A DNA stretch of 64,000 bases from an uncultured Chloroflexia bacterium (GTDB lineage Bacteria; Chloroflexota; Limnocylindria; Limnocylindrales; CSP1-4). The first letter of the stretch is position 1, and every line of letters starts with the position of its first letter. The notes under the pieces are model-generated. The model saw only the letters and a list, made by a program, of their open reading frames with translations, was not told the origin of the DNA and searched no databases. The stretch covers positions 157,599 through 221,598 of the forward strand of contig CAWCVO010000002.1 of the NCBI GenBank assembly GCA_963798955.1, in the 5' to 3' direction. Shown here piece after piece: positions 1 through 64,000 of the stretch. The position numbers and the translations under genes were made by a program.

Positions 1-1
1 G

Positions 2-1282
2 CAGCCGGAGGCAGACCGCATCAACGCCGTCGCGCGCGAGCGAGGTGAGGCGTGGCTGCCACGCTATGGCGGCAGGATCTCGTCCGAGTGGTTCTACTCG
101 AAGAGCCTGCAGATTCTCAATGAGGACCCTGAGCTCTATCGCGCCGCAGATCGCCTGATCGAGGCCGCGGACTGGGTCGTCTGGCAACTGACGGGGGTCG
201 AGACGCGCAACAGCTGCACTGCCGGCTACAAGGCGATCTGGTCCAAGGCGGAGGGTTTCCCTTCGACCGACTATTTCGCCGGCCTGGACCCAAGGTTCGC
301 CGACGTCGTCGATGACAAGATGCAGCGCAGCGTTGCGGCGATCGGCCAGCGTGCGGGCGAGTTAACGGCTGAAGCGGCGGTCTGGACCGGCCTGCGTCCA
401 GGCACGGCCGTCGCGGTCGCGAACGTCGATGCGCACGTGTCGGTGCCGGCCGTGACCGTAACCGAACCCGGCCGCATGGTCGCGGTGATGGGTACGAGCA
501 TCTGCCACCTGGTCCTGGGCAACCAGTCCGCGCTCGCCGAGGGCATGTGCGGCGTGGTCGAGGACGGCATCCTGCCGGGCATGTTCGGCTTCGAGGCCGG
601 CCAATCGGCCGTGGGCGACATATTCGCGTGGTTCGTGGAGCACGGCGTCCCGCCGGCGTACCACCAGGCGGCCGCCAAGGCTGGTACCGACGTCCACGCC
701 ATCCTCGCCGCCGAGGCGGCGCAGCTGCGCCCCGGCGAATCGGGCCTGCTTGCGCTCGATTGGTGGAACGGCAACCGCTCGATCCTGGTCGATGTCGACC
801 TGACCGGCTTGCTGCTGGGCGCCACGCTCGCGACGCGCGCTCCCGAGATCTATCGCGCTCTCATCGAGGCCACCGCCTTCGGCACGCGCATGATCGTCGA
901 GTCGTTCGAGGCGGCCGGCGTACCCATCAACGAGATCGTCGCGTGCGGCGGCCTACCCGAGCGCAACCCGTTGCTCATGCAGATCTATGCCGACGTCACG
1001 GGGCTCGAGCTGAAGGTCGGCGAGTCACTCCAGGCGCCGGCGCTGGGATCGGCCATGTTCGGCGCTGTTGCCGCAGGTGCCGCGGCGGGCGGCCATGACT
1101 CGATCGTGGAAGCGGTGGCGTGCATGGCCCGGCTCAAGCCGATCACCTACCGGCCCAACCCCGCGCACGCCGCCACGTACGACGCCCTGTTCGCGGAGTA
1201 CCGGGCCCTGCACGACTACTTCGGCCGCGGTGTGAACGACGTGATGAAACGCCTCAAGAGGATCCGCGCCGGCGTCGCCTGA
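2..1282 (+). CDS. araB: L-ribulokinase (FGGY carbohydrate kinase), 5'-truncated by window start
   Basis: Frame continuous from nt 2 with no stop. The translation (…SSEWFYSKSLQILNEDPELY… GTSICHLVLG… IVACGGLPERNPLLMQIYADVTG) matches FGGY/ribulokinase motifs. It sits in an ara cluster with araD and araA. Confidence 0.85.
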   Translation, partial: QPEADRINAVARERGEAWLPRYGGRISSEWFYSKSLQILNEDPELYRAADRLIEAADWVVWQLTGVETRNSCTAGYKAIWSKAEGFPSTDYFAGLDPRFADVVDDKMQRSVAAIGQRAGELTAEAAVWTGLRPGTAVAVANVDAHVSVPAVTVTEPGRMVAVMGTSICHLVLGNQSALAEGMCGVVEDGILPGMFGFEAGQSAVGDIFAWFVEHGVPPAYHQAAAKAGTDVHAILAAEAAQLRPGESGLLALDWWNGNRSILVDVDLTGLLLGATLATRAPEIYRALIEATAFGTRMIVESFEAAGVPINEIVACGGLPERNPLLMQIYADVTGLELKVGESLQAPALGSAMFGAVAAGAAAGGHDSIVEAVACMARLKPITYRPNPAHAATYDALFAEYRALHDYFGRGVNDVMKRLKRIRAGVA

Positions 1283-1375
1283 CCCTGATCGCGCGGCCCG
1301 GCGGACCGCCTCGGCGAGCCCGTCCATCTGTGGGGTGCAGCGACGGCAGGTTCGATCCCGCCGGCGCCGGAGGGC

Positions 1376-2376
1376 CTAGCGTTCGAAGCGGCGCTGCAGC
1401 AGGGCGTGGATGGAGATCGAGATCAGGATGATCGCGCCGTAGATGAACTGTGACCAGTAGCTGGTCAGGCCTGCGGCAACGATCCCGGCTCCAATGGCGC
1501 CGATCATGAATGCACCGATGAACGTGCCGTAGATGCTGCCGCGTCCGCCGAAGACGGATGTCCCGCCGACGAAAACGGCGGCCAGGCCGGGCAGGAAGAA
1601 CCCATCACCCAGGTTGCCCGGATAGAAGTTGACGACGCGCAGGGCGTTGAGCATGCCGGCGAAGGCCGCGGCCATACCGACAAGTACGAACAGCAGGATG
1701 CGCGTAAAACGGATCGGGATGCCCATCAACTGCGCCGCCTGGCGGTTGTCGCCGATGACGTATGCATTCTGTCCGACGCGGTGCCGGTTGAGGAGGATCC
1801 AGCTCACGATCGTGACCAGGATCAGCCAGTAGAACTCGCTGGGGATCCCGAAGATCTTGCCCGCCAAAAGGTTGTAGATATCTGAATCGCGCGTCGCCAC
1901 GAGCGCGGTCGTCTTGCCGTTCACGAGCGCCAGGGTCAGGCCGCGGTAGAGGAACTGGGTGCCGATCGTGACCACCAGTGCAGGCAACCCGATGAGCGTC
2001 ACGACCAGGCCGTTGAAGAGTCCCGCGAGTGCCCCCGTTCCCAGCGCGGCCACAACCCCCAGCTCGACGCTGCCCGTCGCGTTCCAGGCCCACAGGAAAC
2101 CGACCATGCCGAGCGCCATGATCGAAGGGAAGGAGAGGTCGATATCGCCGGCGATGATCAGCAACGTCAGAAGCATCGCCACGATTGCGAAGTAGGGCGT
2201 CGTCTGGGCGAACGAGAGGTATATCGCGCTGGACAGGAAGGTTCGCGGAGCGGCCACGATGAACACCGCCCAGAGCAGCAGGAAGGCGACGGTGATGCCG
2301 ATCTGCGATGCTGACGACGCCGCAACGGCGAGCGCGCCCGTACGGCGGCCAGAGTCGCGGGCGGCTGCTGCCGTGG

Positions 2377-2380
<4 letters not shown>
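1376..2380 (-). CDS. sugar ABC transporter permease (RbsC/AraH-like)
   Basis: 334-aa polytopic membrane protein typical of ribose/arabinose-family ABC permeases. Its start overlaps the stop of the ATPase gene (2377-2380). Confidence 0.85.
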
Positions 2381-3264
<884 letters not shown>

Positions 3265-3326
3265 GAGTTGCGGTCGGCGACCCGGAGGTCGCCGACCGCG
3301 ATCACCTTGACCTTCAGTCGCGCTGG

Positions 3327-4544
3327 CTAGCGAATCTGCTGCTCGACCAGCGGAGCGATCACATCGACGTTGTTCTTGTCGACGAAGCCACCACCGGTAT
3401 TGATGAACAGGCCACTGAAGCCGTAGGTGTGAGTCAGGCAGAGCTGTTCGACGGCCTCGAAGCCCTGCAGGTACTGCTGCTGGTCGATGACCAGGCTGAC
3501 GTACCCGTCCTTGATGCCCTGGATCGTCGCGGGCGAGAGGTCGAAGCCTGCCGCGTAGACGCTACCGGGATCCATGTTGGCCGCCTGCATGTAGGTCGGG
3601 ATGGTGGATGTCAGGTTGCCGTGGTCGATGAAGATCGCCTTCAGGTCGGGATTGGCCGAGGCCATGCCGGTGAAGGTCGGAACGCCCGCCGACGGGTCGG
3701 CGTTTGTCGCGTCGTCGATCTCGAGATAGACCACGTTCATCCCCGCCGCGGTAAGCGCGTCGGTGATGCCCTTGGTGCGCTCACCACGACCGGGCTGCGC
3801 TGCGAGGCCCCACACGAACACCTTGTCGCCCGCCTGCAGGTTGCCGCGCTTGATCGCCTCGTTGGCCAGCGCCGCGCCGGCGTCGTGCAGGACGGCACCC
3901 ACGTAGCCCATGCCCGCACTGGCGTACTTGGCTTCCGCAGTGGGCAGCTCGGTGTTCATGACCGTGACCAGGATGCCCTGGCTTTCGGCCTGATCGATAA
4001 GCGGATCGAAAGCATCGTCACCGGGGTGACCCATGACCGCGATGCCATCAGGATGGGTGGCCATGGCCTCCTGGAACTGGCTGATCATCTTGGCCGGATC
4101 CCAGTCGGACCACTGGTAGGTCACGGTTGGGCCGAAGGCCGCCTCGGCCGCCTTGGCACCGTTGTAGACGACCGTCTCGAAGCCACCGCCCTGGGTTCCA
4201 CCGGGGAAGAACACGATGTTCATGCCCGAGCAGAAATTGGCACCCTGTGGGCTGCTACCGGCTGAAGAGGACGTCTCCACCGCGCTTGGCACGGTGGTCG
4301 GCGCGTTCTCGGTCGGGGTGGCCTGCGTCGTGGCGTTTGCGGTTGGATTGGCCGCCGTCGGCGACGGCGTTGGTGAGGTCGACGAGCATGCACCGAGTGG
4401 CAGCACGATCGCCACCAGGAGCGCCAGCGGCGCCCATCGCGAGCGCGCCCGGGTGCTCCCAAAGGATCCCATGGTCATGACAACGACTCCTTTGCCCTTG
4501 CGGGCGACGCGCGTCCAATTGCCGGGCGCGTTCGGCCCGATCAT
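3327..4544 (-). CDS. sugar ABC transporter substrate-binding lipoprotein
   Basis: Signal peptide with lipobox (LPLGACSS), a Thr/Pro/Ser-rich linker, then a periplasmic-binding-protein fold. The true start is probably an internal ATG (MTMGSFG…). Confidence 0.8.
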   Translation of the reverse strand: MIGPNAPGNWTRVARKGKGVVVMTMGSFGSTRARSRWAPLALLVAIVLPLGACSSTSPTPSPTAANPTANATTQATPTENAPTTVPSAVETSSSAGSSPQGANFCSGMNIVFFPGGTQGGGFETVVYNGAKAAEAAFGPTVTYQWSDWDPAKMISQFQEAMATHPDGIAVMGHPGDDAFDPLIDQAESQGILVTVMNTELPTAEAKYASAGMGYVGAVLHDAGAALANEAIKRGNLQAGDKVFVWGLAAQPGRGERTKGITDALTAAGMNVVYLEIDDATNADPSAGVPTFTGMASANPDLKAIFIDHGNLTSTIPTYMQAANMDPGSVYAAGFDLSPATIQGIKDGYVSLVIDQQQYLQGFEAVEQLCLTHTYGFSGLFINTGGGFVDKNNVDVIAPLVEQQIR

Positions 4545-4689
4545 GCCCGTGACGGGTTTACCGCCGTCTCCTCCTCCTGGCAGCGGAACACTGCCGAGAG
4601 TCTATGCAAACGAGTGTATGCACACGATTGCTGCAGTGTCAAGGCGTATACTCGGGCGGTCTCGCACGCCCACCTGACGAGGACCAAAG

Positions 4690-5400
4690 ATGCAGCTCGC
4701 CAATCTTCGCCAAGAGGTGCTCGCGGCGAACCAGAGGCTGGTCAGCGCCGGCCTCGTGACGCTGTCGTGGGGCAACGCCAGCGGAGTTGATCGCGCGGCG
4801 GGCGTGATGGTCATCAAGCCGAGCGGCGTGCCGTACGATCAGCTCACGCCCGACAACCTGGTGGTCGTGGCCCTCGCTGACGGCGCCGTGCTGGACGGTT
4901 CCCTGCGCCCTTCGTCGGACACGCCAACGCATCTCGTTCTCTATCGCCGGCTGCCTGCGATCGGCGGCGTCGTGCACACGCATTCGACGGTCGCCGCCGC
5001 ATGGGCACAGGCTCGCCGGCCGATTCCCTGCCTGGGGACGACCCATGCCGACCATTTCCACGGCGCCGTGCCGGTCACCCGGATGCTGACGGAAGAGGAG
5101 ATCGGTGGTGAATACGAGGCAGCGACCGGCGAGGTGATCGTCGAGGTTTTGGCGAAGCTTGGTCATGACCCACTCGCCATGCCGGCGACACTCGTCGCTG
5201 CGCACGGCCCATTCACGTGGGGGCGTTCGGCCAGCGACGCGGTGGACAACGCCATCGCCCTCGAGACGATTGCGGCGATGGCCTACCACACGCTGGCATT
5301 GGAGACGGGCGCTGAGGAGATCACCGACGCGCTGCGGCGGCGACACTTCGAACGCAAACACGGACCACACGCCTACTACGGCCAACCCAAGGTCGGGTGA
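4690..5400 (+). CDS. araD: L-ribulose-5-phosphate 4-epimerase (class II aldolase/adducin family)
   Basis: GNASGVDRAAGVMVIKPSGVPYDQL… HTHSTVAAAW… typical AraD motifs; 236 aa. Confidence 0.9.
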   Translation: MQLANLRQEVLAANQRLVSAGLVTLSWGNASGVDRAAGVMVIKPSGVPYDQLTPDNLVVVALADGAVLDGSLRPSSDTPTHLVLYRRLPAIGGVVHTHSTVAAAWAQARRPIPCLGTTHADHFHGAVPVTRMLTEEEIGGEYEAATGEVIVEVLAKLGHDPLAMPATLVAAHGPFTWGRSASDAVDNAIALETIAAMAYHTLALETGAEEITDALRRRHFERKHGPHAYYGQPKVG

Positions 5401-6368
5401 AGACCGCCAGGCTCCACGCGCCGGGCGATATCCGGCTGCACGACGAACCGGATCCCACACCGACAGACGGCGAAGAACTGGTGCGCGTGACCGCAGTCGG
5501 CCTGTGCGGTTCGGACCGGCACTGGTTCATCGAAGGGAGCATCGGCGACGCCGTGCTGGCCCGCCCCCTGGTGCTCGGTCACGAAGTCGCCGGAGTTATC
5601 GAGAACGGGCCCCGCAGGGGCATACGGGTGGCAATCGACCCCGCCGATCCATGCGGCCGGTGCATGCTGTGTGCGACGGGTCGCGAGCACCTGTGCCGCG
5701 AGCTGCGCTTTGCCGGTCACGGCGACATTGACGGCGGCCTGCGCACGCTCGCCGCCTGGCCCGGGCGGCTGCTGGCACCGCTACCGGACAACATCTCCGA
5801 CGACGAGGGAGCGCTGCTCGAGCCACTCGGCGTAGCCCTCCATGCGCTCGAACTGGGCATGGTCGAGCCGGGCATGAGCGCCGGCGTCATCGGCTGCGGA
5901 CCAATCGGCCTGATGCTGGTCCAACTCTTGCGCCGTGCGGGCGTGCAGCCCGTCCTGGCAAGCGACCCCCTGAGGCACCGCCTCGCGGCCGCGCAAGATT
6001 TCGGCGCCAGGTTGCCGGCACGCTCGGAGCAGGTCGACGTCGCGTTCGAGGCGGCTGGCGACGACGGCGCGGTCGACGATGCAATCGCCGTCGTGCGGCC
6101 AGATGGGCGCGTCGTCCTGGTCGGCATTCCCGACTCGGATCAGACCGCCTTCCGCGCCTCGATCGCGCGGCGCAAGGGCCTGACCCTGGCGCTCACCCGG
6201 CGCATGCGTGCCCATCATCTTCGGCTCGCGATCGCCGCCGTGACCGCCGGCGGGATGGATCTGCGCTCGCTGGTCACGGCCCACTACCCCTTGGCCGGAG
6301 TCGCCGATGCATTCGCCGATCTCGTCGAGCGCCGCGGTCTGAAGACGATCGTTCGGCCCAACAGCTGA
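5397..6368 (+). CDS. Zn-dependent alcohol/polyol dehydrogenase (MDR family)
   Basis: GLCGSDRHW…GHEVAG zinc-ADH signature and a Rossmann GCGPIGL motif. ATGA overlap with the araD stop. It may act on arabinitol or xylitol. Confidence 0.8.
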   Translation: MKTARLHAPGDIRLHDEPDPTPTDGEELVRVTAVGLCGSDRHWFIEGSIGDAVLARPLVLGHEVAGVIENGPRRGIRVAIDPADPCGRCMLCATGREHLCRELRFAGHGDIDGGLRTLAAWPGRLLAPLPDNISDDEGALLEPLGVALHALELGMVEPGMSAGVIGCGPIGLMLVQLLRRAGVQPVLASDPLRHRLAAAQDFGARLPARSEQVDVAFEAAGDDGAVDDAIAVVRPDGRVVLVGIPDSDQTAFRASIARRKGLTLALTRRMRAHHLRLAIAAVTAGGMDLRSLVTAHYPLAGVADAFADLVERRGLKTIVRPNS

Positions 6369-6486
6369 GCCTGTGGGGCGCCTGGCGACCCACTCACCAG
6401 TAGTGCAAACGGTTGCGGGCAATCGTTGTAGGTGCTAGCCTCGCCCTCGTGCGCGGGCGATTCGTCCTGAGCCAAGGGAGACCGTC

Positions 6487-7992
6487 ATGAAGCCGTTCGC
6501 GGACCTCGAAGCGTGGCTTGTCACCGGCAGCCAGGAGATGTACGGGGATACCGTCCTCGAGCAAGTCCGCCAACACGCGGGCCTGGTCGCCGAGGGGCTC
6601 GACGCTGCTGCTGCGATGCCGGTACGGATCGTCAGCAAGCCCGTGGTCAAGTCGCCCGAGAGCATCAGAGCGGTGTGCCTCGAGGCCAGTGCCAGTGACG
6701 CGTGCGTCGCCGTGATCGCGTGGATGCACACCTTCTCGCCGGCACGCATGTGGATCGCCGGGCTCCAGGCGCTCGACAAGCCTCTGCTCCATCTACATAC
6801 GCAGTTCAATCGCGACCTGCCGTGGTCGGCCATCGACATGGACTTCATGAACCTGAACCAGTCGGCGCACGGAGATCGCGAGTTTGCCCATCTGGCCACA
6901 CGCCTGGGTCGCGCGCGAAAGACAGTTGCCGGCCACTGGCAAGACCCGCAGGTGGTCGCGCACATCAGCACCTGGGCGCGCGCTGCCACCGCCTGGCACG
7001 AGGCGCAGCAACTTCGTGTGGCGCGCTTTGGCGACAACATGCGCCAGGTCGCGGTGACCGAAGGTGACAAGGTTGCCGCCCAAATCGCGCTAGGTGTAGC
7101 GGTCAACGGCTATGGCGTCAGCGAGCTGGCCGCGGCCGTGGAGTCCGTTCCGGAACGCGCTGTCGACGACCTGGCGCATACGTACGACCGTGACTACTCG
7201 GTCGTGCCGGTGCTCGGCCCGAACGGCGCGCGACGCGAAGAGCTCCGGATGGCGGCACGAATCGAGGCCGGCTTGCGCAAGTTGATCGGCGATGGCGGTT
7301 TTGGTGCCTTCACGGACACCTTCGAGGACCTGGACGGCCTGGCCCAGCTGCCCGGCATAGGCGTCCAGCGACTGATGGCCGACGGCGTGGGATTCGGTGC
7401 CGAAGGCGACTGGAAGACGGCAGTGATGGTCCGTCTCGTGAAGGTCATGGCGCGCGGACTGCCGGGCGGCACCAGCTTCATGGAGGACTACACCTATCAC
7501 CTCGATCCGGTGGCGCCCAAGATCCTGGGGGCACACATGCTCGAGGTATGCCCGACCATCGCGGCTGAACGGCCCTCGTGCGAGATCCACCCCCTGTCGA
7601 TCGGCGGCAAGTCGGATCCCGTGCGACTCGTTTTCACGGCCGCGCCCGGACCTGCAATCGTCGCTTCACTCGTGGATTTGGGCGACAGGCTGCGCATCGT
7701 GGCCAACGAGGTCGAGGTCGTAGCGCCCGACGAACCACTGCCGCGTCTGCCCGTTGCGCGGGCGGTATGGCAACCACGACCCGATCTGACGACCGCCGCG
7801 ACGGCCTGGCTGATGGCCGGCGGCTCGCATCACACAGTGCTCACCCAGGCGCTTGGAAGCGAGGCATTGGCGGACTTTGCCGAAATGGCGGGCATCGAGT
7901 TCCTGCTGATCGACTCGACGACGACACTCCACTCGTTCGCGAATGAAGTCCGCTGGAACGAGGCCTATTACCGCCTGGCACACCTGCGCTAG
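6487..7992 (+). CDS. araA: L-arabinose isomerase
   Basis: 501 aa, with N-terminal [21 protein letters not shown]… and [15 protein letters not shown] motifs typical of AraA. AGGGAG ribosome-binding site upstream. Confidence 0.9.
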
Positions 7993-9143
7993 GCGGCGGC
8001 CGAACTGGGCAGCAGCCCGGCACCGTTCACGGCCTCGACAACCAGGCAGCTGCCCTGGCGGCCCGTGCGTGGAGGGTAATCGGACGCGACGGCCTGGCGC
8101 AGCGACTCAACCGCGTCGTACCGCACAAGGTTGACGGTGCACCCGCCGAAGCCGGCGCCGGTCATTCGCGCTCCGACGACGCCCGGCACGGAGGTCGCGA
8201 TGTCGACCAGTGCATCGAGCTCGGCCGAACTTACGTCGTAGAGATCGCGCAGCGAGGCGTGCGACTCGGCAAACAGCCGGCCCAATGCGTCGAGATCCTC
8301 GGTTTCGAGCGCAGCCACGGCGCGAAGTACCCGTTCGTTCTCCTCGACGACGTGGCGGCACCGCCGTAGCGTCTGCTCGTCGAGCAGGTCGGATGCCGCG
8401 CCGAGCATCTCGACGGTCACGTCGCGCAACGAGGAGATGCCCCGATAGCGCGTTGCCAGCAGCCGCACGCCGCGCTCGCAGTCCTCGCGGCGCGCGTTGT
8501 ACTCGGATGTGGCAAGTCGGCGCGGCGCGTTGGTGTCAAGGACGACGATGGCGATGCTGCTTGGCAAGGCGACGGACCGATGCTCCAGGGAGCGGCAGTC
8601 CAGGAGTACCGCGGCACCAGCCTGGCCGTGAACCGCCGCGAATTGGTCCATCAGCCCGCAGGCCACCCCAACGTACTCGTTCTCGGCACGCTGAGCCAGG
8701 CGGGCGAGGTCCATGGGTGCCAACGGTGGCGGGACGGCAGAGCTGAGCGTCCATGCAGCGGCGAGCTCGAGTGCCGCGGAGGACGACAGACCCGAGCCGG
8801 TGGGGATGGTCGAGTCGACCACCGCCGCCACGGCGCGCGATGGCACGCCCGCGCGCGCCAGCCCCAGACCGACGCCGGCGACATAGTCGGTCCAGTCGCC
8901 CCGTCGAGGCCCGGGATCGCCGGCGTCGAACTCGCCGCGCGTCGCCTCCTGCAGCGACGACAGGATGACCCGGCTGTCGGTCGCCGGCCAAGAAGCAATC
9001 CAGGTTTCGAGGCTGATCGCGACCGGCAGCACCCAGCCCAGGTTGTAGTCGGTGTGCTCGCCGATCAGGTTGACCCGGCCGGGCGCGCGCACCAGGCGCA
9101 CCTGTTCCGGGGCGCCCTGCCGCGGCAGGCGCCAAGTCCGCAA
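7989..9143 (-). CDS. galK: galactokinase (GHMP kinase)
   Basis: [13 protein letters not shown] galactokinase signature and [17 protein letters not shown] motif. Confidence 0.85.
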
Positions 9144-9170
9144 CGGCGGCCAACAGCCGCTCCCGGCGAT

Positions 9171-10166
9171 TCACTCCAAAGCCAGTGGGTCAGTCGGCGC
9201 AAGAACCCGGAGCTCTGCTGCCGTTTCCTCCGGCAGGGTGTCATTGATGAACGCGCCCGCTCCGGCCTCCGACCCAGCCAGGAACTTCAGCTTGCTGGCC
9301 GTGCGATTGGGGGGGTAGAACTCGAAGTGGAGGTGGAAGGAGGAATGGTCGGCCATGCTCGTGGGGCGCTGGTGTACGGCCATGATGTACGGCAGCGAGA
9401 AGCCGAACAGCGCGTCGTACTTGAGCAGCACCGTCTTGAGCAGCCGGGCCAGGCCGTCGATTTCGTCTGCGTCGAGCTCGTGCAACCAGCCGACGTGGCG
9501 GCGCGGGGTGAGATGCACCTCGTATGGCCAGTGAGCGAAGAAAGGCACGCCGGCCAACCACGATTGTGTCTGCGCCACGACTCGCCGTCCATCGCCTATC
9601 TCCTGCTCGACGAGGCCACACCACAGGCACGCGCCGTGTTCTGCGAGATGGTCGGCCGCCGCCTGCGCCTCGCGCTCGATGATCGGCGGCAGATACGAGT
9701 AGGCGTAGATCTGGCCGTGAGGGTGGTGCAACGTCACGCCGATCTGCTTGCCTTTGTTCTCGAAGACGTAGACGTAGTCGATCTCCGGCCGGGCGCCCAG
9801 GACCAGGGTGCGGTGGGCCCAGACGCCGATCAGACGCCGCAGCTGCGTGAGACTCAGGTCGCTGGCGGTGGCATCGTGGCGCGGCGTGTACACCACCACT
9901 TCGCATACGCCAACCGACGGCGACACGGGGGTGAGTGGCGTCCCGTCGACTGTCGGCGGGCCTGGGTCAGGACGCAGCGATGGGAAACGGTTCTCAAAGA
10001 CGGCCACATCGAAGGTCGGGCGGTCGATCTCAGTCGGCGAAGCGGCTGAACGGGTGGGGCACAGCGGGCAGACATCCGCAGGCGGCAGGAACGTTCGCTC
10101 CTGGCGGTGGGTCGCGGTTATGACCCACTCGCGCAACTGCGGGTTCCAGCGCAGCTCAGACATCAT
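9171..10166 (-). CDS. galT: galactose-1-phosphate uridylyltransferase
   Basis: MMSELRWNP… CPLCP zinc motif and HPHGQIYAY (HxHxQ active site). The ORF-track N-terminal extension was trimmed to the ATG at 10166. Confidence 0.85.
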   Translation of the reverse strand: MMSELRWNPQLREWVITATHRQERTFLPPADVCPLCPTRSAASPTEIDRPTFDVAVFENRFPSLRPDPGPPTVDGTPLTPVSPSVGVCEVVVYTPRHDATASDLSLTQLRRLIGVWAHRTLVLGARPEIDYVYVFENKGKQIGVTLHHPHGQIYAYSYLPPIIEREAQAAADHLAEHGACLWCGLVEQEIGDGRRVVAQTQSWLAGVPFFAHWPYEVHLTPRRHVGWLHELDADEIDGLARLLKTVLLKYDALFGFSLPYIMAVHQRPTSMADHSSFHLHFEFYPPNRTASKLKFLAGSEAGAGAFINDTLPEETAAELRVLAPTDPLALE

Positions 10167-10360
10167 CCGGCCATGAGTAGTAGATGAGGTAGCGGCCGTC
10201 GGCCATGGCCACCAGCTCGATCGTCGCGTCGCGCAATATCGCGGCCACCGGCCCGTTGCCCTGCCCGCCAAACTCGTCCCGCTTAGGCCGGACGGAACCG
10301 GACGGCGGCGTACCGGCCGCACGCGCCGCCGGCGGTGGGCGACGGGCCTGTCGCGCCACG

Positions 10361-11779
10361 TTATTTGCCCGGTTCCCGGCGGTGGGCGAGGTATTCGAGC
10401 AGATCGAGCTTGGTGACGATGCCAACCGGGCGGTCGGCGTGGACCGCGACCAGCGCCGCGGCGCCGGTCGCCAGCAGGTCGAACGCGTCGTCGATCGAGG
10501 CGCCGGCGGGAATGGTCGGCAGGGAGCGGTCCATCACCTCGCCCGCGGTTCGCTCGACAGTCTCCGGCTTCAGGTACACCCGCTCGAGCAGGCCCTTCTC
10601 GCTGATCGAGCCCACGATGCCCTCGATGTTCTCGTCATCGCGCTCGGTCACCGGCATCTGGCTGATGCCGTAAAGCTGCAGCAGGTCGATCGCCGCGCCC
10701 ACCCGGTCGGTCGTCCGCGCCAGCACGAGCGGTGGCAGCTCGGCCGGCTGATGGCCGTTACGTAGTACGTCGGCCACCGTAACGCGCGGTACCGGCGAGC
10801 CGAGCAGTCCGTGCTGGCGCAGCCATTCGTCGTTGTAGAGCTTGGACAGGTAGTTGCGGCCGCCGTCCGGGAACAGCACGACGATGACCTTGCCCGGCGC
10901 CTGGCCGGCTTCGATCAGTTCTCGCGCGACGGTGAGCGTGGCCACCAGCGCCGTGCCGCTCGACTCCCCGGCGAGGATGCCTTCTTCGCGCGTGATGCGC
11001 CGCGCGGCCGCGAACGAGTCGCGGTCGGACACGCGCACCCAGCGATCGACGACCGACGGATCGTAGGTGCCGGGCAGGAAGTCCTCGCCGATGCCCTCGG
11101 TCAGGTACGGCCGCGCCGTGTCGCCCGACAGGACCGAGCCCTCGGGGTCCGCTCCGACCATCACGATGCCCGGATTTTGTGCCTTGAGGTAGTGCCCGAC
11201 GCCGGTGATCGTGCCACCCGTGCCGGACGCGATCACCACCTGCGTCACGGCACCGTCCGTCTGGCGCCAGATCTCGGGGCCGGTGGTGTTCTCGTGCGCC
11301 AGCGGATTGTTCATGTTCCAGTACTGGTCGGGCTGGAAGGCACCCGGGATGTCGCGCGCCAGGCGCTTGGCAACCGAGTAGTACGACTCGGGCGATTCGG
11401 GCGCCACGTTCGTCGGGCAGAGCACCACGTCGGCACCATAGGCGCGCAGCAGTGCCTGTTTCTCGGGCGATTGCTTGTCGGCCATCACGAACACGCAGCG
11501 GTAACCCTTGAGGGCGGCCGCGATGGCCAGTCCATGTCCGGTATTTCCCGACGTGGGTTCGATGATCGTGCCACCCGGCTTGAGCAGCCCGTCGCGCTCG
11601 GCGGCCTCGATCATGGGCAGGCCGATGCGGTCCTTGACCGAGCCTCCCGGACTGAGCATTTCAAGCTTGGCCAGGATTAGCGGCTGCTGCTCGGAAGGAC
11701 CCAGTTCACGGGTGACGTGCGTAAGGCGCACGAGCGGCGTGTTGCCGATCAGCGCGAGGATGTTCTCGGCGTACTCCAA
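10361..11779 (-). CDS. cystathionine beta-synthase (PLP fold type II plus tandem CBS domains)
   Basis: PGGSVKDRIG PLP-lysine motif and TSGNTGHGLA, with a C-terminal CBS pair. Confidence 0.85.
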   Translation of the reverse strand: MEYAENILALIGNTPLVRLTHVTRELGPSEQQPLILAKLEMLSPGGSVKDRIGLPMIEAAERDGLLKPGGTIIEPTSGNTGHGLAIAAALKGYRCVFVMADKQSPEKQALLRAYGADVVLCPTNVAPESPESYYSVAKRLARDIPGAFQPDQYWNMNNPLAHENTTGPEIWRQTDGAVTQVVIASGTGGTITGVGHYLKAQNPGIVMVGADPEGSVLSGDTARPYLTEGIGEDFLPGTYDPSVVDRWVRVSDRDSFAAARRITREEGILAGESSGTALVATLTVARELIEAGQAPGKVIVVLFPDGGRNYLSKLYNDEWLRQHGLLGSPVPRVTVADVLRNGHQPAELPPLVLARTTDRVGAAIDLLQLYGISQMPVTERDDENIEGIVGSISEKGLLERVYLKPETVERTAGEVMDRSLPTIPAGASIDDAFDLLATGAAALVAVHADRPVGIVTKLDLLEYLAHRREPGK

Positions 11780-12051
11780 TGCCGGCCGAGTATAGGTTGC
11801 GCCTTAGCCAAGCTCGCGCGGGACCACGCTCGCGTCAACGACGACGCTGGACATCCAGACGATCCCATCGACTGTGCGTGGTCGCGGATTGCCCGAACGA
11901 TGCCTTCGGCGGTGTGGGCGGCCGATACGGCTGGGCGCGAACAGGCGCTATCGACGAACGATGGCAACTGTCTTCGTTCTGGAGGCAACGGTCGCGCCCC
12001 GTCGTCGAGCGCTATGCTCCCGTTCACTACCCACAGGAGGGGCGGCGGCCA

Positions 12052-13283
12052 GTGGCGACGACGTTACCTAAGGCTTCTACACGTGCTTCCTCGCGTGCCG
12101 CCCAACTTCAGTCGGAGCTGCGTCAACGCAAAGCGGAACTGGCGATCCTCGAGGAGGTCGGCCAGGCGCTCGGGCGGCATCTGGACCTCGACGCCATCGC
12201 TGAGTTGGTGGGCGAGCGGCTACACCAGACATTCCCGGATGTCGGTCTGTTTGTCGCCCTGTACGACGGCGCCACGAACATGATCAGCTTCCCGTACGAG
12301 ATAAAGGCCAGCGATGGTCAGCGTTACCACTCGGATCCGTTTGCGGCGGAAGCGGGGCTGACCGCGAAGGTGATCAAGTCGCGTCAGCCGCTACTGATCA
12401 GGTCGGCTGGCGAAGCCGAAAACGCAGGCGCGCTGACGTTCGGCGACAAGACCGAGTCCTGGCTGGGGGTCCCGCTGCTTGTCGACGAGGATGTGATTGG
12501 CGCCCTGGCCCTCGAGAGCGGCAGGCCGGGCGAGTTCGACAAGGACGATCTGCGCGTGGTCTCGGCGCTTGGCTCCACTACGGCGGTTGCCCTGCGAAGT
12601 GCGCGCCTGTTCGACGAGACCAAGCGGCTGCTGGCCGAGACCGAGCAGCGCAATGCCGAACTCGCGGTCGTCAACGAAATAGGCGCGGCGCTCGCAAAGC
12701 AGCTCGATTTCCAGGGCGTCATCGATGCCGTCGGCGACAAGGTCGGCGAAGTCTTCGGCTCGCGCGACCTCACCATAGCCATTCTCGACGAGGCGACCAG
12801 CACGGTCACCTTTCCGTACTGGTACGAGTTCGGTGTCCGCAACCGCGACGTGCCTCCGATGGCGCTCGGCGTGGGACTCACCTCGCGAATCATTTCAGAA
12901 GGACGGCCGCTGCGGTTGGGCACGGCTGCCGAGGCAGAGGCATTGGGCGCGGTCTACGTTGGCGACCGCAGCGAGTCGTACCTTGGCGTTCCCATCCGGG
13001 CCGGCCACAGGGTCATCGGCGCGCTGGCTGTATCGCGACACGAGCCCAATTCGTACGACGAGGCCGACGAGCAGCTGGTGATGACGATCGCCTCGAGCAT
13101 GGGCGTCGCCCTCGAGAACGCGCGGCTGTTCGACGAGACCAAACGGCTGCTGGCCGAGACCGAGCAGCGCAACGCCGAGCTGGCGGTCATCAACGAGATC
13201 GGCGAGGCGCTCGCCAGGCAGCTCGACTTCCAGGCAATCATCGACGCCGTCGGCGACAGGATCCGCTCGATCTTCAATGTCGT
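12052..13283 (+). CDS. N-terminal GAF-repeat segment of the giant hybrid sensor kinase, separated from the main ORF by frameshifts (possible pseudogene or sequencing artefact)
   Basis: GTG at 12052 preceded by GGAGG. The translation carries the same approximately 175-aa GAF units and [27 protein letters not shown] linkers as the downstream 1980-aa ORF. The frame is lost near 13283. Confidence 0.5.
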
Positions 13284-13625
13284 GACGGGAGCTGATCTCG
13301 CTGTACGACTCGGCGACGAACACGCTCCGCACGCCGTATCGGCATCGATCAGGGCGTCCGCCAGGAGCATCGAGGAGCAGCCCCTCGGTGGGATTGATGG
13401 CGATCGTGATCAAGGAGCGCCGGGCACTTCGCCTGGGCACCAGCGCAGAGGCAGATGCGCTGGGCGCGCTCGTCTTCGGAGCTGACGATTACGAGTCATG
13501 GCTGGGCGTGCCGATCCTTGCCGGTGACCGCGTTCTCGGTGCCGTCTCTCTCGAGCGTGCCCCGAAGAACGCGTTCAGCGAGTCGGACGAGCGTCTGCTG
13601 GCGACCATCGCCGCGAACCTCGGGC

Positions 13626-19393
<5,768 letters not shown>

Positions 19394-19397
<4 letters not shown>

Positions 19398-19750
19398 GCG
19401 AAGCTCCGATCCTCGATCAGGGAGTCCTCGACGAGCTGCGCGATTCGATCGGCGGCGACGAGTCGTTCATCGCCGACCTCGCCGCCACCTACCTCGCGGA
19501 AGGGCCTGGTCACCTCGAGGCGATGCAGGCGGCGGCAGCGGCAGGCGATGCAGCCGCGATCGTCCGCCCCGCGCACACGCTCAAATCGAGCAGTGCCGCG
19601 CTCGGGGCCATGCGCCTGTCGGAACTGGCCCGCGAGATCGAGTTCGCCGGTCGCAACGGCGAGGTTGCGGACCTTGCGTCTCGGGTGGCCACGGCGAGCT
19701 CGACCTGGGCGGCGACGGTCGAGGAGATGAAACGGGCAGGACTGGCGTGA
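19394..19750 (+). CDS. histidine phosphotransfer (Hpt) domain protein
   Basis: [13 protein letters not shown] is the HxxKG Hpt signature. A TTG start overlaps the kinase stop (cTTGA), and its own stop overlaps the next start (GTGA). Confidence 0.75.
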
Positions 19751-20856
19751 GCGAACCGGTTGCGCTGATCGTCGACGACAGCGCCGTCAACCGGATGCTG
19801 CTCGCCCGCCACTTGATGTCGCTCGGAATCTCTTCGCGCGAGGCAGTCGATGGACGCGCCGCTCTCGATCTCCTGCGCGAGGGCAAGAGTGGCGTGGCAG
19901 TCGTGCTGCTGGACGTCGAGATGCCCGAGATGGACGGCTACGAAACGCTCGCGACGATCAAGTCCGACGAGTCCCTCCGTCATGTGCCGGTGATCATGGT
20001 CTCCGGCGTGGACGAGCTCGATAGCGTGGCGCGCTGCATCGAGCTGGGCGCCGCTGATTTCCTGACCAAGCCGTTCAACCCGGTCATCCTGGGCGCTCGC
20101 GTACGAGCCTCACTGGCAGACAAGCGGATGCGCGACCTCGAGACCGAGCATGCCGCTCGCCAGGCCGAACTGCTCGACACCATCGAGCGCCAGAAAGAGG
20201 AGTTGAGCCGTTTCCTGTCGCCACAGGTGGCGGCGCTGGTGTCGACCGCCGAAGGCCAGCAGCTACTGGCCGGCCATCGGCGCGAGGCGACCGCCGTCTT
20301 CTGCGACCTACGCGGCTTCACGGCGTTCAGCGACTCGGCCGAACCCGAAGAGGTGCTCGGCCTGTTGCGCGAGTACCACGCCATGATGGGCGCGCTCATC
20401 GTCGAGCACGGCGGCACGCTCGAACATTTCGCGGGCGACGGAATGATGGTCTTCTTCAACGATCCGGTGCCGCAGGCCGATCATGTCGAACGTGCCGTGC
20501 GCATGGCGGTGGCCATGCGCGAACGCTTTGGTGAGCTGGCCGCGCGGTGGGCCAAGCTGGGGTTCGAGCTGGGCCTGGGCATCGGCATTGCGACCGGCTA
20601 CGCGACTCTGGGCCGCATCGGTTTCGAGGGCCGCTACGACTACGGCATGGTGGGCGCGGCGGTGATCACCGCTTCGCGCCTCAGCTCGGCGGCCGAAGCA
20701 GGACAGATCCTGCTCAACCCGCGCGCCCACGCGGCAGTCGAGGCGCTGATCGACGGCGAGGACGTCGGCGCGCTGCAGCTCAAGGGCTTCGCTCGCCCGA
20801 TCCCGACCATTAACGTGCTCGGCCTGGTGTCGCAGGGCGAGTCAGTTCCCGCCTGA
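19747..20856 (+). CDS. response regulator with class III adenylate/guanylate cyclase output domain (REC-CYCc)
   Basis: REC motifs (IVDDS…LLDVEMPEMDG…K) followed by a cyclase catalytic domain (AVFCDLRGFTAFSD… FAGDGMMVFFN… GIGIATGYATLGRIG). Confidence 0.85.
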   Translation: MSEPVALIVDDSAVNRMLLARHLMSLGISSREAVDGRAALDLLREGKSGVAVVLLDVEMPEMDGYETLATIKSDESLRHVPVIMVSGVDELDSVARCIELGAADFLTKPFNPVILGARVRASLADKRMRDLETEHAARQAELLDTIERQKEELSRFLSPQVAALVSTAEGQQLLAGHRREATAVFCDLRGFTAFSDSAEPEEVLGLLREYHAMMGALIVEHGGTLEHFAGDGMMVFFNDPVPQADHVERAVRMAVAMRERFGELAARWAKLGFELGLGIGIATGYATLGRIGFEGRYDYGMVGAAVITASRLSSAAEAGQILLNPRAHAAVEALIDGEDVGALQLKGFARPIPTINVLGLVSQGESVPA

Positions 20857-20888
20857 CCTGCGCGCCATCCGTCCTGACCGCGAGCGGC

Positions 20889-21788
20889 CTAGTCGGACGG
20901 CTCGAGCGACGCCTCCGAGTTCGGCGGCGGTTGCTCCTGGAACGGCGCACGGTACTCATAGCCCGGGCGCCCCGGTCGGTGGTTGTAGACGAGCCATCCG
21001 ACACCTACCAGGACGAGGCCGAGGCCGATCCATTGCGCGGTGGGCAGGCCGCCGACGGTCCAGTTCCAGCCGGCCCTGAAGAACTCGAGCAGGCCGCGCA
21101 CGGTGCCGTACCAGATCGCCCAGAACGCGGCCAGGTCGCCGGGGATGAGCCGTGGCAGGAAGCGCCAGGAGATGTACAGCGCAATCAATCCACCGGTGAT
21201 GTCGAGCGCGGATTCGTAGAAGAACAGCGGCTGGAAGCCGGTCGTCGCGGCAGGGTAGAGCGAGCACGGCCACTCGGCCACGCGATGCGCGCAGTCGATC
21301 TGGATGCCCCACGGCAAATTCGTCGGCGGCCCGTACAGCTCCTGGTTGAAGTAGTTGCCCCAGCGGGCAATGCCCTGTGCGAAGAGGGCTCCGGGCACGA
21401 CCACATCGAGGGCGAGGCGCAGCGGCAGGTGCTTCCAGCGCGTGTAGATCACGATGCCGAGGGCGGCGCCAGCCACGCCGCCATACAGGCCCAGGCCCGA
21501 GTAGGGCGGCAGGAAGATGCGCGCCAGGTTCTGGCTGTAGCACGGCTCTCCCAGACCGCAGGCGCCCCACTGGTCGATGACGTGGTACATCCGCCCACCG
21601 ATGAGGGCCAGCGCGCCGACCAGCAGCAGCGCATTCCAGATGTGATTCGGGTCGTAACCGCGGCGGCGGGCCTCGCGCTGCGCGATCAGCAGCAGGACGC
21701 CGACGCCGATTACGTAGCCAACGCCGTACCAGCCGATGTTGACTGGCCCGATCTGGAAGAGGATCGGATTTGACGGGCTGGGGATCAC
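20889..21788 (-). CDS. lgt: prolipoprotein diacylglyceryl transferase
   Basis: IGPVNIGWYGVGYVIG… typical Lgt N-terminus and topology; 299 aa. Confidence 0.9.
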   Translation of the reverse strand: MIPSPSNPILFQIGPVNIGWYGVGYVIGVGVLLLIAQREARRRGYDPNHIWNALLLVGALALIGGRMYHVIDQWGACGLGEPCYSQNLARIFLPPYSGLGLYGGVAGAALGIVIYTRWKHLPLRLALDVVVPGALFAQGIARWGNYFNQELYGPPTNLPWGIQIDCAHRVAEWPCSLYPAATTGFQPLFFYESALDITGGLIALYISWRFLPRLIPGDLAAFWAIWYGTVRGLLEFFRAGWNWTVGGLPTAQWIGLGLVLVGVGWLVYNHRPGRPGYEYRAPFQEQPPPNSEASLEPSD

Positions 21789-21814
21789 CCGGCCAGCATA
21801 CCTATACTCGCCGC

Positions 21815-22066
21815 GTGACCGAACAATTCATCGGCTGGTACGTGCTGCTCGGCCTGGCCGTGGGCGGCGCGCTGGTGTGGTTCGCCATCGGCCGGCTACC
21901 GCGCAGCAGCGAGGATGTCACGTCCGACGAACGGTTGGCCGAGGCGGCCTGGATCAGCGGCATCATCAACGGCCGCGGCGGCGTTGCGCCCGAAGATCTC
22001 GTCGAAGAGGTGCTCGAGCTGCACGCCGAGTACCTGGAGCACCAGGTCCAGGAACCGGCCCAGTAG
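21815..22066 (+). CDS. hypothetical small membrane protein
   Basis: ORF with one predicted TM helix (FIGWYVLLGLAVGGALVWFAI). No homology recognised. Confidence 0.3.
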   Translation: MTEQFIGWYVLLGLAVGGALVWFAIGRLPRSSEDVTSDERLAEAAWISGIINGRGGVAPEDLVEEVLELHAEYLEHQVQEPAQ

Positions 22067-22072
22067 CCGGCC

Positions 22073-22399
22073 CTACCAGTCGGTCACGTGGCACGGCCCG
22101 GCGTCCAGCGTGCCGGCCGGCAGATGAGCCTCGAGACAGCGAACACCGGCGCCACCGACGGTCGCCGCGTGCAGCGTGCCGGCCGGCAGGTCCAGCCGCT
22201 CCCCCGCTTTCAGATCCACGTCACGGGCCAGTTCGACGAGGTGGAACGTGATCGACCCGTGCTCCGCCGCCAGGACCTTGTCATAGCCGTGCCGGTGGGC
22301 GGCATACGTGTCGCCCGGCGCGTTGCCCCACGCGCTGGCGTCGAGGCCTTCAGCTGCGAGGCGAGCACGGAGGTCGCCGCCGACCTTGCCGACGCTCAC
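22073..22399 (-). CDS. cupin domain protein
   Basis: About 109 aa with a cupin-like G(x)5HxH…E…H arrangement (HRHGYDKVL…EHGSITFH). The GTG start overlaps the upstream TGA (GTGA). Confidence 0.6.
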   Translation of the reverse strand: MSVGKVGGDLRARLAAEGLDASAWGNAPGDTYAAHRHGYDKVLAAEHGSITFHLVELARDVDLKAGERLDLPAGTLHAATVGGAGVRCLEAHLPAGTLDAGPCHVTDW

Positions 22400-23571
22400 G
22401 AGACGCTGGCACCGATAAGCGTGCCCACGGCGTAGGTCACCGTGGCCGCCAGGGCACCGATGACCACCTGCCGCGCACCGCCGAAGAAAACGCCCCGGCC
22501 GGTAACCAGGCTGACCGCCGCACCTATCGCGAACAGGCCGACTGCCGAGACGATCAGCGAGGCGAAAAATGCCGTCGAGCCGGTCGCCACGAGGAACGCC
22601 ACGAGCGGTAGGAAGGCGCCGACCGCAAAGGTGACGAACGACGATGAGGCGGCGCCCCACGGTGAGCCGAGCTCGTCCGGGTCAAGGCCCAGTTCCTCGC
22701 GCAGCTTCGTGTCGAGGGCGATGTCCGGATCGGCCATCAGGTGGTTCGCGATCCGTTCCGCGTCGGCGCGCGGTACACCCTTGCTGCGGTAGATGGCCGC
22801 GAGTTCGGCGGCTTCGACATCGGGCATCACGCGCATCTCTTCGCGCTCGATGGCGATCTGATGCTGGAACAGCTCACGCTGGCTCTGCATGCTGATGTAC
22901 TCGCCGGCGGCCATCGAAAAGGCCCCGGCAAGCAGGCCAGCGATGCCGGCGAGGACGATGAAGTGGTTGTCTGTCGTGGCGCCGGCCACGCCCATGACCA
23001 GCGAAAGATTGCTGACCAGCCCGTCACTCGCGCCGAAAACGGCGGCGCGCAAAGTGCCCGAGCGGCTGCTGCGGTGCCACGATTCCTGGCGCGGCTCGTC
23101 CTTGGCGCCGCCCTGCAGCCGCTGCCAGATCGCCGCGTGCTCGCGCTCGTCGGCGGCAATCGACGCCGTTTCGGGCGTCATCTGCTCGGCGTAGGCCTCT
23201 TCCTCGTCGCCCTCGAGCGCGAGGACGAGATCGGCCACCCGGCGTGTCCCGAACAGGCGCGCGAGGGTGATGATCAACCGGACGCGCACGCGCGGTGCGC
23301 CCGGCGGAGGCACGCTGACGCCCGCCTTCTCGAGCCGCTCGGCCCAGATGCCCGCATGGCGCCGCTCGTTGCGTGCGATGCGCTCAAATGCCGCGGAGCG
23401 TTCGGGATCCTTCTCCATCGCGGCCAGGCGGTCGTAAAGCACGATCGCGTCACGCTCGAGCTTCAGGTTCGCGAGGCTGCGCGCGCGCTCGTCGTCGTTC
23501 AGCTGCAGCTGCGCCTGTGCCATGTTCTGAAGGTTAGCGAGGACCGTGCCGACCCGCCCTTGCGGGCGCAT
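22396..23571 (-). CDS. VIT1/CCC1-family iron/manganese transporter with N-terminal ferritin-like (rubrerythrin-type) domain
   Basis: N-terminal ExxH-containing four-helix segment (NERRHAGIW… DEREHAAIW). C-terminal VIT core (FGASDGLVSNLSLVMGVAG… GEYISMQSQRE). Confidence 0.8.
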   Translation of the reverse strand: MRPQGRVGTVLANLQNMAQAQLQLNDDERARSLANLKLERDAIVLYDRLAAMEKDPERSAAFERIARNERRHAGIWAERLEKAGVSVPPPGAPRVRVRLIITLARLFGTRRVADLVLALEGDEEEAYAEQMTPETASIAADEREHAAIWQRLQGGAKDEPRQESWHRSSRSGTLRAAVFGASDGLVSNLSLVMGVAGATTDNHFIVLAGIAGLLAGAFSMAAGEYISMQSQRELFQHQIAIEREEMRVMPDVEAAELAAIYRSKGVPRADAERIANHLMADPDIALDTKLREELGLDPDELGSPWGAASSSFVTFAVGAFLPLVAFLVATGSTAFFASLIVSAVGLFAIGAAVSLVTGRGVFFGGARQVVIGALAATVTYAVGTLIGASVS

Positions 23572-23719
23572 TTGCAGCGATAGCCTTACTGCACATGGCT
23601 GGAGATGAGGTCAGCCCGGTCGAGGTCGCGCGACCCCTTGGAGGCGGTCGTTCCCGTTTGGCTGTACTCCTGACTGTCAGCGTGCTCGGCGTTGTCGTGT
23701 TCGTGGGCGCCTCGGGCAG

Positions 23720-24643
23720 GTGGAACACTCCGGCACCGTCGCTCGGGCCGGCTACGCAGCCGCCGTTGCCACCACGACAGCCCGTCCGGGCGGGGCCGGG
23801 TTCGAGCTTTACGTCCCCGTCCGTTACCGGGACTACCGGGCAGGCGGCTATGGCATCGTCGTCAGCTGGCCCGTGAACGGCGGCGTGGCATCGGTGTCGG
23901 CGTCTCTGGAGCAGGTCGACCTTGGCGTCCTGTCGGCGCTGTACGAAGTGGCTATGCCAGATGGCCCGGCGTCAGTGACGATCAAGCTCGTGCAATTCGG
24001 CTCGGCGACCCCGCAGGACGATCTGACCATCGGTACATGGAAGACCGAAATTGCGTTCGACCAGGCCGCGCCGTTGATCGACTACACCGCCGCCCCAGCC
24101 ATCGATGCCTTCGAACTGCCTCGTCTGGTGAGGGCGGGCTACCACCTTGAGGCCAAGCTGACCGGCGAGAGTGGGCTGGTTACTCTCGGATTTACGGTCA
24201 ACGCCGGCCGAGTAGATGTCCTGAATCCGGGCGAGATCTATGAGATGCGCATGACCGGCGAGGGCTACGACATCGGCGGCCGGATGATCCAGCTCGACTT
24301 TGGGCATGTGCGCGGATCTCAAACCTGGCCGGCCGACCTGCCACGGCAGACACAACTCGAGCTGGACCTGGTCGACACAGCAACGACGGACCTCGCCGCG
24401 CCTGAGGTTGTCGCCACATGGCCGGTCCATGTGCTGGCCGCCAGGCACGTACCCCTTTCGGGCATCGTCATCCTCGACGAGACGGTCGCACCCCATCCGG
24501 GGATTTCCGAGCTCGTCGCGGGCGGCTACCACCTGATGGTGACCGAAACAATCGATGCGAACGGGATCCGATTGACGTGCGATGTCTACGCCAGTTCGAC
24601 CAGCCGAAGCACCAATCCGATCACGACGCAGCCTATTCGTTGA
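23720..24643 (+). CDS. hypothetical protein
   Basis: 307-aa ORF with non-repetitive composition. A possible upstream signal-anchor lies in another frame (23595-23876). Confidence 0.5.
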   Translation: MEHSGTVARAGYAAAVATTTARPGGAGFELYVPVRYRDYRAGGYGIVVSWPVNGGVASVSASLEQVDLGVLSALYEVAMPDGPASVTIKLVQFGSATPQDDLTIGTWKTEIAFDQAAPLIDYTAAPAIDAFELPRLVRAGYHLEAKLTGESGLVTLGFTVNAGRVDVLNPGEIYEMRMTGEGYDIGGRMIQLDFGHVRGSQTWPADLPRQTQLELDLVDTATTDLAAPEVVATWPVHVLAARHVPLSGIVILDETVAPHPGISELVAGGYHLMVTETIDANGIRLTCDVYASSTSRSTNPITTQPIR

Positions 24644-24968
24644 CGGGGATGGGACCTTCCGGCAGTTCGAGCACGATCTGCCCGTCTGCCTCGACCACCA
24701 CCGCGTAGATGGCCAGCGGCAGCTCGGCCGGGGGGTCGAGCGCTTCACCAGTGTCAAGATCGAAGCGCGACAGGTGCAGCGCACAGGTCAGCGTGTTGCC
24801 GGTCAGGAAGCCCTTGTCCAGCTCGAAGTACTCGTGCGAGCAGATGCCCTGCGTGGCGTGGATCTCGCCGTCGATGTTGACCAGCACGATCTGGGTCGCG
24901 TCGACATCGACCATCTGCATCGTGCCGGGCGGCAGGTCGGCCAGGCTGCCGACCGGCACGCGGCGCAT
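24633..24968 (-). CDS. Rieske [2Fe-2S] domain protein (suf-associated)
   Basis: CSHEYFEL… CALHLSRFDL (CxH…CxxH). Immediately downstream of sufD. Confidence 0.8.
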   Translation of the reverse strand: MRRVPVGSLADLPPGTMQMVDVDATQIVLVNIDGEIHATQGICSHEYFELDKGFLTGNTLTCALHLSRFDLDTGEALDPPAELPLAIYAVVVEADGQIVLELPEGPIPVNE

Positions 24969-24973
24969 GTTGC

Positions 24974-26302
24974 TCAGGCCGCGGCCTCGCTCGCCTGTGG
25001 CCACTTCGCATTCAGCAGCGCACGCAGGCGATCCTGCGCCTCCGGCAGCGGGATGCGCGCGACGACCGGCTCGAGGAAGCCGAGGACGATGAACTTGCGC
25101 GCCACCTCGCGTGATATGCCGCGGCTCATCAGGTAGAAGATCTCGGTCTCGTCGATGGGCCCGACAGAGCTCGAGTGGGCCGCGCGCCGGACGTCGGGCT
25201 GGTCGATCTCGAGGCTGGGAATGGTCACCGAGCGCGCCTGTTTGGTCAGCAGCATGGCGAACTCGCCCAGGAAGCTGTCGGTGCCGTGGGCCGAGCGCTC
25301 GATCGTGATCATGCCCTTGTAGTAACCGCGCGAGCGATCCAGGAAAACGCCCTTCGACAGCAGGTCGCCGGTCGTGTCCGCGCCGATGTGGCGGGTGTAG
25401 CTCGTGGCATCGAACAGCTGCCGGCCATCACCAAAGCCGATCTCGACCTGGCGCACGCTCGAGCCGCGACCAACGAGCCGGTTGTCGATGCGGCTCTTGG
25501 ACAGTTGCCCACCGACGCTCGCCAGTGCCCAGGTCAGCTGCGCATCGCGCTCCAGCGTCGCGTGGCGATTGACGATCGACAGCGTGTTGGAGCCGAAATC
25601 CTGCTGGCCGGCAAAGCCAAGCTGGGCGCCGGGCGCCAGCGCCACCTCGGTCGTGCCCCACCACAGGCTCTGACCTTCGTCGGCGTGCGCGGCCGACGGC
25701 ACTTGTTCCTCGAGCACCTGTGCAGCCGCGTTTTCGCCGAGGCTGAGCAAGGTGCGCGTGATCAGGCCGCGCCCTGCCGCGCCGACACTCCAGCGCACCA
25801 CGATCGGCTTGTCCAGCGTGACCCCATCGGGGACGTGGATCACCAGGCCAAGCGTCGCGTGGCTGCGCGCGAACTGCGCGAACTTGTCATCCTGCGGCAG
25901 CGTCGTGCCGCCTTCGAGTGCCCTGCGCAGCAGCTCAGGCTGCGTGCGCAGCACGTTCGCGAACGTGTCGACAATCACCCCGGCGGCACGCGCCTGTGCA
26001 CTCATCGCGCGCGCCACGACACGATCCTCGGCGATCTCGATCAGCGCGGCTGCCCCCTCCGGCACTGTCTGGTCGATTTCCCCGCCATCGCCGCTCACGC
26101 GGTAGGGAGTGATGTCATTCCAGTGCGCCGCGCGCAGGTCGACGTACAGCGTGAACAGGTTGTTTGTCTCTATCGGCAGGTCCTGGTAGCGGTGAAGTGC
26201 GTCCAGACGTTCATCGAGGAGCCACTGCGGCTCCTCGAGATCGGCAGATATGGCGCGGACGAACTCCTCGCCCGCGAAGGGCAGTTTCAGTGCATCGGCC
26301 AT
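24974..26302 (-). CDS. sufD: Fe-S cluster assembly protein SufD
   Basis: 442 aa with SufB/SufD-family beta-helix sequence. Follows sufB. Confidence 0.9.
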   Translation of the reverse strand: MADALKLPFAGEEFVRAISADLEEPQWLLDERLDALHRYQDLPIETNNLFTLYVDLRAAHWNDITPYRVSGDGGEIDQTVPEGAAALIEIAEDRVVARAMSAQARAAGVIVDTFANVLRTQPELLRRALEGGTTLPQDDKFAQFARSHATLGLVIHVPDGVTLDKPIVVRWSVGAAGRGLITRTLLSLGENAAAQVLEEQVPSAAHADEGQSLWWGTTEVALAPGAQLGFAGQQDFGSNTLSIVNRHATLERDAQLTWALASVGGQLSKSRIDNRLVGRGSSVRQVEIGFGDGRQLFDATSYTRHIGADTTGDLLSKGVFLDRSRGYYKGMITIERSAHGTDSFLGEFAMLLTKQARSVTIPSLEIDQPDVRRAAHSSSVGPIDETEIFYLMSRGISREVARKFIVLGFLEPVVARIPLPEAQDRLRALLNAKWPQASEAAA

Positions 26303-26320
26303 GTGTGACTCATCGGCCTG

Positions 26321-27727
26321 TCAGCCGAGCGCGCCCTCCATCTCCAGCTTCACCAGGCGGTTGAACTCGATGGCGTATTCCATCGGCAATTCCTTGGTGA
26401 ACACCTCGAGGAAGCCCTGCACGATGAGGTTCTGCGCCTCGTTCTCCGACAGGCCACGGCTCATCAGGTAGAAGATCTGGTCCTGGCTGATCTTCCCGAC
26501 GGTGGCCTCGTGCGTCATCGTCGTGTCGTCTTCACCGATGTCGATGTAGGGGTAGGTGTCGCTACGGCTCTCGTCGTCGAGCATCAGCGCGTCGCAGCGA
26601 ACGCTGGCGACGACCCCCGTTGCGCCGGGCGCGACCTTGAGCTGGCCGCGATAGGTGGCCCGGCCGCCGTCCTTGCTTACGCTCTTGCTGACGATGCGGC
26701 TCCTGGTGTCGGGTGCCAGGTGGATGGCCTTGGCGCCGGTGTCCTGGTGCTGGCCCTTGCCGGCCACGGCAACGCTGATGATGTCGGCCGTCGCGCCGCG
26801 CCCGCGCAGGTAGATGCTGGGGTACTTGTACGTCGCCCGCGCACCGGTGTTGGCATCGATCCACTCGACCCTCGAGTTCTCGTATGCATGGGCGCGCTTG
26901 GTGACCAGGTTGTAGACGTCGTTCGACCAGTTCTGGATGGTCGTGTAGCGCACCTTGCTGTTGGCCAGCGCGATGACCTCGACGACCGCAACGTGCAGCG
27001 AGTCGGTGGCGTAGATGGGTGCCGTGCAGCCCTCGATGTAGTGCACCTTGGCGCCCTCGTCGACGACGATCAGGGTGCGCTCGAACTGGCCCGTGTTCTC
27101 GCCGTTGATGCGGAAGTATGCCTGCAGCGGCAGCGGCACATCGACGCCTTTGGGCACGTAGACGAAGCTGCCGCCCGACCACACGGCACTGTTGAGTGCA
27201 GCGAACTTGTTGTCCTCGGGCGGCACGACCGTGCCGAAGTACTTCTTGAAGATGTCGGGGTATTCCTTGAGCGCCTGGTCGGTGCCCATGAACACGACGC
27301 CGATCTTGGAGAGCTCCTCCTTGACCGAGTGGTAGACGACTTCACTGTCGTACTGTGCCCCGACACCCGAGAGGAACTTGCGCTCTGCCTCCGGAATGCC
27401 CAGCCGCTCGAAGGTAGCCTTGATCTGGTCGGGGACGTCGTCCCACGACTTCTCCTCGCGCTCGGACGGCTTCCGGTAGTACATGATCTTGTCGAAGTCG
27501 ATCCGATCGAGACCCTCCGTCCACACCGGCATTGGGCGCTTCAGGAAGTGGTCGTAGGCACGCAGCCGGAAATCGCGCATCCAATCCGGCTCCTCCTTGA
27601 TCGCGCTGATCTCCTCGACCGTCTCGCGCGTCAGTCCGCGCTTGGTCTCGGTCAGGTAGACGATCTCGTCCTTGAAGTCGAAGCGGGAGCGGTCGTTGTC
27701 GACCATCTGGCGCTGGGAGAGGGTCAT
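26321..27727 (-). CDS. sufB: Fe-S cluster assembly protein SufB
   Basis: 468 aa, strongly conserved SufB sequence (…GGSFVYVPKGV… FYLMSRGLSENEAQNLIVQGF). Confidence 0.95.
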   Translation of the reverse strand: MTLSQRQMVDNDRSRFDFKDEIVYLTETKRGLTRETVEEISAIKEEPDWMRDFRLRAYDHFLKRPMPVWTEGLDRIDFDKIMYYRKPSEREEKSWDDVPDQIKATFERLGIPEAERKFLSGVGAQYDSEVVYHSVKEELSKIGVVFMGTDQALKEYPDIFKKYFGTVVPPEDNKFAALNSAVWSGGSFVYVPKGVDVPLPLQAYFRINGENTGQFERTLIVVDEGAKVHYIEGCTAPIYATDSLHVAVVEVIALANSKVRYTTIQNWSNDVYNLVTKRAHAYENSRVEWIDANTGARATYKYPSIYLRGRGATADIISVAVAGKGQHQDTGAKAIHLAPDTRSRIVSKSVSKDGGRATYRGQLKVAPGATGVVASVRCDALMLDDESRSDTYPYIDIGEDDTTMTHEATVGKISQDQIFYLMSRGLSENEAQNLIVQGFLEVFTKELPMEYAIEFNRLVKLEMEGALG

Positions 27728-27934
27728 ATGTTCTCCGATCCGGGGTTCGTGGCAGATCCCCGTGTGTAATCCTGACCTACATTATCGGAATTCCCCGCCG
27801 AACCGTCAACGGCCTGCCTGGCAGCTGAAGCACAGGCCATGCAGCCCGACTGATCGGTGCCAACAGACCTCGCCCGAACGTCCGATGCGGTCCACTCTCG
27901 CTGGCAGTTGCGTCATGGCATTTGGAGGCTGGCG

Positions 27935-28381
27935 ATGCTTACGGTTCACCTCGCCACCGGGCGGCCCCTCGCGCGGCCGCGCTACGTCTGGCTGGGAGTG
28001 GCGATCGAGTTGCTGACCGCGATCATGGCCGTTCCGGTGGGCGTTGCCCTCGTGCTCGATCCATCCGGCAAGGGCATCGGACTGCCGACGGAGTGGATCC
28101 AGGCCTCGGTCTTCGGCAGCTACTTCGTGCCCGGACTCTACTTGTTCGTCATGAACGGCCTGGGCATGGTCGTGGCCGCTGGACTGACCGCCACCGGCCA
28201 CTGGCTGGCGCCCTGGCTGCAGGGCGTGCTGTCGGTTGGCTTGATCGTCTGGATACTCGTCCAGCTCGCGATCATGCCCGAGGTCATGTGGCTCCAGTGG
28301 GTCTTCCTGGGCGCCGGCCTTGTCCTCGGCTTCATCAACCTGTTCTGGATGCGCCGAACCGGCCAGTTGCGCCTCTGGTAG
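27935..28381 (+). CDS. hypothetical integral membrane protein
   Basis: Four predicted TM helices. ATG preceded by GGAGG with a 6-nt spacer. Confidence 0.5.
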   Translation: MLTVHLATGRPLARPRYVWLGVAIELLTAIMAVPVGVALVLDPSGKGIGLPTEWIQASVFGSYFVPGLYLFVMNGLGMVVAAGLTATGHWLAPWLQGVLSVGLIVWILVQLAIMPEVMWLQWVFLGAGLVLGFINLFWMRRTGQLRLW

Positions 28382-28389
28382 TCGCGCGG

Positions 28390-28647
28390 TCAGGCTGGTT
28401 CCGGCAACGCCTCCAGCTGCGCCACGACAACGCTGGGCTCAAGCAGGGCGGTATCGGCCAGGAGGACACGTGTCCTGGCCTCACCGAACGGTTCGAGCGC
28501 CGCCTTGATCACCTGCCGGGCACTGCAGCCGATGGCGACGCTCTCCCCGACGCGAGCAATCCAGCGCTCACCAACACGAGCCAGCCGAACGGGAAGCCCG
28601 CCCAGCGTGAACTCGATCGATGTCGTATGACTGCCCACGCGAGGCAC
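28390..28647 (-). CDS. hypothetical small protein (possibly a remnant next to the IS insertion)
   Basis: 85-aa ORF only. No motif recognised. Confidence 0.25.
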   Translation of the reverse strand: MPRVGSHTTSIEFTLGGLPVRLARVGERWIARVGESVAIGCSARQVIKAALEPFGEARTRVLLADTALLEPSVVVAQLEALPEPA

Positions 28648-28751
28648 TTTGCGCGCCGCTTGTGACAGCTAGCGTGTCACAACGCTCGCTGGACCTACCC
28701 CGCTTTCGTGGACACCTACCATCGCGGCACCGTCCGCGGGAAGGAGTCCAC

Positions 28752-29045
28752 ATGGGGAGGAGGCACACCCACTACAGCACTGAGTTCCGGGCCGAGGCGG
28801 TGAGGCTGGCCGAGACATCGGGTCAGTCGGTCCGTCAGGTCGCGCTTGATCTGGGGATCGCCAACCAGACCCTCGGGCAGTGGCTCCGTCAGGCCCACGA
28901 GCGGCCGCCGGGAGCGCCGCTCGCGGCCGACGAGCGGGCCGAGCTCGTCGAGCTGCGGCGCCGGGTGAAGGTCCTCGAGACCGAGCGCGAGATCCTGCGA
29001 AAAGCAGCCGCCTTCTTCGCTCAGGAGACCGAGCGGACCCGGTGA
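28752..29045 (+). CDS. IS3-family transposase OrfA (HTH)
   Basis: MGRRHTHYSTEFRAEAV… IS3/IS911-type OrfA with a leucine-zipper end. Confidence 0.85.
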   Translation: MGRRHTHYSTEFRAEAVRLAETSGQSVRQVALDLGIANQTLGQWLRQAHERPPGAPLAADERAELVELRRRVKVLETEREILRKAAAFFAQETERTR

Positions 29046-29926
29046 CCCGGTTCCGCTTCGTCGAGCAGGAGAAGGCGAGCTATCCGGTGCGCATCCTCTG
29101 CCGCGCCCTCGGTGTCTCCCCGAGCGGCTACTACGCCTGGCGATCACGCGCTCCCTGCGCCCGAGAATGCGCGGATGCGGAACTGGCCGCGCAGATCCGC
29201 CGCGCGCATGCCCGGAGCCGCGGGACGTACGGCGTGCCGCGCATCCACGCCGACCTCGCCGATGCCGGCTTCCACGTCTCGCGCAAGCGGGTCGCGCGGC
29301 TGATGCGGCGTGACCATCTCGCGGGCGTCCATCGCCGCCGGTTCGTGCGCACGACGATCCGCGCCGAGCACGCGGCGCCGTTCCCCGATCTCGTCAAGCG
29401 CGACTTCAGCGCCGCGGGGCCCGACCGGCTGTGGGTCGCCGACATCACGGCGCTCCCGACACGCGCCGGAGCCTGCTACCTGGCCTCGATCGTCGACGCC
29501 TGGAGCCGCCGGGTCGTCGGCTGGTCGATGGCGGGACACATGCGCACCGAGCTCGTCAGCGCGGCGCTCGACGCGGCGATCGTCCGCCGCCGACCGGGCA
29601 CCGATCTCATCCATCACTCCGACCACGGCACGCAGTACACGAGCCTCGCGTTCGGACGGCGCCTGCGCGAGTCGGGGATCGCGGCGTCGATGGGCTCGAT
29701 CGGCGACTGCTACGACAACGCGCTGGCCGAGAGCTTCTTCGCCACCTTGGAGACAGAGCTGATCGACCGCTCCGACTGGGCGACCAGGGCGGAGGCCAAG
29801 GCCGCCGTCTTCGACTACATCGAGGTCTTCTACAACCGGATCCGCCGCCACAACAGCCTCGGCAAGCTCAGTCCCGAGCAGTTCGAGGAGCGCTATCGTT
29901 CAAGGCCGGTCATCGCGGCCGGATGA
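28880..29926 (+). CDS. IS3-family transposase OrfB (DDE integrase core), expressed as OrfAB by -1 frameshift
   Basis: rve-type DDE domain (…DITALPT… HSDHGTQYTS… CYDNALAESF). The -1 frame relative to orfA and a candidate slippery site GAAAAG near 29000 are consistent with programmed frameshifting. Confidence 0.85.
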   Translation: MAPSGPRAAAGSAARGRRAGRARRAAAPGEGPRDRARDPAKSSRLLRSGDRADPVTRFRFVEQEKASYPVRILCRALGVSPSGYYAWRSRAPCARECADAELAAQIRRAHARSRGTYGVPRIHADLADAGFHVSRKRVARLMRRDHLAGVHRRRFVRTTIRAEHAAPFPDLVKRDFSAAGPDRLWVADITALPTRAGACYLASIVDAWSRRVVGWSMAGHMRTELVSAALDAAIVRRRPGTDLIHHSDHGTQYTSLAFGRRLRESGIAASMGSIGDCYDNALAESFFATLETELIDRSDWATRAEAKAAVFDYIEVFYNRIRRHNSLGKLSPEQFEERYRSRPVIAAG

Positions 29927-30144
29927 GGCATCACGTCCACGAAACCGGGGCAACTCCACCCAGGCGGCCGACTGGAAGTCGACCAAACTTCGAGACCACC
30001 TACGCACGACGTGCGTCTTAGGTTCGCCGTTTCAGGCGCGGCCGGCCGTCTGCATGCGGGCGTGGGCGTAGAGAGCGCTCAAACGTGCGCCAGTTACGCA
30101 TCTCGGGCGTAAACGGTCGCAGCAGAGTGCCTACCACGCGGCTG

Positions 30145-30310
30145 GTGCGTAAATGGCGCGTGAATCGGGGTGACGCTCGCATTGCACGCGGCCGTGCGTA
30201 GGTGGCGCGTGAATCGGGGTGACGCTCGCATTGCACGCGGGCCGTGCGTAGGTGGCGCGTGAATTGGGGTGACGCTCGCATTGCACGCGGGCCGTGCGTA
30301 GGTGGCGCGT
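30145..30310. repeat. direct tandem repeat of a 50-bp unit (about 3.3 copies plus degenerate flanking copies)
   Basis: Unit GTGCGTAGGTGGCGCGTGAATCGGGGTGACGCTCGCATTGCACGCGGGCC at 30145, 30194 and 30244, with a partial copy at 30294. Each unit contains an imperfect inverted repeat (CGCGTGAAT…ATTGCACGCG). Confidence 0.85.
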
Positions 30311-30375
30311 GAATCGGCGTCAGGCGCGCGTACCACGGGTGACGCGCGCAGCGGGCACCAAGCGCGGGGCTGGCC

Positions 30376-31164
30376 CTAGGTCCGTCGCGCGCGCAGATCC
30401 AGGAAGAGCGGCAGCCGCCGCCAACGCGAACCCGCCGGATCAGTCTCATCGCCAATCTCGAACACGCGGTCGACCGCCAGCCCCACAGTCCCCAGCAACT
30501 CGAAGTAGGTCTGCAGCGGCCGATGTTCGCTGGTGAAGGTCATCGGCAACCCATCACGCTCGATCGTATCGGCGTAGCGCGACACGTCGAGATACGAGCC
30601 GTCGATCACGAATGCAGCGTCGGGCTCGCGCGAGGCGAAGTGGCCGGCCGAGTTGATGGGATGAACGATCGCGATGCATGCCACTCCCCGATCATCCAGC
30701 ACGCGTCCCAGCTCGACGATCGCCCCCGCGAGGTCATCGACATCCTGCAGTGACATGAACGCGGTGGCCAGCGCGACCGACCCGTCGGCGAAGGGCAGCG
30801 CCGAGGCGTCAGCCAGGCGATAGTCACCGGCGGGGTCCGCGGCTCGCGCCGCGTCGAGGAGCGTTGCGGACACGTCAACGCCCACGACGTCGTAGCCCCA
30901 CGACTTCAGGTCGCGCGGCAGCCGTCCCTCGCCGCAGCCGACGTCGACGGTCAGCCCGCGCGGCGGCGGCAACAACTCGCGGAATCGGTCGCGGTGGAAA
31001 CGCCAGTAACTGTCGTGGCCGGGCGTGCGCGCCCAGCGAATCCAGTCGGCGGCCACCTCCTGCCAAGCGTCGCTCAGCCGCCCGCTGAACGGCCTGCTTT
31101 CATCCGAGGCCAAACAGGTCCCAGCAACGTTCGAGCCCGGCCAGCTCGATGTGCGGCCGTTCAC
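30376..31164 (-). CDS. class I SAM-dependent methyltransferase
   Basis: VDVGCGEG SAM-binding motif I and the rest of a methyltransferase type 11-like fold. The start is uncertain (overlaps the upstream gene). Confidence 0.8.
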   Translation of the reverse strand: MNGRTSSWPGSNVAGTCLASDESRPFSGRLSDAWQEVAADWIRWARTPGHDSYWRFHRDRFRELLPPPRGLTVDVGCGEGRLPRDLKSWGYDVVGVDVSATLLDAARAADPAGDYRLADASALPFADGSVALATAFMSLQDVDDLAGAIVELGRVLDDRGVACIAIVHPINSAGHFASREPDAAFVIDGSYLDVSRYADTIERDGLPMTFTSEHRPLQTYFELLGTVGLAVDRVFEIGDETDPAGSRWRRLPLFLDLRARRT

Positions 31165-31747
31165 GTGAGCGCCACTCGTTCGCGGTCATGCGGTAGCGGA
31201 CGATCTCGCGCGGTTCACCGCGCGGGGCCAGGACATCGATGCCGTCCGCGTGATATCCAAGCGAGCGCGACACGGCAGCCGACGCGGGATTGTCGGCAAA
31301 CGCCCCGCTGGTGGCCCACTCCGCGCCGAGTTGGTCGAAGGCAAAGCCGAGCACGGCCGAGCGCATCTCCTTGCCGATCCCCTGGCCCTGGAACTCCTGC
31401 GCCAGCCACGACCCGGTGGAGACCGTCCTGAGCTCGGCGAACTGCCGGGCGCCGATGCCCTGCGTGCCGACCAGGTGGCGGCCGTCCAGCCACACGCCCA
31501 GGTCCAGGTTCCAGTTCTCCGGCGCGAAGGTCGCGCGCGTGCTCCAGTGGTACTGCATGAAGCTGCGCTCGAAAAACGGGCTGGGCTGGTCGGTCCAGGC
31601 GAAGCCGAAGGGCATCTCGGCCGGATCGTGGATGCCGGACATGGCAAGACCGAGCAGCTCGATCAATTCGTCCTCCGTGGGGAGGCGCAGCTCGAGCCGC
31701 TCGGTCCAAATCCGCAGGTCGTAGAGCGGCCAGGGATGCCCGTCCAT
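31100..31747 (-). CDS. GNAT family N-acetyltransferase (RimJ/RimL-like)
   Basis: Acetyl-CoA binding motif QGQGIGKEM…; 215 aa. Confidence 0.8.
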   Translation of the reverse strand: MDGHPWPLYDLRIWTERLELRLPTEDELIELLGLAMSGIHDPAEMPFGFAWTDQPSPFFERSFMQYHWSTRATFAPENWNLDLGVWLDGRHLVGTQGIGARQFAELRTVSTGSWLAQEFQGQGIGKEMRSAVLGFAFDQLGAEWATSGAFADNPASAAVSRSLGYHADGIDVLAPRGEPREIVRYRMTANEWRSRERPHIELAGLERCWDLFGLG

Positions 31748-31787
31748 CGCCGCCGGAGATTACTCCGACCGACGGACGGGCCCAGGC

Positions 31788-32531
31788 TTACTGGAGCGCC
31801 CCGATGATCGCCGCGGCCTCGTCGTCAGTCGCACTGTCGAAGAACACCAGCGTGTCGCCCAACGGGACGGCATACGACTTGGCGCCGTCGGCGTCGGTGT
31901 AGACGTAGACGTTCTTGCCACCGACATTCTGCTGGCTGACGTTGCCCGTGAGCGCGCTCTGGTCGGGGCTCAGGGCCGCCAGCTGGGCCAGGTACTGGAT
32001 CACGTTGCCGGCGTCCTGGTTGGGCGTGCGCAGCGCGCTCAGGCTGATGCTATCGGAGTTGATGACGACGTCGGCGCTGCCGAAGCTCATCGTTGCCAGC
32101 GGCAGATTGCCGAACTGACCCGCGCTGCCTTCAAGCACCGTCTGGCCACCGAAGGTGCACATCAGGTCAAGCCAGCTCTGCGAACTGACATTGGTGACCG
32201 GGTTGCCATTGACGTCCGCGGGGAAGTGGGCCTCCAGCTGCGGGTCGGGCGCGAAGCTCGGCTCGGGATTGTCGATGCTGAAGGTCGGCACGGAGTCACA
32301 TTCGTGGCCCGTCAGGCCGGCAACGCTGCTGGCCGGCTGGCTGGCCGCCGGCTGCGAGGCCGCCGGCTGCGAGGCCGCCGGCTGCGAGGCGACCGGCTGC
32401 TGCGTCGCGCCCGTAGTGTTTCCGGGAGCCTGGCTGGTGCCGGGCGACTCACTCGCGCCGGGCGACGAGCTGCACGCGGATATGACAAACAGCGCTACGG
32501 CGGCCAATACCGCCATCCTCGATCGAGACAT
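31788..32531 (-). CDS. hypothetical secreted lipoprotein with (QPAAS)n repeats
   Basis: Signal peptide plus lipobox (LFVISACSS), then a low-complexity QPAASQPAASQPAAS stretch. The ATG at 32531 was chosen over 32552. Confidence 0.6.
   Translation of the reverse strand: MSRSRMAVLAAVALFVISACSSSPGASESPGTSQAPGNTTGATQQPVASQPAASQPAASQPAASQPASSVAGLTGHECDSVPTFSIDNPEPSFAPDPQLEAHFPADVNGNPVTNVSSQSWLDLMCTFGGQTVLEGSAGQFGNLPLATMSFGSADVVINSDSISLSALRTPNQDAGNVIQYLAQLAALSPDQSALTGNVSQQNVGGKNVYVYTDADGAKSYAVPLGDTLVFFDSATDDEAAAIIGALQ
32344..32400. repeat. 15-nt tandem repeat (gccgccggctgcgag, 3 copies plus a partial copy) inside the lipoprotein gene
   Basis: Direct reading of 32341-32400. Confidence 0.6.
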
Positions 32532-32565
32532 GGGTTCCTCCTTGTGGTTCACGGCTGTTTCAGCG

Positions 32566-33111
32566 GTGCATAGTACGACGCCCGGATTGGAAACCGTGTC
32601 GAAGCGGCGACTCGGTGCACCACCACTCGGCTATAACACCATCGTGCGCTCCGCCATCCGCACCGAACTGGCGCGTACTTTCGACCGCGAAGAGCTGCGT
32701 GCCATCAAGCGCCTCTGGGTGCGCCATTCGATTGCCGAAGATGCGCGCGACATCGACGGGCTGTTGGCGACCCTGGCTGACGACTGCCTCTACGAAATCG
32801 TGCCCACCGGTCAGCGCTGGGTGGGCCGTGACGGCGTCCGCGCCTTCTACACCGAGCTGTTCGGCGCGTTTCCGGACAATCGTTTCGCGCTGCAACACAT
32901 CGTCGTCGGCCCGCAGGGCGTCTTCGAGGCCGCCCGACTCACCGGCACCAACCACGGTCCATGGGCAGGTGCGCCGCCGTCGGGACTACCGATCGACATG
33001 GACGTCCTGATCCTGTTCCCGTGGGATCCCCGAACGCGCCGCTTCCTGGGCGAGCGAATCTGGTTCGACCGCGCCGCCAGCGGCGCCGCGCGTGACCAAC
33101 GCGGCCGCTAA
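32566..33111 (+). CDS. SnoaL-like / NTF2-like domain protein
   Basis: Approximately 150-180 aa with (ATLADDCLYEIVP… GRDGVRAFYTELFGAFPDNRF) characteristic of the SnoaL-like polyketide-cyclase fold. The start is uncertain (GTG at 32566 or 32641). Confidence 0.55.
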   Translation: MHSTTPGLETVSKRRLGAPPLGYNTIVRSAIRTELARTFDREELRAIKRLWVRHSIAEDARDIDGLLATLADDCLYEIVPTGQRWVGRDGVRAFYTELFGAFPDNRFALQHIVVGPQGVFEAARLTGTNHGPWAGAPPSGLPIDMDVLILFPWDPRTRRFLGERIWFDRAASGAARDQRGR

Positions 33112-34356
33112 CCGCGCGTAGTCGTCGATCGAGTTGTAGACCTGCGCGGAAACGCGTAGCAGGCGCATCGGTGGCCGGTCGGTCGCTGCGGTATGCGGCC
33201 AGGTGTAGACCGGCACCTCGACCCCGAAGCCAGCCAGCAGCGTCTCGCGCAGTGGATCGAGCGGATAGGTCGCCATGGGTTCGTCCCTTGCGTCGGCCGC
33301 CGGACGACGTGGCGGGAGATCGGGCGGCAACGGCACGGCCGCGATGGATCCGATCAGCGCAGCGGGCGCCGGCGGCTCGCTGCCGACTGCCTGCGCGATC
33401 AGGTCGCGCGCAGCCAGGGCCAGCTCGTGGTTGGCGCGCATGACCTCCGCCCAGCCCCCGGGCACGAGCGTGGCCATGAAGTCGAGCGCCGCGGGAATGG
33501 ACAGGTACGCCGTCGGATCGGCGGTCCCCAGCCAGTCGAACTCGTGCCGAAATCGAGATCGGTCGTCGTGCCGTGCGTTCGCGCCATGAGAGATGACGAG
33601 CGGCCGGATGGCCGGTTGCCGGTCGCGGCGCACGTGCAGGAAGCCGGCGCCCTTGGGCGCGCACAGCCATTTGTGCGCGTTGCCGGTGTAGTAAGCGGCG
33701 CCCAGTTGATCGAGCTCGAGTGGCAGCATGCCCGGCGCGTGGGCGCCGTCGACGAGCGTGTCGATGCCACGTTGCGCAAGCGCGGCGACGATCTCGCGTA
33801 CCGGAAAGACAAGCGCCGTGGGACTGCTCACGTGGCTGACGACGGCCAGCCTGGTGCGCTCGCCGGCACGCTCCAGGATCGCGTCCGTGATCTGCTGCGG
33901 GTCGCCGACCGGAAAGCGCACGGCCGCTTCGACCAGCCGCGCGCCTGAGCGCTCCGCCACGAAACGAATCGCGTTCAGGCAGGCGTTGTACTCGTGATCG
34001 GTCGTCAGGATCTCGTCGCCGGCCGCGAACTCCAGCGAACGCAGCACCGTATTGACGCCGGTGGTGGCATTGGGCAGGAGGGCGAGGTCGTCCGGGTCGG
34101 CGCCCATGAAGCCTGCCAGGCGCTCACGTACCGCCTGCAGACGGGTTGGCAGCTCGACGTCGAGGAAGCGCACCGGCTCCCGCTCGAGACGCGCGCGCAA
34201 TTCCGACTGGACAGCCAGTACCGGCAGCGGGCACGCCCCGAAGGCGCCATGGTTGAGATAGGCGATTTCCGGGTCGAGCGCCCAGTAGCGCGCCAGTTCG
34301 CTGTTCACTGGCCGCAGTCTGAACTGTCCGCGCAGCCGCTGTGCGAGGATCGCCAC
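32986..34356 (-). CDS. aminotransferase class V-fold PLP enzyme (isopenicillin-N-epimerase / cysteine desulfurase-like)
   Basis: …YLNHGAFGA… YTGNAHKWLCAPKGAGFLHV (PLP-lysine region) … LLRVSAQVYNS. The start is uncertain (GTG at 34356 abuts the divergent SRAP start). Confidence 0.75.
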   Translation of the reverse strand: MAILAQRLRGQFRLRPVNSELARYWALDPEIAYLNHGAFGACPLPVLAVQSELRARLEREPVRFLDVELPTRLQAVRERLAGFMGADPDDLALLPNATTGVNTVLRSLEFAAGDEILTTDHEYNACLNAIRFVAERSGARLVEAAVRFPVGDPQQITDAILERAGERTRLAVVSHVSSPTALVFPVREIVAALAQRGIDTLVDGAHAPGMLPLELDQLGAAYYTGNAHKWLCAPKGAGFLHVRRDRQPAIRPLVISHGANARHDDRSRFRHEFDWLGTADPTAYLSIPAALDFMATLVPGGWAEVMRANHELALAARDLIAQAVGSEPPAPAALIGSIAAVPLPPDLPPRRPAADARDEPMATYPLDPLRETLLAGFGVEVPVYTWPHTAATDRPPMRLLRVSAQVYNSIDDYARLAAALVTRGAAGGAVEPDSLAQEAARSGIPREQDQDVHVDR

Positions 34357-34359
34357 GCG

Positions 34360-35073
34360 ATGTGTGGACGGATGACGCAGCAGGCCGATCCCGCCGAGAT
34401 CGGGCGCATCTTCGCGGCCGAGGTGCGTGAGCCGGAACTGCAGGCGGGACTGGGGCCGCGCTACAACGTGGCGCCCACGCAACCTGTCCGGGTGGTCGTC
34501 CAACGCGACGAGGCGCGCTACGTCGAACTGCATCGCTGGGGCCTGGTGCCGGCCTATGCGCAGAGCGTCGCGGCGGGCGCTCGGCTGATCAACGCCCGTG
34601 CCGAGACTGCGGCCACGACGCCCGCCTTCCGCACCTCGTTCGCCCGCCGGCGCTGCCTGATCCCGGTCGAGGGCTTCTACGAGTGGCGCCGCGACGGGCG
34701 CCGGCGCCAGCCCTTCCTCTTTCATCCGCGCGACGATCGGACGCTTGTCTTTGCCGGCCTGTGGTCGCCGTGGCGCGATCCGCACGACGACACGTGGCTG
34801 CTGTCCTGCGCGGTGGTCACGACGCGCGCCAACGGGCTGGTGAGTGAGCTTCACGATCGCATGCCGGTGATCCTCGACGACGCCGCCGCGCGCCTGTGGC
34901 TGGACCCGGCAATCACCGATCCCGGCCTGCTGACCGACCTCCTGCGGCCGGCCGACGAGGACCTCCTGCTCATGCGCCCGGTGTCGCCGCTGCTCAACAA
35001 TCCGAACAACGAGGGACCCGGGCTGCTGGAGCCACTGGCGGGTGACTCACCGCCGCTGACGCTCTTCGGCTAG
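34360..35073 (+). CDS. SOS-response-associated peptidase (SRAP/YedK, abasic-site processing protein)
   Basis: Starts MCGR (catalytic Cys2), then …IPVEGFYEW… typical SRAP; 237 aa. Confidence 0.85.
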   Translation: MCGRMTQQADPAEIGRIFAAEVREPELQAGLGPRYNVAPTQPVRVVVQRDEARYVELHRWGLVPAYAQSVAAGARLINARAETAATTPAFRTSFARRRCLIPVEGFYEWRRDGRRRQPFLFHPRDDRTLVFAGLWSPWRDPHDDTWLLSCAVVTTRANGLVSELHDRMPVILDDAAARLWLDPAITDPGLLTDLLRPADEDLLLMRPVSPLLNNPNNEGPGLLEPLAGDSPPLTLFG

Positions 35074-35492
35074 TCGGCCGGCTCCCGTTGCCACGGCACC
35101 CAGCGGCTGCCGTCCCACCAGCGGTGCCACAGGAAGCCGTCGCGGCCGGCGCAGAACACGTCAATCCGATCGGCGCCCGAAGAGGAGCACGCCGGTTGAC
35201 CGACCAGTTCGCCACCGAGCGTTTCCCATGGATGCCACGCGCTGCCGTCCCAGTAGCGGTCCCATAGCTGCCCGTCATCGAAGACGGCGAAGACCTCCAT
35301 CTCTCCTCTGGCCCAGGTGGTCACGGTCGGCCCCGAAGCGAGTCGGCCGCCCAGTCCTTCGTCCTCCGACCAGTCGTCACCGTCCCACCAGCGATGCCAC
35401 AGCTCGCCCGCCGTGCCTGCCCAGAAAAGGTCGATGCGATCGTGGCCCCAGGAGATCGCGGCAAGGTCCTCCACGCCCCGATTGTCGCCCAA
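35070..35492 (-). CDS. RSL/AAL-type fucose-lectin-like beta-propeller repeat protein (3 blades)
   Basis: Three approximately 40-aa repeats (DRIDLFWAGTAGELWHRWWDGDDW, EMEVFAVFDDGQLWDRYWDGSAW, DRIDVFCAGRDGFLWHRWWDGSRW) resembling the (I/V)RVY…W(C)WDGxGW blades of Ralstonia RSL and Aleuria AAL lectins. The start is uncertain. Confidence 0.55.
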   Translation of the reverse strand: MGDNRGVEDLAAISWGHDRIDLFWAGTAGELWHRWWDGDDWSEDEGLGGRLASGPTVTTWARGEMEVFAVFDDGQLWDRYWDGSAWHPWETLGGELVGQPACSSSGADRIDVFCAGRDGFLWHRWWDGSRWVPWQREPAD

Positions 35493-35494
35493 AC

Positions 35495-36106
35495 TCAGCG
35501 CGCGCCGGCCAGGCGTCGGGCAACGAAGATGGTCGCGAAGGCTGCCAGCGTCCAGCTCATCTCGGCCAGGAACGGCGAGACGAAGGTGACGGGGATCGAC
35601 AGCAGGAACACGAGCGGCACGGTCAGCTGGCGGAACCGGGTCACGCGCACGAAGCGGGGATCCAGGTCGCTCGTCAGGAGTCCGCGCCGAAGTGCGTACT
35701 CCCACATCCCAGCCGAGGTGAAGCCCAGCGCGGCCAGGCCGGCGGCGTAGAGCGCGGCCGGGGCAGCCAGGCCGCCATGAGCGCCGAGCGTGCCGGTGAC
35801 AAACGGCAGCTGCACCACGAAGAACAGGAACAGCGTGTTGAGGAACAGCAGACCGCTTGTCCAGCGCACGACGAAGCGGAACATGCGGTGGTGCGCGGCC
35901 CAGTACGCGGCGATGACGGCAAAGCTGAGCACGAACGCGAAGTAGTTCGGTACGAGCCCGGCCAGCAGGTCCACGAACTCGCCGTTGGTCAGGTCACCAA
36001 CGTCGGGCAGGCGCAGATCGATGGCGAGCAGCGTGAGCGCGATGGCCATTACGGCGTCGCTGAAGAAGATGATTCGTTCGAGCGGCAGTTCGTCGCGATC
36101 GATCAC
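35495..36106 (-). CDS. TMEM175/DUF1211-family K+ channel homologue
   Basis: RxxxFSDAVMAIALTLL signature on TM1 and six predicted TM helices; 203 aa. Confidence 0.7.
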   Translation of the reverse strand: MIDRDELPLERIIFFSDAVMAIALTLLAIDLRLPDVGDLTNGEFVDLLAGLVPNYFAFVLSFAVIAAYWAAHHRMFRFVVRWTSGLLFLNTLFLFFVVQLPFVTGTLGAHGGLAAPAALYAAGLAALGFTSAGMWEYALRRGLLTSDLDPRFVRVTRFRQLTVPLVFLLSIPVTFVSPFLAEMSWTLAAFATIFVARRLAGAR

Positions 36107-36114
36107 GGAGGCCG

Positions 36115-36363
36115 TCAGGCAGGTACGCGGCGTCCACCCTGGCCGGCGGGTGCCTCACCGGACGAGTCATCCGGGTGGGCGGCGGTCACGCGCTGATATT
36201 CGGCGCGCAGGGTGGCGATCTCTGCTTCCAGGGCGTCGTAGTCGTCGCTGAGCGGCTCAACTTCGGCCAAGCGTCGCTCGAGTTCTCGCCACGCATCAAG
36301 GACCTCGCGTGCGGCGCGGTCGCTCACGTCTCCCTCCACGGCAGTGCGCGAACCCGTGTACAC
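36115..36363 (-). CDS. hypothetical small coiled-coil protein
   Basis: 82-aa ORF, charged and helical, immediately upstream of the TMEM175 gene. Confidence 0.35.
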   Translation of the reverse strand: MYTGSRTAVEGDVSDRAAREVLDAWRELERRLAEVEPLSDDYDALEAEIATLRAEYQRVTAAHPDDSSGEAPAGQGGRRVPA

Positions 36364-36421
36364 ATGCAGCAGGACCTATATAGCGCAGGCGGTCACGGCG
36401 ATCAAGCAGCCAGGCGGCGGA

Positions 36422-37216
36422 TCACATGGTCTGGTTGGCGATCGCCAATTCACGCTTCGTCCAGGACTGCAGTGCGCTCAATTGGCGTTCGTCGAGCACG
36501 TCACAAGCCCAGTCCCAGTGAATTGAGACGACGTCACCGGGCGCGACCTGCGCCACGAACCCCAGCCCATCGCGAAATCCGCTGATGCGTTCGGCTCGCG
36601 GCGGACCCACCTGCAGCCTGCCTTCGACCATCGCCAGCGGCACCGCATTGACGACCAATTCATCGCCGATGCGCTCGCTTACGCGTCCCCAACGAATGCG
36701 GCACGAATCCATCACCTTGAGCACGTTGTCGGTCGCGCCCGAGCGCATCAGCCCCACGCGCGGGAAGACGTCCAGCACGTGGAAGGCGTGCACCGGCAAG
36801 CCGCCGACGTTCGGCTTGTCGCTCAGCCAGCGCCAGCCGTCGCCGCGCAGCCGCCGCCGAAAGCGCTCGTCGAGCGAGCGCCCGAACATGCGCGGGTCCA
36901 CCCTGTCGAGCAGCTCGTTGCCCAGCCAGTACGCCTCCACCACGCGCGCATCGAGCGGATCGGAGATGCCGTTGGCGGTGGCGATCAGGCGCAGGTAGGG
37001 GAAGGCGCCCTCGAACTGCTCGGCTTCATGGCGCAGTGCGCCGAGGTCATGGCCAACCGTGGCCTGGGCGAACAGCTCATCGGCACTGGCAGGTCCGCAG
37101 TAGCCCAGGCGGTTGGGACCAAACGCGTAGCGCGCAAAGAGGATCGGCCCGGGCACCCGGGCTGGCCGCGATCGAAGTATGGAAGGCAGCCGCGCGGGCG
37201 AAACCATGAGGCTCAC
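36422..37216 (-). CDS. hypothetical protein, last gene of the hydrogenase maturation operon
   Basis: 264-aa ORF with no motif recognised. The ATGA overlap with the hypC stop implies co-translation. Confidence 0.55.
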   Translation of the reverse strand: MSLMVSPARLPSILRSRPARVPGPILFARYAFGPNRLGYCGPASADELFAQATVGHDLGALRHEAEQFEGAFPYLRLIATANGISDPLDARVVEAYWLGNELLDRVDPRMFGRSLDERFRRRLRGDGWRWLSDKPNVGGLPVHAFHVLDVFPRVGLMRSGATDNVLKVMDSCRIRWGRVSERIGDELVVNAVPLAMVEGRLQVGPPRAERISGFRDGLGFVAQVAPGDVVSIHWDWACDVLDERQLSALQSWTKRELAIANQTM

Positions 37217-37434
37217 GATGCGCCGCGCTGCGCCGCGCGCAGTTCCTCGTTGATCGCAGCTGCCTCAACGGCGTCGAGGCGCTCCAGGACGGTGCCCAGC
37301 GCGACGCGCACCCAGTCGCCGGGAGCCGTGTCGGGCATCAGCAGGGTCGATGCCTGCCAGCGCCTGCCCTCACTCTCGACGACCGCGAGGTCGCCTTCCC
37401 GGCCGATGACCTGGGCCACGAAATCGAGGCACAT
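37213..37434 (-). CDS. hypC: hydrogenase maturation factor HypC/HybG
   Basis: 73 aa starting MCL (essential Cys2) plus an OB-fold-like sequence (MCLDFVAQVIGREGDLAVVE…). Confidence 0.8.
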   Translation of the reverse strand: MCLDFVAQVIGREGDLAVVESEGRRWQASTLLMPDTAPGDWVRVALGTVLERLDAVEAAAINEELRAAQRGAS

Positions 37435-37435
37435 G

Positions 37436-37945
37436 TCAACGCCTGCCGGCCGCTGCCGGCCGCCGGCCCAAGCGCTCGATGCCGTGCCCGATGGCGGCCA
37501 CGAATACCGGCAGCGCGTGCTCAACCTCGGGCGACAGCTCGTCGCCCAATCCGAACTCGGCGCCACCCATGCCCACGAACATGCCCTCGACCGGGGCGTC
37601 CCCGAGGACACTCGCGATGCCCAGCACCTGCGCTATGGGCAGCGCGTGCGAGCTGCGCGGGGCAGGCACTCGCGCGTCGGCGAGCAACTCGTGCAGTTCG
37701 AGCGTGACGACCTGGCCGGCGGGCACGCCCGCCGCGGCATCGACGATCAGCACCGGCGTGCCCGCCGGTACATCGAGCAGATGGTCGACATCGAGCTGGC
37801 CGCAGTAGCGCACGTCCACGTCCATGTGGCTTTGCTCGCGCAGGCTGGGCAGCAAGCGCCCTATGGCGTGCAGGGCCACGCCGTCATCGGCGCGATCAGG
37901 CGTACCGCACACCAGAACGCGAACGGCGCCGGCATCACTGATCAT
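37436..37945 (-). CDS. [NiFe] hydrogenase maturation endopeptidase (HyaD/HycI family)
   Basis: VRVLVCGTPDRADDGVALHAIGRL… typical of the Ni-dependent C-terminal protease; about 170 aa from an internal ATG. Confidence 0.8.
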   Translation of the reverse strand: MISDAGAVRVLVCGTPDRADDGVALHAIGRLLPSLREQSHMDVDVRYCGQLDVDHLLDVPAGTPVLIVDAAAGVPAGQVVTLELHELLADARVPAPRSSHALPIAQVLGIASVLGDAPVEGMFVGMGGAEFGLGDELSPEVEHALPVFVAAIGHGIERLGRRPAAAGRR

Positions 37946-39266
37946 CGCGTGCTTCCTCCACATGCACCTCGAGGAAGTGCGTGGCGCACGAGATGCACGG
38001 GTCGTATGCGCGCACCAGTTGCTCAAGCCGGCGCGTCGCCTCGGCCTCGGGCAGTCCCAACACGGCCGGCGCAAAACCCGTCAGGTCGGCCTCGATGGCG
38101 GCCTGGTTCTGGCTGGTGGGCGGCACGATGCGTGCCCTGCTGATAAGGCCCTGCTCGTCGATGTGGTAGGCATGGAAGAGCAGGCCGCGCGGCGCCTCGG
38201 TGGCCCAGCCGGTCGTGCCCGGGCGCGTGGTCCAGGCCGTCGAGGGTGTCTCAGGTCGTGAGTACGCCTCGACGATGTCCAGGGCTTCGGCGGTCGCGTG
38301 CACGAGTTCCACGGCGCGCGCGGCGATCGACCAGAACGGGTTGCGCCTGATCTCGCGCGCGAGCCCGAGCGAGCCGAGCGCCTCCCGAGCGAGCGGATGC
38401 AGCTTCTCGGCATTGAGCGTCAGGCGCGCCGAGGGCCCGAGCAGATAGACCTCGCCGGCGCGCGTACGCGCCTGCAGCGCGTGCGACCAACCGACCTGGT
38501 CCTCCTCGAAGGCGTCCTCCCAGCGGTCGATCGCGACGTCGAGCCCGTCGGTCGAGACGATCCGGCCGTCGTTCATGGGGTACTCGGTCGGATGACGCAG
38601 CGAGACGAGTCGCGGTTCGCGCTCGAAGGGCGGCGCCGACAGCGTGGCGACGAAGTCGACCGTCGCCTGGGCCAGGCTCAACGCCTCCTCGAGCCGGGGT
38701 CGCAGCGCGCGCAGCTCCTCGACGCGCGGCACGCGGCTGAAGCCGCCGACGCGCACCGTCAGTGGGTGGATCGGTCGCGCGCCGAGCAGCGTGACCAGGT
38801 CGTTGCCGATCTTCTTGAGGGTCAGGCCCTGCTGGACCACGGCGCGGTGATCGGCAGCCAACTCGATCGCGCTCTCGTAGCCGAGGAAGTCGGGCGCGTG
38901 AAGAAGGTAGACGTGCAGTGCATGGCTCTCGATCCACTCGCCGCAATAGAACAGCCGGCGCAGTGCCCGGATCTGCGGATCGACGGCGACCTCGAAGAGC
39001 TTCTCGAACGCGTGCACGGCGCTCATCTGATAGGCAATCGGGCAGATGCCGCAGATGCGCGAAACGATGTCGATCACCTCGTCGGGCGTGCGCCCGACAA
39101 CGAGCCGTTCGAAGTAGCGTGGTGCCTCGAAGATACCCAGTTGCGCCTCGACCACCTGGCCGTCGGCGACGCGCAGGGTGAGCGAGCCCTCGCCCTCCAC
39201 GCGCGTCAGCTGGCCGATGTCGAAGTGCCGCTCACCGGTGACGGGCGGCGTGAGCGTGTGAGTCAT
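37935..39266 (-). CDS. [NiFe] hydrogenase large (catalytic) subunit, group 3-type
   Basis: N-terminal RICGICPIAY (L1 CxxC) and C-terminal DPCISCATH (L2 CxxC plus His cleavage site). GGAAGG ribosome-binding site. Confidence 0.9.
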   Translation of the reverse strand: MTHTLTPPVTGERHFDIGQLTRVEGEGSLTLRVADGQVVEAQLGIFEAPRYFERLVVGRTPDEVIDIVSRICGICPIAYQMSAVHAFEKLFEVAVDPQIRALRRLFYCGEWIESHALHVYLLHAPDFLGYESAIELAADHRAVVQQGLTLKKIGNDLVTLLGARPIHPLTVRVGGFSRVPRVEELRALRPRLEEALSLAQATVDFVATLSAPPFEREPRLVSLRHPTEYPMNDGRIVSTDGLDVAIDRWEDAFEEDQVGWSHALQARTRAGEVYLLGPSARLTLNAEKLHPLAREALGSLGLAREIRRNPFWSIAARAVELVHATAEALDIVEAYSRPETPSTAWTTRPGTTGWATEAPRGLLFHAYHIDEQGLISRARIVPPTSQNQAAIEADLTGFAPAVLGLPEAEATRRLEQLVRAYDPCISCATHFLEVHVEEARDDQ

Positions 39267-40093
39267 GACCTGTCCTTCCCCTCGGCTATCGCGCGGAAGG
39301 CCGGCGCGTAGACGGTGAAACCAGAGAACAGGCGGACCACTTCGGCGCGCGAGCGCCCGTCTGCTTCGAGGTAGTCGGCCAGCGCGTGCGTGTTGGCCGC
39401 TTCCTTGGGACCGAAGCAGCCATAGCAGCCACGGTCGAACGAAGGGCATAGCGCGCCACAGCCGGTGCGCGTGACCGGGCCCAGGCAGGCAACGCCCTGG
39501 GCCACGAGGATGCACGGATTACCGCGCCGCTTGCATTCAAGGCAAACGGCCTCGTCGGGTAACTGTGGACGCCGGCCGGTGCTCAGCGCGGTCAGCAGCT
39601 CGAGCAGCTGCGCGCCTGAGATGGGGCAGCCGTACAACTCGGCATCAACAGCGACGTGATCCGACACGGGCGTGGACGTCGCCAGCGACTCGACCAGCTC
39701 GGGCCGTGGATAGACGGCGTTGCGAAAGGCGTCGTGATCGCCCAGGTTGCGCAGCGCCTGGATGCCACCGCTCGTCGCGCAGGCGCCGATGGTGACCAGG
39801 GTGGCCGCCTCGCGGCGCAGCCGGACGATCTCCTCGGCCTGTTCGGGCGTGCTGATCGAGCCCTCGACGAGTAGGACATCGAAGGGGCCCTGCGACCGCC
39901 GCGAGGTGGCCTCGGCGAACTCGACGATCTCGAAGTGCTCAGTGACCGCGAGCAGCTCGTCCTCGAGGTCGAGCAGCGTCAGTTGGCAGCCGTCGCACGA
40001 CGCGAACTTGACGATGCCCACGCGCGGCCGGCGGACGGCGGCCGCGCGGCCGGCGGCGGGCCGCGGCAGCGGGTTGACGATCGCCGACATCAC
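39263..40093 (-). CDS. [NiFe] hydrogenase small subunit (group 3 delta subunit, NuoB-like)
   Basis: IVKFASCDGCQLTLL… GACATSGGIQ… plus C-terminal [4Fe-4S] cysteines. Confidence 0.85.
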   Translation of the reverse strand: MMSAIVNPLPRPAAGRAAAVRRPRVGIVKFASCDGCQLTLLDLEDELLAVTEHFEIVEFAEATSRRSQGPFDVLLVEGSISTPEQAEEIVRLRREAATLVTIGACATSGGIQALRNLGDHDAFRNAVYPRPELVESLATSTPVSDHVAVDAELYGCPISGAQLLELLTALSTGRRPQLPDEAVCLECKRRGNPCILVAQGVACLGPVTRTGCGALCPSFDRGCYGCFGPKEAANTHALADYLEADGRSRAEVVRLFSGFTVYAPAFRAIAEGKDRS

Positions 40094-42129
40094 AGTCCCT
40101 CCGTTTCGAAGGCCGGGCCGAGCTCGGCCAGCGACAGCACGGGACCGTCACGGCAGACGAAGAACTTGCCCAGCTGGCAGTGGCCGCACAGGCCGACGCC
40201 GCAGTCCATGTGCCGTTCGAGAGTCACGAAGATCCGCTCGTCGGTCAGGCCACGCTCGCGAAGGACCTCCGCCGTCGCGCGCATCATGCGTTCCGGCCCG
40301 CACACGAACGCAACCGTGCGATCGCACGAGCACAGCGCCCGGTCGATCACCTGGGTTACGACGCCCACCCGACCGAGCCACTCGGGCCCGGCGCGATCGA
40401 CCGTCTGGGCCACTTCGATGATGCCGCTTGCACCGAGCGCGTTCAGTTCGTCGACGTACAGGCGGTCACTCGGTGTCCGCGCCCCGTAGGCGAGGTGGAT
40501 GACACCGATGCGCTCGCGACGCGCGATCAGGGCGTCGATCAGCGGGCGCAGCGGCGCGAGGCCGATGCCGCCGGTGATGATCATCACGTCACGCCGGTCA
40601 GCCTCCTCGACCGGCCAGCCGCGTCCGAACGGCCCGCGCAGGCTGAGCGTGTCGCCGCGCTCCAGTGCGCAGATCTTCGTGGTCGCGGGACCGGCGGCAC
40701 GGATCGTCAGCTCCAGCCCGTCAGGCCGGAAACGCGATACGGAGATGGGTGGCGCGGCAACCGCCGGCAGGGCGGCCATGACGAACTGACCGGGGCGCCC
40801 GGCCAGTAGGTCTGGATCGCCGGTGGCGAGGCGCAGGGTGACGGTATCGGCCGTCTCGCGGCGCTTCTCGACAACCTGCGCCAGCGACGGATGTGCGCGG
40901 TGCCGGCCAAAGGTTGGCGGCTCACCGTCCGGTTCTGCCTGGTGGAGGACGTTCGGTGGCGCCGGCGTCTCGGGCAGCGGCGCGGTCGCAGTGACCTTGA
41001 CCAGTTCCTCACGAACGTCGATGCCGACCGGGCACCAGGTGATGCACCGGCCGCAGCCCACGCAGCCCGAACTGCCGAACTGGTCCCACCAGGTCCCGAA
41101 CTTGTGCGTCAGCCACTGTCGGTAGCGGTCCTCGGGGCGCGTGCGGAAGTTGCCGCCCGCGACGCGCGCGAAGTCGAGCGTGAAACAGCTGTCCCAACGT
41201 CGCTCGCTGGTCGCCGAATCGCCGTCCAGGTCGGAGGTCTGGCCGACGCTCGTGCAGAAGCAGGTCGGGCAGACCAGCGTGCAGTTGGCACATGCCAGGC
41301 AGCGCTCTGCGATCTCCGCCCAGCGTGGCGAACTGGCCGCCGCGACCAACTTGCCGGCCAGCCCTTCGGTACTGAAGGGAGCGCTCATTCCGGCGCGCAC
41401 GGCAGCCACGCTGGCGCGTGCGGCGGCGACCTGGTCGGGGCCGGCAGGACCCAGCCCCAGCTCGGCGATGACGCCCGCGCCAGCCGCGGAGCCGACACGC
41501 AACACGAAACCCTCGTCAAGCTCCGAGAGGGCGAGGTCAAAACCGTTCGTAACCTCGGGCCCGGTGTTCATCGTCGAGCAGAAACAAGTCCCGCCGGCCA
41601 CGGCACACTCGACGGCCACGATCAGGTTGTCGGCACGCCGCGCCCCGTAGTCACCGTCTGCCACCGGGCCATCGCGCAGCACCCGGTCATGGACGCGCAG
41701 CGCGGCTATCTCGCACGCGCGCACGCCCACGAAGGCGCGCGGCGGAACGGGCTGGCGCGGCGGAACAGGTCGCACGGCGCCGTCGGTCGGCTCCCATTCG
41801 ACCTGGGTCACGCGCGGAGGAAATGTGAAGCGCTTCCACGACATTGGCCCGACCGGCTGGTCGAAGACCCGCTCGTCGTCGCGCTTGACGAGACGAGACT
41901 TGCCGGGAGCATTGTCCAGGCCGATGCCGATGGGCAGCTGCGCCGCGGAGGTCAACTCGGACAGAACGACGGTGCCCTCCGCCACCGTCGGCCCGATTAC
42001 CTCGCGGCCGCCGGCGTGCAACGCGGCGATGAAGCGGTCGAGTTCCTGCCGCGGCAGGAACAGCGCACCCGGCTCGGCACCCTCCGGCGCTGCCTCGGCC
42101 GGCGCGTGGCGTGGTCCCGAGGTCACCAT
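40090..42129 (-). CDS. fused hydrogenase beta-gamma diaphorase subunit: N-terminal 4Fe-4S ferredoxin-like (HydB-like), C-terminal FAD/NAD(P)-binding plus [2Fe-2S] (HydG-like)
   Basis: CLACANCTLVCPTCFC… CVGCGRCITWCP (two 4Fe-4S motifs), then an FNR-like oxidoreductase domain ending CGVGLCGHCQLG. Confidence 0.85.
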   Translation of the reverse strand: MVTSGPRHAPAEAAPEGAEPGALFLPRQELDRFIAALHAGGREVIGPTVAEGTVVLSELTSAAQLPIGIGLDNAPGKSRLVKRDDERVFDQPVGPMSWKRFTFPPRVTQVEWEPTDGAVRPVPPRQPVPPRAFVGVRACEIAALRVHDRVLRDGPVADGDYGARRADNLIVAVECAVAGGTCFCSTMNTGPEVTNGFDLALSELDEGFVLRVGSAAGAGVIAELGLGPAGPDQVAAARASVAAVRAGMSAPFSTEGLAGKLVAAASSPRWAEIAERCLACANCTLVCPTCFCTSVGQTSDLDGDSATSERRWDSCFTLDFARVAGGNFRTRPEDRYRQWLTHKFGTWWDQFGSSGCVGCGRCITWCPVGIDVREELVKVTATAPLPETPAPPNVLHQAEPDGEPPTFGRHRAHPSLAQVVEKRRETADTVTLRLATGDPDLLAGRPGQFVMAALPAVAAPPISVSRFRPDGLELTIRAAGPATTKICALERGDTLSLRGPFGRGWPVEEADRRDVMIITGGIGLAPLRPLIDALIARRERIGVIHLAYGARTPSDRLYVDELNALGASGIIEVAQTVDRAGPEWLGRVGVVTQVIDRALCSCDRTVAFVCGPERMMRATAEVLRERGLTDERIFVTLERHMDCGVGLCGHCQLGKFFVCRDGPVLSLAELGPAFETEGL

Positions 42130-42620
42130 GGTTCGACCCAGCGCTGACTGAACAGATCGAGCAGTTGCAGGCGGGTGCCCTCGAGCCGACGGGCCACGGC
42201 GTTCAGCAGCAGCGGGTAGATCTCCGCGGCGAGCTGCTGGTCACGCCCAAGCGCCTCGCGCAGGGCCGCGCCGTCGAAGAGCGCCAGCTCGGTCGGCACC
42301 AGGGCGACGGCTGTCGAGCTGGCGCGGTGGGGTGGCACCAGCGCCGACCAGCCGACGACATCGCCCGGCTCCACGGTCAGGATGGTGACGTTGCCGCGTT
42401 CCGGCACGCGCAGCCGCAGCGCGATGCGCCCACTGAGCACGATACCCACGTTGTCGTTGGGCTCTCCCTCGCGGGTCAGCCCGTCGCCCGCCTCGATCGC
42501 GGCGAGCCGGCCGAGGTCGGCCAGGGCGAGGCGCGTTTCGGGGCGCAGCCCCGTCGTCAGCCAGGCAGCGGCGAGGCTGTCGGCGATGGCGTGGCGACTG
42601 TTGGTGTTGGTTCCTGTCAC
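42123..42620 (-). CDS. cyclic-nucleotide-binding domain protein (Crp-type cNMP-binding fold, no HTH)
   Basis: Beta-roll sequence …DNVGIVLSGRIALRL…GDVVGWSAL…RASSTAVAL. The GTG start at 42620 was chosen; its stop overlaps the hydrogenase beta-gamma start. Confidence 0.7.
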   Translation of the reverse strand: MTGTNTNSRHAIADSLAAAWLTTGLRPETRLALADLGRLAAIEAGDGLTREGEPNDNVGIVLSGRIALRLRVPERGNVTILTVEPGDVVGWSALVPPHRASSTAVALVPTELALFDGAALREALGRDQQLAAEIYPLLLNAVARRLEGTRLQLLDLFSQRWVEPW

Positions 42621-42727
42621 GCTCGAGCGGCTCCTTCCTGCGGGAATCGTCGCGCCGCACGGGTGGTCACGGAGCGTGCCGTTTGGCACGAACGGGCAAC
42701 CCAGTCGTCACCGCACTGGGTGACCGT

Positions 42728-43462
42728 TCAGTGGACGTTGACGCCGATGGCCTGGCCGACGATGAACGTAACCGCCGCGGCCGCGCCGCCGAGCAGCATC
42801 TGGCGCAGCGCGCCGGGCACCACTGCCCGGCGAGTCAGGACGGCAATGCCGACACCGAGCACCGCCAGGGCGGCGAGGCTGACCAGCAGGCTGCCGGCAA
42901 AGGCTGAGCTACCCTCGAGCAACAGATAGGGAACGAGCGGCACCAGCGCGCCGAGCGTGAAGGCGACGAACGAACTGGCGCCAGCAGCCCACGGCGAGCC
43001 GATCGAGCGCTCGTCGAGGCCGACCTCCTCGAAGATGAGCAGGCGCACGGCGTGATCCGGGTCGGCGAAGACGGCGTCGGCAAAGCGTGCCGCCTCAGCA
43101 GGGTCGAAGCCACGCTCAACGTAGCTGCGGATCAGGATGCGCCGCTCCTGCTCGGGCGCCTCGCGCAGTTGCTTGCGCTGGAAGGCGATCTGAAAATCGA
43201 GCAGCTCGCGCTGGCTCTGGACGGAGATGTACTCGCCGACGCCCATGCTGAAGGCGCCTGCGAGCAACCCGGCCACGCCGGCGAGCACGATGATCCAGGT
43301 CTCCGGCGCGGCGCCGGCGACGCCCATCACCAGCGCCAGGTTGGAGACCAGCCCGTCGTTCGCGCCGAATACGACTGGCCGCAGCACGCTGTTGGCACGT
43401 GTCTCGTGCGGCGCGGTCGCTGCCGGCAGCGCCGGCCGGCCAAAGGCAAGTATCCCGGGCAT
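42728..43462 (-). CDS. VIT1/CCC1-family iron/manganese transporter (no ferritin domain)
   Basis: FGANDGLVSNLALVMGVAG… GEYISVQSQRE. Paralogue of the 22396-23571 gene. Confidence 0.8.
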   Translation of the reverse strand: MPGILAFGRPALPAATAPHETRANSVLRPVVFGANDGLVSNLALVMGVAGAAPETWIIVLAGVAGLLAGAFSMGVGEYISVQSQRELLDFQIAFQRKQLREAPEQERRILIRSYVERGFDPAEAARFADAVFADPDHAVRLLIFEEVGLDERSIGSPWAAGASSFVAFTLGALVPLVPYLLLEGSSAFAGSLLVSLAALAVLGVGIAVLTRRAVVPGALRQMLLGGAAAAVTFIVGQAIGVNVH

Positions 43463-43547
43463 GCGCGGACGCTAACCACGCCACGCGCCAGCACGAAGGG
43501 CCATCCGGCCCGAAAGCGTCAACCGGTAGTGACTGGCGCGGCCTCGC

Positions 43548-45482
43548 TCAGCCGGCGGAGCTCAGGTCGTACAGGCGACCCCCGACCTCGGTGACCAGGG
43601 TGCCGTGCTCGGTGACCCAGGCCGCCAGGTCAGTACTGCCGCCGCCCAGGCTGCGCAAGCCGCCCGGCCCAGCGAAGCCACCCGGGCCGCCAAAACCGCC
43701 ATCCGACAGCAGGAAGTAGCGCAGCTGGCCGCTGGCCACGTACTGCTTTAGCTGATCCACCGTCAGGGCGTTGTCGGATCCGTTGAAGCCGCCCACGGCC
43801 ATGACCGCATCACCCGTCGCGAGCTGGATCGGTGCCGCCTCGTTCGAGGAGGCCACGGCGACCAGCCAGGTCGCGTCGCCCTTGTTGGCTTCCAGGTAGG
43901 CGATCAGCTGATCGTCGGCCTGTCCACGGCCGCGCGCGAAAGGGGCACCCCCCGGGACGCCACCGGGACCGCCGCGCAAGCCGGCGTTCGTCGCCGGGCC
44001 AGGCTGCGGATCGCCAGCCGAATAGGCCGTGTTCATCGTCGCCGCGGCGTAGGCAGCGGGCCCGGCGAGCATCGCCACCAGGCCGAGCGTTGCCGCCGCT
44101 ACGGCCAGCCGGGGCGTGACGCCTGGCAGCAGCAGGCCCGCGTCGGCGATCGCCGCCGCGAGGAGCACGAGCGGGATCAGCCACGGCGCGAAGTCGGGCG
44201 TCCGGGCAAGCATGACCGCGGCGAGCAGCGCGGTGGCGGTCAGCGCGCCGGCCATGGTCAGCGTCGCGGCCATGCCCGCCGTGCCACCGGCGCGCCGCAG
44301 CTTCCACAACTCGCCGGCGCCGGCGCCGACGAGGGCACCGATTGCGGGCGCCAATACGACCGCGTAGTAGCTGTGGACGATGCCGCCCATGAACGAGAAG
44401 ACCAGGCCGGTAACGAGAAGCCAGCCACCCCACATCAGGAACGCGGCGCGGCGCAGGTCGGTACGGGGCGCTCGCGCGCGGACCACGAGGCCCACGCCGA
44501 GGGCGATCAGCGCCGCCGGTAGCAGCCAGGCCACCTGGCCACCGAACTCTGAATTGAACAGGCGCAGCAGCCCCGGATCGCCCGAGAAACCGGCGCCTGG
44601 TCCACCGCCACCGCCCGCTGCGCCCGGGCGACCATCGAGTCCGAAGAAGCCGAAGATCCGCTGCAGCCCGTCATAGCCGAACACCAGCTCGAGTGCCGAG
44701 TTGGTCGTGCTGCCACCGATGAACGGCCGCGCAGCGGCGGGAGTGAGCTCGACCGCGGCGATCCAAGCGAAGCTGCTGACGAGGACCGTGGCCAGCGCCG
44801 CCAGCAGGTGCGCCACGCGTCGTGCGACGCCTCCGGGCGCGGCGACGAAGTAGGTCAGCGCAAACGCGGGCAGGACGAGATATGCCTGCAGGAACTTGGT
44901 GTTGAAGGCGAGCCCGACCAGCAACGCCGCGCCCATGACCCAGCGCAGTCGGCCTTCCTCGAGCCCACGCATGAAGCAGTACGCCGAAGCCACCAGCAGC
45001 AGCGTGAGCAGCGCGTCGGGATTGTTGTAGCGAAAGATCAGCACCGCCGCCGGAGTCAATGCGGCGACGGTCGCGGCGATGGTCGCGGCGAGCGTCCCGA
45101 AGTAGCGCCGCACGGCAATGAACAGCAGCACGACCGTCGCGACACCGGCCACGGCCTGCGGCAACAGGACGCTCCACGACGAGAGGCCGAACACCCGCAC
45201 CGACAGGCCCATGAGCATGGTCGAGAGCGGCGGCTTGTCGACGGTGATGAAGTTCGCCGGGTCGAGCGATCCGAAGAACCACGCCGTCCAATCCAGGCTG
45301 GCCGCCTGGGCGGCCATCGAGTAGTAGGCGTTGGCGTAGCCGCTGACGGTCAGGTTGAACAGGTACACGAAGGCTGCCAGGGCGCCAACGGCGGGTAGCG
45401 CGATGGCCTTGATCAGCGAGCGCGCCGAAACCGCCGAGCTTTCGCGCACAGCGCGATTTGCCGCTGCGACGCGGTCGAGCAT
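43548..45482 (-). CDS. GT39/ArnT-like polytopic membrane glycosyltransferase with C-terminal soluble domain
   Basis: About 12 predicted TM helices with PMT/ArnT-like N-terminal loops (…DKPPLSTMLMGLSVRVFG…), Gly-rich linkers and a C-terminal domain. The ATG at 45482 was chosen to avoid overlap with the divergent gene. Confidence 0.6.
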   Translation of the reverse strand: MLDRVAAANRAVRESSAVSARSLIKAIALPAVGALAAFVYLFNLTVSGYANAYYSMAAQAASLDWTAWFFGSLDPANFITVDKPPLSTMLMGLSVRVFGLSSWSVLLPQAVAGVATVVLLFIAVRRYFGTLAATIAATVAALTPAAVLIFRYNNPDALLTLLLVASAYCFMRGLEEGRLRWVMGAALLVGLAFNTKFLQAYLVLPAFALTYFVAAPGGVARRVAHLLAALATVLVSSFAWIAAVELTPAAARPFIGGSTTNSALELVFGYDGLQRIFGFFGLDGRPGAAGGGGGPGAGFSGDPGLLRLFNSEFGGQVAWLLPAALIALGVGLVVRARAPRTDLRRAAFLMWGGWLLVTGLVFSFMGGIVHSYYAVVLAPAIGALVGAGAGELWKLRRAGGTAGMAATLTMAGALTATALLAAVMLARTPDFAPWLIPLVLLAAAIADAGLLLPGVTPRLAVAAATLGLVAMLAGPAAYAAATMNTAYSAGDPQPGPATNAGLRGGPGGVPGGAPFARGRGQADDQLIAYLEANKGDATWLVAVASSNEAAPIQLATGDAVMAVGGFNGSDNALTVDQLKQYVASGQLRYFLLSDGGFGGPGGFAGPGGLRSLGGGSTDLAAWVTEHGTLVTEVGGRLYDLSSAG

Positions 45483-45584
45483 GGCCGGCGTATCCACGCC
45501 CTCGACTCTCGCCGGCGCGCATGTGAGGGTCCCGCGCAGTAGCTGTGAGGTCGATGTGGATGTGGCGCTGCTAGCCTCGCGCAG

Positions 45585-46694
45585 ATGCTGCCTCAACCCG
45601 TCGCTCCTCGGCTGCCCGCCGGCATCGACAGCCCGGCGCTGGTCATCGACGTTGGCATCGTCCAACGCAACGCGCGGCGGATGGCTGGCGCGGTGAGTGG
45701 GCGCGGCGTGGCTCTCAGGCCACATGTCAAGACGCACAAGAGCGTGGCCATTGCCCAAATGCAGCTCGAGGCCGGCTCGACGGGTATCACCGTCGGCACG
45801 CTGGGCGAGGCGGAGGTGATGGCCGAAGGCGGTATCGCCGACATCTTCGTGGCGTACCCCGTCTGGGCGGATGCGGCCAAGGCCAGGCGGCTGCGGGCGC
45901 TGCACGAGCGGTCCGAGCTGGCCCTGAGCGTCGGGCTCGATTCGGTGGCCGGCGTCCAGTCACTGGCCGCTGCCGTGGCGGGCACCGCGCGACCGCTGGC
46001 CGTGTTGATCGAACTCGATTCCGGCCAGCACCGCACCGGCGTCGATCCGGCGCGCGCCGTCGAGATCGCTCGCGCCGCACAGACCGCCGGGCTGGCCGTG
46101 CGCGGCCTGTTCACGCATGGTGGCCACGCCTACGGCGGCCTCGATGCCGGAGCAGGCGCGGCGCACGATGAGGTGAGCGCCCTTGCTGCGGGACGTGAGG
46201 CGCTCCGCGCCGCGGGAATCGACGTGCAGCTACTCAGCGCCGGTTCGTCGCCGACCGCGTTGCGCTCGGCAAGCGCACCGGTAACCGAAGTGCGACCCGG
46301 CACTTACGTCGTCGGCGATCGCCAGCAGGTGGCGCTCGGCGCCAGTCCACCCGACGGCGTGGCGATCGCCGTCGCGGCGACCGTGGTGAGCGACGGCTCC
46401 GACCGGGTCGTGACCAACGCCGGCGCCAAGACGCTGACCAAGGACGTGCCGCCGTATCTTGCCGGCTACGGCTGCCTGCCCCGGTACCCCGATGGCGTAA
46501 TCGAACGCGTATCCGACTACCACGGCGTGATCGTCTTCCCCGCCGGCAGTGCCCGGCCGCAGCTGGGCGAAGTGGTCGCGGTGGTGCCCAACCATGCCTG
46601 TCCGGTGATCGACCTGTTCGACACGTTCTTGGCCACGCGCGACGGCGAGCTGGTCGGGGTTTGGCCGGTCGACGCGCGGGGCCGCTCCGGCTAG
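45585..46694 (+). CDS. alanine-racemase-fold PLP enzyme (D-threonine aldolase / D-serine deaminase DSD1-like)
   Basis: RPHVKTHKS PLP-lysine motif at the N-terminus and a C-terminal D-serine-dehydratase-like domain. Confidence 0.8.
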   Translation: MLPQPVAPRLPAGIDSPALVIDVGIVQRNARRMAGAVSGRGVALRPHVKTHKSVAIAQMQLEAGSTGITVGTLGEAEVMAEGGIADIFVAYPVWADAAKARRLRALHERSELALSVGLDSVAGVQSLAAAVAGTARPLAVLIELDSGQHRTGVDPARAVEIARAAQTAGLAVRGLFTHGGHAYGGLDAGAGAAHDEVSALAAGREALRAAGIDVQLLSAGSSPTALRSASAPVTEVRPGTYVVGDRQQVALGASPPDGVAIAVAATVVSDGSDRVVTNAGAKTLTKDVPPYLAGYGCLPRYPDGVIERVSDYHGVIVFPAGSARPQLGEVVAVVPNHACPVIDLFDTFLATRDGELVGVWPVDARGRSG

Positions 46695-46696
46695 CG

Positions 46697-47992
46697 CTAG
46701 CTGACGAAGGATGTCGCGACGAGAACGAGCGACATGACCACGAGGATCACGGTCACCAGCCAACCCAGGGTCAGGTTGATGCGCCCGCTCGCCAGCTCGC
46801 CCATCAAGCGCCGATCACCGGCGAGGAGCATGACGAAGACGAGGATGATGGGCAGCAGCAGCCCGTTGAGGACCTGCGCGCTGAACATGACCTGGATGAG
46901 CGGCAGGCCGGGGATGAGCATGAACAAGGCGGCGAAGCCGATGAAGAAGGCCAGCAGGCCGTAGAAGGCGGGCGCCTCGCGCCAGCGCCAGTCGACGCCG
47001 AGCTCCCAGCCGAAGGCTTCGCACGCGGTGTACGCGCTGGCCAGGGGAACCACGCCCAGGCCGAGCAGCGACGCCGCCAGGATGCCCACTGCAAACACCG
47101 CCGAGGCGACGTTACCCGCCAGCGGTCCTAGGGCGTTGGCGGCGTCGGCGGCGCTGGTGATGTCGGTCTGGCCGGCGGCCCACAGGGTCGCCGCGCAGGC
47201 AACCAGGATGAACGCCGCGATGACGTTGGTGATGAACACACCGATGAGGACGTCCAGCCGCTCGGCGGCCAGGTCTTCCGAGCGCAATCGCTTGTCGACC
47301 ACGTAGGCCTGGATGAAAGACTGCCCCCAGGGGGTGATCGTCGTGCCCACGGTGCCCACGACAGCCAGCATGTACACGCCGTCGAAGCTGCCGTGCGGGA
47401 TGACCAGTGAATTGAGCGCCTGGCCCCAATCCGGCCGGGCCAGGATGGCCGACACGATGTAGGCACCCGATACGATCACGCCGATGCCCACGAAGGCGTA
47501 CTGCACGCGGTTGAAGCTGCCCCGGCCGATGAGCGTGATGACCGCGATCGCGGCCAGCAGCGCGCTGAGCGGAACCGGCACGTTGAACAGCGACAGGGCG
47601 GCGCTGATGCCGGCGAACTCGGACACCGTCGAACCCAGGTTGGCAATGATCATGGTCAGCGCCGCAAACGCCGCCCAGCGGACCCCGAAGCGCTCGCGGA
47701 TCAGGCCCGTCAAACCCTGGCCGGTGGCAAGGCCGATCCGGGCACCGATCTCCTGGGTGACGAACAACGCGATCTGCGTCGCGAGGAGGACCCACAGCAG
47801 CTCGTAACCGAAGCGCGCACCCGCCAGCGAGTAGGTCGTGATGCCGCCCGCGTCGTTGTCGGCGAAGCCGCTGACGATGCCCGGCCCGAGCACGGCGAGC
47901 ACCGCGGCGAAGCGTGTGCGCCGGCCCAGGTGGCGGCGGATCGCGGGCGCCAGCGCCGCGGCAGGCGTCGGCGGCCTGGTCGAGTCGGTCAC
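46697..47992 (-). CDS. mntH: NRAMP-family divalent metal (Mn2+/Fe2+) transporter
   Basis: GPGIVSGFADNDAGGITTYSLAGARFGYELLWV matches the Nramp TM1 consensus; 11 predicted TM helices. Confidence 0.85.
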   Translation of the reverse strand: MTDSTRPPTPAAALAPAIRRHLGRRTRFAAVLAVLGPGIVSGFADNDAGGITTYSLAGARFGYELLWVLLATQIALFVTQEIGARIGLATGQGLTGLIRERFGVRWAAFAALTMIIANLGSTVSEFAGISAALSLFNVPVPLSALLAAIAVITLIGRGSFNRVQYAFVGIGVIVSGAYIVSAILARPDWGQALNSLVIPHGSFDGVYMLAVVGTVGTTITPWGQSFIQAYVVDKRLRSEDLAAERLDVLIGVFITNVIAAFILVACAATLWAAGQTDITSAADAANALGPLAGNVASAVFAVGILAASLLGLGVVPLASAYTACEAFGWELGVDWRWREAPAFYGLLAFFIGFAALFMLIPGLPLIQVMFSAQVLNGLLLPIILVFVMLLAGDRRLMGELASGRINLTLGWLVTVILVVMSLVLVATSFVS

Positions 47993-48001
47993 GGCGGGGC
48001 G

Positions 48002-49339
48002 TCAGCGCGCATTGCGCGCGAACAGGCGCGGCAGGCGCTTCTTCCAGGCGGTCGGCAGGATTGCGTCCATCGCGTCGTCGACGGTCACGATCCCTTCGAG
48101 CTTGCCGTCGTCATCGACAACCGGCACGGCGAGCAGGTTGTAGCGCGCCACCACCGCGGCCACGTCATCCTGGTTGGAAAGCACGCCCACGGCAACCGGC
48201 TCCTTGATCATCACCTGCGCGATCTTCGTGTCCGGAGGGGCGACGATCAGGTCGCGCAACGAGAGCACGCCCACCAGGCGCCCGTCGTCGTCGACGACGT
48301 AGACGTAGTAGATCGTCTCCGCGTCGGGCTCCAGTTCGCGCAGGCGATCGATCGCCTGGGCCGCGGTGAGCGTCGCGGGAATGGCGATGAACTCGGTGGT
48401 CATGATCGCGCCGGCCGACTCCTCCGGATAGCTCAACAGCTCCTTGACTTCCTCGGCCTCGGTCTTCTGCATCAGGGCGAGGATCTCCTCGCGCGCCTGA
48501 GCGGACAGGTCGGCGACCAGGTCGGCTGCGTCGTCGGGACTCATCTCCTCGAGGATGTCGGCGGCGCGCTCGGGCAGCAGGTCTTCGAGCACCTCGACCT
48601 GCGTGTCGGGCTCCATCTCCTCCATGGCATCGGCGACGGCCTCGTCATCGAGCGAGGCGAGGATGCCGGCACGGTCCTTGGGCGTCAGCTGGTCGATGAT
48701 CGAGGCGAGGTCGGCCGGATGCAGCTCGGCCAGGCCGGCGTGCGGCACGCGCAGCTTGACCGACGCGATGGAGCTCTCGAGCGGATCGACGTCCTCCCAG
48801 TCGATATAGCGCTCCGGCACGCGCCGGCCCACGTTGCGGGCGAGTATCTGGAACGGGCCCTCGATGCCCAGCCGGCGCATCAGCCCGGCGGCACCAACGT
48901 CCACCGCGACGAGGCGCAGCGCGCCCTCGACGATGTCGAGTGACAGGTCGTTGACGCGCACGATCCGGCGCCCGTCGATGTCGACGATCTGCTTGTCCAT
49001 CAGGTCCTGCTTCAGCAGGATCTCGTTGGGGCGCTGGCGGAACTTGCCGATATCGATCGTCCGCGTGCGGATGCGCGCTCCTTCGGCGTCGAGCGACGCG
49101 ACCGACGACCAGGGCAGGAAGATCTTGCGTCCGTCCGTGGAAATGACCAGGCCGGTGACCGGCGGGTAGCGCTCACCGACCGCGACGATCAGGTCGGCGA
49201 CCTTACCGATCGGCTCCCCGTTCTGGTCACGAACGGGCTTGCCGATGGCCTGACTCAGGTACAGCATTTGCCACCTCGGCGGGCGGTACGCCCCGGCCGA
49301 CGTGGCGGTCCCGGACTTCGAGTCCGAGTGCCCGGGCAA
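48002..49339 (-). CDS. soluble PRC-barrel / MgtE-N / tandem-CBS protein (MgtE cytoplasmic sensor module without a pore domain)
   Basis: Two PRC-barrel-like segments, an MgtE_N acidic helical domain (EVLEDLLPERAADILEEMSPDDAADLV) and two CBS motifs. There are no TM helices. It ends 9 nt before the NRAMP gene. Confidence 0.75.
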   Translation of the reverse strand: MPGHSDSKSGTATSAGAYRPPRWQMLYLSQAIGKPVRDQNGEPIGKVADLIVAVGERYPPVTGLVISTDGRKIFLPWSSVASLDAEGARIRTRTIDIGKFRQRPNEILLKQDLMDKQIVDIDGRRIVRVNDLSLDIVEGALRLVAVDVGAAGLMRRLGIEGPFQILARNVGRRVPERYIDWEDVDPLESSIASVKLRVPHAGLAELHPADLASIIDQLTPKDRAGILASLDDEAVADAMEEMEPDTQVEVLEDLLPERAADILEEMSPDDAADLVADLSAQAREEILALMQKTEAEEVKELLSYPEESAGAIMTTEFIAIPATLTAAQAIDRLRELEPDAETIYYVYVVDDDGRLVGVLSLRDLIVAPPDTKIAQVMIKEPVAVGVLSNQDDVAAVVARYNLLAVPVVDDDGKLEGIVTVDDAMDAILPTAWKKRLPRLFARNAR

Positions 49340-49540
49340 CGTCCCGGGCAGACCGCTCAGCGGATGAGGCGGACCGTAGATGTGGTCACGACGCCCGAAG
49401 CGCCGTGGGTTCTGGGTCCGGTATCCACGAAGGAAGCGGTTCCTCCAAAGTGCGTGCTACGCGCCGAGCGATCAGGACCGCGGGGCCCCAACCGAGCGGC
49501 GGCGCACATCTTAGCGCGCGGACTGCTGGGCGACACGAAG

Positions 49541-49567
49541 GAGCGCGCCGCTTTATGCGGCGCGCTC
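49541..49567 (-). terminator. perfect 11-bp stem / 5-nt loop hairpin downstream of the Ala-rich protein gene (no U-tract)
   Basis: GAGCGCGCCGC-TTTAT-GCGGCGCGCTC read directly from the sequence. Confidence 0.45.
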
Positions 49568-49581
49568 AAACTTGATCAACG

Positions 49582-50214
49582 TCAGTGCGATGCGCCGACG
49601 GCCGACTTGGCGACCACCTTGACACCGCTGATGGTGCCCTCGAGGGCCTTGCGCACGCGCGTTCCGGCGGCTTCGCCGATGTCGCTCGCAGCATCGATCG
49701 CGCCCACCGCAGCGGCGCTGGCCGCCTGTTCGGCGCTGATGCTGGTTCCCTTGGCGACCTCGATGGCACCTTCGACGGCGCCCACCGCAGCAGTCGTGAT
49801 GTCGGCGCCCACCGCCGATGCCTCACTTACGGCACTGCGACTTGCCTGGCCGATGGCCTCGACCGTCGCCACGCCGGCGTCCGATGTGCCGCGCACGGCG
49901 CCAATGACACCCGCGCGCGCTGCGTTGCCAATCGAGGCAGCGGCGCTCCCGGCTGATGAGGCGGCCGTGGTGACGGATTGGGCAGCCGTCTGGGCGGTCA
50001 GGCCCAGCACGTCGCCGGTAGCGAGGATGGTGCCCTTGACCGCGCCCATGGCGAGATCGCCGGCTGCGGCGCCGGTGGAACCGATCTCCTTGATCGTCTT
50101 CTGTACGGCCGACGAGAGCGTGCCGACGGTCGCCTCGGTTATCTCGCCAGTGCCCTTGATCGTGCCGATGATGCTGTCGCGCACGCGGCGCCCGACGTCC
50201 TGTTCGATAGGCAT
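49582..50214 (-). CDS. hypothetical Ala/Gly/Thr-rich repetitive protein
   Basis: 211 aa of degenerate G(A/T)(I/V)xGTxxxA-type repeats. AGGAGG with a 5-nt spacer before the ATG at 50214. Confidence 0.5.
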   Translation of the reverse strand: MPIEQDVGRRVRDSIIGTIKGTGEITEATVGTLSSAVQKTIKEIGSTGAAAGDLAMGAVKGTILATGDVLGLTAQTAAQSVTTAASSAGSAAASIGNAARAGVIGAVRGTSDAGVATVEAIGQASRSAVSEASAVGADITTAAVGAVEGAIEVAKGTSISAEQAASAAAVGAIDAASDIGEAAGTRVRKALEGTISGVKVVAKSAVGASH

Positions 50215-50337
50215 ACGTTCCTCCTGCGGTGGCGTTGAACCCCCAGTGGGCAAACCCACCTTTCACTGTAACTACCGTGACAACCGGAAGGTCGGAGGGC
50301 CGCGGCAAGCGCTCCGGAATCCACTGTCGTCAGTGTT

Positions 50338-51531
50338 TCAGTCGGGCTCCAAATCCCCGGCCGCAGGCGCGGCTGACGGTTCGCCGCTGCCGTGCGCGGC
50401 GGCCTCGCCCGACGCAAACCAGCCGCGCAGGCTGCCGCGCCACAGAGCTCGTTCATGGAACTTCCCGGTCGGGTTGATGCCGTCCAGACCGCCGGCCGTG
50501 ACCAGCGTCTCGAGCAACGGTGCCAGTTGCGACCCGTACACGTGCATGCACGGCTCGGGGCGCACGCCGGGCCACGAGTAGCAGGACACGACGGTCCGCC
50601 GTTCGCCGGTTGGAATTTCGGGCGGCAGGCTGTCCCAGGCGGGGTCGTCGGGTGCGAACTCCCATTGGTCGAGGTTACCCTGCGGGATGCCCTCGACGCC
50701 GCGAACCACCGGGGGCTCGGCGTCGAGCAGGTACGGGTCCACGGCCAGGTCGCAGATCACTGCGTGCTGCGGCAGCAGCGCGAGAAAGGCGTTCGGGATG
50801 ATGGGCTGTGTGGGATCGCGTCGAGCGGTGGCATCGACGAGCACGTCGGTCATCAGCAAGCGTGCCTTCAGATACTCCGGATCGCTCGTCAGGTTGCGGC
50901 CGGCGGTCACCACCTCGACCCCCGGCAACCCGGTCCGCGAATAGGCCTCGTTGCGGGCGTCGTCGCCGTACTTGGTCGCGAACTCGACCGCGTGTGTGCC
51001 TACGCGCCCGGCGCCCATGATCAATACCTTGACCGTCGAGTGGCGGGGGCCGCCGAGCTGTGGCCAGGTCCGCTCCAGCGCTGCGAAAGCAGCCGAGATT
51101 CCGTTCCAGGCAACGCTGCGCAGGTTCTCGACCAGTCGGCGCCCGTCATCGTTGCGGATGAGGTCGAGACTGATCGCGTCGATCCCCTTGTCGGCGAGCA
51201 TCCGGACCCGCGCCGGGCGGGTGGCGAAGTGGAGCATGGACACAAGCACGGCGCCCTTGCGCAGCCGATCGTACTTGCCGGCCGGCGCCCGGAGCACGAC
51301 CACGACGTCCTGCTTGTAGCAGTCGCCCTCGTCGGAGACCACGAGGTCCTGGGATAGGGCGCTGTAATCGGTGTCGTGGTAGCCCATGGCCGAGCCGATG
51401 CCGCTTTCCACGTGCACCTCGGCGCCACTCGCCAGGAGCAGGCCAACGAGTGGCGGCAGGAAGTCGCGCCGCTCGTTCGGCTCGCGATGCATCCGCGGGA
51501 ATCCAACGGTCAGCCGGCGGCCGCCCGCCAT
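50338..51531 (-). CDS. alanine dehydrogenase/PNT-domain NAD(P) oxidoreductase (saccharopine dehydrogenase / N5-(carboxyethyl)ornithine synthase-like)
   Basis: VLIMGAGRVGTHAVEFA Rossmann motif in an AlaDH/PNT-type architecture. GAGGAGG ribosome-binding site. The ORF-track N-terminal extension is rejected because it overlaps the tRNA. Confidence 0.75.
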   Translation of the reverse strand: MAGGRRLTVGFPRMHREPNERRDFLPPLVGLLLASGAEVHVESGIGSAMGYHDTDYSALSQDLVVSDEGDCYKQDVVVVLRAPAGKYDRLRKGAVLVSMLHFATRPARVRMLADKGIDAISLDLIRNDDGRRLVENLRSVAWNGISAAFAALERTWPQLGGPRHSTVKVLIMGAGRVGTHAVEFATKYGDDARNEAYSRTGLPGVEVVTAGRNLTSDPEYLKARLLMTDVLVDATARRDPTQPIIPNAFLALLPQHAVICDLAVDPYLLDAEPPVVRGVEGIPQGNLDQWEFAPDDPAWDSLPPEIPTGERRTVVSCYSWPGVRPEPCMHVYGSQLAPLLETLVTAGGLDGINPTGKFHERALWRGSLRGWFASGEAAAHGSGEPSAAPAAGDLEPD

Positions 51532-51618
51532 CACCACCTCCTCACTCAGGCCTCGCGGACGCGCGCACCTGGTCACCTCTTGGATCGGCCGCACGATAGC
51601 GGTCCACCCAAAGGGAGA

Positions 51619-51694
51619 TGGAGCGGGAGACGGGATTCGAACCCGCGACATCTTGCTTGGGAAGCAAGCACTCTGCCAACTGAGTTACTCCCGC
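51619..51694 (-). tRNA. tRNA-Gly (anticodon CCC), CCA encoded
   Basis: The reverse complement GCGGGAGTAACTCAGTTGGCAGAGTGCTTGCTTCCCAAGCAAGATGTCGCGGGTTCGAATCCCGTCTCCCGCTCCA folds as a cloverleaf: 7-bp acceptor stem, anticodon stem CTTGC/GCAAG with loop TTCCCAA, and T-loop TTCGAAT. Confidence 0.9.
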
Positions 51695-51756
51695 TCAGCA
51701 GGCCGATTCTAGCGCCGGGGAGCAGTGCCACCTGCGGAACTAGACTGACCCGCGGG

Positions 51757-52917
51757 ATGCCTCGTACGAGCTCGCATACGGCCGATCGGTCGTCTCCGCC
51801 GGCAGCGCAGCCGACGGCAGGTGCAACTCTGCCCGCAGCGGCAGATGCCCTCGAGCACCGCCTCGTCCACATCTGGGAGAAAACTCTGGCGCGGCGTCCC
51901 ATTGGCGTCGACGACAACTTCTTTGCACTGAACGGGAATTCGCTCAAGGCGGTGCGACTGTGTGACCGAGTCTGGCGAGAGACGGGTCATCGGGTACCGC
52001 CCGCGATCCTCCTGGAGAGTCCCACAATCGCGACCTTCGCGGTGCGGCTGCGCCAACCCGACGCGACGCGTTCCGGGCTCATCGCCGTTCGAACCTCGGG
52101 AACGAAGCGCCCTTTGTTCGTCGCCCCGGGAGCCGGGCCGCGCGCCCTGTATATGCGCAACCTGGCCGAACACCTTGGCGCCGAACAGCCGCTCTACCTT
52201 CTGCAGGAGCCCCCCGGCGCTGCCCCGAGCGGAGCCGACCGGAGCGTCGAAGGCCTCGCGCAACGCTTCATCGTGGGCATGCGCCGCGTCCAGCCTCGCG
52301 GACCGTACGACGTGGTGGGCATCTCATTTGGCGGCCTGCTCGCCTACGAGGTCGCCCGGCAGCTCGTCGCCGGCGGCGAACAGGTCGGACTGCTCGGCCT
52401 GCTGGACACCCGCCACCCCGCATATTCCCGCCGCCGGCCAAGCGTTGCCCCAGGCGCCTTCGCTCGCCGCTTGGCCAACCAGGTCGTAATCGTGCGCCGC
52501 GTGGGGCGGCGGCGTGGTGGCCGGTATCTGCGCAATCGCGTTCGGATAGGTTGGAGTCGTTTCCTAGAGGGCTTGCGCGAAGGTTTCGCGTCCCGCTTAC
52601 CGGCGGACCTGGCGTCATTCATTCGCGACGGCACTCTGGAGTGGGAGCGCGCGTGGCAGGCTGCTGACGCTCAAGCGTCGGCACGCTACCGGCCGCTGCC
52701 CTACCCCGGCCGTCTCACATTTTTGTGGGCAGAGCACAGTCCCACGCCGGCCGATCGGAGTGCCTGGGCGGAGCTGGCCGCCGGGGGATTCGATGCGCGG
52801 CCAGTGCCGGGCGGCCACTTCACGCTGCTCGTCGAGCCCCTCGCCGGCATTACCGCCAGCATCCTCGCAAACGTCCTCGACGCAGCCCGGGCGGCGACCG
52901 GCTCGATGGCGAAGTGA
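51757..52917 (+). CDS. stand-alone peptidyl-carrier-protein plus thioesterase didomain protein (PCP-TE)
   Basis: PCP core DDNFFALNGNSLKAV (phosphopantetheine serine). The TE domain has GISFGG (GxSxG) and a C-terminal catalytic His region. It is paralogous to the C-terminus of the 57530-60319 synthetase. Confidence 0.75.
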   Translation: MPRTSSHTADRSSPPAAQPTAGATLPAAADALEHRLVHIWEKTLARRPIGVDDNFFALNGNSLKAVRLCDRVWRETGHRVPPAILLESPTIATFAVRLRQPDATRSGLIAVRTSGTKRPLFVAPGAGPRALYMRNLAEHLGAEQPLYLLQEPPGAAPSGADRSVEGLAQRFIVGMRRVQPRGPYDVVGISFGGLLAYEVARQLVAGGEQVGLLGLLDTRHPAYSRRRPSVAPGAFARRLANQVVIVRRVGRRRGGRYLRNRVRIGWSRFLEGLREGFASRLPADLASFIRDGTLEWERAWQAADAQASARYRPLPYPGRLTFLWAEHSPTPADRSAWAELAAGGFDARPVPGGHFTLLVEPLAGITASILANVLDAARAATGSMAK

Positions 52918-53008
52918 CGCCCCAGCCGGGGCTCTGGCGGGCCTGCGCGACGCTGCGACCCTACAGTCGCCCCTTCTGCGAAGTCGAATAGTGCGGATTG
53001 GCGCCTGT

Positions 53009-53629
53009 TCACCTGCGTATGCGAGGGTCGCCGGCCCAGTCGTCCCCCACCTCGACTTGCTCAATGAACACGGGCAAGCTCAACAACCGCGCCGCTACAT
53101 CGCGATTGAGATCCGCCAGCCCGTTGCCGTCGAGCTTGGCACGCGCCTCGAGCTCGGTCCACAGCTCGATCCACAGCCGCGGCCTGGCTGCAGCCGGCGC
53201 CTGCCGGATGGCCGCCACGTCTGGAGGTGGCAGAAAGCCTTCGGCGATCGCTTCGACCTCGGTCGCCGCGGACAACGGCTCGATGTCGATGCCGATCGCC
53301 CGGCGGCGACCGACCGCGACCAGGCCTCGGTCGTCGGCATGGGCGGCGCTGAAGGTCAGCCCGCTCGATCCGTGCAGCGTGGGCCGGCCGAGTGGTTCGT
53401 AGTCGAACACGAGCTCGCGTGGTGGGCAATGGGCATAGCGCGCGAGGATCGCGCGCAGGCAAGCGCGCGCCACCTGGTAGCGCCGGCGGTCCTCGGGCGA
53501 ACGCATCCGTCGGGCGCGGAACCGCTCGTCGGCCGAGAGGGTGGCGCGCAGAACTTCCGCTCCTTCGGGTGGCTGATCGAGCCGCAACCGCCAGACATCG
53601 ACGGCGTCGGCGGCCAGCTCGAAATTCAC
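53009..53629 (-). CDS. 4'-phosphopantetheinyl transferase (Sfp type)
   Basis: GIDIEP and WTELEARAK (W/FxxKEA) PPTase motifs. The GTG start overlaps the upstream TGA. Confidence 0.75.
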   Translation of the reverse strand: MNFELAADAVDVWRLRLDQPPEGAEVLRATLSADERFRARRMRSPEDRRRYQVARACLRAILARYAHCPPRELVFDYEPLGRPTLHGSSGLTFSAAHADDRGLVAVGRRRAIGIDIEPLSAATEVEAIAEGFLPPPDVAAIRQAPAAARPRLWIELWTELEARAKLDGNGLADLNRDVAARLLSLPVFIEQVEVGDDWAGDPRIRR

Positions 53630-54612
53630 ACGCGCACGAATTTCTGGATGCTCCGACTTCCACGATCGAGTCCGATCCACGATTCGGACGCGTCGGCGAC
53701 GTAGAAGCTGCCCGCCGAGTCGACGGCGATGCCGTGCGGCGCACAGAACATCCCCGCCCCCGGGTCGTTGTGAACCTTGCCGCGGATCATCGGGTTCCGT
53801 GACGGGGCGTCGGGGAGTGCCAGCTCTACCCCGCCGACCGCTGCATCGTCGACCTCGACGCCGTCACCCCAGCGAGCCAGCACGGTGCCCGACCTGTCGA
53901 GCACGGTCAGGCGATGGGCCAGTTCGGCGACGTAGAAATTGCCGTCGGGCCCCTTACGCACGCTCTGGGGCAGCCGGAGGTTGCTCCACTGACCCAGAAA
54001 TTCACCCGACGGCGTGAAGAATTGGACTCGGTTGTTGTACCGGTCGGCCGCGTAGACCGTGTCGTTGTCGTCGTGGTCGATGAACACGTTGTGCACCGTG
54101 TTGAACTCTCCCGGACCGTGGCCCGGGGAGCCCCAAGAAAGGAGCAACTCGCCCTGCTGGTTGAAGCAGTGGATCTGGGCGTTGCCGTACCCATCGCTCA
54201 CGTAGATGTTGCCGTTCGACGCCTCGGCCGCGTGAGTGGGCCGGTTGAAGGGCTTGCCACTGAAGGCCGGCGCGTTCTGGTGGGGCTTGCCCAGCACCAA
54301 CAGCAGCTTGCCGTCGCTGGTCCACTTGCGCACCGAGTGATCGCGGCTATCCGCGGTGTAAATAGAGCCGTCCGGGGCGACGCTCAGGCCGTGCGGGAAG
54401 GTGAAATAGAGCTCGCTCTTTTCACCCCAGGCGTCGAGGAAGTTGCCCTCCTTGTCGAAGATCATCACCGGGTGGTTGCCGCGACAGAACACGTACACGT
54501 TGTCGTCGCGGTCGATGCCCACATCGGCGCCCTCGACGAATGTCCAACCCTTGGGTCGTTTGAAGAAGCCGTCGACGACCTCGTACCGGTTGCGCCCGAT
54601 GGCAGCGTCCAT
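53626..54612 (-). CDS. NHL-repeat six-bladed beta-propeller protein (peptidyl-alpha-hydroxyglycine amidating-lyase-like)
   Basis: Repeated Y(V/T)ADxxNxR(V/I)Q(F/K) NHL signatures (YAADRYNNRVQFF, YVSDGYGNAQIHCF, YTADSRDHSVRKW). GGGAGGA ribosome-binding site before the ATG at 54612. Confidence 0.75.
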   Translation of the reverse strand: MDAAIGRNRYEVVDGFFKRPKGWTFVEGADVGIDRDDNVYVFCRGNHPVMIFDKEGNFLDAWGEKSELYFTFPHGLSVAPDGSIYTADSRDHSVRKWTSDGKLLLVLGKPHQNAPAFSGKPFNRPTHAAEASNGNIYVSDGYGNAQIHCFNQQGELLLSWGSPGHGPGEFNTVHNVFIDHDDNDTVYAADRYNNRVQFFTPSGEFLGQWSNLRLPQSVRKGPDGNFYVAELAHRLTVLDRSGTVLARWGDGVEVDDAAVGGVELALPDAPSRNPMIRGKVHNDPGAGMFCAPHGIAVDSAGSFYVADASESWIGLDRGSRSIQKFVRV

Positions 54613-54681
54613 GCCGTCCTCCCTAACGTCGGAAGTCGAATATTCGCGGCTTATGACTGGTGCAGATGACCCAAAAGTACC

Positions 54682-56463
54682 TTGTGTTGCGGGCGGGCAC
54701 CGAAAGCATTGACACCGCCGGGAGTCCTGCAAACATGGGTTTCCGAAGCCGACAGAGGGGACACGGCCATTACTACCGCAGCACGGGCAGTGGCACTCGA
54801 GCTACGCGCCCTGGGCGCCGAGTGCTTCTTCATGATGACGGGGCGCGACAACCTCCTGTGGATCGCCCTGCAGGAGACCGAGATCCGCCAGATCCTGGCG
54901 CGCAGCGAGGCCGCTGCCGTGTACATGGCGGACGCGTACGCGCGCCTGAACGGTCGGCCGACCTTCGTGTACGGCGCCTATGGGCCGGGCGCGGCGAACG
55001 TCGCTGGGGCACTGGCCGAACCGTACTGGTCGTCAAGTCCGGTGGTGGCGCTGACCTCGACGATGCGCCGCTCAGAGCGCTTCCGCAAGGAATACCAGGA
55101 AATCGACCAGGTGGGCATGTTTGCGCCTGTAACGAGGTGGGCCGTCGAGGCGTCGGCAGCAAACCAGGTGCCGCGGCTCATCCGCGAGGCCGCGCGACAC
55201 ACCATCATCGGCACACCCGGACCCGTATACCTGGGCATCCCCGGTGACGCGTTCGAGGAGGAGATCCCGAACTACCAGGAACCGGCGCCGCGCGATCCGC
55301 TCCGGATGCCCCTGGCGCGCCCCACGGTGACCAGCGCCGACGCGGACAAGGTCGTGGAGCTTCTCGCCGGCGCCAGCCGGCCCGTCATCCTGGCCGGCAA
55401 CGGCGTCCACCAGTCACGCGCCTACGAGTCGCTGCGCACGGTCGCCGAGCGGCTGGGCGTTCCCGTGGCAACGAGCAGCGCGGGCAAGGGCAGCATCTCC
55501 GAGGCGCACCAACTGGCCCTCGGGACGGTTGGGCGCTACTCGCGCAACTATGCCAACGCTGCGGTGCGCGACGCGGACGTGGTCCTCGCCATCGGCACCG
55601 CGTTGGGCGGACTCGTCACCGATTCGTACAAGTTGATCAGGCCCGAGGCCAAGCTGATCCACGTGACGATGGATCCGGAGGTCATCGGCCTGAACTTCCC
55701 AACCAAACTCGGCCTGGTGGCCGATGCGCGCGCCTTCCTCGACGCTCTCGTCGAAGCCTGCGACCGACTCAATGTCGATCGATCCGGCAGCTCGACTGCG
55801 TACCTCGACGGGCTGGCGCATGCGCGTCGAGCGTGGCGCGATCGGCGCGCCGGCCTGGCTGCCAGCGATGGCGCCGATGGCCGGCCGATGCGACCCGAGG
55901 CAATCATGGCGGTGATCGAGGAGCAGATGGCCGACGATGCCATCCTGGTCGCAGACACCGGTTACTCGGCGGCGTGGGCCGGCGCCCTGGCCGAGACCAG
56001 GACGGCGGGTCGCAACTTCCTGCGCTCCGACGGCTCACTGGGCTTTGCCTTCCCCGGCGCGCTCGGGGCCCAGATCGCGGAACCGGACCGGCAGGTGATC
56101 TGCGTCACCGGCGACGGTGGCTTCGGCTACAACATCGGCGAGCTGGAGACGGCCCTGCGCTTCGACCTGCCCGTCGTGGTCGTCATCCTCAACAACCAGA
56201 CGCTGGCCTTCGAGGCCCATGTGCAGACGTTGCTGTACGGCCACCTGGTGCCCGAGGTGAACGACTTCCGCGACGTCGATTACGGCCAGATCGCATGTGC
56301 CTTCGGCGTGCGCGGCTACCGCGTGCGGAGTGCCAGGGAGTTCAGCGAGGCGTTCGCCATCGCGCTCGAACGACGCGGTCCGACGATCATCGACGCGGTC
56401 ATCGACCGCGAGGCGCTGGGGCCGGTGACACGCTACGACCGTGTTCGTGTGCGTGAGCTATGA
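54682..56463 (+). CDS. thiamine-diphosphate-dependent enzyme (acetolactate synthase / benzoylformate decarboxylase family)
   Basis: N-terminal Pyr domain and C-terminal PP domain with the ThDP-binding motif GDGGFGYNIGELETA…NN. The start is uncertain. Confidence 0.8.
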   Translation: MCCGRAPKALTPPGVLQTWVSEADRGDTAITTAARAVALELRALGAECFFMMTGRDNLLWIALQETEIRQILARSEAAAVYMADAYARLNGRPTFVYGAYGPGAANVAGALAEPYWSSSPVVALTSTMRRSERFRKEYQEIDQVGMFAPVTRWAVEASAANQVPRLIREAARHTIIGTPGPVYLGIPGDAFEEEIPNYQEPAPRDPLRMPLARPTVTSADADKVVELLAGASRPVILAGNGVHQSRAYESLRTVAERLGVPVATSSAGKGSISEAHQLALGTVGRYSRNYANAAVRDADVVLAIGTALGGLVTDSYKLIRPEAKLIHVTMDPEVIGLNFPTKLGLVADARAFLDALVEACDRLNVDRSGSSTAYLDGLAHARRAWRDRRAGLAASDGADGRPMRPEAIMAVIEEQMADDAILVADTGYSAAWAGALAETRTAGRNFLRSDGSLGFAFPGALGAQIAEPDRQVICVTGDGGFGYNIGELETALRFDLPVVVVILNNQTLAFEAHVQTLLYGHLVPEVNDFRDVDYGQIACAFGVRGYRVRSAREFSEAFAIALERRGPTIIDAVIDREALGPVTRYDRVRVREL

Positions 56464-57458
56464 CGACCCTCGCCCCAGATATCCATGTAGCCCCAGCACC
56501 TGACATCGAGACGGTCAGGGCGCTGGCCGCCCGCTGTACCAACTGGGGAAGGTGGGGCGCCGACGACGAACTCGGGACGCTCAATCACATTCGACCCGAG
56601 GATGTCGCGGCGGCTGCCGGCCTCGTGAAGTCGGGGCGCACCTTCTCGCTGTCGATCCCGCTCGACGAGAACGGGCCGCAGACCGGCGGCTTCGGTCGCT
56701 TCAATCCCATCCACCTGATGATCCGCGACGGCAACGCAGCCGCCACCGGCACTGTCGTGCGCGACTTTTACGGTGGCCGCGACCGATGGATCCGCGGCAC
56801 GGACGACCTGCTGATCCTGCCCCTCCAGTCAGGCACCCAGTGGGACTCGCTCGCGCACATCGTCTTCGAGAATCACATCTACAACGGCTACGACGCGACC
56901 ACCGTCGGCGGCAAGGGGGCGCTGCGCAACGACATCGCCAAGGCCGGCGACAAGGTCGTCGGCCGCGGCGTCCTGCTGGACGTGCCGCGCAGCCTTGGTC
57001 GTGAATGGCTGGACCCGGGCGAGCAGATCCACGCGGCGGACCTCGAGGCATGCGCGCGCGCTCAGAACGTCTCGGTCGGGCGTGGCGACATCGTGCTCGT
57101 GCGCACCGGGCAGATGGCCCAATGCCGCAGCGCCGGAAGCTGGGGCAGCTATGCGGGGGGAGCCGCGCCTGGGCTCGCGCTTGATACCGCGCCGTGGATC
57201 TTCGAACGAGAGCTCGCCGCAGTCGCGACCGATACCTGGGGCCTCGAGGTGCTGCCCAACGAGACTGCAGACGTGTTCCAGCCCCTGCACATCATCCTGA
57301 TCGTCCACATGGGCCTGCTCCTGGGTGAGATATTCGACCTGGAGGCGCTCGCCGCCGACTGTGCGGCGGACAGTCGTTACGAATTCCTGATCAGCGCGGC
57401 ACCGCTGCCAATTACCGGGGGGGTTGGCTCGCCGGTGAACCCGCTGGCGATCAAGTAG
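56460..57458 (+). CDS. cyclase-family protein (kynurenine formamidase-like metal hydrolase fold)
   Basis: …HIVFENHIYNGYD… GRGDIVLVRTG… typical of Pfam Cyclase proteins. Confidence 0.8.
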   Translation: MTTLAPDIHVAPAPDIETVRALAARCTNWGRWGADDELGTLNHIRPEDVAAAAGLVKSGRTFSLSIPLDENGPQTGGFGRFNPIHLMIRDGNAAATGTVVRDFYGGRDRWIRGTDDLLILPLQSGTQWDSLAHIVFENHIYNGYDATTVGGKGALRNDIAKAGDKVVGRGVLLDVPRSLGREWLDPGEQIHAADLEACARAQNVSVGRGDIVLVRTGQMAQCRSAGSWGSYAGGAAPGLALDTAPWIFERELAAVATDTWGLEVLPNETADVFQPLHIILIVHMGLLLGEIFDLEALAADCAADSRYEFLISAAPLPITGGVGSPVNPLAIK

Positions 57459-57529
57459 TCGAGGGTGCGCGACGCGAGGGTGCTGGCGTCGCGGTCGTAG
57501 AACCAGGAATTGGCGATGGTGATCGAACG

Positions 57530-60319
57530 GTGACGGCAGAGCTGACCGAGACCCGCGAGCTGGCGGAGTTCGAGCGCTTCACGCCGGATCAGGTCGAGCA
57601 GACCATCCCTGAACGTTTCGGCCGCCAGGTTGCGAAGTTCGCCGGGCGACCGGCGGTCATCGATGGCGGCAAGACATGGACGTACGGTGAACTCGCGGCG
57701 TCCGCGGCAAAGGTGGCCGGGGCGATCGCAAGCACGCGCGCCGGAGAGCAGGCCCGGATCGGTCTGCTCGGACTGCCCGGCGCCCAGTTGGTGGCCGCCA
57801 CCCTGGGCATTCTGCAGGCGGGCGGCACCGTCGTGCCGCTGGATCCATTGTTCCCCGCCCAGCGCCTGGCATCGATCGCAATGGACGCTGAGCTCGCCCT
57901 GGTCGTGGCCGGTGATGGCCTGACCGACATGGCCCGTGGGGCGCTCGGCCAGGATCTTGAGATCCTCGACCTGGCCGGCATCCTGTCCGCCCCCGGCGCA
58001 ATGAGTGCGTCGGATGGGAGCTCACTGAAATGTGCGACGGCTCGTGATCCGGCGTACCTGCTGTACACCTCGGGTTCTACGGGCGAGCCGAAGGGCACTC
58101 TGCACAGCCATCGCCAGGTGCTGCACCGCATCCGTGTCTACACCAACGCCGTGAGCCTCGATCCCCACGACCGCGTGCTGCTGATCGCCAAGCCCACGTT
58201 CGTGGCCTGGGTCACGGTCCTCTTCGGGGCGCTGCTGAACGGCGCCGCGGCATGCATCGTCGATCTTGCGGAGGTCGGCTTTGTGGGCCTGCGCGACCTC
58301 ATCGGCGAGGAGAACGTGACCGTCACCCACTCCACACCGACCGTCTACCGTGAGTTGGTGGCGACGCTCGCGGCCGACGAACGGCTGAGCGGCGTGCGGG
58401 CTGTGGCCCTCGGTGGCGAGGAAGTACGGGTGGCCGACTTCGATGCATTCCGGCAGCACTTCGCGACGGATGCCATTTTCGTCAACGTCATGGCCTCGAC
58501 CGAATCCTCGATCGGCCTGGTGTTCGTGGCCAACGCGACGAGCACCATCGCGGGCGCTTCAATTCCAGCCGGCTTTCCGGCCGAGGCAACCGAAGTCCTG
58601 TTGCTCGATGCCAGCGGAGAGCCGGCTGAATCCGTGGGCGAAATCGCCTTCCGCAGCCGCTTCATTCCCGCCGGCTACTGGAAGCGTCCCGAGCTGACCG
58701 CCGCCACGTTCCGTCACGACGCGGCCGATCCGGACCTGGTGACCTATCGCACGGGCGACCTGGGACGGCGTCGTGACGATGGTGCGTTCGAGTTCGCCGG
58801 GCGGCGCGACCGCCAGGTCAAGGTGCGCGGCATTCGCGTCGAGATTGCCGAGGTCGAGCAGGCCCTCGCGGCCCTGCCGCAGGTGCGCCAGGTCGCGGTT
58901 GAGGCGCACGTCATGAACGGTGAGACCGAACTCGTCGCGTACCTCGAACCGTCGGGGGCTGAATGCCCAGCGCAGCACGAGCTGTCACAGGCGCTGCGCA
59001 ACCGGCTGCCCGAATACATGCTTCCGAGCGCTGCCGTGTGGCTCGATCGGCTGCCACGGACCAGCTCCAACAAGATCGACCGCCGTGCGCTGCCCGACCC
59101 GCCCGTGCCCGGCGACCCAGCGCCGGCAGCGCAGGCGCGCGATGACGTTGAGCGCCAGCTCCTCGAAATATGGGAACGCGTGCTGGCGCGCCCGGTCGGT
59201 CTCGACGACAACTTCTTCGACATCGGCGGCAACTCGCTCAAGGCGGTCCGCCTGTGCGATCGGATATGGCGCGAGATGGGCCACCGCCTGGCGCCCTCTG
59301 TTCTGCTGGGCAGTGCCAACATCGGCCTGCTGGCCGAGCAACTGCGGCAAGGCGACGGGGTCGGGCCAAACGACCTCGTGCCCGTGCAACCGGCCGGGAC
59401 ACAGCGTCCGCTGTTCATCGTGCCCGGCGCGGGGTCGCGCATCCTGTACGTGCGCAACCTGGCTGTCCACCTGGGTCTCGACCAGCCGATCTATGCCCTG
59501 CACCAGCCCCCGAGCGGCCGGGACGGCCATGTCGAGCGACGCGTCGAGGACCTCGCCGCACATTACGTCACGGCGTTGCGCAAGGTTCAGCCGCACGGGC
59601 CGTACGATCTGGTGGGCATCTCATTTGGTGGCGTGGTGGCCTTTGAGGTCGCCCAGCAGCTGCTTGCCGCGGGGCAACAGGTCGGACTGCTGGCGCTGAT
59701 CGACAGCCGCCACCCCGCGCAACCGCAGAGGCACCGGAGCCTCCGGCCGCGGGCGCTGGCGCGTCGCGTCGGCAACCAGGCCGGCATCGTCCGCCGGTTA
59801 GGCCCGCGACGCGGCGCTGCATACCTGAGTGGTCGTTTGCGAATTCAGTGGACCAACTCGCTCGAAGCCGTACGGGAGAGGCTTGGGTCGCGCCTGCCCG
59901 GTTGGCTGGGCGGCGTGGTCCGTGACCCGTCACTGCAGTCCGAGCGCGACTGGCTCGAGGCCGATGGACGGGCGTTTGACCGCTATCAAACCGCGTCCTA
60001 CCCGGGCCGGATCACCTTCTTGTGGGCCGAACACAGCCCAACGCCGCCCGAGCATCGCTACTGGGCCGAGTTGGCGGCCGGCGGCTTCGATCCGCGAGGG
60101 GTGCCGGGTGGCCACTTCACCGCATTGGTCGAGCCGCTGGTCGGTATCACCGCCGGGGTGCTGAGAGATGCACTCGCCGAGGCGAGATCGACCGGTGCGC
60201 ACGGCAATGCCCTGGATCGGCCCGTCAATCAGCGAACGACGACGAGCGGGGCGCCGTACGCAATGGCGGCGAGCGCGCAGATCGGCAGCGGCCCGGACAC
60301 GCGCTCACCTGTACTGTAG
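57530..60319 (+). CDS. NRPS-like tridomain synthetase: adenylation, PCP, thioesterase (A-T-TE, no condensation domain)
   Basis: A3 LLYTSGSTGEPKG, A7 YRTGDLG, A8 GRRDRQVKVRGIRVEIAEVE, A10 SSNKIDRRAL, PCP FFDIGGNSLKAV, TE GISFGG. Confidence 0.85.
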   Translation: MTAELTETRELAEFERFTPDQVEQTIPERFGRQVAKFAGRPAVIDGGKTWTYGELAASAAKVAGAIASTRAGEQARIGLLGLPGAQLVAATLGILQAGGTVVPLDPLFPAQRLASIAMDAELALVVAGDGLTDMARGALGQDLEILDLAGILSAPGAMSASDGSSLKCATARDPAYLLYTSGSTGEPKGTLHSHRQVLHRIRVYTNAVSLDPHDRVLLIAKPTFVAWVTVLFGALLNGAAACIVDLAEVGFVGLRDLIGEENVTVTHSTPTVYRELVATLAADERLSGVRAVALGGEEVRVADFDAFRQHFATDAIFVNVMASTESSIGLVFVANATSTIAGASIPAGFPAEATEVLLLDASGEPAESVGEIAFRSRFIPAGYWKRPELTAATFRHDAADPDLVTYRTGDLGRRRDDGAFEFAGRRDRQVKVRGIRVEIAEVEQALAALPQVRQVAVEAHVMNGETELVAYLEPSGAECPAQHELSQALRNRLPEYMLPSAAVWLDRLPRTSSNKIDRRALPDPPVPGDPAPAAQARDDVERQLLEIWERVLARPVGLDDNFFDIGGNSLKAVRLCDRIWREMGHRLAPSVLLGSANIGLLAEQLRQGDGVGPNDLVPVQPAGTQRPLFIVPGAGSRILYVRNLAVHLGLDQPIYALHQPPSGRDGHVERRVEDLAAHYVTALRKVQPHGPYDLVGISFGGVVAFEVAQQLLAAGQQVGLLALIDSRHPAQPQRHRSLRPRALARRVGNQAGIVRRLGPRRGAAYLSGRLRIQWTNSLEAVRERLGSRLPGWLGGVVRDPSLQSERDWLEADGRAFDRYQTASYPGRITFLWAEHSPTPPEHRYWAELAAGGFDPRGVPGGHFTALVEPLVGITAGVLRDALAEARSTGAHGNALDRPVNQRTTTSGAPYAMAASAQIGSGPDTRSPVL

Positions 60320-60358
60320 CCAGCGGCCGGCAAGATCGGCCTGGCTCATTGCGGCGGG

Positions 60359-62698
60359 TCAGCAGGTCTGCACTGTGAACGCGGTCACGGCCGACGACGT
60401 GCTGACGTTGCCGTGCACGTCCGTGGCCCTGACACTCAGGCTCACGACGTAGGACGCGGTCCCCGGGATCGGCAGCCAGGCGATGGTATCCGTGGCAGTG
60501 CTCAGTGTGACCCGGTAGACGCCCGCGGACAGGGCCATCGCAACGCTGACGAGCGGTGTGCTGTTTTGGCGTTGATAGCGCAGCACGACGTTCTTCACGC
60601 CGGATGGGTCGACGACCCGCACCGAGACGACCACCGACTGGCCGAGTCCGGTGGTCGGGTCGCAGGTGGGCGCCGCGGTTACCCCGATCGTGTCCGGGTT
60701 CCATGACAGGCGGGTCACCCTGGGGCCGCTGGTATCGGGCGTCGGCGTCGGTGTCGGTGTGGGCGTGGGGGTGGGTCGCGCAGTCGGCCTGGGCGACGGT
60801 CGCGGCGTTGGTCTGGCCGTCGGCGGCGCCGTCGGAGTGGGCGTGGCGGTCGGAGGTACGCCAGGCGTGGCGGTGGGGAGCGTGGTCGGTGTTCCGCAAA
60901 CAGCGCCGATCGCACAGGGCGTTACGCCGGGCGAGCCGACCGGCTCACTCGCCCGCGGCGACTCACAGGACACCCCGGCGGGACATGGGGAGACCGCGAG
61001 ACCCTGGCTCTGGTCCGGACAACCCGTGACGACAGCGATGCCCGATGGGCAGTTCGGGGTCGGCGCCGGAGAAAGCATCGCGGACGCAGACGGATAAGGG
61101 CACGACGTCTGCTGGCCGGCCGCGTTAGCCGTGACACAAGGCTCGAATGCAGACGGCCCTTGACTGGCCGACGGCGTAGGCGTTCTCGGCAAGCCGCCCC
61201 ACACGACCACGGTGGTGAGCGCGATGGCCAGCCCAACGAGGAGGATCGGCCGGCGCAACCGCGGCCGGGACAGGGTCACCCGCGATGCCGGAGGTACCAC
61301 CCGCGCGATAGGGCGAGACAGTGGCGGCGGGAGCGCCCGCCGCTTGGGCTTCGAGCGGCGTGGTGGTTCGCCCTTGCCGGTCTCCATTCGCGCCGCGGCA
61401 TCTGCTGGTGCCTCCACCTCATCGAACAAGCCGGCCGCCGGCTCATCGAGAGTGGCGACGGCGCCGGTCGCTCGCCTGCCTGCGAACGCATTGAGCGGAG
61501 CGTCAAGGGCACCACTCGTCCATAGCCGCTCGAGCCGCCGCGCCGCCGAGCGAGGAACGCGTAGGAAGAACGAGCGGACGGGATGGGCGACGCGCAGGAC
61601 GGCCAGGTCCCACGTCACGTATTGAGGAGTCAGGCGGAGTGCTCCCCGCTCGCGTGTGACAAGCAGTGGCCGGGCGGCATTGCGCGCGCTCGTGGCCAAT
61701 CGCTCGCGAGGCACGAACGGATCCTCAGGTGCTTGCCGCTCGAGGGGTGTCGGCACGTCGCCCGCCACCACCGCGTCGACCAGCGTTAGCTCGGCGGGCA
61801 GGCCAAACCGTGCGGCGATCGGCCGAAGATGCGCCCACGTTGCCCGGAGGCGGTCGCCGCCCGTCTCCCAGGATCCGTCCGCGAGCTGCAAGCGCGCTGT
61901 CCGTCCGAGCGTGTACAGGTCGTCCCCGAAGGCGTCCCGAGCCACGAAGAGACCGGGCCGTTGCCAGGTGAAGCGCAGTCCGTGGCCGTCGAGCGGGACC
62001 GGCCCAGGGCTGGCCACGGACACCGGACCTGTGCCGTCGCCATCTCTGCCGTCTGCAGCCTTGCATGCATGCCACGCCGCGATGACACCGGCAAGCACGA
62101 ACAGGCTCGCGACCACCAGATCGGCCTGTGTCTCGAGGAACTCGGTGCCGATCTCGAGCCGCCGGTATCTTGGTCGCACGAGCAGGCCCGGGGAACTGCG
62201 CCGCTCGGCGACCAGCATGACCGCCGGCGCATACGTGACCGCGAACCGGCGCGCCAGGGCCCAGCCGTCGAGACCATCCGCGAATGCGTTGACATGAGTC
62301 GAATACCCGCGCAGCTCGGCACCGGTGGGCAGCCGGCGGCGCAGAGCCGACCGTTCAGCGAGGGCGTCCCGTGCGAGCCGGGTGGCGATGCCGGCCTGAA
62401 GCCTGCGCGGCGGCGTAGCGACTTCGGCGTGCGGACTGTCGACCGTCCAGACGGCCCCCGAGGCGACGATCCGCGCGTTCTCGTCGAAGGCGAAGCGTCG
62501 CAGTGCCCGGGTGGGAACGACGCGATCGATCAGGTCCTGGAAGTCGACTGTACCGCCGCGCAGCCAGACCGCGTACTCCTGCTCCAGGCCGGCGATCGCG
62601 GCCGGCCGCCTGGGTTGGCCCGCAGCGGACGCGAAGAAGCCACGGAAGACGGCATCGGGATCGTGCCGGAGGCGCCGGGCTGCCGGCGCAATAGCCAT
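60359..62698 (-). CDS. large membrane-anchored hypothetical protein: cytoplasmic N-terminal domain (~470 aa), one TM helix, Cys-rich segment, Pro/Thr linker, C-terminal Ig-like beta domain
   Basis: TM helix PILLVGLAIALTTVVVWGG, (TP)n linker and a beta-rich C-terminus. The N-domain has a GLEQEYAVW motif faintly resembling carboxylate-amine ligases, which is not confirmed. Confidence 0.6.
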   Translation of the reverse strand: MAIAPAARRLRHDPDAVFRGFFASAAGQPRRPAAIAGLEQEYAVWLRGGTVDFQDLIDRVVPTRALRRFAFDENARIVASGAVWTVDSPHAEVATPPRRLQAGIATRLARDALAERSALRRRLPTGAELRGYSTHVNAFADGLDGWALARRFAVTYAPAVMLVAERRSSPGLLVRPRYRRLEIGTEFLETQADLVVASLFVLAGVIAAWHACKAADGRDGDGTGPVSVASPGPVPLDGHGLRFTWQRPGLFVARDAFGDDLYTLGRTARLQLADGSWETGGDRLRATWAHLRPIAARFGLPAELTLVDAVVAGDVPTPLERQAPEDPFVPRERLATSARNAARPLLVTRERGALRLTPQYVTWDLAVLRVAHPVRSFFLRVPRSAARRLERLWTSGALDAPLNAFAGRRATGAVATLDEPAAGLFDEVEAPADAAARMETGKGEPPRRSKPKRRALPPPLSRPIARVVPPASRVTLSRPRLRRPILLVGLAIALTTVVVWGGLPRTPTPSASQGPSAFEPCVTANAAGQQTSCPYPSASAMLSPAPTPNCPSGIAVVTGCPDQSQGLAVSPCPAGVSCESPRASEPVGSPGVTPCAIGAVCGTPTTLPTATPGVPPTATPTPTAPPTARPTPRPSPRPTARPTPTPTPTPTPTPDTSGPRVTRLSWNPDTIGVTAAPTCDPTTGLGQSVVVSVRVVDPSGVKNVVLRYQRQNSTPLVSVAMALSAGVYRVTLSTATDTIAWLPIPGTASYVVSLSVRATDVHGNVSTSSAVTAFTVQTC
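60715..60900. repeat. GT-rich microsatellite-like low-complexity DNA, (GGYGTS)n, encoding the Pro/Thr linker on the minus strand
   Basis: ggcgtcggcgtcggtgtcggtgtgggcgtgggggtgggt… read directly from the sequence. Confidence 0.5.
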
Positions 62699-62734
62699 GC
62701 TGGTTCGGGAGCGGGGACCGGAGCTCCCGGCTGG

Positions 62735-62944
62735 CTAGGGCTTGGGGGGCTCCTTGCGACTGATCAGGTCCTCGGCAGTCCGAAGCGGTGCCCCGCCACC
62801 GGCTTGCGACGTGCCGCCCGTGAGGGCGCTGTCGGACGCGGTGGCCGCCGCGCTGGCCACACTGGGAGCACGCGTGAGGACATCATTGGGCACCGCTCTG
62901 GTGACTGGCGACGGCGCCTGCAATTCCATGCCCTTCTCACCCAT
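62735..62944 (-). CDS. small protein (69 aa), MGEKGME… paralogue 2
   Basis: GGAGGT ribosome-binding site with a 6-nt spacer. The first 30 nt are near-identical to the neighbouring small ORF. Confidence 0.5.
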   Translation of the reverse strand: MGEKGMELQAPSPVTRAVPNDVLTRAPSVASAAATASDSALTGGTSQAGGGAPLRTAEDLISRKEPPKP

Positions 62945-62957
62945 CTCGTGACCTCCC

Positions 62958-63167
62958 TCAGCCGAACAGTTTGTGGATGCCCAACGGATCGAGGACATCC
63001 TCGACGATCTCGCCCACGTCCGGCCCAGATGAGGGCGGCTGCGGCTGGTTGGGCGGCCCGCTGTTTGCGAGCGGCGTGCCCATCGCCGCCAGATCAGCCT
63101 CGTGCTGAGCTGGCGCCACAGCCACGTGTTCGCTCGACCCGCCGGTGTCCATTCCCTTCTCGCCCAT
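62958..63167 (-). CDS. small protein (69 aa), MGEKGMD… paralogue 1
   Basis: GGAGGT ribosome-binding site with a 5-nt spacer. It shares the start motif and is exactly the same length as paralogue 2. Confidence 0.5.
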   Translation of the reverse strand: MGEKGMDTGGSSEHVAVAPAQHEADLAAMGTPLANSGPPNQPQPPSSGPDVGEIVEDVLDPLGIHKLFG

Positions 63168-63276
63168 CACGGACCTCCACACCAAGGCGCCGAGTGCATC
63201 GGATCTGGAACCCGGCACGATCATACCAATGCGTGATTCGCCTACCTGCACGCCGACGGCGTGCGCGGCCGTCGGG

Positions 63277-64000
63277 TCACAGAGGGAGGGTGAAGCGAAC
63301 GACGGTCTCCGCACTGGGTTGACTCTCGGCGGTGATCGTACCGCCATGCGCATTCACGAGATCCTGGGCGATCGGCAACCCGAGACCCGTGCCCGAGGAG
63401 CCAGGCCCCTTGGCGAACCGCTCGAACACGTGCGGCAGCAGGTCAGGCGGAATGCCGCTGCCGTCATCGCTCACGGCGACCTCGACGGCCGACGGCGGGC
63501 TGCCGGCAACCGACGCGCCCACCTGCACGTGCCCTCCGGCGGGCGTGTGGCGAAGCGCGTTACTGATCAGGTTGGCCAACACCTGGCGAATGCGCGAGGC
63601 GTCGAGGGTGACCACCGGCAGCCCCTCCGGCAGGGCGCTTACGAGCGACACCTGGGCAGTCTTGGCGCGCGGCTCGAACGAGGCGACCGAGTCGCGGATG
63701 AGGCCGGCCAGGTCGGTCGGCTGGCGGTCGAGCGTCAAGCTGCCGGCGTCGGCCAGCGCGACGGTGCGTACGTCGTCGATGAGCTGCTCGAGCGCTCGGG
63801 TCTGTTCGTGGATCGGCGCCAGGTGCTCCCGGTCGGCCGGGTAGACGCCGTCCTCGATCGCCTCCAGCTGAGCCTCGATGACCGAGAGCGGCGTGCGCAG
63901 CTCGTGGGCGACGTCGGCGAGGAACGTGCGGCGCCGTTCATCCTGCTGGGCAAGGCGCGAGCTCATGCGGTTGAAGGCACGTCCCAGCGTGCGCATCGGC
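63277..64000 (-). CDS. sensor histidine kinase, C-terminal part (HAMP end, HisKA, HATPase_c); the 5' end lies beyond the window
   Basis: H-box LADVAHELRTPLSVI; N/G boxes LISNALRHT… DDGSGIP… GTGLGLPIAQ. Confidence 0.8.
   Translation of the reverse strand, partial: PMRTLGRAFNRMSSRLAQQDERRRTFLADVAHELRTPLSVIEAQLEAIEDGVYPADREHLAPIHEQTRALEQLIDDVRTVALADAGSLTLDRQPTDLAGLIRDSVASFEPRAKTAQVSLVSALPEGLPVVTLDASRIRQVLANLISNALRHTPAGGHVQVGASVAGSPPSAVEVAVSDDGSGIPPDLLPHVFERFAKGPGSSGTGLGLPIAQDLVNAHGGTITAESQPSAETVVRFTLPL

Follow-up and report, generated by a model that had tools for sequence, protein, structure and literature searches.

The locus next to tRNA-Gly(CCC) is very probably a composite of three units, namely a conserved module (an NHL propeller, a ThDP-dependent enzyme and a cyclase-family protein), an NRPS part and a relic PCP-TE. 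This composite structure is far surer than the function that we tentatively favour for it, in which the A-T-TE synthetase and the PPTase may take the place of the module's ATP-grasp ligase.

Organization of the locus

The window, by which we mean the whole 64,000-nucleotide stretch that was analysed, originates from a Limnocylindria (Chloroflexota) metagenome-assembled genome; the host is an uncultured soil Chloroflexota bacterium. Pfam, ARAGORN and Rfam located all six genes and the tRNA where the preliminary description had put them, its domain calls were borne out by Pfam, and both of its 4-base overlaps (GTGA and ATGA) can be read directly in the sequence.

51619-51694, minus strand: tRNA-Gly(CCC) (ARAGORN; Rfam RF00005, 69.6 bits)
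51757-52917, plus strand: PCP-TE (Pfam PP-binding, Thioesterase)
52872-53057, no strand: convergent 3' junction of the PCP-TE and PPTase genes (blastn, window versus contig L001)
53009-53629, minus strand: Sfp/HetI-type 4'-phosphopantetheinyl transferase, with an alternative in-frame upstream GTG at 53680 (Pfam ACPS, AASDHPPT_N)
53626-54612, minus strand: NHL-repeat six-bladed beta-propeller, longest ORF to 54732 (Pfam NHL, E 2.9e-26)
54682-56463, plus strand: ThDP-dependent enzyme of the acetolactate-synthase/carboligase superfamily (Pfam TPP_enzyme_N, M and C)
56460-57458, plus strand: PF04199 cyclase-family protein (Pfam Cyclase)
57530-60319, plus strand: A-T-TE synthetase (Pfam AMP-binding, AMP-binding_C, PP-binding, Thioesterase)
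57623-59074, 59156-59341 and 59405-60127, plus strand: A, T and TE domains, respectively, of the synthetase (Pfam)

The GTG start of the PPTase gene overlaps the NHL stop (GTGA, 53626-53629), and the ThDP stop overlaps the cyclase start (ATGA, 56460-56463), an arrangement indicative of translational coupling. An AlaDH-like dehydrogenase gene lies beyond the tRNA. No other NRPS or PKS gene was detected in the 57 kb upstream of the locus in the window.

The NHL, ThDP and cyclase genes form a conserved module

The six genes had been viewed as one coherent cluster, a view contradicted by the distribution of their relatives. The NHL, ThDP and cyclase genes constitute a module that is kept across the class Limnocylindria, its proteins recurring in relatives at about 60-84% identity. 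Among 40 Limnocylindria species loci that hold no NRPS gene, the ThDP and cyclase genes are present in every case (ThDP enzyme 56-73% identical) and the NHL gene adjoins the ThDP gene in 35 (59-82% identical). An ATP-grasp ligase gene lies directly 3' of the cyclase gene in 39 of these loci, and the flanks beyond the module are not conserved. In the NRPS-bearing genomes, the module is under purifying selection, with dN/dS values of 0.10-0.20.

The NHL propeller, which carries no signal peptide or PEP-CTERM, appears to be cytoplasmic, and one of its PDB matches is the peptidylglycine amidating lyase domain 3fvz. The ThDP enzyme, encoded divergently from the NHL gene, contains the GDG...NN ThDP motif and matches NCBIfam PRK06112 with 397 bits, under the cutoff of 673. 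Its nearest solved structure is BbmA (8x3x, 235 bits), followed by ALS, glyoxylate carboligase, benzaldehyde lyase, Oxc and HACL. The cyclase is the best conserved gene of the locus: its homologues occur at 80 genome loci and make up over 100 protein clusters (76-84% identity), assigned to Limnocylindria wherever a name is given.

The synthetase groups with C-A-T-TE termination modules

As previously described, the synthetase is an A-T-TE protein in which Pfam finds no Condensation domain. Its nearest homologues are C-A-T-TE proteins (58-62% identity), among which it nests in a neighbour-joining tree, and on sequence grounds we regard it as an offshoot of the Limnocylindria C-A-T-TE termination modules after loss of the C domain. 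These relatives are usually found with a PPTase, a polytopic membrane protein of about 445 amino acids and GT4 glycosyltransferases. Neighbours were examined for seven closer NRPS relatives: six lie in contexts away from the module, where five (P0005, P0006, P0008, P0009 and P0011) are surrounded by glycosyltransferase genes and five have an adjoining PPTase gene, and the seventh (locus L004) adjoins the triad. The window PPTase has HetI as its best NCBIfam match (E 2.6e-38, below cutoff), and homologous PPTases follow related C-A-T-TE genes in L004, L005, L168, L169 and L171. Thus the synthetase groups with ordinary NRPS modules, and its present neighbours are largely not conserved around it. 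ThDP, cyclase or NHL neighbours occur beside none of 80 distant A-T-TE loci, and in P0065, the sole A-T-TE::ThDP fusion encountered, the ThDP portion shares just 27% identity with the window enzyme.

In adenylation domains, Asp235 is the residue that binds the alpha-amino group of the substrate. The specificity code was extracted, as had been suggested, by alignment to GrsA-PheA, using a fragment for which the expected code DAWTIAAICK was reproduced. The window code reads VATHAGVI(G)K, and since Asp235 is replaced by Val at the first position, an alpha-amino acid is an unlikely substrate. Val for Asp at this position is reported as the hallmark of alpha-keto-acid activation (PMC10316625). Deeper members of the C-A-T-TE clade keep Asp235, and Val or Arg at this position is also present in relatives sited in glycosyltransferase loci; the substitution is older than the adjacency to the module and is not specific to it.

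The preliminary description had pictured one six-gene locus at a tRNA island site, with an A-T-TE enzyme reminiscent of furanone and terphenylquinone synthetases. Spelled out, a synthetase resembling RalA, AtrA and TdiA would adenylate aromatic alpha-keto acids and dimerise them via its TE, the product would be of furanone or terphenylquinone type, and the ThDP enzyme would supply the keto acid or modify it. This proposal accounts for the absence of a C domain from the A-T-TE and for Val at code position 1, and both the ThDP enzyme and the AlaDH-like dehydrogenase past the tRNA could handle 2-oxo acids. Nevertheless, we consider it very improbable, because the enzyme nests in a C-A-T-TE clade whose deeper members keep Asp235, apart from the stand-alone A-T-TE families, and because 40 related species carry the module genes with no NRPS beside them and such neighbours are missing from the distant A-T-TE loci. 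Moreover, the remaining code, ATHAGVIGK, resembles the DAMHVGG..K of the Asp235 relatives and is not an aromatic pocket known to us. No aminotransferase is clustered at the locus, and two further elements of the proposal, the tRNA island and the PCP-TE, are considered below.

The tRNA and the PCP-TE relic

Integrases normally act at the 3' side of tRNA genes. The 3' end of tRNA-Gly(CCC) points away from the locus, so that the gene set lies on the wrong (5') side for an island integrated at this tRNA. In addition, neither an integrase, an att repeat nor a shift in GC or composition was found at the locus, and the region 40000-64000 contains no tRNA-derived direct repeat, all of which speaks against the tRNA-linked island that had been envisaged. 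The same tRNA is located just past the PPTase gene in the sister locus L003.

The PCP-TE is 56% identical to the C-terminal part of the A-T-TE over 382 amino acids (A-T-TE residues 508-887). Because the alignment begins inside adenylation motif A10 (MPRTSSHTADR versus LPRTSSNKIDR, the catalytic Lys now being Thr), the protein is a 5'-truncated relic of a second, older (C-)A-T-TE synthetase, cut at A10. Its identity to all clade members is 46-56%, which marks it as an old paralogue. The phosphopantetheine Ser, the GxSxG Ser of the TE and the GGH His are retained. The start inside A10, a GC3 of 0.76 compared with 0.81-0.86 in the adjoining genes, and departures from 13 of 82 clade-invariant positions argue against a purposeful duplication or a designed stand-alone T-TE. 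The codon-position signal is also weaker, and the gene is absent from L003 and L004. Contig L001 is 99.57% identical to the window; the junction at 52872-53057 is hypervariable between the two, with numerous substitutions and indels, and this leaves the final ~15 codons of the PCP-TE uncertain.

It could be argued that the A-T-TE, PPTase and PCP-TE are all non-functional leftovers of a dismantled NRPS, heading for deletion. Consistent with this, the C domain and the partner genes have been lost, motif A5 of the A-T-TE is atypical (NVMASTE), the PCP-TE bears the signs of erosion described above, its junction with the PPTase gene is hypervariable, and two of the three PPTase differences between near-identical assemblies are non-synonymous. 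However, the A-T-TE reading frame is intact in two lineages whose proteins are just 65% identical, with a dN/dS of 0.21 relative to L003 and a ratio of six synonymous to one non-synonymous differences relative to a near-identical strain. The protein also retains core motifs A3, A7, A8 and A10, together with the phosphopantetheine Ser and the Ser and His of the TE. Decay of the whole NRPS part is accordingly very unlikely.

The NRPS genes are found where the ATP-grasp gene is missing

The A-T-TE and PPTase genes adjoin the module in three loci only (the window, L003 and L004), all without an ATP-grasp gene; no homologue was detected in the 64-kb window, L003 or L004 sequences even at E 10. Among the other module loci, matches to the A domain, TE and PPTase are confined to L013, and L013 and L004 are one and the same locus. 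When loci are treated as independent, NRPS presence is associated with ATP-grasp absence at a Fisher p of 3e-4. A tree built from the three module proteins groups the window with L003 in 200/200 bootstraps. All three NRPS-bearing loci come together in just 22/200, which suggests two lineages. The displaced protein is predicted to possess a true ATP-grasp fold: its AlphaFold model (pLDDT 86) gives Foldseek probabilities of 1.0 to PurK, carbamoyl-phosphate synthetase and L-amino-acid ligases. It is a COG3919-type ligase, named 'ATP-grasp carboligase' or 'D-aspartate ligase' at JGI.

From these data we tentatively favour a functional replacement of the ATP-grasp ligase by the A-T-TE and PPTase. 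The A-T-TE starts 72 nucleotides past the cyclase gene, in the slot that relatives give to the ATP-grasp gene, and all three NRPS loci lack the ligase, L004 included, despite its NRPS lying past the NHL gene, at the opposite end of the module. Replacement also accords with the purifying selection on both the module and the A-T-TE, with the tight packing of the NRPS genes into the module's transcription units (the GTGA overlap and the 72-nucleotide gap), and with Val for Asp235, which fits a non-amino-acid substrate. In the mechanism that we infer from gene content, the ThDP enzyme would start from a 2-oxo acid and form a carbon-carbon bond, and the resulting compound would be processed by the cyclase-family and NHL proteins. 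The next step would, in most species, fall to the ATP-grasp enzyme, which would convert a carboxylate into its acyl phosphate and ligate or cyclise it. In the window, a carboxylate without an amino group (2-oxo or 2-hydroxy) would instead be adenylated by the A domain and loaded onto the PPTase-primed T domain, from which the TE would transfer or cyclise the acid.

Several observations count against replacement. The three NRPS-bearing loci known represent one or two evolutionary events, and a single recombination bringing in the NRPS could delete the ATP-grasp gene without any functional link. A single inversion derives L004 from an ancestral 'module, C-A-T-TE, PPTase' order. L023 lacks both the ATP-grasp gene and a nearby NRPS, so the former can be missing or moved. 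The absence of the ATP-grasp gene was scored over the window, L003 and L004 loci, and a copy may lie elsewhere in these genomes. Neither the residue at position 235, common to relatives in glycosyltransferase loci, nor the distant A-T-TE loci and the P0065 fusion lend support.

The main rival, which is possible but somewhat doubtful, is plain juxtaposition: the A-T-TE and PPTase would be the trimmed edge of an NRPS locus of the Limnocylindria surface-glycan type, recombined beside the module in the event that deleted the ATP-grasp gene. The synthetase would then work independently of the ThDP, cyclase and NHL proteins, acylating an unrelated acceptor or loading and releasing an acid alone. The contexts of six of the seven closer relatives fit this explanation, as do the glycosyltransferase and epimerase genes that follow the NRPS in L004, the single inversion separating L004 from the window-type order, the variable flanks of the 40 loci and the age of Val/Arg at 235. 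Furthermore, the NRPS set abuts a COX15/UbiA gene in L169, and such a gene lies just past the module and ATP-grasp gene in L086, so the region looks like a variable junction. On the other hand, juxtaposition is weakened by the absence of the ATP-grasp gene from 3/3 NRPS loci against its retention in 39/40 others, by the purifying selection that still acts on the module in its absence, and by the translational coupling of the PPTase and NHL genes. The window/L003 lineage also has neither nearby glycosyltransferases nor a further NRPS or PKS in the upstream 57 kb, and still keeps its A-T-TE under purifying selection.

Comparison with known systems

The window cyclase shares family PF04199 with kynurenine formamidase/isatin hydrolase and with PDB 5ibz ('uncharacterized protein'), which it matches over its full length (E 4.8e-61); no solved kynurenine formamidase was detected by sequence. 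The canonical metal motif of the family is HxGTHxDxPxH. In both the window cyclase and 5ibz it is altered to QSGTQWDSLAH (read by eye), which makes a formamidase function doubtful.

The pairing of a ThDP carboligase-family gene with an NHL propeller is reminiscent of scytonemin biosynthesis, with its ThDP acyloin synthase ScyA and NHL-type propellers ScyD/E/F. ScyF is the top NCBIfam match of the window propeller, at 117 bits against a cutoff of 350. The locus has no ScyB, ScyC or tryptophan/tyrosine supply genes, and its propeller, unlike those of scytonemin, lacks the export signals; we treat the likeness as a lead only.

AtrA, TdiA, RalA and the polyporic acid synthetases resemble the window protein in two respects: they are A-T-TE enzymes that lack a C domain, and their first specificity residue is Val. 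As far as tested, there is no link by descent, the nearest kin of the window protein being C-containing NRPS modules, and it differs in its other pocket residues, in having no clustered aminotransferase and in showing no sign of dimerising TE chemistry. The Limnocylindria C-A-T-TE synthetases (P0003-P0009, P0012 and P0013) are 51-66% identical to it over A-T-TE and have the same long-lid TE, the pocket x-A/T/S-x-H-V/A-G and a dedicated PPTase. The window protein and P0002 differ from them in having lost the C domain and in no longer lying beside the membrane protein, glycosyltransferases or A-T and P450 partners.

The closest precedent for the favoured replacement is the mycosporine-like amino acid pathway, an alternative between MysE and MysD reportedly described by Balskus and Walsh in 2010. 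MysE, whose substrate is Ser, Gly or Pro, is expected to have Asp235 where the window protein has Val, and its companions are a sugar-phosphate cyclase, an O-methyltransferase and MysC rather than ThDP, cyclase and NHL proteins. The host here belongs to the Chloroflexota, whereas cyanobacteria alone are reported for MysE. In that pathway, MysE is an A-T-TE protein, with an extra C domain in some homologues, as in the L004 homologue, and is the alternative to the ATP-grasp enzyme MysD (PMC10666671). There, and on our reading here, a small conserved pathway has its ATP-dependent ligation assigned to either an ATP-grasp enzyme or an NRPS-like A-T-TE. Set against the MysE/MysD alternative, the presence and absence of genes in the loci described here suggests that the A-T-TE may be a non-orthologous replacement for the ATP-grasp ligase, as MysE is for MysD.

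Gene content of the locus

The locus consists of one tRNA gene, identified with ARAGORN and Rfam as the single tRNA detected, and six protein-coding genes, to which domains were assigned with Pfam.

Features of the locus in the window
51619-51694, minus strand: tRNA-Gly(CCC)
51757-52917, plus strand: PCP-TE
53009-53680, minus strand: Sfp/HetI-type PPTase
53626-54732, minus strand: NHL propeller
54682-56463, plus strand: ThDP enzyme with all three TPP domains
56460-57458, plus strand: PF04199 "cyclase"
57530-60319, plus strand: A-T-TE synthetase, 929 aa, without a condensation domain

Since Pfam found every domain named in the preliminary description, and both four-base overlaps (GTGA between NHL and PPTase, ATGA between ThDP and cyclase) were read directly from the sequence, its account of the six genes is confirmed. 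The A-T-TE gene starts 72 nt 3′ of the cyclase gene and encodes AMP-binding, AMP-binding_C, PP-binding and Thioesterase domains without PF00668. The G+C content of the window is about 0.68 with no compositional break at the locus (0.64–0.70 across the locus versus 0.60–0.72 in the remaining window). The Rfam search for riboswitches and other RNAs yielded the tRNA only, a promoter and terminator scan gave no signal above shuffled expectation, and a hairpin in the gap between the cyclase and A-T-TE genes was not significant (z = −0.63).

Beyond the synthetase, a 779-aa ORF (60359-62698, minus strand) without a Pfam match has a cytoplasmic N-terminal part followed by one transmembrane segment, from which a long Pro/Thr-rich linker leads to a C-terminal domain. 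It was rejected as a conserved partner of the neighbouring genes, having no homologue in the sister-lineage locus L003 or in the related locus L004; a 645-aa protein with no Pfam hits on record that flanks the module in L004, considered as its counterpart, is unrelated and belongs to the inositol-monophosphatase family. Elsewhere, the window encodes a 1980-aa hybrid histidine kinase with eight GAF domains, HisKA/HATPase and two receiver domains (13455-19397, plus strand), a 568-aa protein with two GAF domains upstream of it (11779-13485), a PMT_2/YkcB-type mannosyltransferase (43548-45905), and a NiFe-hydrogenase large-subunit-like gene near a gene for a 679-aa protein with 4Fe-4S dicluster, NAD-binding and DHODB Fe-S domains (37935-39515 and 40090-42129, both minus strand).

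A class-wide gene set

We used the cyclase to scan one genome per species, giving 80 loci that were searched with all window proteins and with the genes of L086, a related locus that lacks the NRPS genes. The conservation of the cyclase is unusual, with 76–84% identity across more than 100 protein clusters. ThDP and cyclase genes were present in 40/40 NRPS-less Limnocylindria loci, with 56–73% and 71–84% identity to the window, respectively, and an NHL gene, mostly divergent from ThDP and 59–82% identical to that of the window, was found in 35 of these 40. Matches to the A domain, TE and PPTase were restricted to one of 41 Limnocylindria loci (L013, the same locus as L004). The NHL, ThDP and cyclase genes are a class-wide module independent of the NRPS genes, and the boundaries originally drawn around a single six-gene cluster cannot be maintained.

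Directly 3′ of the cyclase, in either orientation, 39 of the 40 NRPS-less loci (L086 and 38 others, L006–L046) carry a gene for an ATP-grasp protein (about 403 aa; L086:10992-12203). Its copies are 45–100% identical to the L086 query copy, and the gene is absent from the window. This protein is lineage-restricted, 322 database proteins matching at E ≤ 1e-5, and JGI labels it "ATP-grasp superfamily carboligase" or "D-aspartate ligase". Its AlphaFold model (pLDDT 86) matched PurK, carbamoyl-phosphate synthetase, GAR synthetase and L-amino-acid ligases with a Foldseek probability of 1.0; at the level of the predicted structure, the ATP-grasp fold is confirmed for the gene after the cyclase. Genes outside this tetrad show no conservation between loci. 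The pattern of presence and absence points to NHL, ThDP, cyclase and ATP-grasp as a conserved four-gene pathway. All named homologues of the cyclase and the ATP-grasp protein are assigned to "Candidatus Limnocylindria/Limnocylindrales", many of them Microflora Danica MAGs; the Limnocylindria are a class of bacteria abundant in soil and freshwater and so far uncultured. The window itself derives from an uncultured Chloroflexota bacterium of this class.

In Acidimicrobiia and other Actinomycetota the cyclase is 60–67% identical, and 24 of 39 loci include a ThDP homologue, most at 35–40% identity and about 4 kb away. The cyclase homologue of Nocardioides sp. LHG3406-4 (63% identical) lies with a ThDP enzyme inside an IclR-regulated set (L054:3356-17147) that also includes an NMT1-type ABC transporter, an MR/MLE enzyme, a DUF35/thiolase pair, an AMP-forming CoA ligase and an isocitrate/isopropylmalate-dehydrogenase-like enzyme, and that looks like a catabolic operon. 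Nothing in these contexts suggests NRPS chemistry.

The closest solved homologue of the ThDP enzyme was named BbmA by its depositors; a literature search for the identity or function of BbmA found no paper. The cyclase scores 71.7 bits against the Pfam Cyclase domain (cutoff 23.1), which represents the kynurenine formamidase family PF04199, and its closest solved homologue, 5ibz, is an uncharacterised protein. The metal-binding motif of kynurenine formamidase is HxGTHxDxPxH. Compared by eye, this region reads QSGTQWDSLAH in the window cyclase and GSTQWDALSH in 5ibz.

Descent and specificity of the A-T-TE synthetase

A soil metagenome assembly in ENA contains, on a 1.88-Mb contig (L001, a locus near-identical to the window), a protein that shares 99.9% identity with the A-T-TE protein. 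The best further homologue of the A-T-TE protein is P0002, from L003, at 66% identity. The other top homologues are C-A-T-TE proteins of 1196–1408 aa (51–62% identity), and among 5.8 billion proteins the nearest homologues are C-A-T-TE proteins at 58–62% identity. In a neighbour-joining tree of A domains, the window protein and P0002 nest inside this C-A-T-TE clade, which is separate from a widespread family of A-T-TE proteins of about 900 aa with Ser at position 235, the first position of the specificity code. Hence the earlier placement of the enzyme in a stand-alone A-T-TE family is contradicted both by the tree and by the nearest homologues. The family of about 900 aa (P0050, P0052, P0053, P0061 and others; L087–L166) carries the code SGS..EGL.K and occurs in many phyla, and a large C-A-T-TE family separately carries the code DAMHVGGVSK.

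Relatives of the synthetase in other contexts are followed by a PPTase and surrounded by several GT4 glycosyltransferases. A conserved polytopic membrane protein of about 445 aa is encoded within 1–7 kb of them, directly 3′ of the PPTase in two of five loci, and in two relatives' loci the genes ahead of the synthetase encode an A-T didomain protein and a P450. A metagenome scan with the A-T-TE protein returned only relatives of at most 36% identity; of 80 such loci, 19 had a PPTase nearby and none had ThDP, cyclase or NHL neighbours.

In the translation and the clade alignment we read the motifs YTSGSTGEPKG, YRTGD, GRRDRQVKVRG, PRTSSNKIDR, GGNSL, GISFGG and GGHF, together with an atypical motif A5 (NVMASTE). 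Specificity codes were derived by pairwise alignment of each homologue to a GrsA-PheA fragment, which reproduces the expected DAWTIAAICK and so checks the numbering.

Specificity codes of the synthetase and its homologues
Window: V-A-T-H-A-G-V-I-(G)-K
P0002: VATHAGLISK
P0003: VTKHVGIIGK
P0007 (from L004): RAIHVGTMGK
Deeper relatives: DAMHVGG..K

Asp235, the residue that binds the alpha-amino group, is changed to Val or Arg in one subclade, which mixes C-containing and C-less members. The loss of Asp235 is older than the loss of the C domain and has no tie to the ThDP neighbourhood. Val at the first code position is the hallmark of alpha-keto-acid-activating domains (PMC10316625).

The preliminary description had pointed to furanone and terphenylquinone pathways. 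With the aryl-alpha-keto-acid dimerising synthetases of the AtrA/TdiA/RalA type, the window enzyme does share the A-T-TE tridomain without a condensation domain and Val at code position 1, and to this extent the proposal of a C-less, non-amino-acid-activating enzyme stands. However, its family assignment does not, as the enzyme groups with C-containing NRPS modules rather than with stand-alone A-T-TE proteins in a tree of A domains from its database homologues. No aminotransferase is present at the locus. An AlaDH/PNT-family dehydrogenase just beyond the tRNA (50338-51531, minus strand), scoring far below the alanine dehydrogenase cutoff, could be a supplier of 2-oxo acids; a similar gene also lies near the locus in L003 and is absent from L004 and all other related loci. 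Taken as a whole, the furanone/terphenylquinone model appears very improbable.

A protein joining A-T-TE and ThDP domains was considered as Rosetta-stone evidence and rejected. P0065 (JGI 3300078620, on a 5.4-kb contig) has 1470 aa, with an A-T-TE part 38% identical to that of the window and a C-terminal ThDP part only 27% identical; as one protein among the 120 best matches, it is weak support at best for a link between A-T-TE and ThDP. A literature search for A-T-TE enzymes together with thiamine found no papers.

The PCP-TE gene and the adjacent junction

The alignment of PCP-TE to the A-T-TE protein begins in motif A10, where the catalytic Lys is replaced by Thr. Since PCP-TE is 46–56% identical to every member of the clade, it did not arise recently by copying of the neighbouring gene. 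Of 82 positions at which all other clade members agree, it differs at 13 (most members differ at 0–5 positions, and the most divergent, P0008, at 12). Its start in A10, its old divergence and these changed positions do not agree with the duplicated PCP-TE of the initial reading. Moreover, its codon-position G+C signal is weaker than that of neighbouring genes, and no PCP-TE was found in L003 or L004. We consider PCP-TE a relic, with residual function possible because its catalytic residues are still present.

The window is otherwise 99.57% identical to L001. Where the 3′ ends of PCP-TE and PPTase converge (52872-53057), substitutions and indels between the two are dense, and in L001 the PCP-TE frame continues into a 650-aa ORF. 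This divergence could reflect strain variation or an assembly error.

The adjacent tRNA-Gly gene

The position beside tRNA-Gly(CCC) had been taken as the mark of a tRNA-linked island. The six genes lie on the 5′ side of the tRNA, no integrase or transposase was matched by Pfam in the genes called between 47.5 kb and 64 kb, and no direct repeat of the tRNA 3′ end was found in 40000-64000. Together with the even base composition, these results argue against such an island.

In L003, tRNA-Gly(CCC) lies just beyond the PPTase gene, and a second, partial copy is found 3.5 kb further on the tRNA 3′ side (L003:1577-1654 and L003:5157-5232, the full tRNA and a copy matching only the 3′ ~55 nt). The 3.5-kb segment between them contains OsmC, heliorhodopsin, PD40-repeat and 381-aa genes. 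The two copies form an att-like signature, as expected from integration at the 3′ end of the tRNA, and the NRPS genes lie on its opposite side. Since they bracket the heliorhodopsin segment, the tRNA is a site of recombination in the lineage, though for different cargo. A different isoacceptor, tRNA-Gly(TCC), occurs in three NRPS-less loci (L006:1871-1946, L007:6886-6961 and L009:5914-5989), on the same strand as NHL and downstream of it, and directly adjacent in L007. Because NRPS-less relatives thus carry a tRNA-Gly near NHL, its proximity to the module may be an old syntenic feature rather than an island marker.

Possible replacement of the ATP-grasp gene by the synthetase

The ATP-grasp gene is present in none of the three NRPS-bearing loci (the window with L001, L003 and L004); searches of the 64-kb window and the 23-kb loci gave no match, even with the threshold at E = 10. 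The A-T-TE gene of the window and of L003 begins 72–75 nt after the cyclase, in the slot of the ATP-grasp gene, and the PPTase gene follows NHL. The order in L004 is cyclase, ThDP and then, divergently, NHL, C-A-T-TE and PPTase, and a single inversion could produce it from an ancestral "module, C-A-T-TE, PPTase" order. When a tree is built from the three module proteins, the window and L003 come out as sisters in 200/200 bootstraps, and all three NRPS loci group in only 22/200. It is likely but not proven that there are two NRPS-bearing lineages. The presence of NRPS genes was tested against the absence of the ATP-grasp gene (p = 3e-4, with loci treated as independent); since the real events number one or two, this association is only suggestive.

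One NRPS-less locus, L023, is also without the ATP-grasp gene. The main rival to replacement, which we judge only slightly less probable, is that recombination at a variable junction brought the margin of a glycan-type NRPS locus next to the module and deleted the ATP-grasp gene without any functional connection; the GT4 genes around the synthetase's relatives speak for it. With the relic PCP-TE on one side and purifying selection on the A-T-TE gene on the other (dN/dS 0.21 versus L003; six synonymous to one non-synonymous change versus L001), pure decay is an improbable explanation.

ATP-grasp ligases and A-T-TE enzymes are both ATP-dependent carboxylate activators that transfer the acyl group onto a nucleophile. 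The pathway to mycosporine-like amino acids offers a natural precedent for exchanging them, with MysD and MysE as alternatives, and some MysE homologues carry a C domain (PMC10666671). On account of the shared carboxylate-activation chemistry and this precedent, we tentatively favour, at somewhat less than even confidence, the reading that the A-T-TE synthetase and PPTase have replaced the ATP-grasp enzyme at its step in the conserved pathway. The substrate of the A-T-TE enzyme would then be a non-amino carboxylate. The data show which genes are present, how the synthetase descends, where NRPS and ATP-grasp genes occur or are missing, that selection acts, and that the ATP-grasp fold is real; we infer the functional link itself, as well as the chemistry and the order of steps. 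The wider proposal, that the tetrad is an undescribed pathway of nearly all Limnocylindria and that, in addition, an A-T-TE enzyme with its own PPTase replaced ATP-grasp ligation in at least two lineages, is put forward with reserve.

Comparison with known systems

Compared with a canonical C-A-T-TE termination module, the window enzyme lacks the condensation domain and has Val in place of Asp235, whereas the adenylation core motifs, the phosphopantetheine Ser and the TE Ser/His are all kept. The locus documents a termination module that lost its C domain and Asp235 yet stayed under selection. It also carries a caution for genome mining: a compact "NRPS-like cluster" that rule-based tools could box as a unit is a conserved module with an NRPS fragment grafted alongside. 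The likeness of the module to the scytonemin ScyF/ScyA pair is a lead only: the NHL protein, for which ScyF is the best family match, scores 117.5 bits, far under the NCBIfam cutoff of 350.

What makes the locus interesting is mainly the possible ATP-grasp/NRPS-like exchange, together with a module that an abundant, uncultured lineage conserves. The MysE system differs in its companions, as MysA sugar-phosphate cyclase, MysB O-methyltransferase and MysC are all missing from the Pfam annotations of the neighbouring genes, and in its amino-acid-activating A domain, where the window enzyme has Val at position 235. The likeness lies in an A-T-TE enzyme encoded where orthologous clusters carry an ATP-grasp ligase, which is true of both. 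If replacement did occur, the window would represent, next to MysD/MysE, the second example in nature in which a carrier-protein-dependent synthetase takes the place of an ATP-grasp ligase, and would offer two interchangeable enzymatic handles for finding the product by heterologous expression.

Follow-up and report, generated by a model that had tools for sequence, protein, structure and literature searches.

An N-terminal MGEKG peptide tag on small proteins encoded beside a predicted membrane-anchored carboxylate-amine ligase in Chloroflexota and Actinomycetota

The sequence M-G-E-K-G is, judged from its conservation, a peptide tag borne by the proteins that partner a single enzyme family in Chloroflexota and Actinomycetota. 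It occurs at the start of two tandem small genes, orfA and orfB, which by their sequence context form a three-gene operon with the gene for a 779-aa single-pass membrane protein, on the minus strand of a 64-kb stretch of Limnocylindria DNA (64,000 nucleotides, hereafter the window). The cytoplasmic domain of the large protein, on the evidence of a predicted structure, founds an undescribed family whose nearest relatives are PafA, Dop and GCS2/YbdK. We are highly confident that the genes are real and that the tag functions as a peptide motif linked to this enzyme. We also lean, by a modest degree, to the view that the enzyme acts directly on the tag, such that the tag Glu would be activated with ATP and amide-linked in a pupylation-like reaction.

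orfA (62958-63167, minus strand) and orfB (62735-62944, minus strand) each encode 69 amino acids followed by a stop codon. The orfA product is acidic (pI 4.3) and mostly disordered, and the orfB product is rich in Ala, Ser, Thr and Gly. Both genes are preceded by a GGAGGT Shine-Dalgarno sequence on the same strand, which lies at 63173-63178 with a 5-nt spacer to the ATG of orfA and at 62951-62956 with a 6-nt spacer to that of orfB. Only 13 nt separate the two genes, and the gap between the end of orfB and the start of the 779-aa gene is 36 nt. The first-pass annotation had described two back-to-back ORFs of 69 codons with these ribosome-binding sites, and its coordinates and features proved correct.

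The starts of both genes read ATGGG(C/T)GAGAAGGG(A/C)ATGGA, which specifies M-G-E-K-G-M-D in orfA (63147-63167, minus strand) and M-G-E-K-G-M-E in orfB (62924-62944, minus strand). The near-identity that had been reported for these starts is real, although it does not reach the reported length of about 30 nt: it spans the first 20 nt, 18 of which agree. A search for the 20-mer ATGGGYGAGAAGGGMATGGA with up to three mismatches found just these two sites in the window, where 0.02 were expected, and no other ORF initiated by (M)GEK or (M)EKG is present within its 64 kb (68% G+C). BLASTP aligns the two products over their first seven residues, MGEKGM(D/E), and nowhere else, so the claim that they are unrelated past the start holds. 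A promoter and terminator scan of positions 60000 to 63500 was uninformative.

Homologue searches, as the first-pass annotation had proposed, recovered 27 homologues of orfA and positional homologues of orfB in at least 12 loci. These frames are therefore not products of chance, and by this comparison orfA and orfB are genuine genes, coding for small cytoplasmic proteins of intrinsically disordered character, that represent conserved gene families of Limnocylindria (Chloroflexota). The orfA homologues are 67 to 78 amino acids long with 47 to 99% identity, and those with a named source come from Candidatus Limnocylindrales/Chloroflexota MAGs. Their alignment has three zones. MGEKGM is invariant at the N terminus and is followed by a nearly invariant Asp7; a central zone rich in Gly, Ala, Pro and Gln varies freely and carries indels; and the C-terminal zone conserves SSGPDxGEIVxDxLDPLGIHKLF, followed by G or E. 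In an AlphaFold (AF2) model of orfA (mean pLDDT 63), residues 51-59 form a short helix and the rest of the chain is disordered.

A word-index search with orfB returned a single close homologue (P0092), and the orfB family was therefore assembled from positional homologues. In every related locus fetched, an ORF initiated by MGEKG(M/I)E lies directly 3' of the orfA homologue (loci L001-L006 and L010-L019). Among 13 aligned members, residues M1 to G5, E7 and P66-P67 are invariant and K68 is nearly so, giving a family with MGEKG-x-E at its N terminus and PPK[G/P/S] at its C terminus. The order orfA-orfB-enzyme is kept in L002, L004-L006 and L010-L019, and in L001 and L003 the enzyme gene lies upstream of the orfA-orfB pair. 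The enzyme of L001 is missing from the gene calls, yet was located upstream of the pair by tblastn.

The association of the tag with the enzyme extends well beyond these two families. We gathered 88 loci with the enzyme as the sole query, comprising 80 metagenomic loci and the loci of MAG and isolate homologues, and defined a tag ORF as one of at least 35 amino acids that starts with [M/V]GEK or [M/V]EKG. At least one such ORF is present in 81 of the 88 loci and absent from the other seven; in one locus (L028), the EKG motif is internal. Tag ORFs lie mostly upstream of the enzyme gene on its own strand (84), where they typically end 12 to 50 nt before it, with 17 downstream and six on the opposite strand. 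The 80 metagenomic loci contain 70 ORFs initiated by [M/V]GEK, 66 of them on the enzyme strand, whereas permutations of GEK (KEG, KGE, GKE and EGK) stand directly after a start codon 0 to 2 times, compared with 70 for GEK itself. A variant tag, (M/V)EKG(N/M/I), begins 19 further ORFs, and (V)AEKGM occurs in one locus. One candidate, 'MGEKVGAV...' at position 7336 on the minus strand of L008, was rejected on account of its location inside an AMP-binding gene.

Deduplication left 90 unique tagged proteins of 51 to 359 amino acids, one to three per locus, which fall into about 30 clusters with nothing in common but the tag. Most are rich in Gly, Ala, Pro, Ser and Thr, acidic and disordered, and Pfam models matched none of ten representatives. 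The tag is carried by actinomycetotal proteins (MGEKGNALDGG... in Knoellia and MGEKGNWAPGP... in Blastococcus), and a distant Limnocylindria locus has three consecutive tagged genes, which begin VGEKEI..., MGEKQI... and MGEKEI.... Sequences resembling a Shine-Dalgarno site precede 79 of the 90 tag ORFs, compared with 12% of random positions, and the motif is therefore truly N-terminal. The invariance of the tag Glu and Lys is a product of the search pattern, whereas the Gly that follows GEK in 66 of 75 proteins of the GEK class is evidence independent of that pattern. An all-versus-all BLAST of the ORFs in 90 loci detected no conserved neighbour apart from the tagged ORFs and the enzyme gene itself, and searches of the literature on PafA-like and amidoligase systems returned known pupylation papers and none in which the motif or this family of enzymes is described.

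The codons of the tag vary at synonymous positions, with GGT, GGC and GGG used 40, 31 and 4 times, GAG and GAA 57 and 18 times, and AAG and AAA 51 and 24 times; AT-rich loci use GAA and AAA. The peptide is therefore what is selected, rather than an element of the RNA or DNA. This bears on the suggestions that the common start is a shared regulatory 5' element or the trace of recombinational duplication. Within the window, identity at 18 of the first 20 nt and between the Shine-Dalgarno hexamers could be read as a nucleotide-level element or a recent local duplication. However, synonymous positions are free across the 90 tags, unrelated proteins from different phyla keep the motif, and a search of the region against Rfam gave sub-threshold chance matches and nothing else. 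A regulatory element is thus contradicted, and duplication is unnecessary because only the constrained codons match. The further proposal that the ORFs are chance GC-rich frames conflicts with the conserved homologues of both. We regard this group of explanations as having a next to negligible probability.

The third gene of the operon (60359-62698, minus strand) encodes the 779-aa protein, which is consistent with the earlier mention of a large membrane protein downstream of the small ORFs. From its N terminus, this protein comprises a ligase-like domain (residues 1-440; 61379-62698, minus strand), the core of which has a carboxylate-amine ligase fold, then a stretch rich in Arg and Lys, a transmembrane helix predicted from a hydropathy scan at residues ~481-504 (61187-61258, minus strand), a linker rich in Pro and Thr, and a C-terminal domain. 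The basic stretch precedes the helix, and by the positive-inside rule the ligase domain is therefore inferred to be cytoplasmic and the C-terminal domain extracytoplasmic. In longer members of the family, the C-terminal position is occupied by Ig-like modules of the fn3, He_PIG or InlB type. In Knoellia and Blastococcus, separate transmembrane proteins are encoded in the operon; a 'Rosetta-stone' argument equating them with the fused C-terminal modules of Limnocylindria is unsupported at the sequence level, as no similarity between the two was found.

A word-index search with the ligase domain (the first ~440 residues) yielded 64 homologues, including proteins of the cultured actinobacteria Knoellia, Oryzobacter and Blastococcus, and none of the 64 carries a precomputed Pfam domain. 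An exhaustive profile search of 1.84 billion entries identified 899 cluster representatives at E <= 1e-3, of which 563 had E <= 1e-30. With about 900 clusters at 50% identity, the enzymes are, by sequence, a discrete, mid-sized and unannotated family. Scans of contigs with the whole 779-aa protein produced pattern matches, none of which was confirmed, and alignment-based scans were successful.

An AlphaFold model of the ligase domain built from 48 homologues (pLDDT 90.2, pTM 0.89) was compared with the PDB by using Foldseek. The first-ranked match is the PafA-Pup complex (4bjr, E 1.6e-8), followed by five structures of Dop (E about 1e-7) and then by YbdK/GCS2 (1tt4 and 1r8g, E 4e-5 to 7e-4), plant GCL and GS. 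Members of this superfamily share a signature in which strand 1 bears GhExE, strands 2 and 3 provide acidic residues, strand 4 has [HD]x[NH], and arginines occupy strand 5 and the loop before it; GhExE separates the ligases from guanido kinases (PMC2588565). We assigned the catalytic residues from their motifs and from the order of the strands in the model. The GhExE sequence, which constitutes the Mg2+/ATP site in the superfamily, corresponds to G37-L-E39-Q-E41 (62576-62590, minus strand) on the strand formed by residues 35-46; G37, E39 and E41 are invariant, and position 38 is hydrophobic, in alignments of 48 and of 20 homologues. The acidic residues are D87 (strand 83-87) and E92 (strand 90-94), both invariant. 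H135-x-N137 lies on the fourth strand (128-139), with Ser in place of Asn in some members, and R175/R177 on the fifth (171-177), along with R180/E182. The domain thus fits, in the predicted structure, the signature of the GS-fold carboxylate-amine/ammonia ligase superfamily, and ligase activity is predicted. The catalytic core is followed by an accessory alpha/beta subdomain of ~90 amino acids (residues ~345-440), which in the standalone enzymes of actinobacteria (~370 amino acids) is N-terminal to the core instead.

Comparisons of sequence alone did not detect these relationships. The 779-aa protein matched no Pfam model at E <= 1, including Pup_ligase (PF03136) and GCS2 (PF04107), and no NCBIfam or PADLOC model, in agreement with the first-pass annotation, which had recognised no described family. 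A profile search of PDB sequences returned low-complexity matches only, with neither PafA nor Dop among them, and an hhalign comparison with E. coli YbdK was insignificant (probability 0.2%), with the GhExE strand alone aligned. All such comparisons were negative, and the relationship of the enzyme is visible through structure comparison alone.

Upstream of orfA is a histidine kinase gene (63277-63996, minus strand) that matches the Pfam models HisKA and HATPase_c, as had been suggested, and runs off the window. A gene of A-PCP-TE organization is nearby on the other strand and convergent. Both are absent from related loci L001, L002 and L007-L009, and because the kinase is not among the neighbours there, it is probably outside the system. 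These neighbours are also relevant to the possibility that orfA and orfB are RiPP precursors with MGEKGM in the leader, which would yield modified peptides for secretion. In favour of this possibility, the two genes are small and tandem, share an N-terminal motif and diverge after it, and the A-PCP-TE gene is close by. Yet that gene is not kept in related loci, and across the 88 loci neither a protease nor a transporter nor a known RiPP enzyme is conserved. The tagged proteins, at up to 359 amino acids, are mostly low-complexity and disordered, and the long conserved block of orfA is at its C terminus, not in a leader. The first-pass annotation had offered a leader-type recognition motif as one interpretation. 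Recognition of the peptide remains supported by the occurrence of about 30 families beside one enzyme family, whereas the precursor or RiPP-leader part fails in light of tagged proteins of 51 to 359 amino acids, no conserved maturation gene and a partner that resembles PafA, Dop and GCS2 ligases. We consider RiPP precursors very improbable.

In the superfamily to which the enzyme is assigned, a carboxylate, usually the gamma-carboxylate of Glu, is phosphorylated and the acyl group is passed to an amine, and PafA joins the C-terminal Glu of Pup to a Lys of the target (PMC2588565, PMC8599861, PMC3511204). The tag presents a Glu beside a Lys, flanked by Gly and near the chain end, so activation of this Glu and formation of an amide bond is the most economical hypothesis. 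Methionine aminopeptidase cleaves Met before Gly or Ala, and not before Glu. MGEKG, MEKG and MAEKG would therefore all mature to x-E-K-G, where x is G, M or A and Glu is residue 2, which suggests that the distance of the Glu from the free N terminus matters.

The proposed reaction would begin with removal of the initiator Met to give G-E-K-G, with the variant tags maturing to M-E-K-G or A-E-K-G. The enzyme might then bind the free N-terminal tag and phosphorylate the gamma-carboxylate of its invariant Glu in an ATP-dependent step, after which the activated Glu would form an amide bond with an amine. Candidate acceptors include a Lys of a target protein, the tag Lys of another copy, and a small or lipid amine. 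The likeliest would be a lysine epsilon-amino group, belonging either to a target protein or to the invariant Lys of another tag, and in the latter case orfA could be cross-linked to orfB head to head. Catalysis would take place on the cytoplasmic side of the membrane, and the handle would occupy the N-terminal instead of the C-terminal end. Against this mechanism, the tag Glu is internal (residue 2 or 3), whereas the Glu of Pup is terminal with a free alpha-carboxylate, and substrate recognition must therefore differ. Further points against it are the seven loci that lack a tag ORF, the internal EKG of L028, the failure of sequence comparisons to link the enzyme to Pup_ligase or GCS2, and partners whose great diversity and number, one to three per operon, suggest clients more than one universal modifier.

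The roles of the two residues could also be reversed. The tag would then be the amine acceptor, and the enzyme would activate a free carboxylate such as L-glutamate and join it to the epsilon-amine of Lys4 or to the N-terminal alpha-amine, which amounts to modifying the tagged proteins by gamma-glutamylation or a similar acylation. GCS2 and GCL enzymes activate L-glutamate in that way. However, an acceptor role leaves the invariance of the tag Glu unexplained, the tagged partners are all proteins encoded in cis, as is Pup, and the search for conserved neighbours found no linked genes of glutamate metabolism. On these grounds we judge it unlikely that the tag serves as acceptor.

Genetic linkage demonstrates partnership and not chemistry, and the tag could instead be a non-covalent docking, localisation or turnover signal, either recruiting proteins to the enzyme or acting as a degron, while the substrate of the enzyme lies elsewhere. 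The variable ectodomains (fn3, He_PIG and InlB-repeat) hint at envelope-related roles, and the diversity of the partners fits clients. The presence of exactly the two residue types that PafA joins, in a motif that accompanies a complete catalytic signature, would nevertheless be an unlikely coincidence, and the loci conserve no alternative candidate for a substrate gene. A purely non-covalent signal thus seems quite improbable to us. Covalent activation of the tag Glu is accordingly the reading that we retain as a working model.

A broader proposal is that the enzyme and its tagged partners constitute a second, independent prokaryotic protein-conjugation system, a 'reverse Pup' of Chloroflexota and Actinomycetota, in which the acceptor would be a Lys on targets or on another handle. 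We put this forward tentatively, as a possibility with the balance somewhat against it. If it is true and the handle Lys is the acceptor, head-to-head dimers or polymers linked by isopeptide bonds would result.

The enzyme family has no Pfam or NCBIfam model, so both its members and their partners carry the annotation 'hypothetical' at present. The five-residue tag is a simple rule by which dozens of families of small proteins, overlooked or given a wrong start by gene callers, can be found and started correctly. Members are present in cultured Actinomycetota (Knoellia, Oryzobacter and Blastococcus, with Knoellia sp. LjRoot47, Oryzobacter terrae and Blastococcus sp. URHD0036 as candidate hosts), and the chemistry is therefore directly testable. 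Once it is established, the system could prove more distinct from the GS-fold protein-modifying ligases.

Several known systems share some of these features. Graspetides and microviridins likewise involve an ATP-dependent enzyme that acts on ribosomal peptides, and their products contain amides between the side chains of Glu or Asp and Lys. Their enzymes are of the ATP-grasp type, however, and the enzyme described here is GS-like; the tagged proteins differ from such peptides in their much greater size and diversity, and their loci have no leader-core organization, protease or exporter. GCS2/YbdK (PF04107) and the glutamate-cysteine ligases have no significant sequence match to the enzyme, and GCS2 enzymes use free amino acid substrates and are without tagged partners encoded in cis, a transmembrane anchor or an ectodomain.

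The LPXTG-sortase and PEP-CTERM-exosortase pairs combine a short terminal motif on unrelated proteins with one dedicated membrane-associated enzyme. The resemblance to these sorting signals is in the very short and invariant terminal motif, the unrelated proteins that carry it and the single dedicated enzyme. Unlike them, the motif described here is N-terminal and cytoplasmic, on proteins that have no signal peptide, and the enzyme has an ATP-dependent ligase fold and is not a transpeptidase or protease.

Pupylation is the best-known case in bacteria of a GS-fold ligase that attaches a small ribosomal protein to other proteins. The present handle is an N-terminal (M)GEKG with a Glu that is not terminal, in contrast to the C-terminal GG[EQ] of Pup, and it is found on about 30 unrelated partner families, at one to three per operon, and not on one conserved modifier. 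In the loci examined, no proteasome, Mpa/ARC or Dop gene is linked. The products of orfA and orfB have no match to the Pup HMM (PF05639) and end in HKLF[G/E] and PPK[G/P/S], respectively, instead of the G[EQ] that characterises Pup together with a bihelical core. PafA and Dop have a C-terminal domain of ~70 amino acids that is unique to pupylation enzymes, and Dop also has a Dop-loop; the accessory subdomain here, of ~90 amino acids and at either end of the core, may be a counterpart of that domain or distinct from it. By its HMM matches, the position of its handle, the number of its partners and its gene linkage, the system falls outside the PafA/Dop and Pup families. Nonetheless, in both systems the gene for a small disordered protein neighbours that for a carboxylate-amine ligase of GS fold, no structures match the enzyme better than those of PafA and Dop, and the partner carries an invariant Gly-flanked Glu near a chain terminus. 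Membrane-anchored Pup ligases are also known (PMC2588565), and orfA, with a short conserved helix towards the C terminus of an otherwise disordered chain, resembles Pup. We therefore view the system as a candidate sister to pupylation, with an N-terminal x-E-K-G handle, many tagged proteins and a membrane-tethered enzyme.

The orfA protein (window 62958-63167, minus strand) contains only two lysines, K4 in the N-terminal tag and K66 in a HKLF sequence, both of which are invariant in the alignment of orfA-family proteins. K66 could represent a second functional site, such as a ligation acceptor. The C-terminal residue that follows the invariant HKLF is G or E, in approximately equal numbers in this alignment.

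Many tagged proteins, which are encoded beside homologues of the ligase gene and begin with GEK or EKG, also contain tryptophan motifs of the form (A/S)(T/S)WD....(Q/E)W.(D/E), and these motifs are possibly a shared binding module. They were observed in related loci L020 (4488-4694), L036-L038, L041, L043 and L069, and also in L009 (1601-1978), L021, L022 and L032. One 68-amino-acid tagged family, MGEKGTKGWAMIQ.D.WRSL.D.GW.GD..., is encoded 3' of the enzyme gene, not 5'. Within locus L028, the small ORF immediately 5' of the enzyme gene (~1690-1960, plus strand) has the N-terminus MANGSGFEKGTGTE... and contains a second copy, ...GAEKGNQLE, such that the EKG motif is both duplicated and internal. 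Possible explanations are that the start codon was mis-called, that the protein is a pro-form which undergoes processing, or that this ORF departs from the rule of an N-terminal motif.

In MAG contig L002 (8493-10723), the homologue of the 779-amino-acid ligase gene is broken into three reading frames (8493-9158, 8677-9696 and 8921-10723), which points either to a pseudogene or to frameshift errors in the assembly. For L001 and L003, the source annotation placed minus-strand genes over the enzyme region (5725-6945, plus strand).

Facing the 3' end of the ligase gene in convergent orientation is a gene for a standalone 929-amino-acid NRPS-like protein with AMP-binding, PP-binding and thioesterase domains (window 57530-60319, plus strand). 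This gene is absent from related loci and so probably has no connection with the tag system. Elsewhere in the window is a very long ORF of 1980 amino acids (13455-19397, plus strand).

In Knoellia and Blastococcus (L007 7092-9311, minus strand; L008 4899-6004, plus strand), a tagged 103-amino-acid gene is followed by a separate gene for a single-pass membrane protein of 262-277 amino acids, and Knoellia has an additional gene for a 365-amino-acid lipoprotein-like protein. Although no sequence similarity was detected between the separate membrane proteins and the fused C-terminal modules of the Limnocylindria enzymes, this gene arrangement parallels the fused transmembrane segment and ectodomain of those enzymes.
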